Origin: an uncultured archaeon | Lineage (GTDB): Archaea > Aenigmatarchaeota > Aenigmatarchaeia > Aenigmatarchaeales > Aenigmatarchaeaceae | Reading direction: 5' to 3' | Assembly: GCA_964353745.1 (NCBI GenBank) | Contig: CAYGWD010000002.1 | Coordinates: 1-61,705 of the forward strand | DNA: 61,705 nt | Shown: in pieces, positions 1 to 61,705 of the stretch | Layout: each line of letters starts with the position of its first letter | How positions within the stretch are numbered: position 1 is the first letter of the stretch | Made by a program: the position numbers and the translations under genes | The notes under the pieces: model-generated | Databases searched by the model: none | Seen by the model: only the letters and a program-made list of their open reading frames with translations | Told to the model about the DNA's origin: nothing

Positions 1-158
1 AAGTGCGGTTATTCTGAGACAAGGACGAAATAATTTTTCACCGTCTTATATGAAATTTCGCTAATGTTGGATTAAATAGGTGGCGGTTAATTTCTTTAAT
101 ACTAGGAAATAAGAAATAGATAGGATTATAAAGACTAGATTATTACTTTTACTAAAAA

Positions 159-491
159 TCAAATATCTATTACCATAACTCCTCTGATTTTTGCTTCATT
201 TGGAAAGTATCGCATACCATATTGCACTCCATCTATATAAAATTTGTTTGGTTTGCCATCCCACCCACTAAGGTATTTCAGTTTTCCTTTATCAGAATAA
301 AAATCTAAACCTATAATTTGACCATTTTTCCTTACAAATTCATCAATAGCTTCAGCATCGCTTATTTTAAACTTTTTAGATTTTCGGAAACCGAGTATAG
401 TCTTATCAACAAAAACCCTTACTTTTTCTTTTAAAGTATAACCACCTTTATTTTTTAAGGTTTCCGAAACACTTCTTACAGTAACGCTCAT
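159..491 (-). CDS. hypothetical protein (110 aa)
   Basis: Open frame only; no motif recognised. Confidence 0.35.
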   Translation of the reverse strand: MSVTVRSVSETLKNKGGYTLKEKVRVFVDKTILGFRKSKKFKISDAEAIDEFVRKNGQIIGLDFYSDKGKLKYLSGWDGKPNKFYIDGVQYGMRYFPNEAKIRGVMVIDI

Positions 492-893
492 AAAAATAGT
501 ATAAAAGTAAGCAATTTAAACATATTTTTCTAGTATCACTTCCTTTAACTTATATCTATTTAACCAATTTCAACGAATATGAAAATAACCCAGTGAAACT
601 CCCGGGTGACTTTTTATAATCTTAGATTTAAATAATTCTAGAAAGTAAGGTATTATTATGAAAAATAAAAAAACTGCACCAAGAAAATCAAATCATGAGC
701 TTCATGAAGAAACAGAAGTGGATGATAGGTCAGAAGGCGAGAAGGCAGCGGATCGTGAAGTTGAAATGAGAGAAGAAGATACAAATTCATCAGATTAGAT
801 GTTCTTTTAATTATTCTTCAAACATAGGTCTTTGCCATTTTTGGATATTTTTCTCGAGGCTAGTTTTTTAAATTTCTTCTCTCTAATTAATTC

Positions 894-1499
894 ATGACAA
901 ACGAAGTCTACGAACCAAGGGAAGATTCGTTTCTGCTTGAAAAATATGTGAAAAAATTCGCAAGAGGTTTTGTTCTGGACATTGGCACAGGCTCTGGAAT
1001 ACAGGCAAAAGCTGCTGCAGAAAAAGCGGATTTTGTGATAGGTGTTGACATAAACCAAAAAGCATTAGATTTCTGCAACCGTTTCAAGTCAGACAAGATG
1101 TTATTTCTCGAATCCGACTTGTTCTCCTTTTTCGAAAAGAAATTTGTAAATCCAAGTAATGGTTCATTTAATATAGCTGACGCAAAAAGCAACTGTCTCA
1201 ATAAGTTTGACACGATAATCTTCAACCCACCATACCTTCCCGAGGACGAGAGTGACAGGAACATCGCGTTGGATGGCGGTAAAAAGGGATATGAAACTAT
1301 TGAAAGGTTCTTGAATAAAGCAAAAAAATTTCTTGCGGAAGACGGACTGATTCTTATTGTATTCTCTTCGTTAACAGATAAGGAAAAGATAGACAGATTG
1401 ATTCAGGAGAACGGTTTCATAGATGAAGAACTGGAAAGGGTTCACGTTTCCTTTGAGGATATCTATTGTTATAAGATAACCGCTAAAACATCAAAATAA
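894..1499 (+). CDS. HemK-related / Mtq2-type NPPY methyltransferase
   Basis: SAM loop DIGTGSGI and catalytic FNPPY motif; ~200 aa as in archaeal HemK-related methylases. Confidence 0.75.
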   Translation: MTNEVYEPREDSFLLEKYVKKFARGFVLDIGTGSGIQAKAAAEKADFVIGVDINQKALDFCNRFKSDKMLFLESDLFSFFEKKFVNPSNGSFNIADAKSNCLNKFDTIIFNPPYLPEDESDRNIALDGGKKGYETIERFLNKAKKFLAEDGLILIVFSSLTDKEKIDRLIQENGFIDEELERVHVSFEDIYCYKITAKTSK

Positions 1500-1515
1500 A
1501 TAATAATGAAGTTCT

Positions 1516-1995
1516 TTGCTGGGAAAGTATTTAAATTTTAGTTTTAAAACTTCTTTTATGAGGAAAAGAGCTTTTATCTGTAGCAGTTTGCGTACTCTTG
1601 AAATAAGAGAGGAAAATGAAAAAATAGCAACTGTGACAAATGAGACTGGTTTTGATTTGTATCTACCACAGAGAGGACTTCCTTATGGTGTAGTTAAAGA
1701 CCCGAAATTAATTTTTGAAACAAATTGCAGAGAAATCGATAAATCATATTTTATGATAGTGAACACAAACGGACTTTTGTATAGCGAAGAGAAAATAAAA
1801 GGAAATTCATTAAGTAGAAACATAATAGAAGGAGCAGGAGTTGAATTTGAATGGGGATATGGAAGTGGAAAAAGAAAACCAATAGTTGTTTATTCCACAG
1901 TATCGGATGCTCCATTTCCTAGAAATTTTACTACGCATACCTTGGAGGAGCTAAGACAAAAACTGCTTGAGATAGCTGAAAAAGGATTTAAATAA
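1516..1995 (+). CDS. hypothetical protein
   Basis: Open frame; start uncertain (alternative ATG near 1558). Confidence 0.4.
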   Translation: MLGKYLNFSFKTSFMRKRAFICSSLRTLEIREENEKIATVTNETGFDLYLPQRGLPYGVVKDPKLIFETNCREIDKSYFMIVNTNGLLYSEEKIKGNSLSRNIIEGAGVEFEWGYGSGKRKPIVVYSTVSDAPFPRNFTTHTLEELRQKLLEIAEKGFK

Positions 1996-2016
1996 TATCA
2001 AAATTTAATTCTGTTT

Positions 2017-2058
2017 ATGATTTGCCTAGGTTTGGAATCAACTTATAGAAGTAAATAA
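2017..2058 (+). pseudogene. decayed 5' remnant of kae1 (MICLGLE then unrelated sequence and stop)
   Basis: ATG ATT TGC CTA GGT TTG GAA encodes the canonical Kae1 N-terminus MICLGLE. TTTGCCTAGG is shared with the functional copy at 3509-3518. Homology ends after GAA (2037). Confidence 0.6.
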
Positions 2059-2075
2059 ATTATATAAAATTCTAA

Positions 2076-3503
2076 ATGCTAATATTGTCTGAAGGTGAAA
2101 AATTGTCTGAAAAGTATATAGAATTTAAATTAACCGACTTGCCAATAAATGAGTTTTGTATTCTTTTGGAACCCGATGTGCAAAGGAAGTTAATAGAAGA
2201 ATCTGCAGTTAAAATAGCTAAAAAAACAGGAAGAGAATACGGGAAAGTCAAAGATTTAGCAAGATATCTTAAGAATAGGTGTGAAAGTCTCTCTGAGATA
2301 AAAGTAGAATCGCTATGGAACCAGTACATTAGATTATGGAAAATTAATAGAATGTTTATCCCAATTGATTGCATTATTGAATTATGTAAACTGACCAATC
2401 AGAATTCTGAAAAAATTAAAAAACATATTATTAGGCTAAAGCACATAACGGGAAGAAATCATTCTTCAATATCGTTCAATTTCCTTTATGATGAGACCAT
2501 AGCTGGTTTGGGAGAATTGATAAAGTGTGAAGGTCATCTTAAGAAAAATTTAAGACAGTTTAGCTTGGAAAATGCGAGCGTAGACCTGATAAATCACTTT
2601 AAATCACTTCTAAAAGAGTTAGGCGTGAAAAATAAATATGAGTTGTTGAAGGTTGAGACGGACATACCAAAGAAGGCTATTATTAGAAAGGTTCTAATCA
2701 AAGGTAAAGAGATCAGGTTTTATACCAGGTTCAATAAATCTGGAAAAAGAAAGGTTATGTTCCATGACAAATTCAAGTATGGAACTAGAAAGGAATATGC
2801 TATAATAACTGATAGTAATGCGATAAAAGTTGCTGTAAAGATACCATTTAGATTAAACATAACGGCAGAAAGCACTTACGGAATTTCGAGTTCGTCTATC
2901 CATATAGATGTTACAAACATCACATTATCAAAAATTTTACACTTGCTTACAAATGTTCCAAGCGGAAAAAAGTCAAAGATTATTGAGTTTTGTCCGTTAC
3001 TTGGATTATCCCCTTTAATTGTGAAAAGAGAGGCTATAAATGTTATTTTTGCTTCTGAGTGCTGGTTGGAAGGAAATAGGATTCGTATATGCTTGAATAG
3101 TTTAGATTACGTTAAGGATATTTATAGCCTGCTTAAAGGGTTTGGAATGAACCCAATTTTAAGCGATTATAATTATCTTTCAATAAATACTTGGAGAGAC
3201 CTAGAGATATTTGATAAAAATTTTAATTTAATAATTAGCGAGAAGGAATTAAAACTCAAAGAGATGATATCGAATAAGAAGAACTTTAAACATGGAGAAG
3301 GGTTATCAGAAATTCTCAATTTCATAAAAGAAAAAAAATCTGTCTCTGTGAAGGAAATATCATCGAAATTTAACAAAAGTAAAGATGATATATGGCAGCA
3401 TCTCAAGAATGGCGAAAAACAGAATCTTATAGCGAAAAATACAAACTTCTGGCCGTATAGATATTCTTTAACAGAAGGAGGTGAATCATCTCTTGAAAGA
3501 TAA
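2076..3503 (+). CDS. free-standing double-motif LAGLIDADG homing-endonuclease-like protein with C-terminal winged-helix-like region
   Basis: Motifs IAGLGELIKCEGH and FASECWLEGN (acidic residue followed by Gly at the LAGLIDADG positions); C-terminal KKSVSVKEISSKFNKSKDDIWQHLKNGEKQNLI resembles a wHTH; stop overlaps the kae1 start by 11 nt. Confidence 0.6.
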   Translation: MLILSEGEKLSEKYIEFKLTDLPINEFCILLEPDVQRKLIEESAVKIAKKTGREYGKVKDLARYLKNRCESLSEIKVESLWNQYIRLWKINRMFIPIDCIIELCKLTNQNSEKIKKHIIRLKHITGRNHSSISFNFLYDETIAGLGELIKCEGHLKKNLRQFSLENASVDLINHFKSLLKELGVKNKYELLKVETDIPKKAIIRKVLIKGKEIRFYTRFNKSGKRKVMFHDKFKYGTRKEYAIITDSNAIKVAVKIPFRLNITAESTYGISSSSIHIDVTNITLSKILHLLTNVPSGKKSKIIEFCPLLGLSPLIVKREAINVIFASECWLEGNRIRICLNSLDYVKDIYSLLKGFGMNPILSDYNYLSINTWRDLEIFDKNFNLIISEKELKLKEMISNKKNFKHGEGLSEILNFIKEKKSVSVKEISSKFNKSKDDIWQHLKNGEKQNLIAKNTNFWPYRYSLTEGGESSLER

Positions 3504-4492
3504 AACGTTTTGCCTAGGCATCGAAGGTACTGCTCTAGTTTGCCTGCAGAAATACTTTTGGTGTCGGTATTGCTGATGATAAGGGAAACATTCTAGCCAA
3601 TGAAAAATCAATGTACAAACCTCCTCTAGGGAAGGGAATAATACCTCGTGATGCCGCTGACCATCATTCTGAAAATGCAATGACGGTTCTAAGAAAAGCT
3701 TTAGAGAAAGTTAATTTAAAAATGAGCGATATTGATATAATCGCCTTCTCTCAAGGGCCTGGCTTGCCACAGTCGCTTCGCGTTACCGCGGTTTTTGCTA
3801 GAACATTGTCTTTGAAAAATAATAAACCTTTAATTCCAGTTTGTCATCCTATTGGGCATATCGAAATAGGTAAGTTAACAACAGGTGTCAAAGATCCTAT
3901 AATTGTTTATCTAAGCGGTGCTAACACCCAAATAATTGCTCATCTTGAAGGTCGATATCGAATAATAGGCGAGACAGAAAATCTTCCTTTGGGCAATGCT
4001 ATTGATATGTTAGCTAGGGAATTAAATTTACCTATGCCAGGCGGACCCGAAATCGAAAAGCTGGCATTAAGAGGAAATTACATAAATCTTCCATATACTG
4101 TTAAAGGTTGTGATTTAAGTTATTCTGGTATTTTAACAGAAGCAGTAAAGAAATATAATCAAGGCGTTAAAGCAGAAGACGTTGCCTATTCTTTTCAAGA
4201 GACTTGTTTTGCCATGCTAGCAGAAGTGACAGAGAGAGCTATTGCCCATACCGATAAGGAAGAAGTTCTACTTGTAGGTGGAGTGGCTGCCAATAAAAGA
4301 CTGCAGGAGATGCTAAGGATTATGACAGAGGAGAGAGGAGCAAAGTTTTTTGTTGTTCCTCAGGAATATGCAGGCGACAACGGTTCAATGATTGCTTGGA
4401 CAGGAATTCTCGCGTATCAGAAAGGTTATAAAACCACTATCGAGGACAGTCATATCAAACAAAAATGGAGAGTAGACGAAGTGGAATGGTAA
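3493..4492 (+). CDS. kae1: tRNA N6-adenosine threonylcarbamoyltransferase Kae1 (KEOPS), interrupted by a 16-nt putative BHB intron (exon 1 3493..3535, exon 2 3552..4492)
   Basis: Exon 1 (TTG start 9 nt after GGAGGTGA) gives KDKTFCLGIEGTA; exon 2 continues (H)TFGVGIADD. Full-length similarity to archaeal Kae1 (SQGPG, VGGVAAN, GDNGSMIAW). The two parts are in different frames unless 16 nt are removed. Confidence 0.8.
3536..3551 (+). other. putative 16-nt bulge-helix-bulge (archaeal endonuclease-type) intron in kae1
   Basis: hBHBh' fold: helix 3522-3529/3553-3560, central helix 3530-3533/3546-3549, bulges 3534-3536 and 3550-3552, inner helix 3537-3538/3544-3545. The exact junction within the bulges is not determinable from sequence. 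Confidence 0.6.
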
Positions 4493-4543
4493 TGCGCATT
4501 TTAGAGTGTGCATCTCTAATATTTCAGTGTTTCTGCTGCGAAA

Positions 4544-4564
4544 GTTCAAATCCGGTCCCCTGCA
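4544..4564 (+). repeat. tRNA 3'-end-like repeat, copy A (GTTCAAATCCGGTCCCCTGCA)
   Basis: T-loop TTCAAAT plus T-stem 3' strand plus acceptor 3' strand plus discriminator A; no matching T-stem 5' strand or tRNA body upstream. Confidence 0.6.
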
Positions 4565-4600
4565 CTAATGATGTTCTTCACAGCTGACCTGGGGACGGCA

Positions 4601-5323
4601 TTAAGTTCTTATTACAGATTCAACATCAGAAGGAGAATATTTTAGAAATTTTGCTTTCATAATACATTTCAAAGCTTCAGTTGGTCTCACATTATCTTTA
4701 AACCTAAACATCCTTTCATCAAACTCTTCCAAACTATTTGCATCATAGACTAAATTAAAAGTGTAAAGAGGTTTACCGCCAGAAAATCTCAGTTTGTCTA
4801 CAGTTTCAATATAAAGCATCGTCCATTTCCTATCCTCTTCTCTGCTTTTGCTTGAATGACCCCAAATAACACAAGGACTGCCAGCAACAGTCATGTATGT
4901 TGGACAATCTGTTTTAAAACCTTCTCTGGTTAAATGAGTTTTTTCTGGGAATGGACAATTTACTAAAAGTTCTCTTTTTCCTTCATAATTTTTAGATACC
5001 TCAATCACATCATCAAAGCTATGCTCTTCTTTACAGGACAGACATGCCTTATCAGCTTCGTCTATATTATTTTCTGGTTTTGACCTTTGCTTTCTATCTC
5101 TTAACCAATAATCAAAATCCTTTTCTTCTGTTCTATCGGTTCCATATTTTAATAATGTTTGAACATCACCATACTGAAGCATGCGAAAAACATTATTACC
5201 ATTAAAAATTCCTTGTCTTTCTAATTCATCCAAAATTCTATTTCCTATTCTTTCTATAAGAAATCTATCTACAGTAACAACTAAAGTATTATTATGTTTG
5301 TAAGATTTCATAAGATGCTCCAT
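4601..5323 (-). CDS. hypothetical protein (240 aa, several Cys/His clusters)
   Basis: Long open frame; no family recognised. Confidence 0.5.
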   Translation of the reverse strand: MEHLMKSYKHNNTLVVTVDRFLIERIGNRILDELERQGIFNGNNVFRMLQYGDVQTLLKYGTDRTEEKDFDYWLRDRKQRSKPENNIDEADKACLSCKEEHSFDDVIEVSKNYEGKRELLVNCPFPEKTHLTREGFKTDCPTYMTVAGSPCVIWGHSSKSREEDRKWTMLYIETVDKLRFSGGKPLYTFNLVYDANSLEEFDERMFRFKDNVRPTEALKCIMKAKFLKYSPSDVESVIRT

Positions 5324-5354
5324 TAGATTAAGTTATTCTAAAATCTTTAAATTT

Positions 5355-5543
5355 TTGATTAGTGATATTCTAATTATGTCATATACACAAACTTTACAAC
5401 CAATAAAAGATGAAATGGCTATATTGAAAAGGGAGAGCCCTTTTGAAGCTATGAAATATGAAATGACCATGTTAAGAAAAGAGAGTCCTTTGGAAGCTCT
5501 TAGGAAATATGTAAGACAACTTAGAAAGGAGATGGAAAGATGA
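5355..5543 (+). CDS. small hypothetical protein with internal tandem repeat
   Basis: Two ~16-aa units EMAILKRESPFEAMKY / EMTMLRKESPLEALRKY. Confidence 0.3.
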   Translation: MISDILIMSYTQTLQPIKDEMAILKRESPFEAMKYEMTMLRKESPLEALRKYVRQLRKEMER

Positions 5544-5574
5544 TGAAAGAAGAAAACCGTAGGTTGTCCTTTTT

Positions 5575-5595
5575 CTTCAAATCCGGCCCTCCGCA
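5575..5595 (+). repeat. tRNA 3'-end-like repeat, copy B (CTTCAAATCCGGCCCTCCGCA)
   Basis: Same family as copies A, C and D; preceded by an 8-bp hairpin, 5549-5556/5571-5578. Confidence 0.6.
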
Positions 5596-5652
5596 CAGCG
5601 AGTGTTCTGTTTAAACTATATTTTTATCTTATAATAACATCTTATCTTAATT

Positions 5653-6345
5653 ATGAAAACATTGAATGCTGTCATAATCATACTCTTTACAACGGCTGTT
5701 CTAATGCTAGGATTGATAGAGACCTTTAACGCATTCAAGGAGAGTTCCAGAACAGATGACTTGAAAAATATTTCTATGAATCCGAAGGATTATCTGAGCA
5801 AATCGATTATGTTGATAGGCAACGTCTACCAACCAATGGTTCTTTTTGACTACAGGAACAACGGTATAAGGTATGCCATCTCCCAGGAGAATAGTCAAGG
5901 CTTTTACCACATGAACCTGAACTCGTACAACGGTGGTTGGGTAGAGCCAGGAACCTACAGGATGAGAGGCATTGTTAATTACGTCGATATCTGCATCTGC
6001 GACTATAGGTGCGTTGACTACATTGGCAACTGCGTTTACACCTATGAAAACCTTTATTCGCCGAAACTAACCGTGAGTGATTTCAAAACGAACCTAACCT
6101 CTGATGATATCAAGGACGACTGGTATCCTAACTATGACTCTTATTCCAAGGTTATTGATTACTTGTGTCCCGTTAATAGAAGGGACTATTTCGAGTGCAG
6201 CTACGATAGGAAGAACACTTTTGACGCGTTTAACTTTCAGTGGCAAAGTGCTGGCGGCATATTCTACAAGGAGTATAGATGCAGGCCTGACAGTATGGAG
6301 AGGGTCTATTACGTTGATGCCACCGGGCCGATGGTAAGGATTTAA
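5653..6345 (+). CDS. N-terminally anchored/secreted Cys- and Tyr-rich protein
   Basis: N-terminal hydrophobic helix; many Cys in the mature part. Confidence 0.5.
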   Translation: MKTLNAVIIILFTTAVLMLGLIETFNAFKESSRTDDLKNISMNPKDYLSKSIMLIGNVYQPMVLFDYRNNGIRYAISQENSQGFYHMNLNSYNGGWVEPGTYRMRGIVNYVDICICDYRCVDYIGNCVYTYENLYSPKLTVSDFKTNLTSDDIKDDWYPNYDSYSKVIDYLCPVNRRDYFECSYDRKNTFDAFNFQWQSAGGIFYKEYRCRPDSMERVYYVDATGPMVRI

Positions 6346-6370
6346 TTCTAGGATAGATTATATTATAGTT

Positions 6371-7456
6371 ATGAAAGGCGTCTCGGAGTTCGTACTAGTA
6401 TTGTTAATTTTGATTATCGCAATCGCGTCGATATTGGTGTTGTGGCTTTTTTATAACAGCATGTTTGGTTCTGTCACAATGTCGGAGGACACTTCCTCCT
6501 TGGGCGAAGCCTTATCATCCTGCATGAAGATTGACTCCGCCAGGGATAACAAAATTTATTTAAGAAACTGTGGTTCCGGAGTAATAAAAAATGACACCTT
6601 AAAAGTCTACTTTGACGAAGAACCAGTTAAATTTAGCATGGCACCGCAATCTTTAGGTAAAGGAGAGGTAGGAACTGTAAGTTTAACCAATTTAAATCTT
6701 TTTTATAAAGGTGTAGGAGAGAATTATAAGATAAGAATTACAAGTCCTTCTGGATATGTTGAAAGATATGTAAAAACTACTTTGCCAAGTTCTTGTATCC
6801 TTTATTTTAATTTTGACGAGGGCACTGGGACAATTGCTCACGATTCTTCGGGTCACGGAAACGATGGAGTTTTGCACAATGGAACTGAGGTATGTTCTAA
6901 TGGCTATTGCCCTAAGTGGGTCGATGGAAAATTTGGAAAAGCCTTAGATTTTGATGGGTTGGGAGATTTTGTAGAAGCTACAGACATTCCAAATAGTTCT
7001 TTGACTATAATGGCATGGGTTTATCCAAAACAAATTTCAGGTGCCCAAAGAGCCATAGTTTCAAAATGGAGATACCCTACTCAAAGTGATTACGAATGGA
7101 TGTTCCGCTTAGAATATAAAGGGTCTGGCATTAGCGAATTTCAATTTTTCACTGTTGATCAAGATCCAGCATGGAGAAAGTATTATATTCCATTAAATAA
7201 ATGGTCTCATTTCGCTGTTGCCTATGATAGAGAAAATGTAGATGCTGAATTTTACTCGAATCTTGAACCAATAGGTAACTATTGGAATGGTGGGAAAACT
7301 AGAAACACTACACAACCAGTTAGAGTAGGTGCACAAGGAACTGGAGGTGGCAGCGATGGAGATTATTTCAATGGAACAATAGATGAGGTAAGGATTTATA
7401 ATGAAGTTTTAACACCTGACAATGCTCTGACATTAACATTAGTAGAACTAACTTAA
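6371..7456 (+). CDS. type IV pilin-like (class III signal peptide) protein with LamG/ConA-like lectin domain
   Basis: MKG|VSEFVLVLLILIIAI prepilin-like N-terminus. LamG_3-type motifs FDEGTGTIAHDSSGHGNDG, KFGKALDFDG, FNGTIDEVRIYN. Confidence 0.6.
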   Translation: MKGVSEFVLVLLILIIAIASILVLWLFYNSMFGSVTMSEDTSSLGEALSSCMKIDSARDNKIYLRNCGSGVIKNDTLKVYFDEEPVKFSMAPQSLGKGEVGTVSLTNLNLFYKGVGENYKIRITSPSGYVERYVKTTLPSSCILYFNFDEGTGTIAHDSSGHGNDGVLHNGTEVCSNGYCPKWVDGKFGKALDFDGLGDFVEATDIPNSSLTIMAWVYPKQISGAQRAIVSKWRYPTQSDYEWMFRLEYKGSGISEFQFFTVDQDPAWRKYYIPLNKWSHFAVAYDRENVDAEFYSNLEPIGNYWNGGKTRNTTQPVRVGAQGTGGGSDGDYFNGTIDEVRIYNEVLTPDNALTLTLVELT

Positions 7457-9334
7457 TCATTTCAATCTAATGGTTTCTAATAATTTCGGTGCCATTGTCT
7501 CGCATCTGAATATGTTATGACAGGTTCTTGCAAATTCTATGCACTTGCTGCTTTCTCCGTGGTCCACTATTATCCTTTCAGGAGCCTGTTTCAATCTGGA
7601 AATATAGTTTATCAGTTGTTTATGATCAGAGTGGCCTGACAGACCGTTGATGTTTGCTATCTCTAGGTTAATTGGTATGCCCATATTTCTTCCATTCTGT
7701 TCCATTGGTATTTCCTTCCAGCCTTTCTGTATTCTCCTGCCTAGGCTACCTTCAGCCTGGTAGCTTACGAAAACCAAGCTGTTGTTTTTATTCTCTGCCA
7801 GATTCTTTAACCACCAAACAGACGGTCCGCCTACGAGCATTCCGGATGTTGCAATAATAACGCAGGGTTCTTTTGCTTCCAAAACCTTTCTCCTTTCTTC
7901 CTCAGAACCTATCCTCTTGAATATCGGATTTGTAAATGGATTTTCACCTTGTTGCAGAATTAACTTTTGCAAGTCTCTGTTAAAATATTCTGGATAGGCA
8001 GTATGTATGGCGGTTGCATCCCAAACCATTCCGTCTATATATATGGGATGTTCAAAGCCAGCCCTTGATAGTATGACCATTACGTCTTGTGAACGCTCGA
8101 CAGCAAAGCTTGGAACCAATGCTATGCCACCTCTCTCAACAGTTCTCTTGCAGACATCTACCAATTGTGCTTCTGCTTCCTGTCTTTTTGGCATTATGTC
8201 TTCACTCGATCCATACGTGCTTTCTGTTATAACAGTTTCAGCTCTTTGGAAGTTGTTGCTCGTTGGCTCGAACAAGGCTGTCTTATCAAACTTATAGTCA
8301 GATGTATAGAGGACGTTGTGCATTCCATTTCCTATGTGTACATGAACAAGAGCACCGCCAAGAACGTGCCCCGAGTTCAACAGAGTCAGTCGCATGTCCG
8401 GTGTTATGTCAGAAACCTGGTCATAATCTAGGCATATCGTATGCTTAACAGCTTCTTTGATTTCTTTTGTTGAATAAGGAGGTATCGAGCCTTCTCTCTG
8501 CGCTAATTCAACATAATCCATGCATAATAAAACCATCAGATCTCTGGTTGGTGTTGTCATATAAAGAGGGCCTTCATAGCCGATCTTATACAAGTAAGGA
8601 ACCATACCTACATGATCTAAATGAGCATGAGAAACAACAACAGCGTTCAGTTTGTTGATATCGAATTCAGGGACGTTCAAGTAAGGATACTCGTTTGTTC
8701 CAGGTTTGATACCGCAATCCAACAGAACTTTGCTCTCTGGAGTTTGCAATAATAAAGCTGACCTGCCAACTTCTCTGAAACCTCCCAAAGCAGTTAATCT
8801 AACCCAATCAGTAGACTTCCAACCGCTATGAATGTGTTTGCCGACCTTGTCCAAGAACTCTTTTCTAAATCCAGACTCCTTGTGAATCAAATCCCTTAGA
8901 ACTTTAACAACATCGGAAGGAATCACAGGAGCTCTCTTAACAATGGGCAACCATAGGGTCTGTTTCTTTATTTCCTTTAGTATCTCTCCGCCCTTTCCTA
9001 TCACCAATCCTGGTTTCTCGGCTTCTATTGTCACTGTGCCGAATTCAGGCTCATAGTCTATGTCCTTCAAGCCAGCCTCTTCGGGAACAAGCTTCTTTAT
9101 TGCTTTCGAAGCATCTTCCATGTCAATGCAAATAGAAGGATCGGGTCTAAGAATTATCCTCTTCTTTAGCTTTGAGACTAACTCTTTTATCTCGGTTGCG
9201 TCTGATGTGAATAAATCCTTGTCCTTTGTGTAAAGAACTATCTCGCATCCCTCGAACCTTATGTCAGAGATGCTCACGCCAGGCAGGCTGCTCTTTACCC
9301 TTTCAAACAATTCACTAGTTTTTTCTTCAACCAT
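7457..9334 (-). CDS. fttA: archaeal CPSF1 beta-CASP ribonuclease with KH domains (transcription termination factor FttA/aCPSF1)
   Basis: N-terminal KH region, metallo-beta-lactamase HAHLDH, beta-CASP C-terminal half, ~625 aa. Confidence 0.9.
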   Translation of the reverse strand: MVEEKTSELFERVKSSLPGVSISDIRFEGCEIVLYTKDKDLFTSDATEIKELVSKLKKRIILRPDPSICIDMEDASKAIKKLVPEEAGLKDIDYEPEFGTVTIEAEKPGLVIGKGGEILKEIKKQTLWLPIVKRAPVIPSDVVKVLRDLIHKESGFRKEFLDKVGKHIHSGWKSTDWVRLTALGGFREVGRSALLLQTPESKVLLDCGIKPGTNEYPYLNVPEFDINKLNAVVVSHAHLDHVGMVPYLYKIGYEGPLYMTTPTRDLMVLLCMDYVELAQREGSIPPYSTKEIKEAVKHTICLDYDQVSDITPDMRLTLLNSGHVLGGALVHVHIGNGMHNVLYTSDYKFDKTALFEPTSNNFQRAETVITESTYGSSEDIMPKRQEAEAQLVDVCKRTVERGGIALVPSFAVERSQDVMVILSRAGFEHPIYIDGMVWDATAIHTAYPEYFNRDLQKLILQQGENPFTNPIFKRIGSEEERRKVLEAKEPCVIIATSGMLVGGPSVWWLKNLAENKNNSLVFVSYQAEGSLGRRIQKGWKEIPMEQNGRNMGIPINLEIANINGLSGHSDHKQLINYISRLKQAPERIIVDHGESSKCIEFARTCHNIFRCETMAPKLLETIRLK

Positions 9335-9359
9335 TTAATTCACCATTAGTTAGAAATTT

Positions 9360-9590
9360 TCATACTCGAATCATATATTTACGTCTATTTTCACGTCCTA
9401 ATCTTCTCATTTCATCATGCCATTTGGGATGCTTCCAAGGTTCCTTTATTTCTGCTGCGTTTACAACTTTGAGTCCTTTAATATATTCTTTATCTTCTGG
9501 AGGCAATTCTTCGCGGTGTTCTTTCATTTCTTCTGCTAATTTCTCTATTTCTTTTTCAGTTTTGCTTTCATAATCAACCATAAAAATCAA
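9360..9590 (-). CDS. small hypothetical protein
   Basis: Charged 70-76 aa ORF; start ambiguous. Confidence 0.35.
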   Translation of the reverse strand: MIFMVDYESKTEKEIEKLAEEMKEHREELPPEDKEYIKGLKVVNAAEIKEPWKHPKWHDEMRRLGRENRRKYMIRV

Positions 9591-9801
9591 AATTAAATTT
9601 TGTTTACAGAACTATTTTCTTGGAATTTTCCTCTCGTACCAAACTTTACAGCAATCTAGTTCATCCATGTCTTCAGTATGCAGTATTTCTCCTCTTTGTA
9701 CAGGTCCTGCTTTTTCGAATTTCTTTCCGATCCTTTCGCGAAATGTTTCACGATGTGAATAATTACTTTCCATAGATATATCATCTAAAGCTAATAAAAG
9801 A

Positions 9802-10413
9802 TTACATATACTTTTTCAATTCCTGCGATGTCAAGTCTCTATAACCGTTTTTATCAATGACTGCAATCTGTATTTCCTTTCCTCCGGATCCAATGTCCCT
9901 CTCGATCGCAGTCCTAATCGCTTTGATGATCAAGGCAATGGCTTCTTCGACTGTCATGCTTTCTTTGAATTCAGATTCCAAGACGCCGTAAGCAAAAGGA
10001 GAACCAGAACCAGTTGAATAAAACTTGTCCTTTACGTCAAATCCTCCCAAAGGATCGAATGAATATAAAACAGGTTGCTTGTCATAACCCGCCAGTATGA
10101 ATTGGTTCATGAAAGGATAATACTTTGAGCCTTGCAGTATGTTTGACAACAAGGTGGCAGCGCCCCTGATTGTTATGGGGCTTCTTTCTATTTTGTATAA
10201 TTTTAACTGAGCCTTCAAGATTCTGACTATTGCTAAAGCATCGCCAACCGAGCCCGCTATTGTCAGTCCTATGTGATCGTCTATCTGAAATATCTTCTGA
10301 GCTACTTTTGAGTCTACCATATATCCCATAGTGGATTTTTGTTCTGCGCCTATGACAACAGCGTCCTTTACGATTATACCAATGGTTGTTGTTCCTTTTT
10401 TTACATCCATCAT
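9802..10413 (-). CDS. psmB: proteasome subunit beta
   Basis: Short propeptide followed by the active-site TTTIGI; Ntn-hydrolase proteasome fold similarity throughout. Confidence 0.9.
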   Translation of the reverse strand: MMDVKKGTTTIGIIVKDAVVIGAEQKSTMGYMVDSKVAQKIFQIDDHIGLTIAGSVGDALAIVRILKAQLKLYKIERSPITIRGAATLLSNILQGSKYYPFMNQFILAGYDKQPVLYSFDPLGGFDVKDKFYSTGSGSPFAYGVLESEFKESMTVEEAIALIIKAIRTAIERDIGSGGKEIQIAVIDKNGYRDLTSQELKKYM

Positions 10414-10470
10414 TTCACCAGAAACTTCACAATTATCATAATTAATAATGAATATTTATAAAGGTTATGG

Positions 10471-11913
10471 TTAATAGCTCTTGGCAAAATTAGCAACGAC
10501 CTTAGCCTTTTTACCGCAAACTATGCAATCACAGAATACTTTCTCTTGTTCGAATGGTAAGTTTATTATCTTTGCTCCAGTGTCATCCTTTACCTTGTCC
10601 TCGCACTTCCTTTCTCCGCACCAGCATGATTGAATTATTCCGCCTTTTTTCAGGGCTGTTTTGAATTCATTGTAAGTCTTCACCTTGTGAGTGTTGCTCT
10701 TTAAAAAATCTAATGCCTTGTTGAACATGTTTTTGTGTATGTCATCAATCATTTCTTTTAGCTTCGATACGACGCTATCCACCTTTACTATATCCTTTTT
10801 GTTCGTATCCCTTCTGACCAAAACAACTTGTTTGTTCTTTACATCCTTTGGTCCTATCTCTAATCTTATTGGCACGCCTTTCAACTCCCATTCATTATAC
10901 TTGAATCCTGGGGAGAACTCTTCCCTGTCATCCAGTTTTGTTCTTAAATCAGCTTTTATCTTTTTTTCAATTTCTTTTGCCTCTTTTAAAATTTCTTCTC
11001 TTGTCTTCGAATCGTAAATAGGAACTATCACTACTTGAATAGGAGCAACTTTTGGAGGCAGGACCAAACCTTTATCGTCTCCATGTATTGCAATCATCAC
11101 ACCAATCTCTCTTGTTGTCATTCCAAATGTGTTTTGCCAGGCATATTGCTTCTTCTTTTCCTTGTCCAAGAAAGTTATATCAAATGCTTTTGCAAAGTTC
11201 TGACCATCATGATGAAAGTCAGGTCCTTGTATGGCTACTCCGTCAGGCATCAGATGTTCTATGCTTGACGTGAAGACAGCGCCTGCAAATTTTTCTTTAT
11301 CAGTCTTTCTTCCAGTAATTCCTGGCAAAGCCAACAAATCTTCTGTAGTTTTACTGTAAATTCCTAAAATTTCATCCCCTTCTGCTATTGCTTCTTTTTC
11401 ATTTGCAAAAACAGTATGACCTTCTTGCCATAAGAATTCTCTGGTTCTCAAAAATGGAATAGCATGCTTGAACTCCCATCTAACGACATTGTTCCATTGA
11501 TTGTATCTCATAGGCAAGTCTCTCCAAGATCTTATCCATTTTGAATAACTAGGATACATTATTGTCTCGGATGTTGGTCTTATAGCCAGTCTTTCATCCA
11601 GTTTGCTGTTACCAGTTTGAGTAACCCATGCAACCTCTGGAGAAAAACCCTCGACGTGCTCCTTTTCCTTGTTCAAGAGCTTTTCAGGAATGAATAATGG
11701 AAAGTAAACGTTCTGAATGCCAGCCTTTTTGAACTGGTCGTCTGTGAACCTCTGTATCTGTTCCCACATAAAGTAAGCGTCAGGTCTCAGGATTATGCAG
11801 CCTGAAACAGCGCTGTAATCGGCTAAACCAGATTTTAAAATAACCTCTATATACCACTTATCAAAATCATCCTTCTTGACAGACAAACCAAGTTCTTCGG
11901 ACATTTGATTCAC
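10471..11913 (-). CDS. proS: prolyl-tRNA synthetase (archaeal/eukaryotic type)
   Basis: Class II core, C-terminal zinc-binding domain and conserved terminal Tyr; ~480 aa. Confidence 0.9.
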   Translation of the reverse strand: MNQMSEELGLSVKKDDFDKWYIEVILKSGLADYSAVSGCIILRPDAYFMWEQIQRFTDDQFKKAGIQNVYFPLFIPEKLLNKEKEHVEGFSPEVAWVTQTGNSKLDERLAIRPTSETIMYPSYSKWIRSWRDLPMRYNQWNNVVRWEFKHAIPFLRTREFLWQEGHTVFANEKEAIAEGDEILGIYSKTTEDLLALPGITGRKTDKEKFAGAVFTSSIEHLMPDGVAIQGPDFHHDGQNFAKAFDITFLDKEKKKQYAWQNTFGMTTREIGVMIAIHGDDKGLVLPPKVAPIQVVIVPIYDSKTREEILKEAKEIEKKIKADLRTKLDDREEFSPGFKYNEWELKGVPIRLEIGPKDVKNKQVVLVRRDTNKKDIVKVDSVVSKLKEMIDDIHKNMFNKALDFLKSNTHKVKTYNEFKTALKKGGIIQSCWCGERKCEDKVKDDTGAKIINLPFEQEKVFCDCIVCGKKAKVVANFAKSY

Positions 11914-11953
11914 TTTTAATTTTGTTTATTCACATTTAAATTTGTTCTTAATT

Positions 11954-12712
11954 TTATTCCTTTGCTATGTTCCAAAGGAAATTAAATATTTCTTTCATGG
12001 TATTCGCAACATCTATATCTTTAATGTGCAGAAAATAAGGATAGTTAGTATATTTCATTATAAAGCTTGAATTTCCAGCGACTGTTATGCAACTTAAAGG
12101 AATTGATTTGAGATACCGTACTTCGCTTAATGAAGTCTTTTTTAAATCATTATAATACTTTGAACCCTTCTCGCAGAAAAGGAACCTCGCTTTAATTTTA
12201 TGTTTGACCCTAAAATTTTTGTGCCACTTTAACCATAACCTGTTAAAAGACTCATTCTTGTACGAAGTTACTCCCATCGCAAGCCATTCTTTTATTTCCC
12301 CTCTTTTTACCTCATATTCAATTTCTTTAAGCATTGCCTTTAACCCGTCTGAGTTTTTGTATGTGTTTGCAAAAAGCACTTTATCTTTCGTGATTTGTTT
12401 TAAAAATGGGATTATTCTGTTTGCATCTTTATTCAGATTTTCGATTCTTTTTCTTTCATCTTCTATCAGGTCAAAAAGTTTTTCTGGATTTGATGCATAG
12501 AACTTCTTTTTGTTTTCTACAACAGCGTAAGATGCCAGACCCTTTTTGATTAGTTTTTCAAGAATTTCATAAACTATCGAGGATGACACGCCAGAATTTT
12601 TTATTATCTCGGATTTTGCGGAGCTTCCTTTGAGAAGTGCTAGATAAACCTTTGCTTCGCCTTCTGTCAGTCCAAACTTTAGAAGATTAGAAAAGACCTT
12701 TTCAGTTCTCAT
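11954..12712 (-). CDS. TrmB-family transcriptional regulator
   Basis: N-terminal wHTH LTEGEAKVYLALLKGS...SSIVYEILEKLIKKGL, ~250 aa. Confidence 0.7.
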   Translation of the reverse strand: MRTEKVFSNLLKFGLTEGEAKVYLALLKGSSAKSEIIKNSGVSSSIVYEILEKLIKKGLASYAVVENKKKFYASNPEKLFDLIEDERKRIENLNKDANRIIPFLKQITKDKVLFANTYKNSDGLKAMLKEIEYEVKRGEIKEWLAMGVTSYKNESFNRLWLKWHKNFRVKHKIKARFLFCEKGSKYYNDLKKTSLSEVRYLKSIPLSCITVAGNSSFIMKYTNYPYFLHIKDIDVANTMKEIFNFLWNIAKE

Positions 12713-12802
12713 ACTTTTAGATTGATTTTAATAGATTTATTCATTTGGTTCACTAGCGGTGGTGAGCTAACAAATTAATCGCGTCGTAAATCATGATTTT
12801 AT

Positions 12803-13780
12803 ATGAGTGATTCAGCCTGTCTGTTCTCCCAGACTTCTTCTGTTAGGGTCGTGTGGGGAGTTTATGGAAAATGCAGTTTGGACTGCAGGCATTGCTCCGT
12901 GTCAAAGGAGGATTACAAGAATCCGGAAATAGACAAATACGAGCCTGTGATAAAGGATATGAAAACTTCAGGCGTAGATACTATTTACATGTCTGGTGGA
13001 GAACCTCTACTTTGGAAGCACAGTTTAGATTTTGTGAAGTTTGTTAAGGAAAATAGGATTGCTGCGACAATGGGAACCAATGGTACTGAATTAAACAAAG
13101 GGGTTGTTGAAAAACTTTCAGATTTGGGAATAGACAAGGTCTTTCTCAGTTTGGACTCTCACAAAGAAGATGTTCACAACTACCTTAGGGGAGAAAATGT
13201 TTTTAGAAAAGCTGTGAAAGGCATGGAACTGTTAGATGAACACGATGTTTACACAAGAGTGGATTCTGTTCTATGGAGAGAAAATTATAATAATTTAGAT
13301 GATTTTGTAGAATTCTGCAAAGATAAAGGTGCAGAAGAAATAGCTTTTGCTTGGCCTGTCAGGCTTGGAAATGCAATAAAAAACCCTGACATACTGATTC
13401 CTGAAGAAAAATATTTTGAAGTCGGGCAAAATTTGAAATCCCTAAAAGAAAAGCATTCGAATGAAATAAAGATTTCTTATCACAGGTTTGAAAAATTTGA
13501 TTCGGATTGCAAGGGTTGTAACGGAGGAAGAAGAATATTCTATCTTGACTGGAAAGGCCGTCTTAGCCCTTGCTTTTGGATTTCTAACATAGATTCAGAA
13601 TTCTTTACAAAGGAGAGCGTATTCGATAAGGATTTTTCTAGGCTGAAAGAAGATGAAACAATTGAAAAATTCATAAAAATGGAAGAAAAGAGAAAAGAAG
13701 GTTTTGGTCCAGGCTGTCCGGCAATATGCAACATATGTAATAAAAAAACTTGTTCTAAAGACCCTTTATTTGAACGCTGA
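12803..13780 (+). CDS. radical SAM protein with SPASM-like C-terminal Cys clusters
   Basis: CSLDCRHC (CX3CX2C); later CKGCNGG...SPC and GPGCPAICNIC. Confidence 0.75.
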   Translation: MSDSACLFSQTSSVRVVWGVYGKCSLDCRHCSVSKEDYKNPEIDKYEPVIKDMKTSGVDTIYMSGGEPLLWKHSLDFVKFVKENRIAATMGTNGTELNKGVVEKLSDLGIDKVFLSLDSHKEDVHNYLRGENVFRKAVKGMELLDEHDVYTRVDSVLWRENYNNLDDFVEFCKDKGAEEIAFAWPVRLGNAIKNPDILIPEEKYFEVGQNLKSLKEKHSNEIKISYHRFEKFDSDCKGCNGGRRIFYLDWKGRLSPCFWISNIDSEFFTKESVFDKDFSRLKEDETIEKFIKMEEKRKEGFGPGCPAICNICNKKTCSKDPLFER

Positions 13781-13781
13781 T

Positions 13782-14501
13782 TTAAACATTTATCTTTAGG
13801 TTTTTTAACGCATTCTCTAATGATTTTGTAGCATAACTTAAACCGCACTGAAGCTCAAAAGTAAAATAAGGAAAGTCTTCATTTGTGGAATCTCCCTGGT
13901 GCTCTGTTACCTGACTCATTACTGCAGAAACAATTCTCGGCATATACGCTTTCCATAAACTAATTATTTGTTCGTATTCTGCAGGATTTTCCTTGTGAAC
14001 CATAGTGGAAGAACCTACTCGTGGGGTTCCCCAAAATTCTTTATGACTAAACTCTTCTATTTCGCTTCTAAATTGATGTCTTACATCATTGGCAATGTTT
14101 GCTTCAACGGAAAGAGCCGAAGTCGAAAAATAAGAAAGGTCTGAAATTCTTTCATTTCTTTGTGCTTCCTCTAAGGCATCTAAAGCTAAAGGAAGTTTTC
14201 TAATGCATTCGATTCTATCTGATAGTCTGCTTGCATAGCCTGCAAAAACTTTTCCAACAGTTGTTTTCCCGACATGCTTTCCATCTACGCGTTTTGGAAT
14301 TTTTTTATCGCTGTTCTCTTTAGCTATGGTTGAGACTTTAGTTTCAAGCGAATCAAGCCTAGGAACAACTAATTCTGGAACAACTCTATTTAATTTGACT
14401 AGAACATCTGAATTCCCAAGTTCTATAATTTTTTTATGAAGTTCCTCGTCACCCGGAACATATCTATAGTCAATCGGACTAACAAAACTAAACCTGTCCA
14501 T
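13782..14501 (-). CDS. shortened fumarate-lyase-superfamily (adenylosuccinate-lyase-like) protein
   Basis: N-terminal SPIDYRY (compare PurB SPxDGRY) and signature GSSTMVHKENP, but only 239 aa versus ~430-450. Confidence 0.55.
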   Translation of the reverse strand: MDRFSFVSPIDYRYVPGDEELHKKIIELGNSDVLVKLNRVVPELVVPRLDSLETKVSTIAKENSDKKIPKRVDGKHVGKTTVGKVFAGYASRLSDRIECIRKLPLALDALEEAQRNERISDLSYFSTSALSVEANIANDVRHQFRSEIEEFSHKEFWGTPRVGSSTMVHKENPAEYEQIISLWKAYMPRIVSAVMSQVTEHQGDSTNEDFPYFTFELQCGLSYATKSLENALKNLKINV

Positions 14502-14705
14502 AACAATAAGAAACAGTTAAAATATTAAAAATTATGGTTTCAATATTTTTCTTATCCTTTCTAAACCTTTATTAATTTTTCTATGTATTAATTAGTATCT
14601 GTGATTTAATGCTGATAGGCATTTAACATCCTATCAATTAGAGAAACCAACAAAACGAATACACTCTGTTTCATTATTATTAATGTGTTCAATAATAAAA
14701 AGATT

Positions 14706-14846
14706 ATGGTTAAACTTCAGCAGACAAAAGACGGTCAGTTTTTTATAACATTTCCTAAGGCTTTGGTTCAAGCTAAGAAGTGGAACAAAGGCCAGGTTCT
14801 TAAGATATCTTTTAATGAAAGAGGTCATCTAGAGATAGAAGATTAA
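14706..14846 (+). CDS. AbrB/SpoVT (MazE-like) domain protein, 46 aa
   Basis: MVKLQQTKDGQFFITFPKALVQAKKWNKGQVLKISFNERGHLEIED is a typical swapped-hairpin pattern. Below the ORF-track length cutoff; replaces the antisense ORF 14634..14828. Confidence 0.5.
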   Translation: MVKLQQTKDGQFFITFPKALVQAKKWNKGQVLKISFNERGHLEIED

Positions 14847-15331
14847 GGCTTCTTTTCCTTTAGAGCTATAGAAAAATTAGGATTCAATATCCACAGCCAT
14901 TTACCTTTCTTTAATGGATCATATCTTCTAGCTACTATACCTAGATTCTCCAAACTAAAGAGCATATTGTCTAAAGTATGATAGGAAGGAATTTTAAATC
15001 CTCTCTGCTTCAACAGTTTCTCACCAGATTTAGAGAGGTTTGGCATGAATATTATAAATGGTGGTTCTTTTTGTTTTTGTAAAGAATTTTTTGCATCTTC
15101 TTTTGGAACTGAAAGTTTTATTTTATACCTGTCAGTTAATTTAAAGATATATTTTACTCTTAATAGTTGTGTTGTTGCTGGGCTTTCCTTCAGAACATCA
15201 ATTATATCTTTTTCTACGTCTGTTAGAATGCTATCAAGAACATCAATATTATCAAGAAGTTTTTTAGATAGAGGAGTAGCTGAAATAGAAGCTGTTTCAG
15301 GTTTTTCTTGTTTATAGCCTTCAAATACCAT
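14843..15331 (-). CDS. hypothetical protein of the integrated element
   Basis: Open frame; ATG at 15331 preferred over the TTG at 15349. Confidence 0.4.
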   Translation of the reverse strand: MVFEGYKQEKPETASISATPLSKKLLDNIDVLDSILTDVEKDIIDVLKESPATTQLLRVKYIFKLTDRYKIKLSVPKEDAKNSLQKQKEPPFIIFMPNLSKSGEKLLKQRGFKIPSYHTLDNMLFSLENLGIVARRYDPLKKGKWLWILNPNFSIALKEKKP

Positions 15332-15336
15332 TTTAA

Positions 15337-15430
15337 CACCTTGCAACAATTTTCAACAACATATATTCTTTAGTATAGTATGTATTTAAATATGTTAGCC
15401 TCTTCTATTATATTGCAGGTTGTTGCAGGT
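15337..15430. promoter_or_regulatory. divergent promoter region with repeated TTGCAGGT operator-like boxes
   Basis: TTGCAGGT at 15413-15420 and 15423-15430 (10-nt spacing) and an inverted, imperfect copy ACCTTGCAA at 15338-15346. TATA-like TTTAAATA lies between. Confidence 0.35.
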
Positions 15431-15438
15431 AGCTATCA

Positions 15439-15582
15439 TGAAAAAACCAATAACAATAAGACTAAAGGAAGAAACTTTGGAGAGATTGCATAAAGTTAAA
15501 GAAGATACAGGAATTTCAATCCAAACTCTTTTAGAAAAATCTTTTGAGAGGTCTGAATTTTATGTTGAACAAAAAAATTGAT
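15439..15582 (+). CDS. ribbon-helix-helix (CopG/Arc-like) protein, 47 aa
   Basis: MKKPITIRLKEETLERLHKVKEDTGISIQTLLEKSF follows the beta-strand/helix/helix pattern. Confidence 0.5.
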
Positions 15583-15709
15583 AATCAAACTTTAGAATGG
15601 AGAGAGATCTGGTCGAAAATCACAGATGAAAAACCTTCTGAAGTATTAAAAATGTTAAGGGAGGCCACAAAACCAAAGGCCTCATAATTTCGAGATTGGG
15701 AGAATCTCT

Positions 15710-15982
15710 ATGAATAATGTAGTTGAGCAAACTAATATTAATGAAAAGAGAAAGTTTGATTTTTCTGAGATTGTCTATCAAAGGATAGCTAGTTATTTTA
15801 ATAATCAATTCTTAATCCAGCAACCGATAGAACATCGAACTCTAAGAAAGTATGTCTGTCGAGTTTTTAGGATAAGAAAGAAAGATTGTCAATTTCTATT
15901 TCGTGAGATGGATTCAAGAGGCCTATTGCATCTCAATTCAAGAGGCATTACGATTCTAAAAAAACAGGAGGCGATTGTGTGA
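15710..15982 (+). CDS. hypothetical (possible wHTH) protein
   Basis: Open frame in the element. Confidence 0.35.
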   Translation: MNNVVEQTNINEKRKFDFSEIVYQRIASYFNNQFLIQQPIEHRTLRKYVCRVFRIRKKDCQFLFREMDSRGLLHLNSRGITILKKQEAIV

Positions 15983-16064
15983 TAACAAAAATGTATGTGG
16001 TGAACACAGAGAAGATAGACCACGAAAAATTGCAGAGTTTTATCTTGAGTGGGTATGAGAAAAA

Positions 16065-16187
16065 ATGAAGAAAGAGGTTTGGAGAGTTTGTAATGATTGT
16101 GGCTATGAATTCACAGAAAATAGTAGATATTGTCCTAGCTGTGAATCTGAAGATGTAGGAGAGTTTGAAGATGAAACAACTGTTTAA
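16065..16187 (+). CDS. zinc-ribbon protein, 40 aa
   Basis: CNDCGY...CPSC pairs. Confidence 0.35.
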   Translation: MKKEVWRVCNDCGYEFTENSRYCPSCESEDVGEFEDETTV

Positions 16188-16258
16188 TCCTGATTGTTCC
16201 AGGTGTAAAAGGTTTTGGCTATTGAATTGTTCAGCCAATACTATCAGATGTAGAAAAT

Positions 16259-17551
16259 TTGTTAGAGTTGAAGTTTATGCCAAATGATTTGAAAGAATAT
16301 TTAACACAGGAAAGAATAGAGTTAGAAAAGACTCAAGATAATCCTGAGCTTATTGAAATGCTAGATGATTGGTTAGATGCTTCTAGTGAGCAAGAGATTT
16401 TAGAAAATCCTAACCTTTTAAATACTATTGTCAAAGAAATTAGCAAAAAAGTAGTCGGAGAAGAGGAAACAATCAAGACAATATTGTTATCTTGTTTTGG
16501 TTCAAAGGTCGAGAACCATCAGATAGCCTCTTATAATCTATTGATTAATTCTGAATCTGGAGCTGGTAAGGATTTTGTAGCGTATAACACGATACAGATT
16601 TTACCCAAAGAAACCTGGCTGAAGAGGACCAGGATAACTCCTAATGTCTTTACTTATTGGCATAACCCAAAGTTTGAGCCTGAATGGTCCTGGGATGGAA
16701 GAATTTGTTATCTTGAAGATATTTCTGATACTGTAATGAACGCTGAAGTTTTCAAAACTATGTGTTCTAGTGGTTCTAGTGCTACTGTCTTGATAAATCA
16801 GATACCGATAGATATAGAGATAAAAGGAAAACCTGTAATGGTCCTAACTTCTGCTAATGCCTCTCCCAATACAGAAGTTACTAGAAGATTTACTATTGTT
16901 AACTTGGATGAGAGTGTTAACCAAACAGAAGCTATCATGAAAAGACAGGCCAATCATGAAACTAACGGATTGGAAGTTGAATATAATAAAAATCTGACAA
17001 ATGCTTTGGCCAAACTGAAAAGAATAAAGGTAAAGATACCTTATGCTGAAGTTTTACCTGAATTTTTACCTAAGAACTCAATTATAATGAGAACTCATTT
17101 CCAAAGATTTTTAGATCTAATAAAATCTTCTTGTGCATTACATCAATATCAGAGAGTTCAAGACGAAAATGATTTTTATTTAGCTGATGGTCAAGATTAC
17201 GATATTGCTAGAGAGGTATTGTTGAAGCTAACTTCTAATCCTTTTATGATTCCTTTAACTCACAACGATAAGAAATTGTTAGAAATATTTGATGACCTAG
17301 TAGAACCTATTAGTGCTAAAGAGTTGGAAGCTAAGGTTAACTTTCTGTCAGTAGCTCAGATGTATAACTTACTCAACAAGCTATCAAAATATGGATTTTT
17401 AGAAAAAACTATAAAGGAGTATGAAGATAGCAGAAAAAATTCTACTGCATGGTTTAAATCGGATTCAATTAAAGTTAGTCCTTTAAAAATTCCAAAATGG
17501 TCTGAAATCAAAGAAAATCTGCTGAATAATAAGAATGGTCAGAATGATTAG
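16259..17551 (+). CDS. P-loop NTPase, putative replication (SF3-helicase-like) protein of the element
   Basis: Walker A SESGAGKD, Walker B-like ICYLEDISD; largest ORF of the element; followed directly by an iteron array. Confidence 0.45.
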   Translation: MLELKFMPNDLKEYLTQERIELEKTQDNPELIEMLDDWLDASSEQEILENPNLLNTIVKEISKKVVGEEETIKTILLSCFGSKVENHQIASYNLLINSESGAGKDFVAYNTIQILPKETWLKRTRITPNVFTYWHNPKFEPEWSWDGRICYLEDISDTVMNAEVFKTMCSSGSSATVLINQIPIDIEIKGKPVMVLTSANASPNTEVTRRFTIVNLDESVNQTEAIMKRQANHETNGLEVEYNKNLTNALAKLKRIKVKIPYAEVLPEFLPKNSIIMRTHFQRFLDLIKSSCALHQYQRVQDENDFYLADGQDYDIAREVLLKLTSNPFMIPLTHNDKKLLEIFDDLVEPISAKELEAKVNFLSVAQMYNLLNKLSKYGFLEKTIKEYEDSRKNSTAWFKSDSIKVSPLKIPKWSEIKENLLNNKNGQND

Positions 17552-17630
17552 AACAATAAGAATGATTAGAACGATTAGAATAATTCTAATGATTCTAATC
17601 GTTCTAATCGTTATTGGCCTCTAATCGTTC
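17546..17630. repeat. iteron-like array: 3 direct GATTAGAA(C/T) copies facing 4 inverted (A/G/C)TTCTAATC copies
   Basis: Direct copies at 17546, 17564 and 17573. Inverted copies at about 17584-17590, 17592-17600, 17601-17609 and 17619-17626. Confidence 0.65.
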
Positions 17631-17749
17631 TACTAACAGTAATTGATTAATAAAAAATGGTGTGAACATGGCTAAAAAAATAAGAATTGTTATTGTTGAA
17701 AACGAGTTAAAAGAGTTCCAGCTCGGTTTGAGACGTTTAATCCGACAGA

Positions 17750-17965
17750 TTGAGAAGGGAGTTTGAGATGAACGATAAATTATTGATAAACAGGCTGAAA
17801 AAATTGGATTTAATGATTTCAGCTCTTTTGAAAACTCTTAAGGAGCTGGGAGAAAATGAAAAGGAAACAAAGGAATTAACATCCTTTTCAATCAAACAAT
17901 CCAAGCTCTTTTTGAAAACATTTTATGGATCTGAAAGTCAAAAAAAATCTTCTGAGGGTTATTGA
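17750..17965 (+). CDS. hypothetical protein
   Basis: Open frame in the element. Confidence 0.3.
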   Translation: MRREFEMNDKLLINRLKKLDLMISALLKTLKELGENEKETKELTSFSIKQSKLFLKTFYGSESQKKSSEGY

Positions 17966-18209
17966 AATGAGATACTGTAAAACCTGTCAGGAATGGAGAG
18001 AAGATTTAAAGAACTGCCTTAGAAGGAATCATGATATAGATTGGAACAATTTCAGAGAGGATAAAGTTGGCATGGATGTATGCCTAAACGAATAAAACAC
18101 ATCAAAAGAATTCAATTTTATTATTTGTTATAAACATTACCTAACTGTTGTTTGTTGTTTCATTAATAATAGGATGTTAAAACAATACAATTTTTAGAGG
18201 TTGAGAAAA

Positions 18210-18392
18210 ATGCCAAGATTGATAAAACTAAATAAGTTTGGCAGTCTTTCAGTTGTAATACCTATTGGCATTGTAAGGTCTGCAAAGCTTCAAGCTGGAG
18301 AGGAAATGGATTTTGAGTTGATGAATGCCAAGCCTCTGGTTCTGAAATTGAAAAGAAAAGAAGAGCTGGAAAAAGACGAGTGGAGTCAATAA
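18210..18392 (+). CDS. AbrB/SpoVT-domain protein
   Basis: PRLIKLNKFGSLSVVIPIGIVRSAKLQAGEEMDFEL; ATG at 18210 preferred over the TTG at 18201. Confidence 0.5.
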   Translation: MPRLIKLNKFGSLSVVIPIGIVRSAKLQAGEEMDFELMNAKPLVLKLKRKEELEKDEWSQ

Positions 18393-18413
18393 AAAACTAA
18401 GGAGAATGATAAA

Positions 18414-18677
18414 ATGTCAAAGAAAACTGTTGGTTGTGATCCATACAGAACCGATGAAGAGAAAACTTTGAATTTCAAATTAAACAAGGCTGAACTGATA
18501 GCAATCGAGTCAGGCCTTCAAATGTTTGCTATAGAATGTAGAGATGATAAAAGCATGAGAGAATCAGTAGAAGATGCTCACTTTACTCTCAGGGATTTGA
18601 TAATACAGGAGCATGAGCAAAGGAAGGAAATCTCTAGCAAGGAATTAGAAGAAAAACAGGCTTTTGGTAGAGGATAA
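18414..18677 (+). CDS. hypothetical protein
   Basis: Open frame; stop overlaps the next start. Confidence 0.4.
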   Translation: MSKKTVGCDPYRTDEEKTLNFKLNKAELIAIESGLQMFAIECRDDKSMRESVEDAHFTLRDLIIQEHEQRKEISSKELEEKQAFGRG

Positions 18678-19138
18678 TGGCTGAATTAAAATCTTTGGCA
18701 GATTCAGAAAATGAAGTGATGCTCTCTAGAAAAGAGTTTGATTTCAAACTTGCTCTGATCTATCAGATAAATCGTATAGGTCAGTTGTCAGCTAGTGTTT
18801 TAAACATCAGTTCTGGTGATGCAGGTTTCAAGGAATATACTGATGAATTAAAGGTATTGTCAGCTTACTATCTGGAGAGTGCTATTTCTATTCTTGAAAA
18901 TATGTTAGCCTTCTATCTGGATGAAGAGGTAAAAAATAAATTAAAATATCTTGAAGCTGACTTTTTGTCTAGGCAGGATCATATAGATAAACAAGTTTTT
19001 GGAGGAACAGTATTTGGCTCTTACTACAATAGAAGAGATTATGCCTTGAGGAAATTTAGAATCCTGATGGAGTTCATGGGCAAGAAAGGTTTGTTATTAG
19101 AGGAGTTAGGAAATCTAGGAGAAGAAGGTTTGTTATAA
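18677..19138 (+). CDS. hypothetical protein
   Basis: Open frame, translationally coupled on both sides. Confidence 0.4.
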   Translation: MAELKSLADSENEVMLSRKEFDFKLALIYQINRIGQLSASVLNISSGDAGFKEYTDELKVLSAYYLESAISILENMLAFYLDEEVKNKLKYLEADFLSRQDHIDKQVFGGTVFGSYYNRRDYALRKFRILMEFMGKKGLLLEELGNLGEEGLL

Positions 19139-19929
19139 TGCCTAATGTTATTATCAGAGATATTCAAGACAAAATTCTAAACAAGAATCAAAACTTTATC
19201 TGTGCCATAGTTGGAGGCGTTGGGAAAGGTAAGAGTTATATCGGTTTGAGATGGTGCGAACTTATCTCTCCCAGGTTCAATCTTGATTATGTTGTATTCT
19301 CAGCCAAAGATTTTCTAGCTTTGGTCAATTCTGATAAGTTGAAAAAGGGAGATTCTATTCTTTGGGATGAAATGTCTGTTGATATGTATTCTAGGAACTT
19401 CATGGAACTTCAGAACAAATTAATAAACCATGTTCTAACAACTTTCAGAACTAAGAACATAGCCTTATTCTTTACAGCACCTTCTTTAAAATTCGTAGAC
19501 GTGGGAGTTGGTAGACTATGCCATGCTGTTATCGAGCCTGTATCTATCAACAGGGAAAGACAATCTAATATCTTCAAATTCAAATGGATACAGGCTAATC
19601 CTATCACAGGGAAAATAATATATCCTTTTCCTCACATAGTTTCTAAAGGTAGAATCAAAAGAATTGAACGAATGGAATATAAGAAATCTAAATTTGCTGA
19701 TGCTTATGAAATAAAGAGAAAGGAGTTTGCTAACAAGTTATCCAAATCAGTAGAGAAGGATATACTCAAAGCTGAATCATCCGAGAATAGAAAGAAGCAA
19801 ACTGATGAAGACATCATAGAATCAGGAATCAGGGAAGGTATTGATTGGAAGAAAACTAGAGATGTCTGTGCAAGGTTTAACATTCCAAGAGATAGAGCCT
19901 ATAGGATTCAATCTAAAGTGAGCATGTGA
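19138..19929 (+). CDS. P-loop ATPase (Zot/terminase/packaging-ATPase-like) with C-terminal HTH-like tail
   Basis: Walker A GGVGKGKS, Walker B ILWDEMS. Confidence 0.5.
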   Translation: MPNVIIRDIQDKILNKNQNFICAIVGGVGKGKSYIGLRWCELISPRFNLDYVVFSAKDFLALVNSDKLKKGDSILWDEMSVDMYSRNFMELQNKLINHVLTTFRTKNIALFFTAPSLKFVDVGVGRLCHAVIEPVSINRERQSNIFKFKWIQANPITGKIIYPFPHIVSKGRIKRIERMEYKKSKFADAYEIKRKEFANKLSKSVEKDILKAESSENRKKQTDEDIIESGIREGIDWKKTRDVCARFNIPRDRAYRIQSKVSM

Positions 19930-20010
19930 GAGAGAAGCATATCTTTCTTTCCTTATCTATTAAATTGATAATAGATTATAGAAGTATTAATATTAGCTAA
20001 CTTACTAACT

Positions 20011-21240
20011 TTATTTTGATTTGATTTCTTTCAGTTTGTTAGAAAAAGCTTTGCATAGATCAGGATATTCTTTCATCATTATCCTAACTGCTTCTTGCAT
20101 GGATATTATTTCTCTGCTTTCTTCATCCAAAGGCATGGCACAATTGCCACAGAATTTATTAGTCGGAGAGTTTGGAGTGTTGCATTTAGCACAAATAATA
20201 TAATCTAATGCTCTGTCTATGCTGGTTGTCTTTTGCTTCAGGCCTTTCTTTTCAAGCATTACATCGTCTATATCCTTTGCTGATAAGCTGATGTATATCT
20301 CAGGCATACGAGAGCTTCCTGTCCATCCAGCAAACTTTTTCAACCAAGATTCTTGATAGCCTTCTCTTGCTAATTCAGTTAGCCTAGAATGTCTAAACAG
20401 ATGTGGATGAACTCTTTTTCTTATCTCTGTTCTTTTAACAGATAGTCTTATCATTCTGTAAATTCCAGCAATAGTTAATCTGTTTCCATAATCCTTTTTA
20501 GAAAGACATATGAACATAGGAGAATCTGGATTGTCTTTGTAAGGATGGTTGTTTATCCATTCCTTCAATATCAAAGCTGAGTCTATAATCCTAATCTTTC
20601 TTTGGCCTGTCTTTCCAGAGACAGATAGAACATAACCAAAGTTATCAGAGACAGCATCCTTTATGCTCAAGTTGGTTATCTCTCCAATACGACAAGCTGA
20701 TTCATAGAGAAGCAATATGATTGCCTTGTCTCTCAAGTTATCAGTTCTGTTTGCTATCGTCAAAATTTCTTCCTTTGTCAATAGCTGGTCTGCTGGTAAG
20801 TGATTATTATTTCCTCTTCTCAAACTGATCCATTCGACAACATCAGGATAACCTTTTTTCATCTTATAGTATTTTTGAAAGAATATCTTGATTGTTGTTT
20901 TTCTTCCTATCTTTGTTGGTTCTGATAGCTTATCTATAGATAATAGGTAGCCTTCAACATCCTTTCTTGTTATCTTTTTCAAAGGCTTCCTTACTTTTAG
21001 AAAGAACAATCTTAATACAATCAGATAATTCCTTCTTGAAGATAGAGTTAATGATTTCAATACATTATCCTTATCAAATTCTCTCAAGGCTTCCAAGTGT
21101 TCAGGCAGTATTTTTTCTGATTCCTTCAGCTTCTCTGCATCTTCTCTAAGGATATTTCTCCTATCAAAAGTAGTGTTGGATAGCATGGTCTTTATATGAT
21201 TCTCCAGCTTCTCTGCATCTTTATTAATTTTTGCATCCAT
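20011..21240 (-). CDS. tyrosine recombinase/integrase with C-terminal double zinc ribbon
   Basis: HPHLFRHSRLT (HxxR), catalytic Tyr region MPEIYISL, SAM-like N-domain, CAKCNTPNSPTNKFCGNC. Confidence 0.85.
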   Translation of the reverse strand: MDAKINKDAEKLENHIKTMLSNTTFDRRNILREDAEKLKESEKILPEHLEALREFDKDNVLKSLTLSSRRNYLIVLRLFFLKVRKPLKKITRKDVEGYLLSIDKLSEPTKIGRKTTIKIFFQKYYKMKKGYPDVVEWISLRRGNNNHLPADQLLTKEEILTIANRTDNLRDKAIILLLYESACRIGEITNLSIKDAVSDNFGYVLSVSGKTGQRKIRIIDSALILKEWINNHPYKDNPDSPMFICLSKKDYGNRLTIAGIYRMIRLSVKRTEIRKRVHPHLFRHSRLTELAREGYQESWLKKFAGWTGSSRMPEIYISLSAKDIDDVMLEKKGLKQKTTSIDRALDYIICAKCNTPNSPTNKFCGNCAMPLDEESREIISMQEAVRIMMKEYPDLCKAFSNKLKEIKSK

Positions 21241-21296
21241 AATTATCTTGAGGTTATGAATCTTATTATTAATGAAACATTTGTTGGTGCATTCCC

Positions 21297-22523
21297 TTGT
21301 TAATAGGCATATTCTCTGACTGCCATTGCGGCTATAAATATGGTGAAGAAAGGTGGAAAGATAGCTTCCTAGCTCTGAACGAGGCCATGGACAAGACAGC
21401 GGACTGTGATTTGATAATAATACCAGGGGATTTATTTGACACGAGGATACCTAGGCCGGAGGTGTTCGCCAAGGTTGCAAGAATATTGAGCAAGGCGCAG
21501 ACCATACCTTCGGAGACAAAGTTCCTGGAAATAATGAACAAGGAAAAGATAGAAATGTCCCCGCTAGCATTAAGAGGTATACCGATAGTTGCTATTCATG
21601 GCACTCATGAGAAGAGGAGCAAGCACTTGATAAATCCGATACAGTCCTTGGAGCATGCAGGTCTGTTGATACACTTGCATTGCGCAACTGCTGTCTTCGA
21701 AATAGAGGGAAGAAAAATCGCTGTTCACGGCATGTCCGGCGTTCCAGACAGATATGCCAAGGATGTCTTTGAACAATGGAATCCTCAACCAGTTTCAGGT
21801 GCGATAAACATTCTAATGATTCATCAGAGCATAGAGCCTTACATATATTCTCCTTTGGAACCGCCTTCCATGAAGATAGACGACTTGCCAAAGGGTTTTG
21901 ATCTGTATTTGTTGGGCCATATGCACTGGCATGAGAGCAGAATATTGAACGACGGTCAATTGCTTGTGTGCGGTAGCACTGTTCCAACAAGCTTGCACAA
22001 GATAGAGGCTGAACAGGAAAAGTGCATCCACAAGTTTGATGGTAAGATTATAACCAGCATACCATTGGAAAATCAGAGAAAGATATTTTGGAAAGATTTT
22101 GACTTTGAGCCGAACATAAAGGAAAGCATTGAGACTTTTGTTGCTTCCATCTCGCCTTTCAAACCCAAGCCGATAATTAACATAAAGGTAAAGGGTTTGA
22201 TAAAAAAAGACCAGCTTCTTCCGAGCTTTTCCAAGATAGAAGAAAAGTTCATGGACAAGGCCATTGTTAACATAAACAAGGATTTGGAATTCGAGGGCTT
22301 TCAGGAACAATTGGAGATGCTGAATGCGTTAAAGGAGCAAAAACTTTCTCCTGAGGAGCACGGCTTGAAGATACTTCAGGAGAACCTGAAACAGGCCAAC
22401 TGCGGGATAAAGATTGAAGAGATATTCGAATACCTGGTTCAGGGAGACGTTGATTTGATGTTCAACATTCTTACTGGCAGGCAGACCACACTCAAATCAG
22501 GACTGGAGAAGTGGACTGAATGA
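21297..22523 (+). CDS. mre11: DNA double-strand break repair nuclease Mre11
   Basis: FSDCHCG, PGDLFD, HGTHE and GHMH phosphoesterase motifs; TTG start; overlaps rad50. Confidence 0.85.
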   Translation: MLIGIFSDCHCGYKYGEERWKDSFLALNEAMDKTADCDLIIIPGDLFDTRIPRPEVFAKVARILSKAQTIPSETKFLEIMNKEKIEMSPLALRGIPIVAIHGTHEKRSKHLINPIQSLEHAGLLIHLHCATAVFEIEGRKIAVHGMSGVPDRYAKDVFEQWNPQPVSGAINILMIHQSIEPYIYSPLEPPSMKIDDLPKGFDLYLLGHMHWHESRILNDGQLLVCGSTVPTSLHKIEAEQEKCIHKFDGKIITSIPLENQRKIFWKDFDFEPNIKESIETFVASISPFKPKPIINIKVKGLIKKDQLLPSFSKIEEKFMDKAIVNINKDLEFEGFQEQLEMLNALKEQKLSPEEHGLKILQENLKQANCGIKIEEIFEYLVQGDVDLMFNILTGRQTTLKSGLEKWTE

Positions 22524-24895
22524 TAACCAAAGTTAAATTAAAAAATTGGAGGTCTCACCTAGACACGGAAATAGAATTTGCAGAAGGCACTAATTGCTTT
22601 GTGGGAAACATCGGTTCCGGTAAAACGTCAATAATGGATGCAATATGCTTTGGTTTGTTTGGAACATTCTTACAATTGCAGCAGAAGAAAATCAAGTTAG
22701 AAGATATAATAATGAAAAAGCCGGCTACACAGGAAAAGGCAGAAGTGATGGTCTCGTTCGACATCGGCGATGAGAGCGATTGGACGGTCAAAAGGACAGT
22801 CACCAAAGGAAAGACGTCGGCCGAATTGAGAAAGAACGGTGAACTGATAGAGGGCCCTCAATCGACAAAGGTCACAGAGGAAGTTGAAAAGTTATTGAAG
22901 ATGAATTATGATTTGTTCTCAAGAGCTGTTTATTCGGAGCAGAACCAGCTTGACATGTTCCTGACAATACCCAAGGGACAGAGGATGAAGAAGATTGATG
23001 AGTTATTAGCGATAGACAAGTTTGAAAAAGCCAGAGCCAGCACAATGTCGTTGATAAACAAATTTTCAACTGCCTTGAACGAGAAAGAGCTGATGGCTCA
23101 GAACCTAAGGTCTGACGAGAGTTTGAAAAGGCTAGATATGGTCAAGAGAGAATTTCTCGAATTCAAGGAAAAGGAAGATAGGATGAAGGGTCAAATGGGT
23201 GAAGTCTTCAACAAGAAGATTGATATGACTAAAGAAATATTAAACCTGAAACAGCAGCAGAAAAAATTGCAGCTCATAGAGGGGGACGCAAAGAAGGTTG
23301 CAGCTCTGATAGAACTGACAGAATCAGACATAGAAAAGATAAAGGGAGATTTGGTTGAATTTTCTGAAAAGACTGACGATGGCCTGAAGATAGAGATAAA
23401 GAATAATGACGATGAGATTGCAAAGCTCAGTGCAAGTCTCAACGACGAGAAGAGGAACCTAGACGCATTAAAGGACAAGTTTGCAGAGGATAATGCTCAA
23501 ATAAATCTCCTGGAAAAGGAAAAAATGCCAGACGCAGAAAAGCTTGTGAAAGAGTTGGACGAGATGACTGAGAGCGTCAAGAAGAATCAGATTAAAAAAC
23601 TTAGTGCAGACTTGGAGGACAGTAAAAAAGAGCTGGAGAAGAACCAGCTAGGCCTTCAAAAATCCTTGGCAAGACTCTCAGAAATAGAGGATAGCATAAA
23701 CGAGTTGGGCCTGGTCGGCAGCACGTGTCCTGTTTGCGATTCTAAACTGACTGAGAACAAGAAGCTAAAGCTGATTGAGAAGAAGAAAGATATCAGAAAG
23801 GATTTGAAAAAGGACATAGAGAAGTGCGCCTCTGTTATAGAGAAGATGAAGCCTGAACTGCCTGCATTGGAGAAGAAGATAAAAGAAGTGGAAAAGATGC
23901 AGGAAAGATTCGAAGTAATAAAGGACAGTAAAAAGGAATTAAAGGCATTGGAAAGTGTTCTGAAAGATCTAAAATCGAAGAACCTTGTTTTTGAAAACCA
24001 GAAGAGGATGTTTGAAAAGAACATTGGTTTGATAGATGAGAACACAAACAAAATAAAGGAGCAACAGGAAAAGATAAAACAGATTCTTTCTAAAAAGGAA
24101 GAGGCGAACATAAAGTTAGACAGGATAAGAGAATACAGGCGGCAACTGACAGCACTTGGCTCGGAAAAGGAACTGCTGATATCATTCTCACCTTCCGTCC
24201 TTGAAAAATTAGAGATAGATTATCAATCCATCATCGGTCTGGAAGGAGAACTCCAGGCCAACCTGAGGAACCTTACCGAGATAAAGAACGATAAGCAAAA
24301 GCTTTTGGAAGAAATGGAGAACAAGAAGAATCTGCTGGAGAATTATGAGCTGGAGATAAGAAAGATAAGCGCCATCTCTGACCAATTAAGACTGCTAGAG
24401 TCTGCACTAGAAGCCACGCAGGAGCAGCTAAGAAAGGATTTTGTCACAGCTGTTAACGAGGCCATGCAATTCATCTGGTCTGAGCTATATCCGTACAAGG
24501 ACATCTACAGCATTCGTTTGGGTATCGAAGAAGGTGATTACGTTTTACAATTGCAGGATTCCACTGGTTGGATTCCTGCCGATGGTGCCGCTTCTGGCGG
24601 CGAGAGGTCAATGGCCTGCCTTGCTTTGAGAATCGCTTTTTCTTTGGTCCTTGCTCCTCAATTACGAATGTTAGTGCTAGACGAACCAACAGCTAACTTG
24701 GATGCACAATCAATAGATATTCTCGCTGATGTTCTCAGGGAAAGAATTACCAAACTGGTCGAGCAATGCTTCCTCGTGACCCATGATGAGAAATTGAAAG
24801 AGGCTGTGAGCGGTTTCTGCTACGAGTTCAGCAGGGACAAGTCCAAAGACGAAGTGACAAGTGTGATGCTCGTTAGCTCGCCTACGCAAATTTAA
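22520..24895 (+). CDS. rad50: DNA double-strand break repair ATPase Rad50
   Basis: Walker A GNIGSGKTS, long coiled coil with CPVC zinc hook, signature SGGERS, Walker B LVLDEPT. Confidence 0.9.
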   Translation: MITKVKLKNWRSHLDTEIEFAEGTNCFVGNIGSGKTSIMDAICFGLFGTFLQLQQKKIKLEDIIMKKPATQEKAEVMVSFDIGDESDWTVKRTVTKGKTSAELRKNGELIEGPQSTKVTEEVEKLLKMNYDLFSRAVYSEQNQLDMFLTIPKGQRMKKIDELLAIDKFEKARASTMSLINKFSTALNEKELMAQNLRSDESLKRLDMVKREFLEFKEKEDRMKGQMGEVFNKKIDMTKEILNLKQQQKKLQLIEGDAKKVAALIELTESDIEKIKGDLVEFSEKTDDGLKIEIKNNDDEIAKLSASLNDEKRNLDALKDKFAEDNAQINLLEKEKMPDAEKLVKELDEMTESVKKNQIKKLSADLEDSKKELEKNQLGLQKSLARLSEIEDSINELGLVGSTCPVCDSKLTENKKLKLIEKKKDIRKDLKKDIEKCASVIEKMKPELPALEKKIKEVEKMQERFEVIKDSKKELKALESVLKDLKSKNLVFENQKRMFEKNIGLIDENTNKIKEQQEKIKQILSKKEEANIKLDRIREYRRQLTALGSEKELLISFSPSVLEKLEIDYQSIIGLEGELQANLRNLTEIKNDKQKLLEEMENKKNLLENYELEIRKISAISDQLRLLESALEATQEQLRKDFVTAVNEAMQFIWSELYPYKDIYSIRLGIEEGDYVLQLQDSTGWIPADGAASGGERSMACLALRIAFSLVLAPQLRMLVLDEPTANLDAQSIDILADVLRERITKLVEQCFLVTHDEKLKEAVSGFCYEFSRDKSKDEVTSVMLVSSPTQI

Positions 24896-24920
24896 AAATT
24901 CTAAATTCTTAAGTGATATT

Positions 24921-25664
24921 ATGATAAGATTTCTATACAAACATCCAGCATTATATATTTCGAAAGAAAAGACACTCGTGATAAGCGATACTCATATAGG
25001 TATCGAATACGAAATCTATAAATCTGGAATAACAATACCTTCTCAAGTTGAAAGATTGGAAAAGAGAATAGACAAAATGATTAAAATCACTAAAGCCAAA
25101 CATTTGGTTATTTTAGGTGATGTAAAGCATCAGGTCCCTTCTATTTCTTGGCAAGAATATAGAGAAATACCAAATTTCCTAGAACATTTTAAAAATGTAA
25201 AAATAACCATAGTGAAAGGAAACCATGACGGATTTATCGAGAGACTCGCTCCAGCACATATCAACATTTACGAATCTCAAGGTTTCAAATTGGGCGATAT
25301 TCTTTTGACTCATGGTCAGGCTTGGCCTGATAAAAAATACTTAGACGCTGAATACCTAATAATCGGTCATGTACATCCAGCTATTCAGTTTTTGGTAGAA
25401 AGCTTTAGATCGATTGAGCCTTGCTGGCTGAAGTGCGAGATAGATAATAAAAAATTATTTGAGAAATTCAAGGTTAAAACCAAATTTAAACAGGGAATAA
25501 TAATGCCAGCCTTTAATCACTTGATTGGCGGCATGGCTTTTAATTCAAAAGATTTCGAGCCATTGGGACCTTTGCTTACAAATGAAATTTTGAAATGGAA
25601 AGAAGCTGAAGTTTATTTGTTGGATGGAACTTTCTTAGGAAATTTGAACAAGTTGAAAAAATAG
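24921..25664 (+). CDS. calcineurin-like metallophosphoesterase (archaeal SbcD/Mre11-related family)
   Basis: ISDTHIG, LGDVKH, GNHD, THGQ, GHVHP. Confidence 0.75.
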   Translation: MIRFLYKHPALYISKEKTLVISDTHIGIEYEIYKSGITIPSQVERLEKRIDKMIKITKAKHLVILGDVKHQVPSISWQEYREIPNFLEHFKNVKITIVKGNHDGFIERLAPAHINIYESQGFKLGDILLTHGQAWPDKKYLDAEYLIIGHVHPAIQFLVESFRSIEPCWLKCEIDNKKLFEKFKVKTKFKQGIIMPAFNHLIGGMAFNSKDFEPLGPLLTNEILKWKEAEVYLLDGTFLGNLNKLKK

Positions 25665-25695
25665 GTTTAAATCTTTAATCTCTCTATTTGTGTGC

Positions 25696-26295
25696 ATGGA
25701 AAATAAAGAAGATAAAGTATGGATTAACAACGTCTATGGCATGGATTGCGTAGGCAATGAAATAAGAGTTTTATCATATGAGGAATCGCCTGATAAGTGG
25801 GAAGGCACAAAACATAAAAAAGTTTTTGATATAGACACAGGGAAACTAAAAAGCGAAAGAACATACGAAAGTTATTCATTCTGGGACATTCCATTAAGTG
25901 TTTTAGCTATAGTACCATTAGTTCCTTTATTAGTTCCTTCTATAAGGAGAAACGTCAAAAAAAGGTTATCTAGATATAATAATTTTATTAATCATGTTCA
26001 TACAGACATTTGGTCATATGATAGAAATGCTGAAGCTAGAGTCGATAAAATTCTAGAAAAGGGAATACGAAAAATTGATGTTCATAGAAGCATGGAATCT
26101 GCCGAAAGATATTATGATAAAAAACTAGAGCCTGTAAAGATTGATTCCTCGGAAAAGTTTATTTCAGCCTATTCTAAAAGAGAGCTAAAAATAACTGCAC
26201 TTGGAATGGGAGCGGATGCAATAGTGGATTATGGCTTTTTCGTAAGCAAGGCAAAAAAGAGAGTAGTTATGGGAACACCGGTAAAATTTGAGTAG
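25696..26295 (+). CDS. hypothetical membrane-associated protein
   Basis: Open frame with one central hydrophobic helix. Confidence 0.4.
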   Translation: MENKEDKVWINNVYGMDCVGNEIRVLSYEESPDKWEGTKHKKVFDIDTGKLKSERTYESYSFWDIPLSVLAIVPLVPLLVPSIRRNVKKRLSRYNNFINHVHTDIWSYDRNAEARVDKILEKGIRKIDVHRSMESAERYYDKKLEPVKIDSSEKFISAYSKRELKITALGMGADAIVDYGFFVSKAKKRVVMGTPVKFE

Positions 26296-26338
26296 GCTAA
26301 AAAATAGATTTAAATTTTTAACCTTTTAATTAATTAAA

Positions 26339-26869
26339 ATGTCTATTAAACCACATAACAAAACAGAAGCTTGTTTCTTAAAACTAAGAAAAGTATTAAG
26401 AAAATATAAAATAGAAGATCGTGAACATCCTGATATTGAATTATTTGATTTGAAAAACGGAATTATAATAGCAAGAGAAGATGATGGTGCTGATTATTTT
26501 GGCAAAGTATATACTATAATTAAAGATTTGAAACCTGTAAAAATAGAAGAGGCTAGAAACATATTAGGTCAGTTAACTAAAGTGGAAGTACCTAAAAGAT
26601 TAAATTGCGAATATAACGCCTTAACGAAGGTTGATGCGGCATGTCTTTCAGCTGAGCATATTGGTGAATCAGAATATGATATGCTTCCTTGGAGAGAAAG
26701 GGTTGTAACAAGCCAAAGAGGTTATTCAGACATATTCCATAAATACGAAGGTCAACCTGATAAAAAACAAGTAGAGAAAAGTTTAGATAAGTTTGAAGAT
26801 CATTTTGGATTAAAACTTCCATATAAAAGGAGAGCAGTTAAAGTTCCTAAAGTAACTATTACGCTCTAA
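26339..26869 (+). CDS. hypothetical protein
   Basis: Open frame. Confidence 0.4.
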   Translation: MSIKPHNKTEACFLKLRKVLRKYKIEDREHPDIELFDLKNGIIIAREDDGADYFGKVYTIIKDLKPVKIEEARNILGQLTKVEVPKRLNCEYNALTKVDAACLSAEHIGESEYDMLPWRERVVTSQRGYSDIFHKYEGQPDKKQVEKSLDKFEDHFGLKLPYKRRAVKVPKVTITL

Positions 26870-27153
26870 ACAACCTTTATAGAACCTTTTCTTCCTAGTC
26901 CCAATTGCAATTCTTCTCTAAATTCCTTGGTAAATCCGTCAGTTATCTCAACTTCTTGCCCACTCTCCAGACCGTCGGACTGCTTGCCCCATAGAGTCAA
27001 CTTTATGGTGCCAGAATCATCTTCCAGAGTTGCTTCTGTTAATGTAGTCGCAGTTCCAAACTTTGTCATAATTTCTCTAGGCTCTTTCAGTTCTGCTATC
27101 TTTGCTTTTATTTTTACGTCATTCATTCCTGCTTTAAGTTCGTTTATTTGCAT
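26866..27153 (-). CDS. OB-fold ssDNA-binding (RPA/SSB-like) protein, 95 aa
   Basis: MQINELKAGMNDVKIKAKI...LEDDSGTIKLTLWGKQ...GQEVEITDG is a typical RPA-type OB pattern. The track ORF is extended upstream only by read-through of repeat copy C. Confidence 0.6.
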   Translation of the reverse strand: MQINELKAGMNDVKIKAKIAELKEPREIMTKFGTATTLTEATLEDDSGTIKLTLWGKQSDGLESGQEVEITDGFTKEFREELQLGLGRKGSIKVV

Positions 27154-27193
27154 TAAATCACTCTTAAATAATGTTATAACAAGTTTATAAATT

Positions 27194-27227
27194 AAATGAT
27201 TCGCTAGTTCAAATCCTGCCCTCCGCA
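27194..27227 (+). repeat. tRNA 3'-end-like repeat, copy C (34-nt block shared with copy D)
   Basis: AAATGATTCGCTAGTTCAAATCCTGCCCTCCGCA; 33/34 identical to 41528-41561. Confidence 0.7.
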
Positions 27228-27287
27228 TTACATATTCCTCACGCAGAGGCTGCAAGGTTAATAAACCAGAATTAATAAATTGATAAT

Positions 27288-27668
27288 ATGAATTGGAAGC
27301 AATTTCTGAAACCAGACTGGAGAAAGTTTTTTTTGTTTTGTTTGGTTTCGATTATACTTCTAAGCGTTTCAAAGGGAGCAAATATTTTAGATTTAATTAC
27401 AATAGTATTTGCAATTCCAGCATTTATTGTAATAGGAGGTTACATGATTGAAGGTGGACTTCTACCATCGCCTACTAATCGTAAGGCGTTTGTAGTAGTC
27501 TTTCAGACAATTATAGTCATTTTTTATGCTATACTAGTCTTTTTATTTTACTTGCGATATTGGAATGAAAATTGGTTTTATGGCATTCCTCTAATAGTTC
27601 TACTCATACCGTCTTTTATAATATCTTGGTCGTTAGTATGGATTTACGATAAATTGAAGAAGAAATGA
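27288..27668 (+). CDS. integral membrane protein
   Basis: Four hydrophobic segments. Confidence 0.5.
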   Translation: MNWKQFLKPDWRKFFLFCLVSIILLSVSKGANILDLITIVFAIPAFIVIGGYMIEGGLLPSPTNRKAFVVVFQTIIVIFYAILVFLFYLRYWNENWFYGIPLIVLLIPSFIISWSLVWIYDKLKKK

Positions 27669-27720
27669 CTAAAGTAAGCAGATGAAAAGTGGAATGCTAG
27701 TAGGGTTCCTGCCCTCCAAT

Positions 27721-28137
27721 TTATATCATGGTTCCAACCAAATAAATCATCAGCAACAAAACCAGAACAATCAGATATTCTCCCAACCCACCAGTTTTTA
27801 TTGGTCCATTGAACTTTGGTTTCTTTATTGGCCATAGGGGCATTATGCCTTTGTGCGTTAGCGAGTCCCCTATCAGATGAGAAATAAATCCGATGGAAAA
27901 TATTATACCGACTTCTCTGCTAAAAAATATGCCGGAGCTAAAACCTAGAAACAAAAATATTATCATGACCCATATGTTGTGCAAAAGTTTTCTGTGATAT
28001 CTCCTTGACTTTACATCCAGGTCTGGTATCAGAACGCCTACGAAGGCAAAAACCGCCATATAGATAGGGAAGTTTAGAACAAATCCGAATAGCAAGAGAA
28101 TGAGAAAGGCCAATATAAGGTGCGTCATTTTTTCCAT
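27721..28137 (-). CDS. membrane-bound metal-dependent hydrolase (YdjM/DUF457-like)
   Basis: IPDLD...HRKLLHN...HLIGDSLTHKG within TM helices. Confidence 0.6.
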   Translation of the reverse strand: MEKMTHLILAFLILLLFGFVLNFPIYMAVFAFVGVLIPDLDVKSRRYHRKLLHNIWVMIIFLFLGFSSGIFFSREVGIIFSIGFISHLIGDSLTHKGIMPLWPIKKPKFNGPIKTGGLGEYLIVLVLLLMIYLVGTMI

Positions 28138-28155
28138 AAGTAAAACTTATTAACC

Positions 28156-28818
28156 ATGTTATATAATTCTTTACTTATGAGACCCAAGGCAATATTCTTC
28201 GACGTAGACGGTACGATGATTTCTTTAGATGTTGCAATTAAAACTTTTCAAGACACTTGCAGACATTTTAAAATTGGTGTCCTAGCCAATGAAAAATTAT
28301 TAAAAAAAGCAATAGGCTATAGACTGTCCGAAACAATAGAAAATATAATTCCGGAAGCAGTACCCATTGTAAAAGATTTCATGAAGTATTTTGAAGAAAA
28401 ACAGATTGAAAACATAAAAAAACATTCTACACTCTTACCGTTCGTCAAGCTTACTATTGATTTTTTGTATAAAAGTGGAATAAAGATAGGAATTGTAACA
28501 ACCAAGAAAAGAAGTGAGGCTCTAGCTGTTTTAGAAAGATTCAAATTGCATTATAACACGTTAGTTGCAGGAGATGATGTTAGAAATAGGAAACCGCATC
28601 CTGAACCAATCTTGAAAGCCTGTGAAAACTTAGAATTAAATCCTAGATACTGTGTATTCGTTGGCGACCATCCATTCGATATGCAAGCTGCGGTTGCTGC
28701 TGGTTGCCTTCCAATAGGAGTTCTAACAGGTTGGGGAAACACAAAAAATCTTAAAGATGCAGGCGCAAAGTATATTATAAAAAATTTAAAGGAACTAATT
28801 AAATTAATAGATAGGTGA
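28156..28818 (+). CDS. HAD-superfamily phosphatase (phosphoglycolate-phosphatase-like)
   Basis: FFDVDGTM, VTTK, GDHPFDMQAA motifs. Confidence 0.75.
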   Translation: MLYNSLLMRPKAIFFDVDGTMISLDVAIKTFQDTCRHFKIGVLANEKLLKKAIGYRLSETIENIIPEAVPIVKDFMKYFEEKQIENIKKHSTLLPFVKLTIDFLYKSGIKIGIVTTKKRSEALAVLERFKLHYNTLVAGDDVRNRKPHPEPILKACENLELNPRYCVFVGDHPFDMQAAVAAGCLPIGVLTGWGNTKNLKDAGAKYIIKNLKELIKLIDR

Positions 28819-30305
28819 TAAACTTCAAGAGATTTTATGTAACCACTCCAATTTATTATGTAAATGACGTTCCCCATATCGGACATGCTTACACAACAAT
28901 AGCTGCCGACATTCTTGCTAGATGGCACAGGATGAAAGGAGAAAAAGTATTCTTCTTAACAGGTCTGGACGAGCACGGGCAGAAAATAGAAGAGGCTGCC
29001 CTGGAAATGGGACTTACACCCCAAGAACTTGTGAATTCTTTGGCGCCAAAGTTCAAGAAGACTTGGGAGAACTTGAACATAAGCAACGACGATTTCATAA
29101 GAACGACGGAAGAGAGGCATGCAGAGGTTGTTACAGAGATAATCAAGAGAATTTACAACAATGGCGACATCTACAAAGGCGAGTACGAGGGTTGGTATTG
29201 CGTGCCTTGTGAAAGTTTCTGGACAGAATTGCAGTTGGTTAATGGTAAGTGTCCTGAGTGCGGAAGAGACGTAAAGAAAATAAAAGAGGAAACCTACTTT
29301 TTCAAGTTGAGCAAATATCAACAAAAGCTCTTGGACTTCTACAACCAGAATCCAGAATTTATTTCTCCTGAGACTAGAAAGAATGAGATGGTTAACAGAG
29401 TAAAGGAAGGTTTGAAAGACATCAGCATAACAAGGACAACAGTCAAATGGGCAATTCCATTTCCCTTTAACGAGGACCATTACTTGTATGTCTGGATAGA
29501 GGCTCTTATCAACTATATAAGCGCTCTAGGCTTTACTGGAGAAAAATTCGAAACTTTCTGGCCGCCTGACGTTGAGTTGATGAGCAAGGAGATCAATTGG
29601 TTCCACAGCGTGGTATGGCCTGCAATGCTCTTTTCCGCAGGGTTAGAAACTCCAAAGAAGAATTTCATACACGGCTGGTGGACTGTTGAAGGCAGAAGAA
29701 TGGCAAAGTCTGTTGGAAATGTTGTGGACCCGAATAAGATGGTAGAGAAGTATGGAGCAGACGCTTTAAGATATTATTTGTTCAGAGAAGTTCCTTTCGG
29801 GCAGGACGGAGACTTTTCAGAGAACTCGTTGATAAGGAGATATAACACTGAGTTGGCAGATTCTCTAGGAAATTTGGTAAACAGAGTCTTGGTTTTAGTT
29901 GAGAAGAATTTTGAAGGCTTTGTACCAAAACCCTTTGAAACTAAGGTAGAAAAGCTTGCCTTGAACATTGTCAAAGCCTTTGAAGATTCTATGGAGAGGT
30001 TCGAGTTTAACAATGCTTTGAACGATATTTTCTTTTTTGTGAACGAGCTGAACAAATACGTCAACGAGCAAATGCCTTGGAAAATAAAAGACAAGGAACA
30101 ATTGTGTGGAATTCTCTATTCCCTCCTAGAGGGCTTGAGAATAATCTCTATTCTAATCTATCCGTTTATGCCAGAGAGTGCTGGCAAAATTATGACACAG
30201 TTAGGATTAGAAAAAGAATTTTCTTTTGATAAATTGAAATGGGGAGTTTTAAAATCTGGAACAAAGACTAAAAGAGACCAAGTTTTGTTCAATAAAATCA
30301 AATAA
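28815..30305 (+). CDS. metG: methionyl-tRNA synthetase (core, no C-terminal tRNA-binding domain)
   Basis: PHIGHAYT (HIGH), RMAKSVGN (KMSKS-like), CVPC...CPEC zinc knuckle. Confidence 0.9.
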   Translation: MINFKRFYVTTPIYYVNDVPHIGHAYTTIAADILARWHRMKGEKVFFLTGLDEHGQKIEEAALEMGLTPQELVNSLAPKFKKTWENLNISNDDFIRTTEERHAEVVTEIIKRIYNNGDIYKGEYEGWYCVPCESFWTELQLVNGKCPECGRDVKKIKEETYFFKLSKYQQKLLDFYNQNPEFISPETRKNEMVNRVKEGLKDISITRTTVKWAIPFPFNEDHYLYVWIEALINYISALGFTGEKFETFWPPDVELMSKEINWFHSVVWPAMLFSAGLETPKKNFIHGWWTVEGRRMAKSVGNVVDPNKMVEKYGADALRYYLFREVPFGQDGDFSENSLIRRYNTELADSLGNLVNRVLVLVEKNFEGFVPKPFETKVEKLALNIVKAFEDSMERFEFNNALNDIFFFVNELNKYVNEQMPWKIKDKEQLCGILYSLLEGLRIISILIYPFMPESAGKIMTQLGLEKEFSFDKLKWGVLKSGTKTKRDQVLFNKIK

Positions 30306-30309
30306 TTTA

Positions 30310-30663
30310 CTATCTTGCTATGTGCGCGAATGATGGTGTCATTATTACCCAATCTTCGTCAATCCCTGCAATGTCTCCGTTTGTTGCTATGCACGTTTTT
30401 CTTAGTTTGTCTATAGCTCTCTTCAATTCTGAAATATCCTTGCCTCTCAAGGCCTTTATCTTTACGAGAACTATGTTGCCGTCTCTTATCTGTTTCTGAA
30501 TTCTGTCAGTGTCTGAAAAATCTTCTAGCTTGTCAACCTTTATTGGAACCTTTCCGCTTGGTGTTTCTACGTCTTGCGTGTCCAGTTCTATAAACTCTTC
30601 TTCGTTTAATTCTTTAAAGCCCTTTCCAAAAAGTTTTTCAAAAACCATTTTCTTTACCTCCAA
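30310..30663 (-). CDS. sepF: cell division protein SepF (DUF552)
   Basis: GNIVLVKIKALRGKDISELKRAIDKLRK...GDIAGIDEDWVIMTP; alternative start at 30648. Confidence 0.75.
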   Translation of the reverse strand: MEVKKMVFEKLFGKGFKELNEEEFIELDTQDVETPSGKVPIKVDKLEDFSDTDRIQKQIRDGNIVLVKIKALRGKDISELKRAIDKLRKTCIATNGDIAGIDEDWVIMTPSFAHIAR

Positions 30664-30702
30664 AATTATTATAATCTTAATTATATTCTAACATATAAAT
30701 AG

Positions 30703-30945
30703 CTATTTCTGTGCGCTCTCCAGTATCGAAACTATGTTCCATATCTGCGTTCTAGTGTAAGTTGGTATGTTAGGATCATTAGAAATCTCATCCATGTTCG
30801 ATATAACTGTGTTGACTCTTATGGCAATGTCCTGCTTCTCGTCCTTTAGTATGTTAATCGATTCTTCGCACTTAGTTCTGATATTCCTAGGGACAGACCT
30901 GTCGCTAACAACTTGTTCAATGATAGGGATAACATTTTCAAACAT
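30703..30945 (-). CDS. UPF0147 family protein
   Basis: DRSVPRNIR and ISNDPNIPTYTRTQIWNIVSILE are characteristic of archaeal UPF0147. Confidence 0.7.
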   Translation of the reverse strand: MFENVIPIIEQVVSDRSVPRNIRTKCEESINILKDEKQDIAIRVNTVISNMDEISNDPNIPTYTRTQIWNIVSILESAQK

Positions 30946-31049
30946 TCAAAACACCATGCCATAAGCATCATACTTCAAATACCTTGTCCTTAAGAATTTA
31001 AATATTTAATTGATTTGACCCTTTTTCTGCACTTTACGTGTAATAAGTT

Positions 31050-31790
31050 GTGAATGAAGCAAAAATAACTTTAAATCTTTTTCTTTATATTATTAGTTTT
31101 ATGGAAGTAGCAAACGGAGTAAAGGTTCTAGAAGATGGAAAAGTATATGCACCTATAAAATTTTTTGGTGAGGAATTTAAATACCAAGGGAAAGATATTG
31201 TTCCTGATATAAATAAGGTTGTTGAACAAACTATAGAGGAATTCCCAGATTTTGCTAATAAAAATCTCGCTTTTGTGCTTTATGAGTGCTCGCACAATAA
31301 TGGTTTTGCAACAACGAATACGCAAGTAAGAAAAACTGCCATCAAAAATAATCAGCACTGGGTTTGTGGCGGGGTAAATGTTAGTCCTGCTGTTGGAGGA
31401 ACTGAGGAAGTTGAAAAACAGATTCCAAGATTCGAAGAACTTTTAGACAAAGAGGGATTCGTTCACAAAGAACTTAAACCAGATGAAATAAGCTTAAATA
31501 TGAAAATGGAAAAAGAAAGAAACAAAATGCTTTCATGCATGGAAATTTGTCCAGATTATAGATTCGCTTTGTTTAGAAGTGATATGCGACCTGAATATTT
31601 CATTTATGGTCACCATGCTTATGCCGAAGGTCCGAAGAGGAATTTCCCATCGTTAGAAAAAGTTAAAGCCGATGCTTTAAATGTCGCAGCAATTACTCAA
31701 GCTATGAATGATGCTTTTAGAAATACATTTTTAGAATTAGAAATGCCTAAAGATAACCCTGAAGATGACATCAAGGATTACTGTGTTTGA
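31050..31790 (+). CDS. hypothetical protein
   Basis: Open frame; start uncertain (GTG 31050 or ATG 31101). Confidence 0.4.
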   Translation: MNEAKITLNLFLYIISFMEVANGVKVLEDGKVYAPIKFFGEEFKYQGKDIVPDINKVVEQTIEEFPDFANKNLAFVLYECSHNNGFATTNTQVRKTAIKNNQHWVCGGVNVSPAVGGTEEVEKQIPRFEELLDKEGFVHKELKPDEISLNMKMEKERNKMLSCMEICPDYRFALFRSDMRPEYFIYGHHAYAEGPKRNFPSLEKVKADALNVAAITQAMNDAFRNTFLELEMPKDNPEDDIKDYCV

Positions 31791-31809
31791 ATAATTTACT
31801 AATTAGATT

Positions 31810-32175
31810 TTACTCAGCACTAGCTTTTTCCTGCCCTTTGAATATCTCTTCAAACCTTTCCTGCGATTCCTTCAGCTTGTCCTTTAGTCTAGCTTCCTGC
31901 TTTTGCAAACTTTTGATTCTAAGGTCTATAGTTTCTTTCTTTTCGTTCAATTCCTTGGTTAAATCTTTTTTTGTTGACTTTATAAGAATAGGACCAACAG
32001 CCTTGTAGACATCGTCATGTTCGCTCTTGCCCAATTCCTCCAAGGCCTTTTCAATATCCATGTTCTGCATGCTTAGGCTTTCCTTCTGCATAAGCACTGT
32101 CTGCATCTGTTGTTGAAACGTCTGCAACTCCATCAAGACTTGTTGCGCTTCAGGACTTAATTTTATCTCAGCCAT
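31810..32175 (-). CDS. pfdB: prefoldin subunit beta
   Basis: MAEIKLSPEAQQVLMELQTFQQQMQ coiled-coil/beta-hairpin pattern; position in the superoperon. Confidence 0.8.
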   Translation of the reverse strand: MAEIKLSPEAQQVLMELQTFQQQMQTVLMQKESLSMQNMDIEKALEELGKSEHDDVYKAVGPILIKSTKKDLTKELNEKKETIDLRIKSLQKQEARLKDKLKESQERFEEIFKGQEKASAE

Positions 32176-32176
32176 T

Positions 32177-32395
32177 TTATGCCTCCAAACCATCTATCGA
32201 TGTTTTAATCAGTCTCATATACGAATTAATGCCGGCTAACAGGCCTGACACATCTTCTGCTTCTAATTTTAGTTTTAATCTGTCCTTGCCTGCCTCTATT
32301 TTAACAGTAAATTTTTTCGTTTCCTCTGTCTCCGGCTTCAGCGCTTTGACGACTATGTCGGGTCTTTCGCATTCTATCTCTATCTCAGCCTTCAT
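32177..32395 (-). CDS. pcc1: KEOPS complex subunit Pcc1
   Basis: 72-aa CTAG/Pcc1-like sequence (SGLLAGINSYMRLIKT); conserved position next to pfdB. Confidence 0.7.
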   Translation of the reverse strand: MKAEIEIECERPDIVVKALKPETEETKKFTVKIEAGKDRLKLKLEAEDVSGLLAGINSYMRLIKTSIDGLEA

Positions 32396-32396
32396 T

Positions 32397-32531
32397 TTAA
32401 TCTGCTTTTACTTTCTTGATTGTTTTAGGGGTGTCTTTGTATATGATCCTATAACCGCAATAAGGACATCTTATCTTGTCCTTTACTCTCTCCATCTCAA
32501 TATCCTTTCCGCATTTAAGACATTTATACAT
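32397..32531 (-). CDS. rpoP: DNA-directed RNA polymerase subunit P (Rpo12)
   Basis: MYKCLKCGK...RCPYCGYRI zinc ribbon, 44 aa; the track ORF is extended upstream. Confidence 0.8.
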   Translation of the reverse strand: MYKCLKCGKDIEMERVKDKIRCPYCGYRIIYKDTPKTIKKVKAD

Positions 32532-32757
32532 TTTGCTCACTCTTTGGAAAGTATGCAGCGCCTGCGAACTTTGACTTGCACTTTTTGCAATACCATACTC
32601 CTGCTGCAATTCTTTTCAGCGCAGGCCTTTCGCAATAAGGGCAAACCTTTTCTTTTTTCATTCTGCCTTCTATTTCCCTTATTGCTTTTTTTGTTTTGTT
32701 TCCGTATCTCACTCCATATCTGCCGGTCGAACCAACCTTCAGTGTTTTCTTTGCCAT
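32524..32757 (-). CDS. rpl37ae: 50S ribosomal protein L37Ae (eL43)
   Basis: GSTGRYGVRYG...CPYC...WYCKKC. Confidence 0.9.
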   Translation of the reverse strand: MAKKTLKVGSTGRYGVRYGNKTKKAIREIEGRMKKEKVCPYCERPALKRIAAGVWYCKKCKSKFAGAAYFPKSEQNV

Positions 32758-32758
32758 A

Positions 32759-33541
32759 TCATCCCTTTACCATATTCCTAATTTCTTTACCTTTTAATAT
32801 TGATAAATCTACTGCTTTCTCCAGCTCCTCTGTAGTTAAATAGCCGTCACCGCCTTTTTGGGCAGCGCATAAATCTCCCTTTTCATTTGTGGTTAGAGTT
32901 ATTCTCGCGTCCAAGGCGTTCTCTTCTTCAACCGTAGAGTCTATTAAAAGTTTGTCAGATATCTTAACAGTGGTTATCGCTATTGGGACATCTCTCACCG
33001 GAAGGTCCCTGTCTTTTGCTTCAAGATTTATTTTTCCATTCTCATACTTTGGAACTTTTGTGTTTAGCAGAGCTGCTATCGCTCCTATTGCGCTTGCGTC
33101 GATCAAGTTTCCGTCATGGTCCAGAACATATATGTCAACGTTTATCATCCAAACCTTTTTTCCTTCTTCTATGCATAATGACTCCAAGTCAATGCACTTG
33201 CTCTCTCTTATGCCTCTGTCAACCACTCTTGCCAACTCAATGGCGTTTTCGTTTGGTGGTCCTGATTCAAAGGTGGGCGATGCTACTGGAACCAGTTCTG
33301 CATTGACAATCAGCACGCCTTCATTGGGCATATCCGGATAAGGTTCTCCCACGCTCATTTTCACACCGACCAAAACATGCGTGTTGCCTATCAATACTCT
33401 GGCAGAACCTTCGGCAGTCTTAATAACATTCTTCTCTATTTTTATTGGTCTGAACTCATCAAATTTTCTCTCGTCAACTCTCATTTCCTCTTCTACCAAT
33501 TTTCTAACGTAACTTTCACTGGTCTTCAACATTTTCTTCAC
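32759..33541 (-). CDS. rrp42: exosome complex component Rrp42
   Basis: RNase PH-like fold; third gene of the rrp4-rrp41-rrp42 order. Confidence 0.85.
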   Translation of the reverse strand: MKKMLKTSESYVRKLVEEEMRVDERKFDEFRPIKIEKNVIKTAEGSARVLIGNTHVLVGVKMSVGEPYPDMPNEGVLIVNAELVPVASPTFESGPPNENAIELARVVDRGIRESKCIDLESLCIEEGKKVWMINVDIYVLDHDGNLIDASAIGAIAALLNTKVPKYENGKINLEAKDRDLPVRDVPIAITTVKISDKLLIDSTVEEENALDARITLTTNEKGDLCAAQKGGDGYLTTEELEKAVDLSILKGKEIRNMVKG

Positions 33542-34262
33542 CTGTTTTATATTTTTCTCTTAAAGCACTAACCTGCTTTTCATAAACCGTAGCGCAGCCT
33601 TTTTTAGCCAAGTTAATCAATTGCAGAAACTCTTCTCTGGTTATTATTCCATCCAACTGTAATAGAACTATCTTGTCTTCGTTACCAATAGTTGCGACCG
33701 CCATATCTACCTCACCTTCGCAGTCCTCATCACCTGCAACGTCCAACACGATTTGTCCGTCGACCTTTCCAGCGCTGCAAGAGCTTATCAAATTTTTCAT
33801 TGAAACTCCTGCTTCTGCCAAGGCAAGTGATGCAGCGTTCAATCCTGCGCATCTTGTTGAGGCATTGGCTTGCAATATTTCTACGAAAACATCGATCGCA
33901 GTTTTTGGATAGTCTTCAAAGAAGATTACGTTTGATAATGCTTCTTTTATTACCTTTGATATTTCAATGCTTCTTCTGTTTGTTCCAGGTCTTCCCCTTT
34001 CTGTTGTTGCAAAAGGAGCCATGGAATATCTGCATCTTAAGAATGCTTTTTGAGGGTCTTGAAGATGCTTTGGATGCATTGTCTTAGGTCCGAATACGGC
34101 TGACAAAGCGTACGTATCTCCGAATTTGAAAACAGCAGAGCCGTTAGCTCTTTTTAACACACCGACCTCCAAGCTTATAGGTCTGAAATCTTCAAAGCCT
34201 CTTCCGTCCATTCTTTTTCCGTCAATAATCATTTTTATTTTTTCTTCTGTCATATTAATCAC
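33516..34262 (-). CDS. rrp41: exosome complex exonuclease Rrp41
   Basis: RNase PH domain, DGRGFEDFRPI, ~245 aa. Confidence 0.85.
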   Translation of the reverse strand: MINMTEEKIKMIIDGKRMDGRGFEDFRPISLEVGVLKRANGSAVFKFGDTYALSAVFGPKTMHPKHLQDPQKAFLRCRYSMAPFATTERGRPGTNRRSIEISKVIKEALSNVIFFEDYPKTAIDVFVEILQANASTRCAGLNAASLALAEAGVSMKNLISSCSAGKVDGQIVLDVAGDEDCEGEVDMAVATIGNEDKIVLLQLDGIITREEFLQLINLAKKGCATVYEKQVSALREKYKTGEENVEDQ

Positions 34263-34947
34263 CTTTCTCCAATAACTGTGATACCTTGTCCGTCAAACCA
34301 ACAATGTGCGACTCGGCATTGATTGTCAAGACAGCTTTTGCAGCCAAACCTTCCTTCTCGCCTTTTATCCAGACTACACCGTTCTGTCCGACTATTATCT
34401 GGCATTTTGTTTGGTTCTTTATCTGTTCAATCATCGAGCCGTCCTTTCCTATTAGCCTTGGAACTTTGGAAGGTGTGATATTTAACAGTCGTCCACCTAT
34501 CAGTTTCCTTGATCTGTGATCGTTCATCGTTAATTGAACCTGCTTGGATTTTGAAACATTTAAAACCTTTGCGTATATCAAATCTCCGATATCATAGTAA
34601 ACAGATATATCCGTTTTCGTCAAATCGACATACTCTCCCACAGCCTCGCCTAAGGTCAGTATGGCATCGTATGGTGAGTTTATATCGACTATCCACATGG
34701 TAGTTTGCATATCCTCTACGAATCCTATAATTCCGTCGCCTTGTCTTGGTATGTAAACTCCTGCCAAAGGAACGACTCCTAAAAATCTTTCCTTTATCTT
34801 TACCAAGCCCATTAACTTTGCTTTTATTCTGTTGTTCTCTCTAAAGCATCCTGAAGACGGTAAAAAGTCTAAACCTGTCGCTAGCGTTTCTCCAGGAATT
34901 ACGAATTGCCTTTCATTAACCAACAATTCCGATTTTATATTATCCAT
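34255..34947 (-). CDS. rrp4: exosome complex RNA-binding protein Rrp4 (S1 + KH)
   Basis: S1 and KH (LIGKDGSMIEQIK) domains; ATG at 34947 avoids overlap with the SBDS gene. Confidence 0.85.
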   Translation of the reverse strand: MDNIKSELLVNERQFVIPGETLATGLDFLPSSGCFRENNRIKAKLMGLVKIKERFLGVVPLAGVYIPRQGDGIIGFVEDMQTTMWIVDINSPYDAILTLGEAVGEYVDLTKTDISVYYDIGDLIYAKVLNVSKSKQVQLTMNDHRSRKLIGGRLLNITPSKVPRLIGKDGSMIEQIKNQTKCQIIVGQNGVVWIKGEKEGLAAKAVLTINAESHIVGLTDKVSQLLEKGD

Positions 34948-34957
34948 TTTAATCACC

Positions 34958-35659
34958 TTAAATTTTTTTAAACACCTTAACTTCGACCTGACCATGAGTC
35001 AAGTCATTCAACCTATTGTAAACGTCTGGTTGCATTCCAGCCGGTATTTCTATCAAGCAAATATAACTTCCATCTTTTGCCCACTCTTCCCTAATGATTG
35101 TTCCTAGACTTCTTACAACGCTACCAGCCTTTCCGGCAAAAGAAGGAGGAATCTTGATTGCTAGTTGTACTTTTTCAAATTTTATTGGTATGATAGTCTG
35201 TATCTTAGTTAACACCTCGTCAATCTGTTCCTCGACTCTTTTTTCCAAGTCAATTCTAACCTTTGACTGCTCCATTGCCCTGAGTATTCTGTCAGCAGGA
35301 TGAGGAAAATTTGTTTGAGGATTGACCCCTCTTTTGGATATTGTGTTCGCGATTGCCCTGGTCTTTTCGTCGAGCATAGCCTTCCTCTGTTCCGTAGTTA
35401 TCTGAACGTCACCTTCTTTAATAATGGTGAAGACTATCTTCTTGAGATCATTTGTTCCAAAGGCTTGGCTTATATTTACGGCAGAAGCTCTCAGTCCTTT
35501 TTTTGAGTCTTCGAATATCTCCTCAGAGGCTATCAATTCTTCTAGGGCAATTTCTTTTCCAGTTCTCAAATCCATTGCTTTTACAGGATCAACCAATATT
35601 TCGAATTTTAATCCATTCTTTGTTAATTTGGCTATAACAGCCTTCTCTAAAGAAATCAA
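34958..35659 (-). CDS. ribosome maturation protein SBDS/Sdo1
   Basis: FEILVDP...KGLRAS pattern, ~233 aa; canonical superoperon position. Confidence 0.85.
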   Translation of the reverse strand: MISLEKAVIAKLTKNGLKFEILVDPVKAMDLRTGKEIALEELIASEEIFEDSKKGLRASAVNISQAFGTNDLKKIVFTIIKEGDVQITTEQRKAMLDEKTRAIANTISKRGVNPQTNFPHPADRILRAMEQSKVRIDLEKRVEEQIDEVLTKIQTIIPIKFEKVQLAIKIPPSFAGKAGSVVRSLGTIIREEWAKDGSYICLIEIPAGMQPDVYNRLNDLTHGQVEVKVFKKI

Positions 35660-35686
35660 GTAATCTACCTTCTAAATTAATAAGTA

Positions 35687-36382
35687 TCACCAAAATTTCT
35701 TAATGAACTTCAAGCCCTCGTCACCATAAAATTTCTTGAAACCTTTACTGTTGATAACAGCTAACTCAACCTCTGTTGCCTTTACTCCCTTTTCTCCTGA
35801 TTTCAGAGCCTTTATCGCAATCTTAATCGCATCCTCTTCTGCCATATTATCTTTCCATTCTTTCCTCAAAATCTTCAAAGCCTCTGGTGCTCCTCTTCCT
35901 ATTGCATGCGCTTTCCAGCCATAAAATGTGGAAGAAGGATCTATCTCAAATAATTGCGGTCCTTTTTCATCGATTCCACCAAGCAAGAAGGCGACACCGA
36001 AAGGTCTAACACCACCATATTGAGAATATAGTTGCATGATATCAGAAATCTCTTTAACAACTCCTAACACGTCTAAAGGTTCGTCGTAAGTTAATCTATA
36101 TATCTGTGCCTTAATTCTTCCTCTGTCAACCAATATTCTTCCATCTGCTAAAAATCCAGATATTGCGGCTCCTAAATTGTCGTCTATTTGGAATACTTTT
36201 TCTCCGCCTGCGTTCGGTACTGCCAGTTCCATCAATGGTCTTGTTCCTGCGAGAACTATTCCATTAGCAAATATTACACCTATGGATGTGGTTCCGCGCT
36301 TAACAGCCTCTCTGGCGTACTCTATCTGGAACAATCTTCCGTCAGGAGAAAATGTTACTATTGCTCTATCATAACCCATCAT
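35687..36382 (-). CDS. psmA: proteasome subunit alpha
   Basis: YDRAIVTFSPDGRLFQIEYA N-terminus. Confidence 0.9.
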   Translation of the reverse strand: MMGYDRAIVTFSPDGRLFQIEYAREAVKRGTTSIGVIFANGIVLAGTRPLMELAVPNAGGEKVFQIDDNLGAAISGFLADGRILVDRGRIKAQIYRLTYDEPLDVLGVVKEISDIMQLYSQYGGVRPFGVAFLLGGIDEKGPQLFEIDPSSTFYGWKAHAIGRGAPEALKILRKEWKDNMAEEDAIKIAIKALKSGEKGVKATEVELAVINSKGFKKFYGDEGLKFIKKFW

Positions 36383-36450
36383 TTCTGGTATTGCTTGAAT
36401 AAAATCACCTATAATTTATAATTTTTAATGTAGTTCTAAATTTATAAAGG

Positions 36451-36849
36451 TTATTCAATGAACTCGTTTAGCCTAGATTCTCCAAAGAATTTCATTTTCG
36501 TTGCTTTTATAGAACCGGAAATTCCCAGAACCCTGAAAACAACTCTCACATCGCCTATCCTTTGAATCAAGGCTAGAGAAGCTCTGATCTGTTCCACGTC
36601 GTTGTGGGAGCATCTCAATATTCCCATCTGCCTTTTCTCATCGTATGCGTCCTTGATAACTTTTATATTGGCCTTGGACGTGCCCATCTCTCCTATGAAG
36701 TTTAAGATAGAGTGCCATATCGTGTTGATCAAGTCTTGCAAAAATATATTCTGTTCAGAGATTACATGGAAAGCTAGATATCTTGTTCTTCCTCTAAGAC
36801 TAGGAGGCAATATTTTCGGTCTTTTTTCTTCTTCCATAAAATCACTCAA
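36451..36849 (-). CDS. rnp2: RNase P protein component 2 (Pop5)
   Basis: PPSLRGRTRYLAF... pattern, 132 aa, next to Rpp30. Confidence 0.75.
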   Translation of the reverse strand: MSDFMEEEKRPKILPPSLRGRTRYLAFHVISEQNIFLQDLINTIWHSILNFIGEMGTSKANIKVIKDAYDEKRQMGILRCSHNDVEQIRASLALIQRIGDVRVVFRVLGISGSIKATKMKFFGESRLNEFIE

Positions 36850-37570
36850 CTATCTCAACCCCATCAGTTATCTTCTTTCCTTCCAAAGTCTTTTTGTTCT
36901 CATTAATGATCTCCAAAGGAACAGAACTCATCGACAAGAAAGCCTTTCCTATGTCCATCTCAAGAGCATTGGCTATTGATATCAAATCTCTCGGAGCTCT
37001 CATGTCCCAGACAGTTTGCGCGCCAGAGCATATAACCATAGGGGTCCTGAAATGGTTGCACAGCCTGATGTTCTGAGCAATGTGGTCTAGTATGTAGGAT
37101 CTAGGTTTCCTGAAGCTGTTCAGTATCTCTCTAAAGTTTATCTCAATGGCAACATTATTCTGCGTTGCTAATTGCAGGCAAGGCTCGTCCAAGCCATTGT
37201 CATACCTACCAAACTCAGGATGAGATAAGATATCAACTCTTGGATCCTCGCAGGCAGCTCTGTTAATGGTGTAATCTCCGCCGCTAACAGCAACTATCAT
37301 AACCTTTTCCCTGACCCTGCTTATAACCTCTTTTAATTCTGTCACATTCTTTGCTTGAATCTTTACTCCTAGATAAACTTCCAAGTCTGTTTTGAACTTG
37401 TCTATCTCATTCTTTAATTCATTCAGTTTTTCCAAGCCTTGATAATTATCACATATGGCTATTCCTGCGTATCCCAATCTCTTGGCAAAGTCTATTATAT
37501 GCTCTACACCACTCTCTCCGCCTGACAAATTGCTTTGGGTGTGCAAATCGTAAAATTTCATCGCTTTCAC
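36842..37570 (-). CDS. rnp3: RNase P protein component 3 (Rpp30)
   Basis: PHP/TIM-barrel-like protein, FYDLH N-terminus, ~240 aa, conserved position. Confidence 0.8.
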   Translation of the reverse strand: MKAMKFYDLHTQSNLSGGESGVEHIIDFAKRLGYAGIAICDNYQGLEKLNELKNEIDKFKTDLEVYLGVKIQAKNVTELKEVISRVREKVMIVAVSGGDYTINRAACEDPRVDILSHPEFGRYDNGLDEPCLQLATQNNVAIEINFREILNSFRKPRSYILDHIAQNIRLCNHFRTPMVICSGAQTVWDMRAPRDLISIANALEMDIGKAFLSMSSVPLEIINENKKTLEGKKITDGVEIVE

Positions 37571-37690
37571 CGTTAAATGTTACCATTAATTATTGGTAGT
37601 TATCTTTAAAATATTGGATTTTTTGATAAGTTTTTATTGTAGGTTTTATTAATTCAGGACATGAAAGATTAGGGAAAAGACAGAATGGGT

Positions 37691-38173
37691 TTATTTACCC
37701 TTCATCAATTCTTTTATTGGAGTTGTGAAATCTAAAAAATGATCTTTTGAAATTGGAACCAAAAAACTTTCGTGAAAAGCTTTAACACCTTTACATTTTG
37801 TTCTAATATTTGCTATAAAATCTATGTAGTCTTTATAAATTTTATGGAAAGCGATTATTAAACAATTTTTTCCCATTCCCTCGCCTGAGGCTGCGAACGC
37901 AATTTCAGGGTAAGTTTCCTTCAATAGCTTCAAACAAGTTTCCATGTGTTTCTTTGAAGTTTCACATCTTCCAAAATTAAAAGAAACTAAATTAATTCCT
38001 ATTTCTGGAAATGCCGGCATTACTGTGTAAGTTTTAATAACGTTTTTTTCTAGTTTTTTCCTAATTCTTGTTATTGTAGGTTGAGACAAGTTTAATGTTT
38101 TTGCTATGTCCCTATCGCTTTTTTTGGAGTTTTTAACTAATTCGATAAACACATCTTTAACTCTTTTTTTCAT
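37691..38173 (-). CDS. Lrp/AsnC-type HTH transcriptional regulator
   Basis: KKSDRDIAKTLNLSQPTITRIRKKLEKNVIK. Confidence 0.65.
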   Translation of the reverse strand: MKKRVKDVFIELVKNSKKSDRDIAKTLNLSQPTITRIRKKLEKNVIKTYTVMPAFPEIGINLVSFNFGRCETSKKHMETCLKLLKETYPEIAFAASGEGMGKNCLIIAFHKIYKDYIDFIANIRTKCKGVKAFHESFLVPISKDHFLDFTTPIKELMKGK

Positions 38174-38224
38174 GAATTAAATAATGATTAGAAATATTTA
38201 AAGTTAAATTAATAGTTAATGATG

Positions 38225-38407
38225 CTTTCTTTATCATGCGTCACTTTTAAATGTTTGGTCAGAGAATCCATTCGAGAGAGCATTCCACGTTCAACTCGAT
38301 GGAAGTCGTAAACCCTTTGTAAAGTATTTTAGGCTAAAAATGCCATCTTTTGGCTAAAATGCCAAAAATCGATGCAAACTCAAAACCCTGGCCAGTTTTT
38401 GATTTTT
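38225..38407 (+). other. structured non-coding stretch (candidate small RNA; strand and family unassigned)
   Basis: 9-bp hairpin 38267-38276/38295-38303; duplicated GGCTAAAA(A)TGCC hairpins at 38332-38344 and 38350-38365; palindrome CTGGCCAG followed by two T5 runs (38388-38407). No ORF. Confidence 0.3.
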
Positions 38408-38466
38408 GTTTGATTTATAGAGTTTCCTAAAATATGTAAAGTATCATAAAGTATGGCGTAAAGTAA

Positions 38467-38712
38467 TTATAACTTCTCTTTCTTCTTTATTTTTTTCAAT
38501 CTAAAATTCTTTGACCCGGTTTCAAAGTCTTTGGCATAATAATAGGGTGCAAGTATTATTGCGATTAAAGCAATTCCTATGAAAATTATTAATAAGGCGA
38601 TATAAATTGTAAAGGTTATCAGGCCAATCACAATAAAAACTACTATTCCTAAAAGCATCAAAGCTAGCAAAAGACCTAAACCTCTTAGATAAGTTTTTAA
38701 TTTGTTTTCCAT
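38467..38712 (-). CDS. small membrane protein
   Basis: Two long hydrophobic helices. Confidence 0.5.
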   Translation of the reverse strand: MENKLKTYLRGLGLLLALMLLGIVVFIVIGLITFTIYIALLIIFIGIALIAIILAPYYYAKDFETGSKNFRLKKIKKKEKL

Positions 38713-38714
38713 GA

Positions 38715-39446
38715 TTATCTTTTCCCTAGCATGCCGGTAGCCAAGCCCATACCAATGCCAGCAGCGAGCGCGCCTCTATGCTTGAGGTAAGGTTCAAGTT
38801 CTGCAGCTAGTTTTTCTGCAGTCATGCTTTGAAGCACAACCTTTCCAGGTCCTGTTAGTCTCGCTAAAAATATTCCCTGACCTGCAAACAAAGAGGTTTT
38901 AATTCCGCCAGGTCTTTGTATGTCATAAGTTACTGTCGGATCAAAACCTACTATATGGCTTGTCGCTACCTGTATAGTCTGTCCTTGACTAAGATTATAC
39001 TCTACCAAGTCTCCGACCGCATGCACAAAAACATTTCCAGGTCCTGTTAATTTTTGCAATATAAATCCTTCTCCTCCAAAGAAGGCAGCACCTATCTTGG
39101 CGAATTGAAAGTCTATGTTCACTCCAGGTTCTGCGCACAGGAAAGCTCCCCTTTCAGCAATAAAGCTTTTTCCGGCAGGTATTGAAATAACTTTTATTTT
39201 TCCTGGAAGTGTGCCGGCAAAGCCAATCAGCCCTGTTCCAGATTCACAAGTAAATTTTGCAAGAAAGAAACTTTCTTTGGTCATAACTCTTTTTATCGCA
39301 CCCGTTAGTCCGCCTTTCATTTCAGCGTCTATTCTAACGTTCTCGGATTTGTAAACAAGCCTTCCAGCCTCAGAATAGACATATTCGCCTTTAGCTAACT
39401 CAATGTTTACAATCTGCAAGTTGTCTCCGATTATCTTGTATTTCAT
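38715..39446 (-). CDS. AIM24/DUF124 (TIGR00266) family protein
   Basis: MKYKIIGDNLQIVNIELAKGE...; repeated beta-rich halves ending in a Gly-rich tail. Confidence 0.7.
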   Translation of the reverse strand: MKYKIIGDNLQIVNIELAKGEYVYSEAGRLVYKSENVRIDAEMKGGLTGAIKRVMTKESFFLAKFTCESGTGLIGFAGTLPGKIKVISIPAGKSFIAERGAFLCAEPGVNIDFQFAKIGAAFFGGEGFILQKLTGPGNVFVHAVGDLVEYNLSQGQTIQVATSHIVGFDPTVTYDIQRPGGIKTSLFAGQGIFLARLTGPGKVVLQSMTAEKLAAELEPYLKHRGALAAGIGMGLATGMLGKR

Positions 39447-39448
39447 AA

Positions 39449-39958
39449 TTATAATCCTCTAGATTTCTTTCCTGCGGATGTCAAGCCTCTGAATACCCTT
39501 CCTCTGTTGGCAGGAAGACATATCCAGTTTAACTTGGTATCGTTCTTTATGCAAGGATGCTCGGGGTCGACCATTATGATCTCGAACCATATGTGCTTTC
39601 CATCCTCGGCAATATAATAGCTGTTTAGGACTTCCAAGTTAGGGAACTTTCTCGCGACTCTCGCCTCCGCTATATGCTGCAGATTCATGGCAGGCGTCAT
39701 TGAGGTCATTCCTGCGTGCAAGGGCTTTCTTCCACCGACAAAGTGCTCTCTTTTGCTAGAACCTTTGCCAATTCTCGTTCTTGCCAAGACAAAACCCTGC
39801 TTTGCCTTGTATCCGAGTGAATGGGCCCTGTCTAGTTTTGTTGGCCTTTCTATTCTCAATGTGACAGGCTCTCTTCTCCAAGAAATTAGTCTTTCCTTGA
39901 TCATCTTTTCGTATTCAGGACTCTTCCTAAATTGTTTAAGGTACTTTGCATAACCCAT
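39449..39958 (-). CDS. rpl15e: 50S ribosomal protein L15e (eL15)
   Basis: YKAKQGFVLARTRIGKG...GGRKP...RGLTSAGKKSRGL. Confidence 0.9.
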   Translation of the reverse strand: MGYAKYLKQFRKSPEYEKMIKERLISWRREPVTLRIERPTKLDRAHSLGYKAKQGFVLARTRIGKGSSKREHFVGGRKPLHAGMTSMTPAMNLQHIAEARVARKFPNLEVLNSYYIAEDGKHIWFEIIMVDPEHPCIKNDTKLNWICLPANRGRVFRGLTSAGKKSRGL

Positions 39959-40303
39959 CTCACATCACCATAAGGTTTCAAGCTTTATTAAGTATAAGCA
40001 CAAGTGTTTTTATTCTTTTTGGTTTCAGAAATTTTCATCTATAGTTTTGCATAGAACTTTCCAGGTCACGCAAGAATAATCTAAATTTTTCTTCTTCAGT
40101 TACCTTCGTTGGTTTGGCTACTAATCTGTCGCTTATGCTAGCTATCCTTATGCCTTCAGAGATGAAATGCTCCCCAATCTTCCTTGGTTTGTTTGGCGAT
40201 TCTAAGGACATAAAAAAGATATCAACAGAAAAAGATTTAAAGCTGAATTTGCAGGCTAAGTTATTTATATTAAAAAATTTATAAGAGATGTAGGTGAAAA
40301 TTA

Positions 40304-40534
40304 ATGGGAGTAGAAAAAATCATACTAGGAATAATATTAGTGATAATAGGGTTGTTGCTTATATTGCCAGTCACTTGGTGCCAGAGCATTTCACTGCCTT
40401 GCTTTAGTTTGTGGCAGGATCTATGGCTAGTTCTCAAGGGTATTGTGCCGGCGTTTCTGATATTCATTGGAGCGATTTTAGTTTGGATAGAATCGGAAGA
40501 ACTGAAAATAGAGAGACCCAAGAGAAGAAGATAA
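40304..40534 (+). CDS. small membrane protein
   Basis: Two TM helices and a basic C-terminus. Confidence 0.45.
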   Translation: MGVEKIILGIILVIIGLLLILPVTWCQSISLPCFSLWQDLWLVLKGIVPAFLIFIGAILVWIESEELKIERPKRRR

Positions 40535-41500
40535 TCATACCCTTAGCTTATTTATTTCATCCAATTGTAAAATAGAGACGGTTAAACTTTTTATTAGTTT
40601 TTTGTTGCCGTATTTTACAATTGTTTTATTATCTTTTGCGTCAGAGTATCTGGCGGTCAACTGAGCCGCTTTCTCAATCGAGTCGTTTTTCTTAGGGCCT
40701 TGCAGGATTGTCAAGGGACTCCCTATGTCAGGAACTTCAAAGATGTAGTCTGTTCTTTGTTTTAACTCTAGCAACTTTTTGTTTTCTTCCTCGTTCCTGC
40801 CAACGATTATCTTGTTGTTCTTGTATCGGAAGTGCCTGCCTACCTTTAAGATTTCTAAATCTTCTTTCCTTATATTCTTCTTATGCATCAACAGGTCCCT
40901 GGTCTTATTGGCAAACTCCCTGTAAGTTAACAGGCAACCGCCAGCAGGTGAAGGGTACTCTTTTATTCCAAACTTCCTTGCCAATTTGAATTGCCTTTCC
41001 CTTTTCCTGCCGCTGATATCAAGCAGCCTGTTTCTATCAACCCATTTTTTCTCAGCCTCTGTTATTGGAAGCAGCTTGGCTGACAGAGGCCTTAGCAATC
41101 TTCCCTTCAAACCAGCTTCCTTCTCTATCAATTCCAAAGCATTCTTGTTCTGACTCATTGGCCTTTCTCCAAGAACCTCTCCTGTAAAAATGAATTTTGC
41201 TCCAATCTTTTTTGCATAATTCTTTGCTTTTTTAAACATGAATATCTTGCAGTCTATGCAAGGGTTCATCTCAGATCCATAGCCATGCTTGGGTTTCCTT
41301 AACATCTTCAGATAGTCTTTGGTAACGCCAATTTCCTTTAATGGAATTTTTATTTGCTCTGCCATTCTAATTGCATTTTTAGGCGGAAAGAAAGGCGTAT
41401 AGAAATTTACTAGTTCAACTTCTATTCCTTGTTCTTGAATCAGTTTTGCGGCTATTATAGAATCCAAACCGCCTGAAAACAAGCCTAACGCCTTAATCAT
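40535..41500 (-). CDS. PP-loop ATPase (ThiI/MnmA-like tRNA thiolation family)
   Basis: FSGGLDS PP-loop, CIDCK, GEVLGERPMSQ, AGGCLLT. Confidence 0.65.
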   Translation of the reverse strand: MIKALGLFSGGLDSIIAAKLIQEQGIEVELVNFYTPFFPPKNAIRMAEQIKIPLKEIGVTKDYLKMLRKPKHGYGSEMNPCIDCKIFMFKKAKNYAKKIGAKFIFTGEVLGERPMSQNKNALELIEKEAGLKGRLLRPLSAKLLPITEAEKKWVDRNRLLDISGRKRERQFKLARKFGIKEYPSPAGGCLLTYREFANKTRDLLMHKKNIRKEDLEILKVGRHFRYKNNKIIVGRNEEENKKLLELKQRTDYIFEVPDIGSPLTILQGPKKNDSIEKAAQLTARYSDAKDNKTIVKYGNKKLIKSLTVSILQLDEINKLRV

Positions 41501-41527
41501 AATAGAGATTGCTTTTGATAATTTTAA

Positions 41528-41561
41528 AAATGATGCGCTAGTTCAAATCCTGCCCTCCGCA
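41528..41561 (+). repeat. tRNA 3'-end-like repeat, copy D
   Basis: AAATGATGCGCTAGTTCAAATCCTGCCCTCCGCA. The downstream GATGTTCTTC is shared with copy A. Confidence 0.7.
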
Positions 41562-41643
41562 CATCTGATGTTCTTCGCTAATTGACATGTAGAATGGCAA
41601 TAAGCATTTAAAGATTATTTTCTTATTTAATAAAACTGATTAA

Positions 41644-42114
41644 ATGACTACACTTTATACACTTGACATGGATTTGATAGACAGAAGTAAGGAGAACAAC
41701 CCTTCATTACATAAGATATATGTTCTAGAAAATCCTGAGAATCCTTGGAAAGATGAATGTAATGAGATTGCTAAAATGAAAAACGATTTGCAAAAATCTA
41801 GATTGTTGCAAAGAAGTCATTATGGAACTTTTGTTTGTCACTCTGATTTAGGTGGTGGCTATACTCTTTTGTCCGAATTTAATCCAAAAAATTATTTCTT
41901 GAAATTGCCTATACTTCTTAGAAACATCAACTTAGAAACACCAAAATTGCATGAAAGAGCATTTCCTATTGCTTCTGAAGCTAATATAGTGCCTTCACTG
42001 AATATTGCAGGAAGTGCTATTGCCAGCTTTGATCAAGAAATATTATTCGAGCAGGGTCCAGAAGCTTTTAGGGAAGAATGGTATCCTGAAACTGTGTTTA
42101 AAATTAAAAAATAA
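41644..42114 (+). CDS. hypothetical protein
   Basis: Open frame. Confidence 0.4.
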   Translation: MTTLYTLDMDLIDRSKENNPSLHKIYVLENPENPWKDECNEIAKMKNDLQKSRLLQRSHYGTFVCHSDLGGGYTLLSEFNPKNYFLKLPILLRNINLETPKLHERAFPIASEANIVPSLNIAGSAIASFDQEILFEQGPEAFREEWYPETVFKIKK

Positions 42115-42139
42115 ATAATAGTAAATACAAATTCATAAG

Positions 42140-42517
42140 ATGATAGAGATACGAAAAGTAAGTGCTGACTCGAGAGGAAAACTGTTTGTTCTAAACGAGG
42201 ATGGCGTGGAATTTGCTCACATAGCCACAATAAAAAAGGGCGCATCCAGAGGCGGGCATTTTCACACCAAACCTGAAAAAATAATTGTCCTAGACGGGGA
42301 AGTGGAGTGCTGGCTCGCAAGGACCGAGAACAAAAACAAAGAAACAAAAGGTTCTCTGCACGAAGGCGAGGCTTTGGTAGTGGAGGCAGGAGCGGCCCAT
42401 CTGCTAAAAGCAAAAACAGACTCTGTAATAATAGGAGTTATAGGCGAGGCCGAGACGACCAACTACGAGCCTTACAGAAAAGTGGTTGAGGAATTTCTAG
42501 CTAAAGACAGCTCGTAA
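42140..42517 (+). CDS. cupin-fold protein (WxcM/FdtA-like)
   Basis: DSRGKLFVL...ASRGGHFH...IIVLDGEV. Confidence 0.55.
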   Translation: MIEIRKVSADSRGKLFVLNEDGVEFAHIATIKKGASRGGHFHTKPEKIIVLDGEVECWLARTENKNKETKGSLHEGEALVVEAGAAHLLKAKTDSVIIGVIGEAETTNYEPYRKVVEEFLAKDSS

Positions 42518-42575
42518 AAGATAAGAATTTAAATCTAATTTTATAATTATTTTTTAGTAGTAAAAATGTGATGCC

Positions 42576-43097
42576 ATGAGAGAAATTGTGGAATCCTTAA
42601 AGAGAGCTTTGGAGAAGAAAGATTTCTATAGAACTGTTGAAAAGACAGGAGAACTTTTCGTAAGAGGTATGGGTTACTCTCTTGTTGAAGAATTTGATCC
42701 TGTAGCTAACAGTGCTGAAAAAGCTTTGTCAGGCCGTTTTCCTAAAACATCTGTAAAATCTTTCAAGGGAACCCTTAGGGAAGCTTATCAAGAACCTATC
42801 GGTAGTTCTCTCAATGTTAGTCACTATGCAAATCCTTCAGCAGAAAAAACTGAAGGGTCTGTTTGTAGCATATGCTATTATGGCGGATACCCAGACGCTC
42901 TTAAACTGAGTAAAACAGAATTCTTTCCTTATGGTGTTCTGTGGACAGAAGCTCTTCCTAGCAAGGAACAATTCCCAAGCAGCCAAATACAGCACGTAGA
43001 AATACTGAAACTGCCGAAAACTCAATTTATTCAACTGAACTCTGAAGAATTTTTAGAAGCTATTGAAAAAGTCTTTGAAAAATCAAAAAATAAATAA
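42576..43097 (+). CDS. hypothetical protein
   Basis: Open frame. Confidence 0.4.
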   Translation: MREIVESLKRALEKKDFYRTVEKTGELFVRGMGYSLVEEFDPVANSAEKALSGRFPKTSVKSFKGTLREAYQEPIGSSLNVSHYANPSAEKTEGSVCSICYYGGYPDALKLSKTEFFPYGVLWTEALPSKEQFPSSQIQHVEILKLPKTQFIQLNSEEFLEAIEKVFEKSKNK

Positions 43098-43117
43098 TTC
43101 TAGAAACAATTTCTAGC

Positions 43118-43297
43118 ATGGAAATTTTTTCTTCTGATACGGCATCCTTATGCGCGAAATGCAAGGGTAGGCTATGGTGTGGCAAGGACGGATGTCCTAT
43201 TCTTGTCAAGTTCTATACGCAGACAAAAGTCAAACCATTGATAGACTCGACATACATGGAAGGTTCTTCACCACCCTCAGTATTCATTAACCTCTAA
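43118..43297 (+). pseudogene. 5' fragment (59 codons) of an Nre-like gene, duplicate of the start of 45630..46856
   Basis: CAKCKGRLWCGKDGCPILVKFYTQTKVKPLIDSTYMEGSSPPSVFI aligns with CALCKGRLWCGKGRCSLLIKFYSYTKAKPLIDSTMLSGSSPPSCFI; it then diverges and stops. Confidence 0.7.
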
Positions 43298-43355
43298 GCG
43301 TTAAGTTTAAATCTCTTTACTTCTTAGTAATAATTGATAAAAAATAAATCAAAAT

Positions 43356-44129
43356 ATGATTGTTATGAATCAACTGACAACATATGTTATGCCGGAACCT
43401 CGCGTAAAGATTGTAGGCAGAGAATTTGGATTTGTAGGACAAGCTATTCCTGTAGAGGTTGAAGGCAACGTATTAGATTATCTAAGAGCAGCTGGCGTAT
43501 ATAATTCTGATGCGGATGTCCACAACGACTATGTTCATTTTGACGATAAATTTTCTGTGTCAGAAAGATTAGGAGAAGTTGATGAAGTATTAGCTATAAT
43601 TGATGGACCTAGACTGAAAAAAGATTTGGAGAGAAAGGGACATGCATTTTTGATGGCTAAAGGAGATGCCGGCAAGTTCAGAGATGATAAGGACAAAGGA
43701 TTTATAACATGCATAAACAGAGTAATTGAGGATTTAGTTTATCAGAAAATACCTAAAGAACTTAAGTTAGATTCTGAAGTAAGACATCTAAAATTGCAGG
43801 AGGCAGTTGAGCTAATGCTTTCTGACAAAGAAGTCAGAGATACAATGTGTGATTATTGGCAGAAAAATTTAGAAGTTTTTATTAGTTTATATAAACCAAA
43901 CAAGTCTTCTTATACATCGAAAGATGGGAAATTAGATATTGTACAAACTGAATCTGAATCTTTAAGTCCACTTATGGCTGCTTCTGTTGGGTCTAGGTGG
44001 AACGATTCCTATCCTCATCGTCGTCCCGTTGCTGGTACAGGCGGGTTGATAGGTAGGTCGGAAAATGGATCGTTGTACGGTTATGGCTCTACTGTCGCCA
44101 GTTTGAAAATGTCTCAAGTAAAAGAATAA
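43356..44129 (+). CDS. hypothetical protein (cargo of the LAGLIDADG cassette)
   Basis: Open frame. Confidence 0.45.
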   Translation: MIVMNQLTTYVMPEPRVKIVGREFGFVGQAIPVEVEGNVLDYLRAAGVYNSDADVHNDYVHFDDKFSVSERLGEVDEVLAIIDGPRLKKDLERKGHAFLMAKGDAGKFRDDKDKGFITCINRVIEDLVYQKIPKELKLDSEVRHLKLQEAVELMLSDKEVRDTMCDYWQKNLEVFISLYKPNKSSYTSKDGKLDIVQTESESLSPLMAASVGSRWNDSYPHRRPVAGTGGLIGRSENGSLYGYGSTVASLKMSQVKE

Positions 44130-44416
44130 AAAAATTGTTTTCTAAAATAAATTATGCAAGAACATTCTTTCCTTCTCTTCAAGTTAGAGGAGACTTGAGA
44201 ATATTCTATGATTACAAACTTCCAAGAAAAAGCAACATGGGAAAGTTTGAAAAGAAGTTAAGATACTAATTAAATATTATAAGGAAAATAAAATTACTAA
44301 AGAAAAATTAATGAAATCAGTAGAAAGATGGTTTGCTCATGCTAAATGTGGAAACATATATAAATATAGAAAAAATTTATGAAAATAATAAATAATACCA
44401 CCAACAATATTTAGTT

Positions 44417-45652
44417 ATGGGTAATGGGATTGTTAGTCTTTGGTCCTTACCAGAAGATAAAATTTATTTAGGTTTGGAAAAAGAATTCAAAGAAAAAATT
44501 TTCAATTCAGCAAAAGAATATGCAGGAACATGGGACAATCTTGGTAAAGAACTTAATTTAAAGGTAAATAAGTACGGTAATTGCAAAATTATAGAAAGTG
44601 CAAGATGTAAAAGATTTAGTCTTTCATTACTCAATAAAATTATAGATTATTTGAATTCTAAGGGTATAAGCATAGATAAAAGCCTCATAGAAAGAAAGGT
44701 AAATGTTATTTCTTCTAAACGTGGAGGATCGAACAAATTGGCTAACAGCATTTTCAATCCAAAATTGCCTTTTAATTTCGATACAATTGATGGGTCTACT
44801 GTAATATCCTCTATTTTTCACGATGGTGGAATCAATAGTAGAAGATTGCCTCATTACAGTAATCCTGAGAATCTAGAGTTAAGGCAAAAAGTTTACAAAG
44901 CTTTTACAAACGTTTTTGGAGAATTTGTGTCTAAAAAGAGCAATCCTATAGAAAATCAACAGTTATACTTTCCAAAAATAGTTGGGATTGTTCTAACTTA
45001 TGGATTAGGCATACCTTGTGGGAGAAGAGTTATAAACAATCCATCTATTCCTGAATTCATATTTAATTCTTCAGATGATATCAAATCAGCATTCATTCAA
45101 CAAGCTTTTGATGACGAGTCTCATGTTCATAGAACTGAGAGAAATATAAGCTTGAAATTATCGTCCGGATCAAAAAATCCTTCAAGCCTCATCATTGGCA
45201 TAAAAGACCTTTTAGAGGATTTGGGAATAGAGGCTAGCGGTCCTCATTATATCGATTACTATGAAACCAAAAAAAGTGTCAGAGCTTACAGATGGTATAT
45301 ATTAATAACACACCAGGATAATCTAAAAAGGTTCTATGAGAAAGTAGGGTTTCATTCGGCATACAAGCAAAAGAGACTTCAAGAGATAGTTCAGACCATC
45401 AAATGCCATCATTATTCTACTAAGAAAACGCATGAAATATATCAAATTGCTTGTAGAAATCTCCAAAAAAGATATGAATTTATAACCAGTAGAGAACTTG
45501 CTATAGAGTTAGGTAGGAGTCAAGAATTAGCCAAGAAAATTATTCAGAAACTTGTGAACAATAAAATTCTATTAGTTAAAGAATGCCGTCATGGAAACAG
45601 AGGAGCTAAATATGTTTTAGGTGATAAACATGAATCAGTGTGCATTGTGTAA
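44417..45652 (+). CDS. free-standing double-motif LAGLIDADG homing-endonuclease-like protein with C-terminal wHTH
   Basis: VISSIFHDGG and AFIQQAFDDES motifs ~92 aa apart; C-terminal ITSRELAIELGRSQELAKKIIQKLVNNKILL; stop overlaps the nre start by 23 nt. Confidence 0.65.
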   Translation: MGNGIVSLWSLPEDKIYLGLEKEFKEKIFNSAKEYAGTWDNLGKELNLKVNKYGNCKIIESARCKRFSLSLLNKIIDYLNSKGISIDKSLIERKVNVISSKRGGSNKLANSIFNPKLPFNFDTIDGSTVISSIFHDGGINSRRLPHYSNPENLELRQKVYKAFTNVFGEFVSKKSNPIENQQLYFPKIVGIVLTYGLGIPCGRRVINNPSIPEFIFNSSDDIKSAFIQQAFDDESHVHRTERNISLKLSSGSKNPSSLIIGIKDLLEDLGIEASGPHYIDYYETKKSVRAYRWYILITHQDNLKRFYEKVGFHSAYKQKRLQEIVQTIKCHHYSTKKTHEIYQIACRNLQKRYEFITSRELAIELGRSQELAKKIIQKLVNNKILLVKECRHGNRGAKYVLGDKHESVCIV

Positions 45653-46856
45653 AGGTAGATTATGGTGTGGAAAAGGTCGTTGCTCACTTTTGATTAAGTT
45701 TTACTCTTATACAAAAGCAAAACCTCTCATTGATTCAACCATGCTTAGCGGTTCGAGCCCTCCATCGTGCTTTATTGGTTCCTACGGCTATCCCAAGGTA
45801 TTCGTAGGTCCAATGCTTCCTCCTCAACACGGCGATACGAGCATAATGGACACGCCTGAACTATGGGCTAACAAATCAATACAAGAGATAGTTGACTTTA
45901 GATTCCAGTTGGTGAGAGGAAAATACCTGACCAACATAAAGAATTTTGATGGAAAGATAGTTGAGATAACAAGAGAAATAGCTCTTGCAGAGAATTCGCC
46001 AGACGCGGAGGTCGAGTTCAAGACGAAACCCACTGGAAGAATTATTCTAAATGACGAGGTCCAACCATTCGGTCCTTCTGCATCAATGATTAAACTAGAT
46101 GTGGGAAATTATACGTACAATAAGAGAGTGGAAAAAGCGTTTTATGATACTGATTTGAAAGCCAAGGATGCTGTCATTAATTTGTATAAGGATGGTTTGC
46201 TGGTCTCTAAGATACAGAAAGCATTTTCAGTCGGCGCCTTTGGCTTGGAAAAGAACAGGAAATTCGTTCCAACTCGTTGGAGCATTACTGCTGTTGATGA
46301 TACGTTAGGTAAGAATATGATTGAATACACCAAAACCTATCCTATAATAAATGATTTCAAAATTTATGAGCATAACCAACTAGACAATAAATGGATTGTC
46401 CTTATGATTCCGAGGGAATGGTCTTACGAATTGATAGAGGCTTGGTATCCAAAGACATTGTGGAATCCTGATAGCGTGAGAACAGAGATTTTTTCTGACC
46501 ATGAATTTTATGACGGTAGAAAGACTTATGCAGAGATAGGCGGATGTTACTATGCAGCCAGACTTGCGGCCAACGAGTTGTTGAACAAGGAGAGAAGACA
46601 GGCAGGAGTCGTAATAATGAGAGAGGCTCATCCAGGATACATCATGCCCGTAGGAGTGTGGAATGTGAGGGAAGCCGTCAGACAGGCCGTTAAAAAGGAA
46701 CCAATGAGTTTTTCAACTTTGAACGAGTCACTAGCATATATCTCTAAGAAGATGGATATTCCTGTTAAGAAATGGATAGAGCATAGTGCTGTATTGAGAG
46801 ACACTCTGCAGCAAAAAAGATTGGTAGACTTTTTGAAGGTGAAAGAATGGAAGTAA
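45630..46856 (+). CDS. nre: Nre-family (archaeal DNA-repair-associated, DUF650/651-like) protein
   Basis: N-terminal CxxCKGxxWCGxxxC, ~408 aa; the family call is from memory of the N-terminal Cys motif and size. Confidence 0.5.
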   Translation: MNQCALCKGRLWCGKGRCSLLIKFYSYTKAKPLIDSTMLSGSSPPSCFIGSYGYPKVFVGPMLPPQHGDTSIMDTPELWANKSIQEIVDFRFQLVRGKYLTNIKNFDGKIVEITREIALAENSPDAEVEFKTKPTGRIILNDEVQPFGPSASMIKLDVGNYTYNKRVEKAFYDTDLKAKDAVINLYKDGLLVSKIQKAFSVGAFGLEKNRKFVPTRWSITAVDDTLGKNMIEYTKTYPIINDFKIYEHNQLDNKWIVLMIPREWSYELIEAWYPKTLWNPDSVRTEIFSDHEFYDGRKTYAEIGGCYYAARLAANELLNKERRQAGVVIMREAHPGYIMPVGVWNVREAVRQAVKKEPMSFSTLNESLAYISKKMDIPVKKWIEHSAVLRDTLQQKRLVDFLKVKEWK

Positions 46857-47641
46857 AAGAAGTAAAATGCAAGACGATAATGAGCAAGTCAGGGCTTCAT
46901 GACAGCGATTTTTCTATAAACCCATACAGGGGCTGCGAGCATAATTGCTTTTATTGTTACGCTCCCTTTGTGCTCAGAGAGAAGAGGCCATGGGGTACAT
47001 TCCTCGATGTCAAGACCAATGCAGCTGACGTCTTATCCAGAGAGATCTTGAAGAACAAGAGCGGAAACATTCTGATAAGCAGTGTCACAGACCCTTACCA
47101 GAGCTTAGAGAAGAAGTACAAGATAACTAGAGAATTGCTGAAGAAATTAAACAAGAATTTCTTTGTTTCAATACTGACCAAATCTGCTTTGGTCCTAAGG
47201 GATTTGGATTTGTTCAGGAAATTGAACTGCGAGGTCGGCATGACAATAACTACCCTAGACGATAATATAGCAAAAATATTCGAGCCCAATTCTTCTCCTC
47301 CCGAGGAAAGGCTTGATGCTTTGAGTTACATCAAAGTTTCAGGCATAAAGACTTACATATTTTTCGGTCCTCTGTTGCCTTTCATGAGCGATGTTAATCT
47401 AGAGAAATCAATCAGCAGGTTTTCAATGGCAAAGCCTGACAAAATATACGTTGATAAATTAAACATAAAAAGAAAGGACCATTGGGAAAAGATTAAAGCT
47501 GCGCTTGCGGCCAATTATCCTGACATGGTTGACAAGTGGGAAAAGGTTCTGTTTTCCGAGAATGATTATTATGAAAAGTTGAAGCAGCGGATAGTAGAAT
47601 TGTTCCAGAAATATGATTTGAAATACGAGTTATGCTATTAA
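46847..47641 (+). CDS. radical SAM protein (SplB / DNA-repair-photolyase-like, COG1533-type)
   Basis: CEHNCFYCYA cluster near the N-terminus, ~264 aa; overlaps the nre stop. Confidence 0.6.
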   Translation: MEVKEVKCKTIMSKSGLHDSDFSINPYRGCEHNCFYCYAPFVLREKRPWGTFLDVKTNAADVLSREILKNKSGNILISSVTDPYQSLEKKYKITRELLKKLNKNFFVSILTKSALVLRDLDLFRKLNCEVGMTITTLDDNIAKIFEPNSSPPEERLDALSYIKVSGIKTYIFFGPLLPFMSDVNLEKSISRFSMAKPDKIYVDKLNIKRKDHWEKIKAALAANYPDMVDKWEKVLFSENDYYEKLKQRIVELFQKYDLKYELCY

Positions 47642-47689
47642 GTTCACTTTCAAATTCGAGTAAAATAGTTAGATTTAAATCCTTAACTG

Positions 47690-48088
47690 ATGAACTTATT
47701 TTTCATGGAAGAACGTTTGTATAGTGCATTGGACGTTTTTAGAGGAAACGACTTGGTAGAGATGGACTTGACAGTACCTTCTGGGAAGGAAAATGAAGTT
47801 AAAGGCATGCTATATGACATGTCAGGCACAAAGAATGGAATGTTCCAGAATGGTTGTTGGCAGTCAAAAAACCCTCAGACTAATACAGTCACTTTTTGGT
47901 CTCCAACTCTAACAGTAGAAAAAGCAAAAATAATATGTAAAGATTGCCCAGAATACGTTGGAATAAAGTTAAGCGCTGTTTATCCTGTCGGTTCCGAAGA
48001 AGCTGTTTACGAAGGGCCATTAACATTGGCTAGAAAAGAGTTCAGGTCTCTTCAGAGAAAGTTTAGGAAATTGATAGGAAAGACCTAG
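47690..48088 (+). CDS. hypothetical protein
   Basis: Open frame. Confidence 0.4.
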   Translation: MNLFFMEERLYSALDVFRGNDLVEMDLTVPSGKENEVKGMLYDMSGTKNGMFQNGCWQSKNPQTNTVTFWSPTLTVEKAKIICKDCPEYVGIKLSAVYPVGSEEAVYEGPLTLARKEFRSLQRKFRKLIGKT

Positions 48089-48158
48089 ATTTTTAAAAAA
48101 CAATAATTTATCAACACATTCGTAAACTAAATTAATAAGGTAAGACAATATTCTTTCT

Positions 48159-49541
48159 ATGAAATTGTCAAAGAAAAAGCTAAACCAGGCATTAAACAAT
48201 TCAATAAAAGACGGTGCAGCCTACTCTGCGATGGATGGCATAACCAGCACTTACACCACGCCATTCGCTTTGGCTCTGGGAGCCAATGACGCTGAGGTAG
48301 GAATATTGAGCTCTATTCCCAATCTCTTTATCACTTTGTCTCAGATATTTGCAGGAAAATACATAGAAAAAAGGGGCGGAAAAAAAGTAGCCGTAAGCCT
48401 TTCGTTAGCGCAAAGGTTAAGTTGGTTGCTCATCGCCTTCATACCTTTGTTTATTTTTCAAGGCAGTTTATTCTTGTTCATATTTCTAATAGTTCTGATA
48501 CAGGTTATCCTAAGTTTTGCTTCAACCGCATGGTCGGCTTGGATGGGTAATCTTGTTCCTGAGAACATCAGGGGCAGTTATTTTGGAAAGAGGAATGCGA
48601 TAGTAGGCATTTTTAGTTTTGCCACGGCACTGATTGCAGGATGGCTGCTAGGATTGATAAACGGCTTGATAGGATTCTCGTTGGTGTTTTTCCTTGCTTT
48701 TATCTTTGGTTTGATTTCCTACTTTTATCTAACAAAAATACCAGACACAGGATATAGACAGGAGAATAAGTCAAATAATAATTTCAATGCTTTCAAATTC
48801 ATCAAGGATTTTAAGAAATATAGCAACTTCCGTCCATTTACCGTTCACATGTCTTTGTTAAGTTTTGCGGTAAATATAGCGTCGCCTTTCTTTACAGTCT
48901 ACATGCTCAGCGTCATGAAAATAGGCTATGAATGGTACGGCATAGTTGTCGCAACAGAAATTTTCGCAAGGATTCTGATGCAGAGATATTGGGGTAGGCT
49001 GTCTGACAAATTCGGAGACAGGACAATAATGTGCTTGTGCAACATCCTCATAGTATTCTATCCGTTGCTGTTTTTGTTTGCTGTCAATACCTTCCAATTA
49101 ATTTTGATAAGCATATTCTCGGGCATTGCTTGGAGCGGTTTTGATCTTACATCCTTCAACTACCTATTAGACATTACACCGCCTGAAAAGAGGCCTTCCT
49201 ATATTGCAAACTATAAAATATACGTTGGCTTTGCCTTGTTTCTAGGACCTCTGGCAGGGGGTTTTCTGTCCCAATATTTTGCTAATACAACCTTTTTATG
49301 GCTGAGCGGTTTGCAAGTTATATTTTTGCTGTCCTTTATCCTGAGAGGCGCAGTAACTGCTTATGGTATTCCTAGGATAAAGGAGGTTAGGGCCAAAAAG
49401 ATTTTGCCGGTGAGCGATGTTTTCCTCAAAGCCTTCGCAATCTATCCTGTCAGGGGGATAACGCATGAGTTAGTCTATGTTCAGAACAGATTCGAGCAAT
49501 GGGAAGATGGCATTAGAAAGAAATTTAAAAGTCTAAAATAA
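48159..49541 (+). CDS. MFS-type transporter
   Basis: ~12 hydrophobic segments, 460 aa. Confidence 0.65.
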   Translation: MKLSKKKLNQALNNSIKDGAAYSAMDGITSTYTTPFALALGANDAEVGILSSIPNLFITLSQIFAGKYIEKRGGKKVAVSLSLAQRLSWLLIAFIPLFIFQGSLFLFIFLIVLIQVILSFASTAWSAWMGNLVPENIRGSYFGKRNAIVGIFSFATALIAGWLLGLINGLIGFSLVFFLAFIFGLISYFYLTKIPDTGYRQENKSNNNFNAFKFIKDFKKYSNFRPFTVHMSLLSFAVNIASPFFTVYMLSVMKIGYEWYGIVVATEIFARILMQRYWGRLSDKFGDRTIMCLCNILIVFYPLLFLFAVNTFQLILISIFSGIAWSGFDLTSFNYLLDITPPEKRPSYIANYKIYVGFALFLGPLAGGFLSQYFANTTFLWLSGLQVIFLLSFILRGAVTAYGIPRIKEVRAKKILPVSDVFLKAFAIYPVRGITHELVYVQNRFEQWEDGIRKKFKSLK

Positions 49542-49560
49542 ATAGCATAGAGGTGATTCT

Positions 49561-50175
49561 TTGAAAAAATTAGTTGTAATTGCGTTAGTAGCTATGGTCT
49601 TGACAGCTACGATAGTATTCGCACTGCCAAAGCCCTTGCAGAACAATAAGGATGCATTCAAAACAATGCTAAAGGATTATCTGAGTCCGGTTTTGCACGG
49701 TTATGGGATAGGCTTTACACAAGACAACTACATCACAGCAAAATGGCACATCACTAATATAAAAATATTAAACAAGACTGAGATAAAAGATGTGATACAG
49801 AAAGCAAAATCAGAAAACGTGGCAGACTGGAACACTATGCTGGTAAGGATAAAGTCCGAATTGGATACAAATGGAATGATCGCAAAGAAAGGAAGAATCA
49901 GGATGGAAGGTAAAGATTATCTTTTGACAACAATTCAAGTTTCTGATGCAAACGCTACCGCAGAAATAAGGGAGATGCCTGACTGGAACGCTTGCAAACA
50001 GCAGAATGTCTCGGCAGAAGATTGCGAGGAAAATGCAACAAATATTGGTAACATATCATTAACTAAGAAAACAAGAGCAAACCAAGAAATATCTGGCGAG
50101 CCAAGAGTTTGGGCAGGAACACTGAATTTCAATAATACCGCTTATACGTTCGTTACACTGGTTTATCCGAGGTGA
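49561..50175 (+). CDS. secreted/anchored hypothetical protein
   Basis: N-terminal signal-like helix; TTG start. Confidence 0.45.
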   Translation: MKKLVVIALVAMVLTATIVFALPKPLQNNKDAFKTMLKDYLSPVLHGYGIGFTQDNYITAKWHITNIKILNKTEIKDVIQKAKSENVADWNTMLVRIKSELDTNGMIAKKGRIRMEGKDYLLTTIQVSDANATAEIREMPDWNACKQQNVSAEDCEENATNIGNISLTKKTRANQEISGEPRVWAGTLNFNNTAYTFVTLVYPR

Positions 50176-50179
50176 TGCT

Positions 50180-50440
50180 ATGAATTCAAAATTGATAATA
50201 GTCGCAGTCGTTATAGCAATAGCGATAGCATTTATGGCCTTTATTAGTTCACAGAAAGTTTCATCTGGAACATCCACGAGTGGAACCACAGTTACAAGCG
50301 AGGAAAGTTCTATTGTAGACGATCAGGTAAACAGCATATCCGAGGAGCAATTGAAGGCTGTTTCAGCAGAAGACCCTAACTTTATAGCAGATTCTCAGAA
50401 CAGCATAGTAGCTGATGCAAGCATATTTTATTATGAGTGA
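50180..50440 (+). CDS. small N-terminally anchored protein
   Basis: N-terminal TM, Ser/Thr-rich linker. Confidence 0.4.
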   Translation: MNSKLIIVAVVIAIAIAFMAFISSQKVSSGTSTSGTTVTSEESSIVDDQVNSISEEQLKAVSAEDPNFIADSQNSIVADASIFYYE

Positions 50441-50483
50441 TTTTCCCTTTTGATTATTAATCCAGAATATATTTGTTGAAATA

Positions 50484-50615
50484 TTATACTATTAATCTTA
50501 ATCTCCTGACAGCGTCCCTGACAGCCTCGGACCTGTTGGGATAAAAGCCTTTTTCTATAAAGCCATCAAGCTTTTCGATAAGCTCTCTTGTCAGCCTTAT
50601 TTGAATTGGGTGCAT
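50484..50615 (-). CDS. CopG/RHH-family protein (43 aa)
   Basis: MHPIQIRLTRELIEKLDGFIEKGFYPNRSEAVRDAVRRL. Confidence 0.6.
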   Translation of the reverse strand: MHPIQIRLTRELIEKLDGFIEKGFYPNRSEAVRDAVRRLRLIV

Positions 50616-50851
50616 AACTAAATTAAAGACAGAAAAGGATTTATATGTGAATTCCTTTAAAAAGGTTTCTTTCTTCGATACACCCGTGTTATTTCTGTAA
50701 TTCTCATGCAATTTAATTCGTAGAACTTATCAATGTGACTGATAGAAAAGGATTTAACTTAATTTTTCCACTGAAGTGGTAATTTTTATTAACACTATAA
50801 AGAGTTAAATATATCTGTATTTCTGATAATTTTTATATTTTCAATTGAAAA

Positions 50852-51259
50852 TTATCTTTCAATATAGCTCTTTATTTCTTTTATAAACATCCTAACATCT
50901 ATAAGGCTATTTTTAATTATTTCTTTCAAATGCTCAACTTTAATCCCAGCATACCTATGAACTAGAAGATTACGAAATTTTGCCATTTCAGCTAATCTTT
51001 TTCCAAGCGTTTCAGATATAACTTTGTTTTCTATAAGTATTGTAAACATTCTTGAATATTCCTCAGCTCTTTCAAAACCCTTTGCTGATATTATGTGATT
51101 GGCTATATCTATACAAGCTTCTGTTATTTCAAACAAAGAATATTTTACAGCTTGAATATCTCTATATTCCTTTAATTCTTTCCCCTTATAATTTTCAAGG
51201 AACTTTAAATCATCTTCTATTATATCAAACTTTGCTTCTATTAGATCTTTATCTATCAT
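50852..51259 (-). CDS. hepT: HEPN-domain toxin HepT (DUF86)
   Basis: RNLLVHRY (Rx4H) motif, 135 aa; overlaps the upstream MNT gene. Confidence 0.8.
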   Translation of the reverse strand: MIDKDLIEAKFDIIEDDLKFLENYKGKELKEYRDIQAVKYSLFEITEACIDIANHIISAKGFERAEEYSRMFTILIENKVISETLGKRLAEMAKFRNLLVHRYAGIKVEHLKEIIKNSLIDVRMFIKEIKSYIER

Positions 51260-51651
51260 ACGCCTAACCTTTCTGTTCTCATTTTATCATATTCCTTATA
51301 AAATGGCTTAAAATCTATATATTTACGTATCATGAGTGTTTCAAATCTTATCCTTTTACTTTCATCTCTTGAAAATATTAACTTTCCATATTTTAAAACT
51401 TGATTAACAAAGCGTAAGGGTTTGTCATTTAAAACAACAACCTCAACATTTTTTAAATTTGCTTTATTCTCTATTTCTAAAGCCAACTTAACCTCATAAA
51501 AGATATTTTTTTTAAATTTTTCTTTTAAAACTATTCCAATATCAATATCACTACTTTTTCTCATCTGACCCCTTGCTAAAGAGCCGTACAAGTAACTAAA
51601 AGCAATTTCTTTATGTTTTTCTAGTATTTTGGATATGCCTTTTAATTCCAT
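51256..51651 (-). CDS. mntA: minimal nucleotidyltransferase antitoxin MntA
   Basis: GSLARGQ...SDIDIGIV. Confidence 0.8.
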   Translation of the reverse strand: MELKGISKILEKHKEIAFSYLYGSLARGQMRKSSDIDIGIVLKEKFKKNIFYEVKLALEIENKANLKNVEVVVLNDKPLRFVNQVLKYGKLIFSRDESKRIRFETLMIRKYIDFKPFYKEYDKMRTERLGV

Positions 51652-51738
51652 ATCTTCTAATTAAGTTTGTTAGAATTTATATATTTGTAATTAATATACA
51701 AATTTATATCGAAAAATTTATATATTATTGGTTCAATA

Positions 51739-51882
51739 ATGGTGCACATGGTTCAAAATAAAGACAATATCGATTTGGAGGCAGTATTACTTTTGCTCAG
51801 GGACGAAAATCACCTAAGAGGCATAGCTAAGCAGTTGAATGAGCCGGTTTATTTCATAGAATTTATAAAACAGCCAAACTGA
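51739..51882 (+). pseudogene. orphan N-terminal wHTH fragment of an HTH-nucleotidyltransferase gene
   Basis: AVLLLLRDENHLRGIAKQLNEP resembles the wHTH of 52287..52808-type proteins but stops after 47 codons. Confidence 0.4.
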
Positions 51883-52296
51883 TCATAACTTTACATATTT
51901 TTTTATTAAATTTCTTTTCATAATGAAAATTTTGTTTATTATTTCTTTTCCCTGCTTGAATTCTACCTTGGTTCCATAATAATTTATGCTGTTCCTTATC
52001 CATCTAAGCCTGTCGAATTCCTCGTACTCAAATTCCTTAAATAGATTTTTCAGCAGTTCTCCGATGCAGATGTGAGATAAAACTTTATAACCCTTATAAA
52101 TGCAAATCGCTTCCATCGCCTCCCTTAAAGAATCGTATGCAAGAGAGACATATGCTGAGATGTTAACGCTATCCACGGACGCCTTCCTTACAGCATCCTC
52201 TTTTATCTTGGACATTTCTATCAAAGATTTGATGAGATTTTCATCCACTTCTGTTTTCTTTATCAAACCTTTTTGGAAGCATTCCTCTATGTCCAT
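51883..52296 (-). CDS. HEPN-domain protein
   Basis: All-helical 137 aa, RWIRNSINYYG region; paired with the upstream NTase. Confidence 0.6.
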   Translation of the reverse strand: MDIEECFQKGLIKKTEVDENLIKSLIEMSKIKEDAVRKASVDSVNISAYVSLAYDSLREAMEAICIYKGYKVLSHICIGELLKNLFKEFEYEEFDRLRWIRNSINYYGTKVEFKQGKEIINKIFIMKRNLIKKYVKL

Positions 52297-52808
52297 TTTA
52301 CATTACCTTGCACAACAATGCCGTTTAAAACATTGTTAATAAGATACTCGTTCTTCAGCTCTTTAACATTATTTACAACGAAGAGTTGTAATTTTCTGTT
52401 GATTTTTTCCTCAAACCTTTTTGTGTCAAAGCTATCTGTCTTTTCAGAGATTATAAGCAAGTCAAAGTCGCTTGTTTCTGTGTCAAGGCCGCGAGCAGCG
52501 GAGCCGAACAGTGTTATTGCCGGTTTCAGATAGAAGATGTTCAAGGCATCGAGCAGACCAGATTCTCTCAGCTTTCTTAAATTATAATATAATTTTAAAT
52601 CTCTGTAGTCATTGCTTTCTAGGTTTGCCTTGTACAAAATGAAAATTCTTTCCTTCCTTTCTTTCAAGAAATTCCCCTTTGCCAATTCCTTAAGCTCCTT
52701 GCTTGCCGTGGCCGGAGAGACTTTTAGAACTCTGGAAGCCTCCCTTACGTTAAATTCTCTGCTCGGCTCCTCAAAGAATATTCTCAACATCTCAAATATT
52801 TCGAACAT
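52287..52808 (-). CDS. wHTH + nucleotidyltransferase (MNT-type) protein
   Basis: GSAARGLDTETSDFDLLI; N-terminal wHTH REASRVLKVSPATASKELKEL. Confidence 0.75.
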   Translation of the reverse strand: MFEIFEMLRIFFEEPSREFNVREASRVLKVSPATASKELKELAKGNFLKERKERIFILYKANLESNDYRDLKLYYNLRKLRESGLLDALNIFYLKPAITLFGSAARGLDTETSDFDLLIISEKTDSFDTKRFEEKINRKLQLFVVNNVKELKNEYLINNVLNGIVVQGNVKWT

Positions 52809-53212
52809 ATATTGTACACCGTTCCTCTCTTGACTCCTGTCTTTTTAGCGATTTGTCTATAGCTAAGGCCTTCTCTTCTTAATTTAAGAATTTCTTCTAT
52901 CTCTGTCTCGTTTACAATATGTGAAGAGTACGAATCTATCAATTCCGTCATTTGCTTTCCTTTGACATCAAAATTCGATCCAACTAATTCATGAAATTTG
53001 CGTATATTATGATACCCCAATATTTTCAATCTATAACAATTTTTATCTTTGTATAAACGGCTGATTATTCCAATGTTTTTTAATTTTTCACGTATTCTTT
53101 TCATGATGAGGATATTCTGGTTTGTTATGATTATTTGTTTGCCTTTGACCGATACGCAACCCTCTCCATCGAAAAATCCACGAATATACTCCAAAGTAAT
53201 TTGATTGTTCAT
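52784..53212 (-). CDS. single-motif LAGLIDADG endonuclease-like protein with C-terminal HTH
   Basis: YIRGFFDGEGC canonical motif; LRREGLSYRQIAKKTGVKRGTVYNI HTH; stop overlaps the downstream gene start by 25 nt. Confidence 0.75.
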   Translation of the reverse strand: MNNQITLEYIRGFFDGEGCVSVKGKQIIITNQNILIMKRIREKLKNIGIISRLYKDKNCYRLKILGYHNIRKFHELVGSNFDVKGKQMTELIDSYSSHIVNETEIEEILKLRREGLSYRQIAKKTGVKRGTVYNICSKYLRC

Positions 53213-53571
53213 TTTATCTTACTATTGTTTAAATATATGAACAACTGTTTAAATAGCTTTCTATTATGAGATTTTCTGAAGATTCATCTAAGGATGAAAC
53301 ATCTTTAACACATAATGATTTTTACGCGTTTTCGTAATTGCTGTGCAATTCAATTCATAGTGCTCCCCAATCACGAATGTAAACCGATTTCAGATAAAAA
53401 TAAATAATATAATTAACAATTATCTTATGAAAGTGAGTTCATTTTTTAAGTAAAACTTATCAATTACTTATGTAATGACTGCGTAATGGGAGATAGGTAT
53501 TAATATTTTTGTTTCCTATTGTAAGTTATGTTTCGCTTAAAAAAGAAACAAAAAATAGGGGGTGTGTAGTT

Positions 53572-56500
53572 GTGAAAGGTTTATTAGGTAAAGCAAAAAT
53601 ACCAATAACAATTTTTTCCGTGATATTATTAGCAATTTTCGTGATTAATTTTGTTCTACCCTCTATCGCTGTAAGCAGCAGCGCTGTCATTACAACTGAT
53701 AAAGGAGATTATTCACCTGAAGAGACCGTACTGATTTCTGGAAGCGGATTTGCGCCGAGTTCTCCGTTAACTCTTTCTGTTACAAGGCCTACTTTACCAG
53801 ATTATACTGTTGATTCATGTTCTGTTTCCTCTTGTGATTTATCAATATTTTTAAACGGCCCTTTAACCTCTGATGAGGAAGGTTCGTTCTTCAACTATCC
53901 TTACAAGTTAGACGGTATCACAGGTGCGTACACTGTTGATGTGAGTGACGGAACAATATCGGCTCAGACAACTTTCACAGATTCTAGAACAATAAACTGG
54001 GTAGCTTTGGATGGTGGCACACATTGGACACCTCCTTCACCAAGTTCAAACGGAGATGCTGTAACTGTTGTACCTGGTGCTAATATCAATGCTGAGTTAT
54101 CAGTTACAACAAGTGGAAGTAATGATTATGATGACTGGAGATGTACGGAATACAGAATAGAAGGCTATAGCACAGTAGAAGTAGACCATGGTAATCATAA
54201 TGGAGATGGTACATACACAGATACTATTTCTATAACTGCTCCTCCTACTCCAGGAGTTTATGATGTAAGATTTGAAGCATATGAAGATGATAATTGTGAT
54301 GGGGGTGATAGTACAACATTAACATTAACAGACGCTATAACTGTTGAAAATCCTCAACCATTCTGCGGCGATGGTATAATTAATGGTAACGATGTATGTG
54401 ACGATGGAAATCAAAACAATGGAGATGGTTGTAGTTATCCAGCATGCCAAGTAGAATCAGGTTGGTCATGTACGAGTACAAATCCAAGTGTTTGCAAAAC
54501 TATTAACCCAACACTTCCAAGTTCTTGTGGAATAGACATGGTTCTTATAATAGACAGTTCTGGAAGTATTAGCAGCAGTGAATTAACCCAAATGAAAGAC
54601 GCATTCAAGGGATTTGTAGATGCGTTTTTGCCAAACACGCCGACACAGATAGCTGTTGTTGACTTTGATAGTCTTGGACATTTGGTTCAAGATTATACAA
54701 GCGATATTGATGATATAAAAAGTGCGATTGATTCTGCAACTAGTGGTGGAAATACTAACTGGGAAGATGGATTGAAAGAAGCCCATGATGAATTTAATAA
54801 TAGAGCTGATAAACCTGATTTGTATGTATTTGCTTCTGATGGAAATCCAAATACAGTTGGAGACACCTCTCCGTCTTCAGTTAGTGAAAGTGTAGCAGTT
54901 GCAGCGGCTGTAGCTAAAGCTAATATAATCAAATTAGCTGGTGTTAGAGTAATCACGCTCGGAATTGCGATTGGGAGCGGTGGTGCTACTAACTTAAAAG
55001 CAATATCAAGTGATGATGCTTATTATGACTCAGATTTTGAAACACTTGCAGATACTCTTGCTCAAATTGCAGAAGAACTTTGTGGAGGAACAATAACTGT
55101 TAAAAAATTAGTTGATGGAAGTCCAGCAAGCGGTTGGACATTTACTACATCTGTAACAGGAGGAAGTTCAGTTCCAACATCCTCAACAACAGGTGGAGAC
55201 GGTTTCATAAATCCTGTATTTGATATAGATATAGATGATACAACAGCAACTGTTGACGTAACAGAAACTCCAAAAGGTGGATATTTCTTTGTTAGTGCTA
55301 ATTGTATTGATCAGAATCAAAATCCTGTTGGAACACCCGGACAAGGAACAGTTACTGGAATAACTATCGAAAAGAATGATGCTATTTACTGCGAGTTCCA
55401 AAATACAGAACATGAATGCGAAGTAGATGAAGATTGTACACCAACTCAAGATCCTTGTTATGAAACACACTGTATGAAGGGTGAGTGTGTTGATGTATTT
55501 GCTGATAACGATGGTCCAGACACATCAAATATTGTTGTCGATCCTTATTACAATAATGGTATTTTTAATTTGACTGCAACAACACAAGACCAATGTTCTG
55601 TTATAAAAACAGCTGAATATTTTGTCGGTTTTGTTAATGGTGGTGTAGGTTCTTGTGATCCAGATGCACCTGTAAAAGGAACAATCTATCCTGCAGACGA
55701 TGGAAGTTTTGATTTAGATAAATTACTTGAAAATCTTTTGAAAAAGAATATAGTTTTCCGCAGTGACGGTGTTAACTGGGCATGTGTAAAAGCTCAGGAC
55801 AATGCAAACAACTGGGGTAACTGCAAATGTGTTAACTTTGAAACTGATGTATTACCACCAGATTGTCCTTATGACATTTATTTAGACAATGTTTTGTATC
55901 CAGATGAATACCTTATATGTGGAAACAATGCTTGGTTGAATGCAACAGTTTGCGACCAAGAGTCAAAAATGCAGGGTGGAGAATACTTCTTAGACATAAC
56001 AATTCCACCAGTTCCAACACCTTGGTCTGGTTTCTGGATGAATACTCTATATAACTTCACAAGACAAGACTCTTGGAAATGCTCTATAATTGGAGCTTTA
56101 GTTGATACGAGCAATTTGGCAGATGGAACTCATTATATAAAACTTAGAGGTAAAGACACTGCAGAGAACTGGGGCAAGATTTCAGAATGTTTGGGCGTTT
56201 CTTTCGTAAGGGACACAACAGCACCATCAACAACAAAGAATGTTGATGAAACAAAGATTAGGTGCGGCATAACAAGCGACGATGAAAAAGGGAATAGTAT
56301 TGAGCAATGTTGGTACATACAGCAAGGTACTCACATTCATCTAACTGCTTCAGATCCAGACCCCCAACAAACAGGAGAATTTTCTGGTTTGGACAAGATA
56401 ATGTGCCAGTTCAGATGGAAATTGAACTGGGAAGATGATTGGAGTGCATGGTCTGCACCAGCAGAATGTCCGAACCCAATAGTTTTTAATGAAGATTCTT

Positions 56501-59067
56501 ATCACGAGATAAAGTACTGGGCGGTCGATAACTGCGGCAACGCAGAGGCACCGCACTATGAGATAGATATTGTTGATACTCAGGCGCCTTTGGTTACAAA
56601 ATCTGTTGGACAACCGCAGCATGTATGCGGAGAAGGAGAGAATTGCGATTATTATATAACAGGTCAAACACCGATTACACTCGACTGCGTAGACCAAGGA
56701 CCTCATCCAGTTGATAATGTAAAGATATACTACAGATACTACTTGGATGGTCAGACAGAACTACCACTGTTTACAGAAGATAGTGACCATGTGGTATTCA
56801 CAATACCTCAAGATTCAAGGCATATTGTTGAATACTACTGTGTTGATGCATTAGGAAACAGTGATGGAACCATGCAAACACCGTACCACGAAGTGGACAT
56901 TGTCGATAACAAACCACCAATCGTAAGCAAAGACGTTGGTACACCAAAGGTAGAATCCACAGGAATGACACAATATCAGGTTCCAGATAAATTCGATGTA
57001 AAGGATACAGCGTGGTTCATAACTCAAAACACAGAAATAACACTAAGCTGTCAAGACGATGAACCGCACCCATCTGATCACGTGAAAATTTATTACAAGT
57101 ATTATGTCGACGGCGTATTACACACTGATTGGACAGAATACACCGGAACACCTATAAAATACGATGAAGACACATATCACGAACTTTATTATTATTGCGA
57201 AGACATTCTAGGCAACAAAGGATTGACTCATTATGAATTGGATATAGTTGATACCCAATCACCTCATACAACTAAAACAGTTGGTAATCCAAAAGTTGAA
57301 GGAACTGGAGAAGTAGATTGGTGGATAACTCAACAAACTCAGATAACGCTTGATTGTACAGACCAAGGACCTCATCCAGTTGATGATGTCGCACTATATT
57401 ACAGAATTTATAACGATAGCATATTGATTCAAGATTGGACATTATACACAGGCACATTCCACTTCACAGAGGACTGCAAGCACAGATTAGAATGGTACTG
57501 TGTTGACGCTTTAGGAAATTCAGAAGGAAGCGCAGAACAACCTATAGTAGAAATAGACCAAGTAGATACTGCACCACCGGAAATCGTAAAGTGGGTTGAC
57601 GACAGCACAGTCCAGCAAGGCGATACTGTCAGGATATGTGCTAACGTAACAGACAAGAAACTTACAGGAGACCCTGGAGTTGGCGTTGCTTGGGTAAAGG
57701 CAAAATTAGTTTTAGGGGACGACCCCATATACATAAACTTGGTTAATACCGAGGGCGACACATACTGCGGCGACTGGCAAGTACCTGACATCAAGGATTG
57801 CTACTGGTGCCACGGTCTTCACTGCGAATATAGATGCGTTTGGGAACTTTGGGTAAAGTCAGAGGACTTGCTTGGCAATTTCAATAAAACAGACGGCATA
57901 CAGATAATAGTTGATAATGCAGATCCAAAAATACAAGCAGTGTTATGGCCATCAAAAGACAAATACTATAGAGACGGAAAGAAATTTGAAGTAAAGGCAT
58001 TGGCAATAGATTTTGGCGGCGATTCGAATATACTTAACTCAGATAATTGCAAGGCAAGCGAAGTCAAGGAATGCAGATTCTATGCAATAAAGTATGATTT
58101 TGAATCAGTAGATCAATCTGAAATAAAGAATTTGTGGGATTATTTGCACTGGCTAGAAGAGACTACAGGAACACCGATAGAAACAGTTTACTTAGGTTCA
58201 GTTCCTTGGGTCGATGGTTACTGCAAAGGTTCATTACAATTCCCAGTTGATAGCGGCTTGAATCACGAAGATATCTTATTCCTAGCATATGAGATAGAGG
58301 ACAATTCAGGAAATATGAAATCTGGATTGGCAGAAGACTGGGACGGAGACAAAGTAACAATGAAAATGGACCAAGTAGGACCGAGTGTTGTGATTACTGA
58401 GGGTGGAAATTTACCAGGTCCATTTACAACAGGTGATCTCGTGCAAGTGTTTGCCACTTTAGAAGATATTGATTCTGGACCTGCTGATTGCTGGGCAGAT
58501 ATTTACAAGTGCATAGGAGAAGAAGGTTGTGAAGAAAGTGTAGATACTGGTTATAACTTAAATGGATATGTCTATGATTTCACCTGTGAGATAAGTGATG
58601 GACTACCAGCAGGACTTGCTTCAGGAGATTATGAAATTAGAGTAGTTACTACTGACAATGAACTTAATACAGGAACAGCTTGGGATTATTTAATTGTTGA
58701 TAACACGCCACCAATAGCAGAACTCCTTCAACCAGAACCAGAAGGTACCTATGACGAAGAGATTCCAATAGAGATAGGCATAACAGATGCAACAGGCATA
58801 GAAGATTCAACAGTCCAATACAGAATATTTGAACCATCAGCATGGTATAGCGGACTTTTGTGTCTTTTCGGTTATTGTCCATACGATAGCACTTGGCAGA
58901 CAGCAATTTGGAATAGCACAACAGAGACATACCAAGATACATTTGATGCAAGTGAATTAGTAGAAGGTAAGACTTACTTCCTTGCAATAAGAGGTTGTGA
59001 CGTCCTCTACGATTCAATGTTGTTTACAGATAATACTGTAGATTTGTATCACTGTGTTATGAGGTAA
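53572..59067 (+). CDS. giant secreted adhesin-like protein (Cys-rich repeat + vWA + Cna-B-like + multiple Ig-like modules)
   Basis: GTG start after AGGGGGTG; signal/TM helix; CGDGIINGNDVCDDGNQNNGDGC (DUF4215-type); vWA MIDAS DSSGS; GGTITVKKLVDG; at least 7 modules delimited by (I/V)DxVDxxxP. Confidence 0.8.
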   Translation: MKGLLGKAKIPITIFSVILLAIFVINFVLPSIAVSSSAVITTDKGDYSPEETVLISGSGFAPSSPLTLSVTRPTLPDYTVDSCSVSSCDLSIFLNGPLTSDEEGSFFNYPYKLDGITGAYTVDVSDGTISAQTTFTDSRTINWVALDGGTHWTPPSPSSNGDAVTVVPGANINAELSVTTSGSNDYDDWRCTEYRIEGYSTVEVDHGNHNGDGTYTDTISITAPPTPGVYDVRFEAYEDDNCDGGDSTTLTLTDAITVENPQPFCGDGIINGNDVCDDGNQNNGDGCSYPACQVESGWSCTSTNPSVCKTINPTLPSSCGIDMVLIIDSSGSISSSELTQMKDAFKGFVDAFLPNTPTQIAVVDFDSLGHLVQDYTSDIDDIKSAIDSATSGGNTNWEDGLKEAHDEFNNRADKPDLYVFASDGNPNTVGDTSPSSVSESVAVAAAVAKANIIKLAGVRVITLGIAIGSGGATNLKAISSDDAYYDSDFETLADTLAQIAEELCGGTITVKKLVDGSPASGWTFTTSVTGGSSVPTSSTTGGDGFINPVFDIDIDDTTATVDVTETPKGGYFFVSANCIDQNQNPVGTPGQGTVTGITIEKNDAIYCEFQNTEHECEVDEDCTPTQDPCYETHCMKGECVDVFADNDGPDTSNIVVDPYYNNGIFNLTATTQDQCSVIKTAEYFVGFVNGGVGSCDPDAPVKGTIYPADDGSFDLDKLLENLLKKNIVFRSDGVNWACVKAQDNANNWGNCKCVNFETDVLPPDCPYDIYLDNVLYPDEYLICGNNAWLNATVCDQESKMQGGEYFLDITIPPVPTPWSGFWMNTLYNFTRQDSWKCSIIGALVDTSNLADGTHYIKLRGKDTAENWGKISECLGVSFVRDTTAPSTTKNVDETKIRCGITSDDEKGNSIEQCWYIQQGTHIHLTASDPDPQQTGEFSGLDKIMCQFRWKLNWEDDWSAWSAPAECPNPIVFNEDSYHEIKYWAVDNCGNAEAPHYEIDIVDTQAPLVTKSVGQPQHVCGEGENCDYYITGQTPITLDCVDQGPHPVDNVKIYYRYYLDGQTELPLFTEDSDHVVFTIPQDSRHIVEYYCVDALGNSDGTMQTPYHEVDIVDNKPPIVSKDVGTPKVESTGMTQYQVPDKFDVKDTAWFITQNTEITLSCQDDEPHPSDHVKIYYKYYVDGVLHTDWTEYTGTPIKYDEDTYHELYYYCEDILGNKGLTHYELDIVDTQSPHTTKTVGNPKVEGTGEVDWWITQQTQITLDCTDQGPHPVDDVALYYRIYNDSILIQDWTLYTGTFHFTEDCKHRLEWYCVDALGNSEGSAEQPIVEIDQVDTAPPEIVKWVDDSTVQQGDTVRICANVTDKKLTGDPGVGVAWVKAKLVLGDDPIYINLVNTEGDTYCGDWQVPDIKDCYWCHGLHCEYRCVWELWVKSEDLLGNFNKTDGIQIIVDNADPKIQAVLWPSKDKYYRDGKKFEVKALAIDFGGDSNILNSDNCKASEVKECRFYAIKYDFESVDQSEIKNLWDYLHWLEETTGTPIETVYLGSVPWVDGYCKGSLQFPVDSGLNHEDILFLAYEIEDNSGNMKSGLAEDWDGDKVTMKMDQVGPSVVITEGGNLPGPFTTGDLVQVFATLEDIDSGPADCWADIYKCIGEEGCEESVDTGYNLNGYVYDFTCEISDGLPAGLASGDYEIRVVTTDNELNTGTAWDYLIVDNTPPIAELLQPEPEGTYDEEIPIEIGITDATGIEDSTVQYRIFEPSAWYSGLLCLFGYCPYDSTWQTAIWNSTTETYQDTFDASELVEGKTYFLAIRGCDVLYDSMLFTDNTVDLYHCVMR

Positions 59068-59072
59068 TTCCT

Positions 59073-59993
59073 ATGAATAAAAAAATAATTTTGGTTTGCA
59101 GCATATTTTCTTTTATTTTGTTAGTTAGCAATGTATATGCATTTTGTATAGACAGGACTCCGCCTTCAGCCCCTGGAAACTTGGTAATTCATGACAGTCC
59201 ATATGATGCAGACGGGAACATGACTTTAACTTGGACAGCGGCTACTGATGGTCCATGTCCATCTTCTGCTGTATTATATTACAAGATTTACAGAAGTAAC
59301 GACAGCGTTAATTTCACTTTGATAGGAAATACTGCATCAGTCAGTTTTGATGATTTTTCTTCTCTGCCAAATGGAAAATATTATTATCATGTGACAGCCG
59401 TTGACAATGTAATAGACAATCCTCACGAAGGGCCTGCAGTCGAGGGATCAACAACTGTTGGCGAGGCACCATCGACACCATCTCCACCATCTAGCGGAGG
59501 CGGCGGAGGAACTACTAGCGGAGGCGGCAGTTTCAGTGGCGGTGGATTACCACCAACTTGCACAGAGAAATGGAATTGTACAGACTGGTCTGAATGCATA
59601 GCAGGAACGCAGACAAGGGCATGCAAGGACGATAACAAGTGCGGAACAACCATAAACAAGCCAACAGAATCGCAAACATGTTCCATATCAACTGGCGGAG
59701 CAATAGGTGGAACAACAACCCCAGAGTGCACTGAAGATTGGTTATGTTCAGAATGGTCTGATTGCATAGAAGGAACAAGAACCAAAACCTGCGTTGATAA
59801 GAACAATTGCGGAACAGCCATAAGCAAGCCGACAGAGGCCGAGACATGTACGGTTTCACCTGCAACAGGACTCTTCCTATCCATGAACACTCCAGTAGGA
59901 TACGGAATTGCAGCTTTGATATTAGCAGCGATAGTTGCAATAATTTATTTCTTCTTCAAGAAGAGAAAGGCATACAGGCACAGAACAAAGTAA
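59073..59993 (+). CDS. membrane-anchored surface protein (signal peptide, FN3-like domain, G/S/P linker, two Cys-rich TSP1-like repeats, C-terminal TM)
   Basis: PPSAPGNLV...LTWTAATDG...YYKIYRS; repeats CTEKWNCTDWSECIAGTQTRACKDDNKCGT / CTEDWLCSEWSDCIEGTRTKTCVDKNNCGT; C-terminal hydrophobic helix plus KKRK. Confidence 0.7.
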   Translation: MNKKIILVCSIFSFILLVSNVYAFCIDRTPPSAPGNLVIHDSPYDADGNMTLTWTAATDGPCPSSAVLYYKIYRSNDSVNFTLIGNTASVSFDDFSSLPNGKYYYHVTAVDNVIDNPHEGPAVEGSTTVGEAPSTPSPPSSGGGGGTTSGGGSFSGGGLPPTCTEKWNCTDWSECIAGTQTRACKDDNKCGTTINKPTESQTCSISTGGAIGGTTTPECTEDWLCSEWSDCIEGTRTKTCVDKNNCGTAISKPTEAETCTVSPATGLFLSMNTPVGYGIAALILAAIVAIIYFFFKKRKAYRHRTK

Positions 59994-60054
59994 AACTTGT
60001 AATGTTTTAGTAGTGTTAAATAAGCATTTAAATTTTAGTTTCTAAAAAGATAAT

Positions 60055-60471
60055 ATGGAAAGATTTTCTCTGAGGCTTATTCAAAAAACAAATAAAGAAG
60101 ATGAAATTTTGGTTTTATCTCAATTTTTACCTCAGATACACGAGATATGCTCCAATAAAATAAGGGCAGGCATAATTCATTTATTGATATCTTGTCCGGA
60201 GACTATACACAGCATGAAGGTCGAGGATATATGCTTTAGATTGGGAATAAGGCCAACCATATGCATTTATCACCTGGAAAAATTGAAAGAGTGCGAGCTT
60301 GTTGATGTCAAGAAGAATCAGAAGTATGGCAGAAAGACCAGAAGAAGCATCTGGGGTTTGAACTTGAGTTATCCGAGTTGGATTTCAGAATGCTATAAAA
60401 TGACCAGGAGTTATTTCTTTTCTGAAAGAGATCTTAACAACATCATTAATATCAACAAGAGCGCAAGATAA
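60055..60471 (+). CDS. ArsR-like winged-helix regulator
   Basis: IRAGIIHLL...MKVEDICFRLGIRPTICIYHLEKLKECELV. Confidence 0.55.
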   Translation: MERFSLRLIQKTNKEDEILVLSQFLPQIHEICSNKIRAGIIHLLISCPETIHSMKVEDICFRLGIRPTICIYHLEKLKECELVDVKKNQKYGRKTRRSIWGLNLSYPSWISECYKMTRSYFFSERDLNNIININKSAR

Positions 60472-60626
60472 AATTTGTCATAATCTTGTCATGTTTTTGT
60501 AATATGTATGTTCAGTCGTTGTTCTATTTTTGTATCGTATTTGTTTCAAAGGTCTTTAAGCCAATATTTCCTTCTTAATAACTCTTAATGAATTCGATTT
60601 CTTTAGCGCCGAGGAGGGGCGGTTAA

Positions 60627-60665
60627 CAAGACAGTTCTTTGAACAAGTCTTGCTCGATTTTTTTT
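60627..60665 (+). terminator. hairpin followed by T8 run
   Basis: CAAGAC-A-GTTC-TTT-GAAC-AA-GTCTTG, then CTCGA and TTTTTTTT (60658-60665). Confidence 0.45.
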
Positions 60666-60714
60666 GAGAGTAAATACCCAAATAGGAAAATAATTTGAAA
60701 AATAGGTGAAAAAT

Positions 60715-61638
60715 ATGAATACAAAAATTTTAGCTAGTTTAGTATTGATAGGAATAGCTATTTCAGGAATAACAATGGGAACAGTTGCATACTTTAGCGA
60801 CGTAGAAACATCAACAGGCAACACATTCACTGCAGGTGAATTGGATTTATTAGTAGATAGCAAATGTTCTTACAATGGTGTATCACAATTACCCTGTACT
60901 TGGAGTGCAAAGGATTTAACAGGTGATCTATTCTTCAACTTTATCGATGTTAAGCCAGGAGACTATGGAGAAGACACTGTAAGTCTACATGTGGTTAATA
61001 ATCCATCATGTGGATTTGTTAAAATTACAAAAACTGCAGATAGTGATGTGAGTTGTAATGAACCAGAATTAGCAGCAGAGCCATTATGCACACCTAGTGG
61101 AGACGGAGAATTGGATGAATACCTCGTTATTAAAGTCTATAAAGATTTAGATTGTGATAACGTAATAGATGCAGATGATACGGAATTAATAGGAATAATT
61201 GATGGTGAAAGATATTGGGCATTAGGAGATTTATCTACAAATCCAGCTCTTAAAACATGTATTCAATTCCATTGGAACTTACCTAGTAGCGTAGGAAATA
61301 TTGTTCAAAGCGATTCATTTACAGCTGATGTAATATTCTATGCAGAACAAAAGAGAAGTCAATTTGCTACTTGCCCTGTAGGATTGGTACGTGTAGAAAG
61401 CTCAACGCAGAATTTTAGTCCGACTGGATGGGCAGGATGGTCTTGTCCCACAGGCACAATTGTAGTCGGAGGCGGAACCACATGCACTTTACCGTTGGCA
61501 ATCTCGAAGGCAGCAAAGCCAGGCGACCCGCAATATCCCGTATATCCTCACCACATTTACACTCCTCCTGAAACCGGATGGGTAGTGCAGAACGGCGGTA
61601 CTTCGCAGTCTTGTAAGATCTACGTTATCTGTGCTTAG
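60715..61638 (+). CDS. TasA/camelysin-family (SipW-type signal peptide) fibre-subunit-like protein with Cys-rich C-terminal extension
   Basis: ATG 7 nt after AGGTGA; AYFSDVETSTGNTFTAGELDL signature after the signal helix. Confidence 0.7.
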   Translation: MNTKILASLVLIGIAISGITMGTVAYFSDVETSTGNTFTAGELDLLVDSKCSYNGVSQLPCTWSAKDLTGDLFFNFIDVKPGDYGEDTVSLHVVNNPSCGFVKITKTADSDVSCNEPELAAEPLCTPSGDGELDEYLVIKVYKDLDCDNVIDADDTELIGIIDGERYWALGDLSTNPALKTCIQFHWNLPSSVGNIVQSDSFTADVIFYAEQKRSQFATCPVGLVRVESSTQNFSPTGWAGWSCPTGTIVVGGGTTCTLPLAISKAAKPGDPQYPVYPHHIYTPPETGWVVQNGGTSQSCKIYVICA

Positions 61639-61664
61639 TAGTCCTTTAACTCAGTGGTGACAAA

Positions 61665-61705
61665 ATGAAAAAACAGATATTGCTATCGATATTAGTAGTT
61701 AGTAC
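61665..61705 (+). CDS. partial CDS (N-terminal signal-like MKKQILLSILVVS), runs off the window
   Basis: ATG after GGTGA; truncated by the window end. Confidence 0.3.
   Translation, partial: MKKQILLSILVVS

Follow-up and report, generated by a model that had tools for sequence, protein, structure and literature searches.

The nre gene of an uncultured DPANN archaeon of the Aenigmatarchaeaceae was previously intact and, judging from its alleles elsewhere, appears to have received a 2.5-kb element by recombination. The element contains a gene for a 257-aa protein, the remnant of a reverse transcriptase gene, a LAGLIDADG endonuclease gene and a substitute nre 5' end. We consider it probable, at roughly 0.8, that a mobile LAGLIDADG gene residing 5' of nre spreads into empty nre alleles and swaps their 5' ends in doing so. 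The window, which is the whole stretch of DNA that was analysed, comprises 61,705 nt of contig CAYGWD010000002.1 (GCA_964353745.1) read on the forward strand, and the loci that it was compared with, which carry L numbers, are related Aenigmatarchaeota metagenome contigs drawn from mosaic populations. The first-pass annotation had proposed that an insertion associated with the endonuclease pushed the native nre 5' end aside and brought in a replacement, and the empty alleles and the chimeric live gene described below support this. Because close relatives keep an uninterrupted nre, the insertion can be retraced nearly to the single base. The features are as follows.

43085..43116, + strand, A+T-rich TATA-like sequence 5' of the stump ATG
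43118..43297, + strand, displaced native nre 5' end (the stump), 57 nre codons followed by Asn-Leu-stop
43118..43266, + strand, recipient-derived part of the stump, codons 1-49
43267..43288, + strand, donor-derived end of the stump, codons 50-57, left co-conversion tract
43289..45785, + strand, net inserted DNA relative to an uninterrupted nre, 2,497 bp
43306..43338, + strand, TATA-like junction element between the stump and the first cargo gene
43356..44129, + strand, 257-aa cargo gene of an Aenigmatarchaeota-specific family
44195..44382, + strand, degraded 3' end of a reverse transcriptase gene of the group-II-intron-like type
44417..45652, + strand, free-standing two-motif LAGLIDADG endonuclease gene, 411 aa, N-terminal domain helical and C-terminus a winged helix
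45620..45625, + strand, Shine-Dalgarno-like GGTGAT, 4 nt 5' of the nre ATG and within the endonuclease ORF
45630..46856, + strand, live chimeric nre, 408 aa from the ATG at 45630
45630..45785, + strand, element-borne replacement ("B-type") nre 5' end, codons 1-52
45786..45866, + strand, right co-conversion tract, which spans live codons 53-80 and contains the junction variant GSYGYPKV
46847..47641, + strand, Radical SAM gene (Pfam Radical_SAM) overlapping the nre stop, given as context and outside the element

The displaced 5' end of nre

When the 59-aa stump ORF was aligned with residues 7-52 of the nre ORF, 33 of 46 residues were identical (72%, E 4e-22), which is far above background, while over the same 138 nt the DNA identity was 59% and 35 of the 46 third positions differed. 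This agrees with the earlier estimate of about 70% protein identity with diverged DNA, and the homology does end at the same residue, past ...SSPPS(V/C)FI in both copies, after which the stump continues as NL-stop. The stump by itself matches Pfam Nre_N positions 2-38 (E 2.7e-7), and the motif CxxC-x5-C-x4-C is found in the stump and in the live nre alike. From the Cys4 motif to GSSPPS the stump has 100% amino acid identity to the intact nre of L031, L036 and L028; its codons 12-49 are 97% identical in DNA to L031, and its nucleotide identity to L031 and L036 is 0.96-0.97. The TATA-like sequence that precedes its ATG, AATAAATAATTCTA...TTCT, is kept in the window, L010 and L002, and is probably the native nre promoter or leader. 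A 32-mer 78% similar to it sits just before the ATG of the LAGLIDADG gene. The copy had been called dead, and it is indeed truncated and displaced, but owing to the recency of the insertion it still has a start codon, an open frame and, ahead of them, promoter-like sequence.

Empty alleles and breakpoints

With a DNA pattern that is specific to 5' ends of the stump type, 17 metagenome loci were retrieved; 15 of them (L026-L029 and L031-L041) have a continuous, whole nre without a LAGLIDADG gene, the other two being the stumps on the L002 and L010 contigs. The genome loci L043-L047 are likewise empty, and thus the uninterrupted allele for which a synteny comparison had been proposed exists in many copies. 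In these empty alleles ...SSPPSVF(I/V) runs directly into GR(W/F)NYPKV. Window positions 42104-43266, a stretch of 1,163 nt that ends with the recipient-derived part of the stump, have 98.3% DNA identity to the empty allele L031; this identity is local, being 89.8% farther left, and window positions 41644-42104 have no homology to L031. Identity to L031 collapses at stump codon 50 and comes back about 30 codons beyond the junction in the live gene. The donor-derived stump end has an identity of 0.50 to L031 and of 0.92-0.96 to the A-type alleles L038 and L034.

The A+T content of the insert (GC 0.328) is higher than that of its flanks (GC 0.374 and 0.400). No transposase or integrase gene was found between 43289 and 45785 with Pfam, PADLOC and NCBIfam, and no terminal inverted or direct repeats were found flanking the insert, which does not fit a transposon, an IS or an integrase-mobilised island. 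As for a homing element, occupied and empty alleles of one site occur in related genomes, and the flanks are co-converted, with breakpoints at stump codon 50 and near live codon 80.

The live nre gene is chimeric

The live gene has full Nre_N (E 1.6e-94) and Nre_C (E 1.4e-41) domains in Pfam and matches the NreA model; it is Nre, the archaeal PCNA-associated DNA-repair protein. Its codons 1-50 have an identity of 0.93-1.00 per 30-nt window to the endonuclease-bearing L001, falling to 0.80 in the window starting at codon 51, whereas the same codons have only 0.47-0.63 to the empty alleles L031 and L036. At the protein level this 5' end is nearest to the LAGLIDADG-bearing L001 (95%) and L010 (84%). 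The tract of codons 53-80 is intermediate to all comparators. Along the live gene, identity to L031 rises from 0.60 to about 0.85 and reaches 0.93-1.00 from A-type codon 88 on. Codons 81-280 have an identity of 0.9-1.0 to the empty allele L036, except for 0.80-0.87 in 3 of 20 windows, compared to 0.5-0.97 to L001, down to 0.50-0.77 from codon 211 on. The live nre is thus a chimera with an L001-like 5' end and an L036-like body. The L001-like start together with the L031 breakpoints indicates that an L001-like element recently entered the intact nre of an L031-like recipient by recombination.

The endonuclease stop (45650-45652) overlaps the nre ATG by 23 nt. This overlap and the GGTGAT suggest that nre is co-transcribed with the endonuclease gene, translated downstream of it and therefore expressed from the endonuclease transcript. 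The Radical SAM gene downstream of nre is syntenic in L001, L002 and L010. Linkage of nre with a SplB-like radical SAM gene has been reported (PMC4929162), and the Cys4 domain of Nre has been reported as not universally conserved (PMC4929162); it is missing from the Nre of the occupied alleles L009 and L013.

Among close relatives with an Nre at least 63% identical to that of the window, all occupied alleles have SSPP(S/A)CF(I/V)GSY(G/N)YPKV at the junction whereas nearly all empty ones have SSPPSVF(I/V)G(R/K/H)(W/F/Y)NYPKV. In the other archaea sampled the core SPPSVF(I/V)GR is kept and the residues after it vary. An example of an L031-type junction is CCGCCTAGTGTTTTTGTTGGCCGTTGGAACTATCC. The junction block is probably the cleavage site and SCFIGSY probably confers immunity to it, both being placed only by the insertion point, by the contrast between the A-type and B-type junction consensus and by where homology and identity break. 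The variant G-S-(Y/F) also occurs in the endonuclease-free alleles L032, L050, L051 and L093, and therefore it is not strictly linked to the endonuclease.

The LAGLIDADG endonuclease and its distribution

The 411-aa ORF matches Pfam LAGLIDADG_3 above cutoff (E 4.7e-6) and has the two motifs of a single-chain LAGLIDADG homing endonuclease. In motif 1 (..IFHDGGI) D136, G137 and G138, and in motif 2 (..QAFDDE..) Q229 and D232, are invariant in 18 homologues. Its AF2 model (pLDDT 89, pTM 0.81) predicts the pseudo-dimeric alpha-beta-beta-alpha-beta-beta-alpha fold. Foldseek matched the model to the TliVMA intein endonuclease (6e-9), PI-PfuI, I-Tsp061I, PI-SceI and WhiA (7qsu, 1dq3, 2dch, 1dfa and 3hyj; E 6e-9 to 2e-3), and its C-terminus to MarR/ArsR winged helices. 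Endonuclease homology, on which the first-pass description of a double-motif LAGLIDADG protein with a C-terminal winged helix depended, is therefore present, and Pfam, motifs, model and coordinates all agree with that description, including the 23-nt overlap.

Homologues of this protein, down to 44-46% identity, are always directly upstream of nre, in Aenigmatarchaeota, Micrarchaeota and unclassified archaeal MAGs, unrelated neighbourhoods included. Among the 80 nre loci that were retrieved from genomes representing species, mostly outside Aenigmatarchaeota, only 1 has the endonuclease. The layout of stump, cargo, endonuclease and nre is repeated in independent assemblies (L010/L042, L002/L003/L030 and L014), where the stump is found at different stages of decay, being intact in L010, frameshifted in L002 and L003, and interrupted by a stop codon in L014. 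Other occupied alleles (L001, L004/L011, L005, L009 and L013) have no stump, and therefore the stump is not required for persistence.

It had been argued that the layout matches that at kae1, with a dead 5' end, an endonuclease and a live gene, that the two endonuclease-like proteins share their domain order, and that two independent occurrences point to a mechanism. No displaced kae1 5' copy was found upstream of the kae1-side ORF, and the nre-side and kae1-side proteins have no detectable pairwise similarity, so that they are not demonstrably of the same family. With the kae1 case unconfirmed, that argument is replaced by the recurrence of the nre layout in independent assemblies and by the empty sites.

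Cargo between the stump and the endonuclease

The junction element TTTAAATCTCTTTACTTCTTAGTAATAATTGAT is kept in the window, L010 and L002 although the ORFs 3' of it are diverged or different among the three, which indicates that they share the left junction of the element. The 257-aa protein is not the orphan that it had been taken for, with 8 Aenigmatarchaeota homologues (46-99% identity), of which those in L021 and L023 are away from nre at unrelated loci and those in L010 and L020 adjoin an RT-16 RNA and a reverse transcriptase gene. It has no Pfam, PADLOC or NCBIfam match, and its model is poor (pLDDT 61) with no match in the PDB. The stretch of about 290 nt that follows had been described as scraps of decayed ORFs, and decayed it is, but it can now be identified as the 3' remnant of a reverse transcriptase gene. 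By tblastn it matches residues 284-304 (71% identical) and 307-344 (61%) of the L010 reverse transcriptase in two frames, and window positions 44195-44420 are 76% identical in nucleotides to L010 positions 5777-6004. Missing from the window is the preceding L010 segment, 4514-5776, with the RT-16 RNA and some 280 codons of the reverse transcriptase gene, which is intact in L010.

Proposed mechanism and alternatives

A probable explanation for these observations is that the free-standing LAGLIDADG homing endonuclease, whose gene resides immediately 5' of nre, would cut empty nre alleles around codons 55-60, within ...SSPPSVF(I/V)|GR(W/F)NYPKV, and that an occupied allele would serve as the template for repair of the break. 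The right end would pair with the nre body and the left end with the donor's own stump, a role as left homology arm for which one crossover, in this window, is the basis. What lies between the two arms, namely the cargo genes, the endonuclease gene and the divergent substitute nre 5' end, would be copied in. The substitute would restore a complete nre reading frame, and its changed junction, SCFIGSY, should resist further cutting. The promoter and the first 57 codons of the recipient would be left stranded upstream, and the live nre would then be expressed from the endonuclease transcript. The very first stump would have been created by an illegitimate event.

It is unlikely that the protein is instead a domesticated factor, a WhiA-like regulator or a partner of Nre, inherited vertically in the nre operon, with the stump as the scar of one old rearrangement and without continuing mobility. 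Bacterial WhiA, a transcription factor in which a degenerate homing endonuclease fold is followed by a C-terminal helix-turn-helix, is indeed among the best structural matches, and the gene is full length, well conserved (91% to 44% identity) and always abuts nre, with several of the loci being syntenic. However, WhiA is a vertically inherited regulator that has lost the catalytic acidic residues, whereas in the nre-side protein these residues are invariant, and near-identical alleles differ in whether they carry its gene, which is present or absent amid DNA that is locally 98% identical, with bounded conversion tracts. A vertically inherited operon member is also hard to reconcile with a chimeric live nre, with the lack of the gene in most close relatives and with an association with nre that persists in unrelated neighbourhoods. 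Long-term residence beside nre could reflect a beneficial or regulatory role, and the endonuclease gene may have a secondary benefit for the host.

Somewhat less likely still is that the 59-codon fragment has been maintained as a small gene encoding a free-standing Cys4 zinc-ribbon peptide, with the duplication kept for that function. Besides its ATG, open frame and conserved TATA-like upstream sequence, the pattern of change would favour this: the stumps of the window and L010 have 28 nucleotide differences, distributed 6/2/20 over the codon positions, and 56 of 59 amino acids are the same, while the genes neighbouring them are just 53-80% identical. This signature of purifying selection is more simply explained because codons 1-49 belonged to a working nre until very recently; they are 97-98% identical in nucleotides to intact alleles and 100% in amino acids to three of them. 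Moreover, the fragment has a frameshift in L002/L003 and a stop in L014, and is absent from L001, L004, L009 and L013. Hardly any weight is given to a tandem duplication of the 5' region of nre that arose locally and then diverged, or to a chimeric metagenome assembly, which the same 50-codon segment occurring twice on one strand, 2.5 kb apart, in an uncultured archaeon might bring to mind, considering that synonymous sites are saturated between the two copies, that each copy is near-identical to a different outside allele (the fragment to L031/L036, the live copy to L001), and that assembly of different samples independently gave the same architecture in three or more further contig sets.

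Comparison with known systems

The best structural and profile matches of the nre endonuclease are to LAGLIDADG endonucleases of inteins and archaeal introns (TliVMA, PI-PfuI, PI-SceI and I-Tsp061I), which likewise have two motifs per chain and archaeal hosts, but here it is a substitute 5' end, and not splicing, that keeps the host gene whole. The 411-aa ORF is separate, has its own ATG and stop and is in a frame different from that of nre, and so it is not an intein; no Hint or intein domain was found in it with Pfam, and where NCBIfam models of intein-containing proteins match it, they do so in their endonuclease part only. A group I, group II or bulge-helix-bulge intron does not apply either, as the live gene is complete without splicing and joining the stump to it would duplicate 50 codons, and no Rfam family was found in 41000-48000 at E up to 1.

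The homing endonucleases that T4-like phages and cyanophages encode as free-standing genes, known for intronless homing, are mostly GIY-YIG or HNH enzymes encoded in intergenic positions, with no duplicate of part of the target gene and no stump left behind. As in the nre element, the endonuclease gene lies beside and not inside its presumed target gene, and spread is by recombination-dependent repair, as proposed here, with co-conversion of flanking markers; unlike in those phages, the insertion point at nre is within the coding sequence.

Mobile endonuclease ORFs (mORFs) create gene hybrids in fungal mitochondria, as in atp6 of Allomyces macrogynus and atp6, atp9, cox2 and nad3 of Glomus (PMC3630166), and partial duplications of cob and atp6 are found in Endoconidiophora (PMC6279837). 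In these cases, as at nre, a free-standing LAGLIDADG (or GIY-YIG) gene travels with the foreign end of a host gene, an in-frame junction with the foreign copy keeps the gene working, and the native end can still be recognised at its displaced position. The displaced fragment is near the gene of close relatives (91-98% in nucleotides in Glomus and 97-98% here) and the inserted copy is far more divergent (64-81% there and 59% here). The nre locus thus shares with the mORF hybrids a partial duplication of the host gene with the foreign copy in frame, in reversed polarity (5'), and a native fragment that groups with close relatives while the inserted copy groups elsewhere. In fungi it is the 3' end that is replaced and the ORF is downstream, whereas at nre it is the 5' end, with the start codon and translation signals, and the endonuclease is upstream and overlaps the new start. 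The displaced nre piece, unlike its fungal counterparts, keeps what is probably the native promoter, and therefore expression of the live gene would have to come from the element. The nre element also differs in that it is on the chromosome of a DPANN archaeon and not in an organelle, and in its extra cargo of the 257-aa gene and a reverse transcriptase module. No description of an archaeal precedent for replacement of a 5' end by a mobile endonuclease ORF was found in the literature. The nre case is the mirror image of the 3'-end gene hybrids of fungal mitochondria.

The displaced and the live 5' ends of nre

The features at the nre locus of the window are the following.

43118-43297, plus strand: 59-residue ORF, an nre 5' end (the stump)
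43356-44129: 257-aa ORF (the cargo)
44417-45652, plus strand: gene for a 411-aa LAGLIDADG endonuclease, with a LAGLIDADG_3 match
45630 onward: live nre, from its ATG

Residues 12-57 of the stump align with residues 7-52 of the nre ORF with 33 identities in 46 positions (E 4e-22), and the stump alone matches positions 2-38 of Pfam Nre_N; the nre ORF opens with a GTG at 45621 and the biological start is the ATG at 45630. The endonuclease ORF, stop included, extends 23 nt into nre from this ATG, 4 nt ahead of which is a GGTGAT. The pairwise alignment, the LAGLIDADG_3 match and the overlap bear out the first-pass annotation, which had described a Nre-like gene with a dead 5' copy and a LAGLIDADG gene running into the live start. 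In both copies the homology stops past SSPPS(V/C)FI. Their DNA identity is 59% and 35 of the 46 third codon positions differ, and therefore the two 5' ends are old relatives that did not arise by a recent local duplication. Both Nre domains, Nre_N and Nre_C, are complete in the live gene (Pfam), whose stop is overlapped by a downstream radical SAM gene, an arrangement noted previously for Nre proteins (PMC4929162).

Empty alleles and the borders of the insertion

When the 59-aa stump was used as a protein query in a word index, only two candidates were returned, and alleles cannot be counted in this way. One of them (P0026, locus L025) led to the first empty-type allele: it is syntenic, its A-type N-terminus, that is, one of the stump type, is continuous into ...VFVGRFNYPKVFVGPMIPPQHGDTS, and there is no endonuclease. 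With a degenerate DNA pattern specific for the A-type 5' end, 17 metagenome loci were found, 15 of which run into nre without a LAGLIDADG gene, the other two being the stumps of the L002 and L010 contigs. The uninterrupted allele that the first-pass annotation had proposed to look for by synteny was thus found at L025 and then at the 15 A-type loci. Among nre loci from species-representative genomes, the endonuclease is present at 1 of 80 (the L004 genome). From the Cys4 motif to GSSPPS the stump is 100% identical in protein to the intact nre of L031, L036, and L028.

The insertion could be delimited by comparing the window with L031, an empty allele, and with the occupied locus L001. Window positions 42104-43266, which hold a cupin gene, a 173-aa ORF and stump codons 1-49, are 98.3% identical in DNA to L031, with 1 residue different in the cupin and 4 in the 173-aa protein. 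From stump codon 50 onward the identity to L031 drops to 12/24, and the same eight codons match other A-type alleles at 0.96 (23/24, L034) and 0.92 (L038). On the other side, codons 1-50 of the live gene are 0.93-1.00 identical to L001 and 0.47-0.63 identical to L031 and L036, which marks them as a B-type, element-borne 5' end. Compared to L031, the live gene is at 0.60 over the first ten codons past the junction, about 0.85 over the twenty that follow, and 0.93-1.00 starting at A-type codon 88 and up to the end of the L031 locus at nre codon ~125. Live codons 81-280 are mostly 0.9-1.0 identical to L036, with 0.80-0.87 in 3 of 20 windows, and 0.50-0.97 identical to L001, dropping to 0.50-0.77 from codon 211; the comparators being metagenome contigs of recombining populations, similarity to any single contig is local. 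These breaks on both sides indicate that in the window 2,497 bp (43289-45785) have entered an L031/L036-like nre, the conversion tracts taking up about 8 codons on the left side of the insert and about 30 codons on its right side. The GC content of the insert is 0.328, compared to 0.374 and 0.400 in its flanks, the insert being the more A+T-rich. Public metagenomes contain both empty and occupied alleles, with 98% identity between them locally. The nre locus presents a presence/absence polymorphism with bounded conversion tracts, a chimeric host gene, a site-specific association with nre, and an endonuclease whose catalytic motifs are conserved.

A different reading of the stump is that it is a mini-gene under selection, since the fragments of the window and of L010 differ mostly at third codon positions, which resembles purifying selection. 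This was dropped as the main reading when intact alleles of the same sequence were found: the third-position bias is there because most of each fragment belonged to a working gene until recently. That the 257-aa ORF is the diverged rest of a second nre was also considered and rejected, as it has no similarity to Nre and no family match. The displaced 5' end and the insert are likewise not those of an intein, an intron or a transposon according to Pfam, NCBIfam, Rfam and terminal-repeat checks; the Rfam search of the insert for an intron or RNA element gave no match and no transposon ends were found at it. The stump is read as a native nre 5' end displaced by an endonuclease-bearing insertion.

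The endonuclease and its occurrence at other loci

In an alignment of 18 homologues, D136, G137 and G138 of motif 1 (FHDGGI) and Q229 and D232 of motif 2 (QAFDDE) of the 411-aa protein are invariant. Its AlphaFold model (pLDDT 89, pTM 0.81) has as best PDB matches the TliVMA intein endonuclease, PI-PfuI, WhiA, I-Tsp061I, and PI-SceI, and the C-terminal 60-70 residues match MarR/ArsR winged helices. If active, this enzyme would be a new natural meganuclease scaffold with an extra winged-helix domain.

The word index gave 17 homologues and a profile search at least 219 clusters (50% identity, E<=1e-30), nearly all of about 400 aa and stand-alone; one homologue is annotated merely as 'LAGLIDADG family homing endonuclease'. 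All homologues whose gene context was established, at identities as low as 44-46%, are found immediately upstream of nre, and these include Micrarchaeota and unrelated gene neighbourhoods. Relatives of about 30% identity lie directly 5' of other conserved genes, with 4-nt overlaps.

Table. Endonuclease-family genes and displaced nre 5' fragments at other loci
Endonuclease upstream of nre: L001, L002/L003, L004/L011, L010, L009, L005/L012, L013, L014, L123
Displaced fragment, L010: 56/59 residues identical to that of the window, 257-aa homologue next
Displaced fragment, L002/L003/L030: one frameshift
Displaced fragment, L014: in-frame stop
~30% relative, L006 4255-5867: 5' of PIN_9 gene (rpoE-spt4-S24e operon)
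~30% relative, L017 6980-8529: 5' of small ORF within S19-L22 ribosomal-protein operon
~30% relative, L019 6710-8718: 5' of RtcA-like gene

Counting the window, the displaced fragment occurs in four settings; it was looked for and was absent at L001, L004, L005, L009, and L013, and no stumps were found beside the ~30% relatives of L006, L017, and L019. Just past the fragment, TTTAAATCTCTTTACTTCTTAGTAATAATTGAT is conserved in the window, L010, and L002, so that these three have one left junction in common.

Some of these loci have further features. A second LAGLIDADG_3 ORF, encoding 478 aa, is present in L006 (9219-10655). In L123, a short ORF piece (MSSALCALCKGAKM..., about 1830-1900) just upstream of the 56%-identical LAGLIDADG gene resembles the first Cys pair of Nre and may be a much shorter stump; the nre downstream of that gene (3130 onward) reads GVFCGSFGYPKI. 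In L001 (7214-9613), the first ~135 residues encoded by nre are 93-100% identical to those of the window and beyond ~210 the identity is just 33-73%, and judged from this pattern the gene is a second mosaic. The flanking radical SAM gene of L001 has 97% identity and is separated from nre by an additional gene, a 402-aa HTH_5 gene.

The junction as a candidate target

In this clade the junction of empty alleles is SSPPSVF(I/V)G(R/K/H)(W/F/Y)NYPKV, and the SPPSVF(I/V)GR core recurs in the other archaea sampled. Occupied alleles in the clade of the window (Nre at least 63% identical) read SSPP(S/A)CF(I/V)GSY(G/N)YPKV. At the DNA level the L031-type empty junction is ...GGTTCCAGCCCGCCTAGTGTTTTTGTTGGCCGTTGGAACTATCCAAAAGTT and the live junction of the window is ...GGTTCGAGCCCTCCATCGTGCTTTATTGGTTCCTACGGCTATCCCAAGGTA; the fixed differences from empty to occupied (GTn to TGC, aga/cgt to TCc, Tgg to TAc, and AAc to GGc) flank the insertion point. 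We infer from these junctions that the enzyme has the conserved A-type sequence as its recognition site and that the copy carried by the element resists it, the predicted immunity substitutions being V to C, R/K/H to S, and W/F to Y. The G-S-(Y/F) junction is also found in four endonuclease-free alleles, L032, L050, L051, and L093 (VFCGSYGYPKV, VFCGSFGYPKI, VFVGSYNYPKV), which could be resistant alleles that survived loss of the endonuclease or could be evidence against a strict link between variant and endonuclease.

The endonuclease-free A-type nre of L025 (4162-5340) is interrupted by an in-frame stop and is missing about 22 codons directly past ...PPQHGDTS, and is called as two genes (78 and 288 aa). 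The lesion is about 20 codons downstream of the presumed cut site and could be a repair scar or a sign of a decaying gene.

The cargo and a reverse transcriptase remnant

The 257-aa ORF had been taken for an orphan, which no longer holds: eight homologues were found, all in Aenigmatarchaeota-type sequences, and some of them occur in unrelated places, next to a GARS gene or next to Mre11/Rad50. In L010 and L020, an RT-16 RNA (Rfam RF03019; 70.6 and 57.2 bits) and then the gene for a group-II-intron-like reverse transcriptase (RT) of 355-358 aa come after the homologue. The stretch of ~290 nt previously described as decayed ORF scraps is indeed decayed, and it can now be named as the remnant of an RT gene: window positions 44195-44420 match the 3' end of the RT gene of L010 with 76% DNA identity, and the window is without the 1.26 kb of L010 that carry the RNA motif and the first ~280 RT codons. 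The 257-aa ORF has no similarity to the 238-aa ORF that takes its place in L002, its AF2 model is poor (pLDDT 61) and gave no match in a PDB comparison, and a literature search on RT-16 returned nothing relevant.

The module of 257-aa-family gene, RT-16 RNA and RT spans 3738-5998 in L010 and 5992-8260 in L020, with RTs 64% identical. A LAGLIDADG gene of 405-411 aa lies directly after it in both, the two proteins being unrelated by BLASTP, and L020 has no nre. The module may represent an RT system of three parts that has repeatedly come to lie next to endonuclease genes. Converging on the LAGLIDADG gene of L020 is an RtcB-like gene (9380-10964, minus strand) in two overlapping ORFs, not called in the source record, which may be a frameshift or a pseudogene.

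The kae1 locus and an integrase region

2076-3503: 475-aa LAGLIDADG-like ORF, weak LAGLIDADG_3 match, C-terminal HTH-like region
20011-21240, minus strand: tyrosine integrase with C-terminal zinc ribbon, adjoining Mre11/Rad50 genes

The same layout had also been claimed for kae1. When the Kae1 of a relative and the N-terminal part of the window's own Kae1 were used in tblastn, no displaced kae1 5' end was found upstream of 2076, and the 475-aa and 411-aa proteins have no detectable similarity and do not align, which leaves the parallel unconfirmed. The 475-aa ORF ends where the N-terminal coding of kae1 starts and is likewise docked at the 5' end of a gene. The Kae1 N-terminus (3481-3620) is split over frames, with KTFCLGIEGTA at about 3497-3535 and NTFGVGIADDKGNILANEKSMYKPP... 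in the next frame from about 3551, separated by ~16 extra nt (CTAGTTTGCCTGCAGA), and the called ORF (3611-4492) begins at Kae1 profile position 16. Possible causes of this split are a frameshift, a sequencing error, and a tiny intron, or the gene may be a pseudogene; the start region forms a long hairpin (-24.3 kcal/mol, z -1.8) whose 4-bp helix and 3-nt bulge do not have the geometry of a canonical bulge-helix-bulge. The integrase is preceded by several ORFs without a family match, of which 16259-17551 weakly matches an MCM P-loop, and the region 14843-21240 may be an integrated element.

Proposed mechanism and relation to known systems

A probable course of events is that the enzyme would cut an empty nre near codons 55-60 and that the element would be copied from an occupied allele during repair, the nre body serving as right homology arm and the stump of the donor as the left one; this left arm is proposed because the crossover is at stump codon ~50. 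The first stump may have arisen by one-sided invasion and end joining. Once the element is inserted, nre would be transcribed from it, which is supported by the 78% likeness between the 32 nt ahead of the endonuclease ATG and the 32 nt ahead of the stump ATG. The candidate promoter of such a transcript is a TATA-like element at about 44390. The N-terminal Cys4 domain of Nre is dispensable in some lineages (PMC4929162) and is missing from the Nre of the occupied alleles L009 and L013, both of which fit a 5' end that tolerates replacement.

To our knowledge, nearly all known free-standing homing endonucleases that replace one end of the gene they target come from fungal mitochondria, where the replaced end is the 3' one. 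In these, a mobile endonuclease ORF with a foreign 3' end displaces the native 3' end and makes gene hybrids (PMC3630166; PMC6279837). Such hybrids are the closest precedent and their identity statistics are very similar to those at nre; the nre element differs in its reversed polarity, its archaeal chromosome, its cargo, and the apparent capture of host-gene expression. We found no archaeal or DPANN description of nre 5'-end replacement by an endonuclease element in the literature, where the search for precedents returned only organelle, phage, intein, and CPR-rRNA cases.

At nre the element replaces the 5' end of a conserved DNA-repair gene together with its expression signals, which shows why a short 'Nre_N' protein may be annotated beside a full nre. 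A much wider reading, which we put forward tentatively and consider rather unlikely, is that the LAGLIDADG-winged-helix family is a general class of gene drive in archaea that settles at the 5' ends of conserved genes (nre, RtcA-like, PIN_9/rpoE, and a ribosomal-protein operon), captures their expression, swaps first codons between lineages and carries RT/RT-16 RNA cargo, the stranded 5' end being the left homology arm and possibly an expressed zinc-ribbon peptide. If true, it would be an unrecognised route of horizontal transfer and of 5'-end turnover of core genes in DPANN archaea. The case at nre shows how DPANN core genes can become mosaics and how unrelated cargo can move between lineages.
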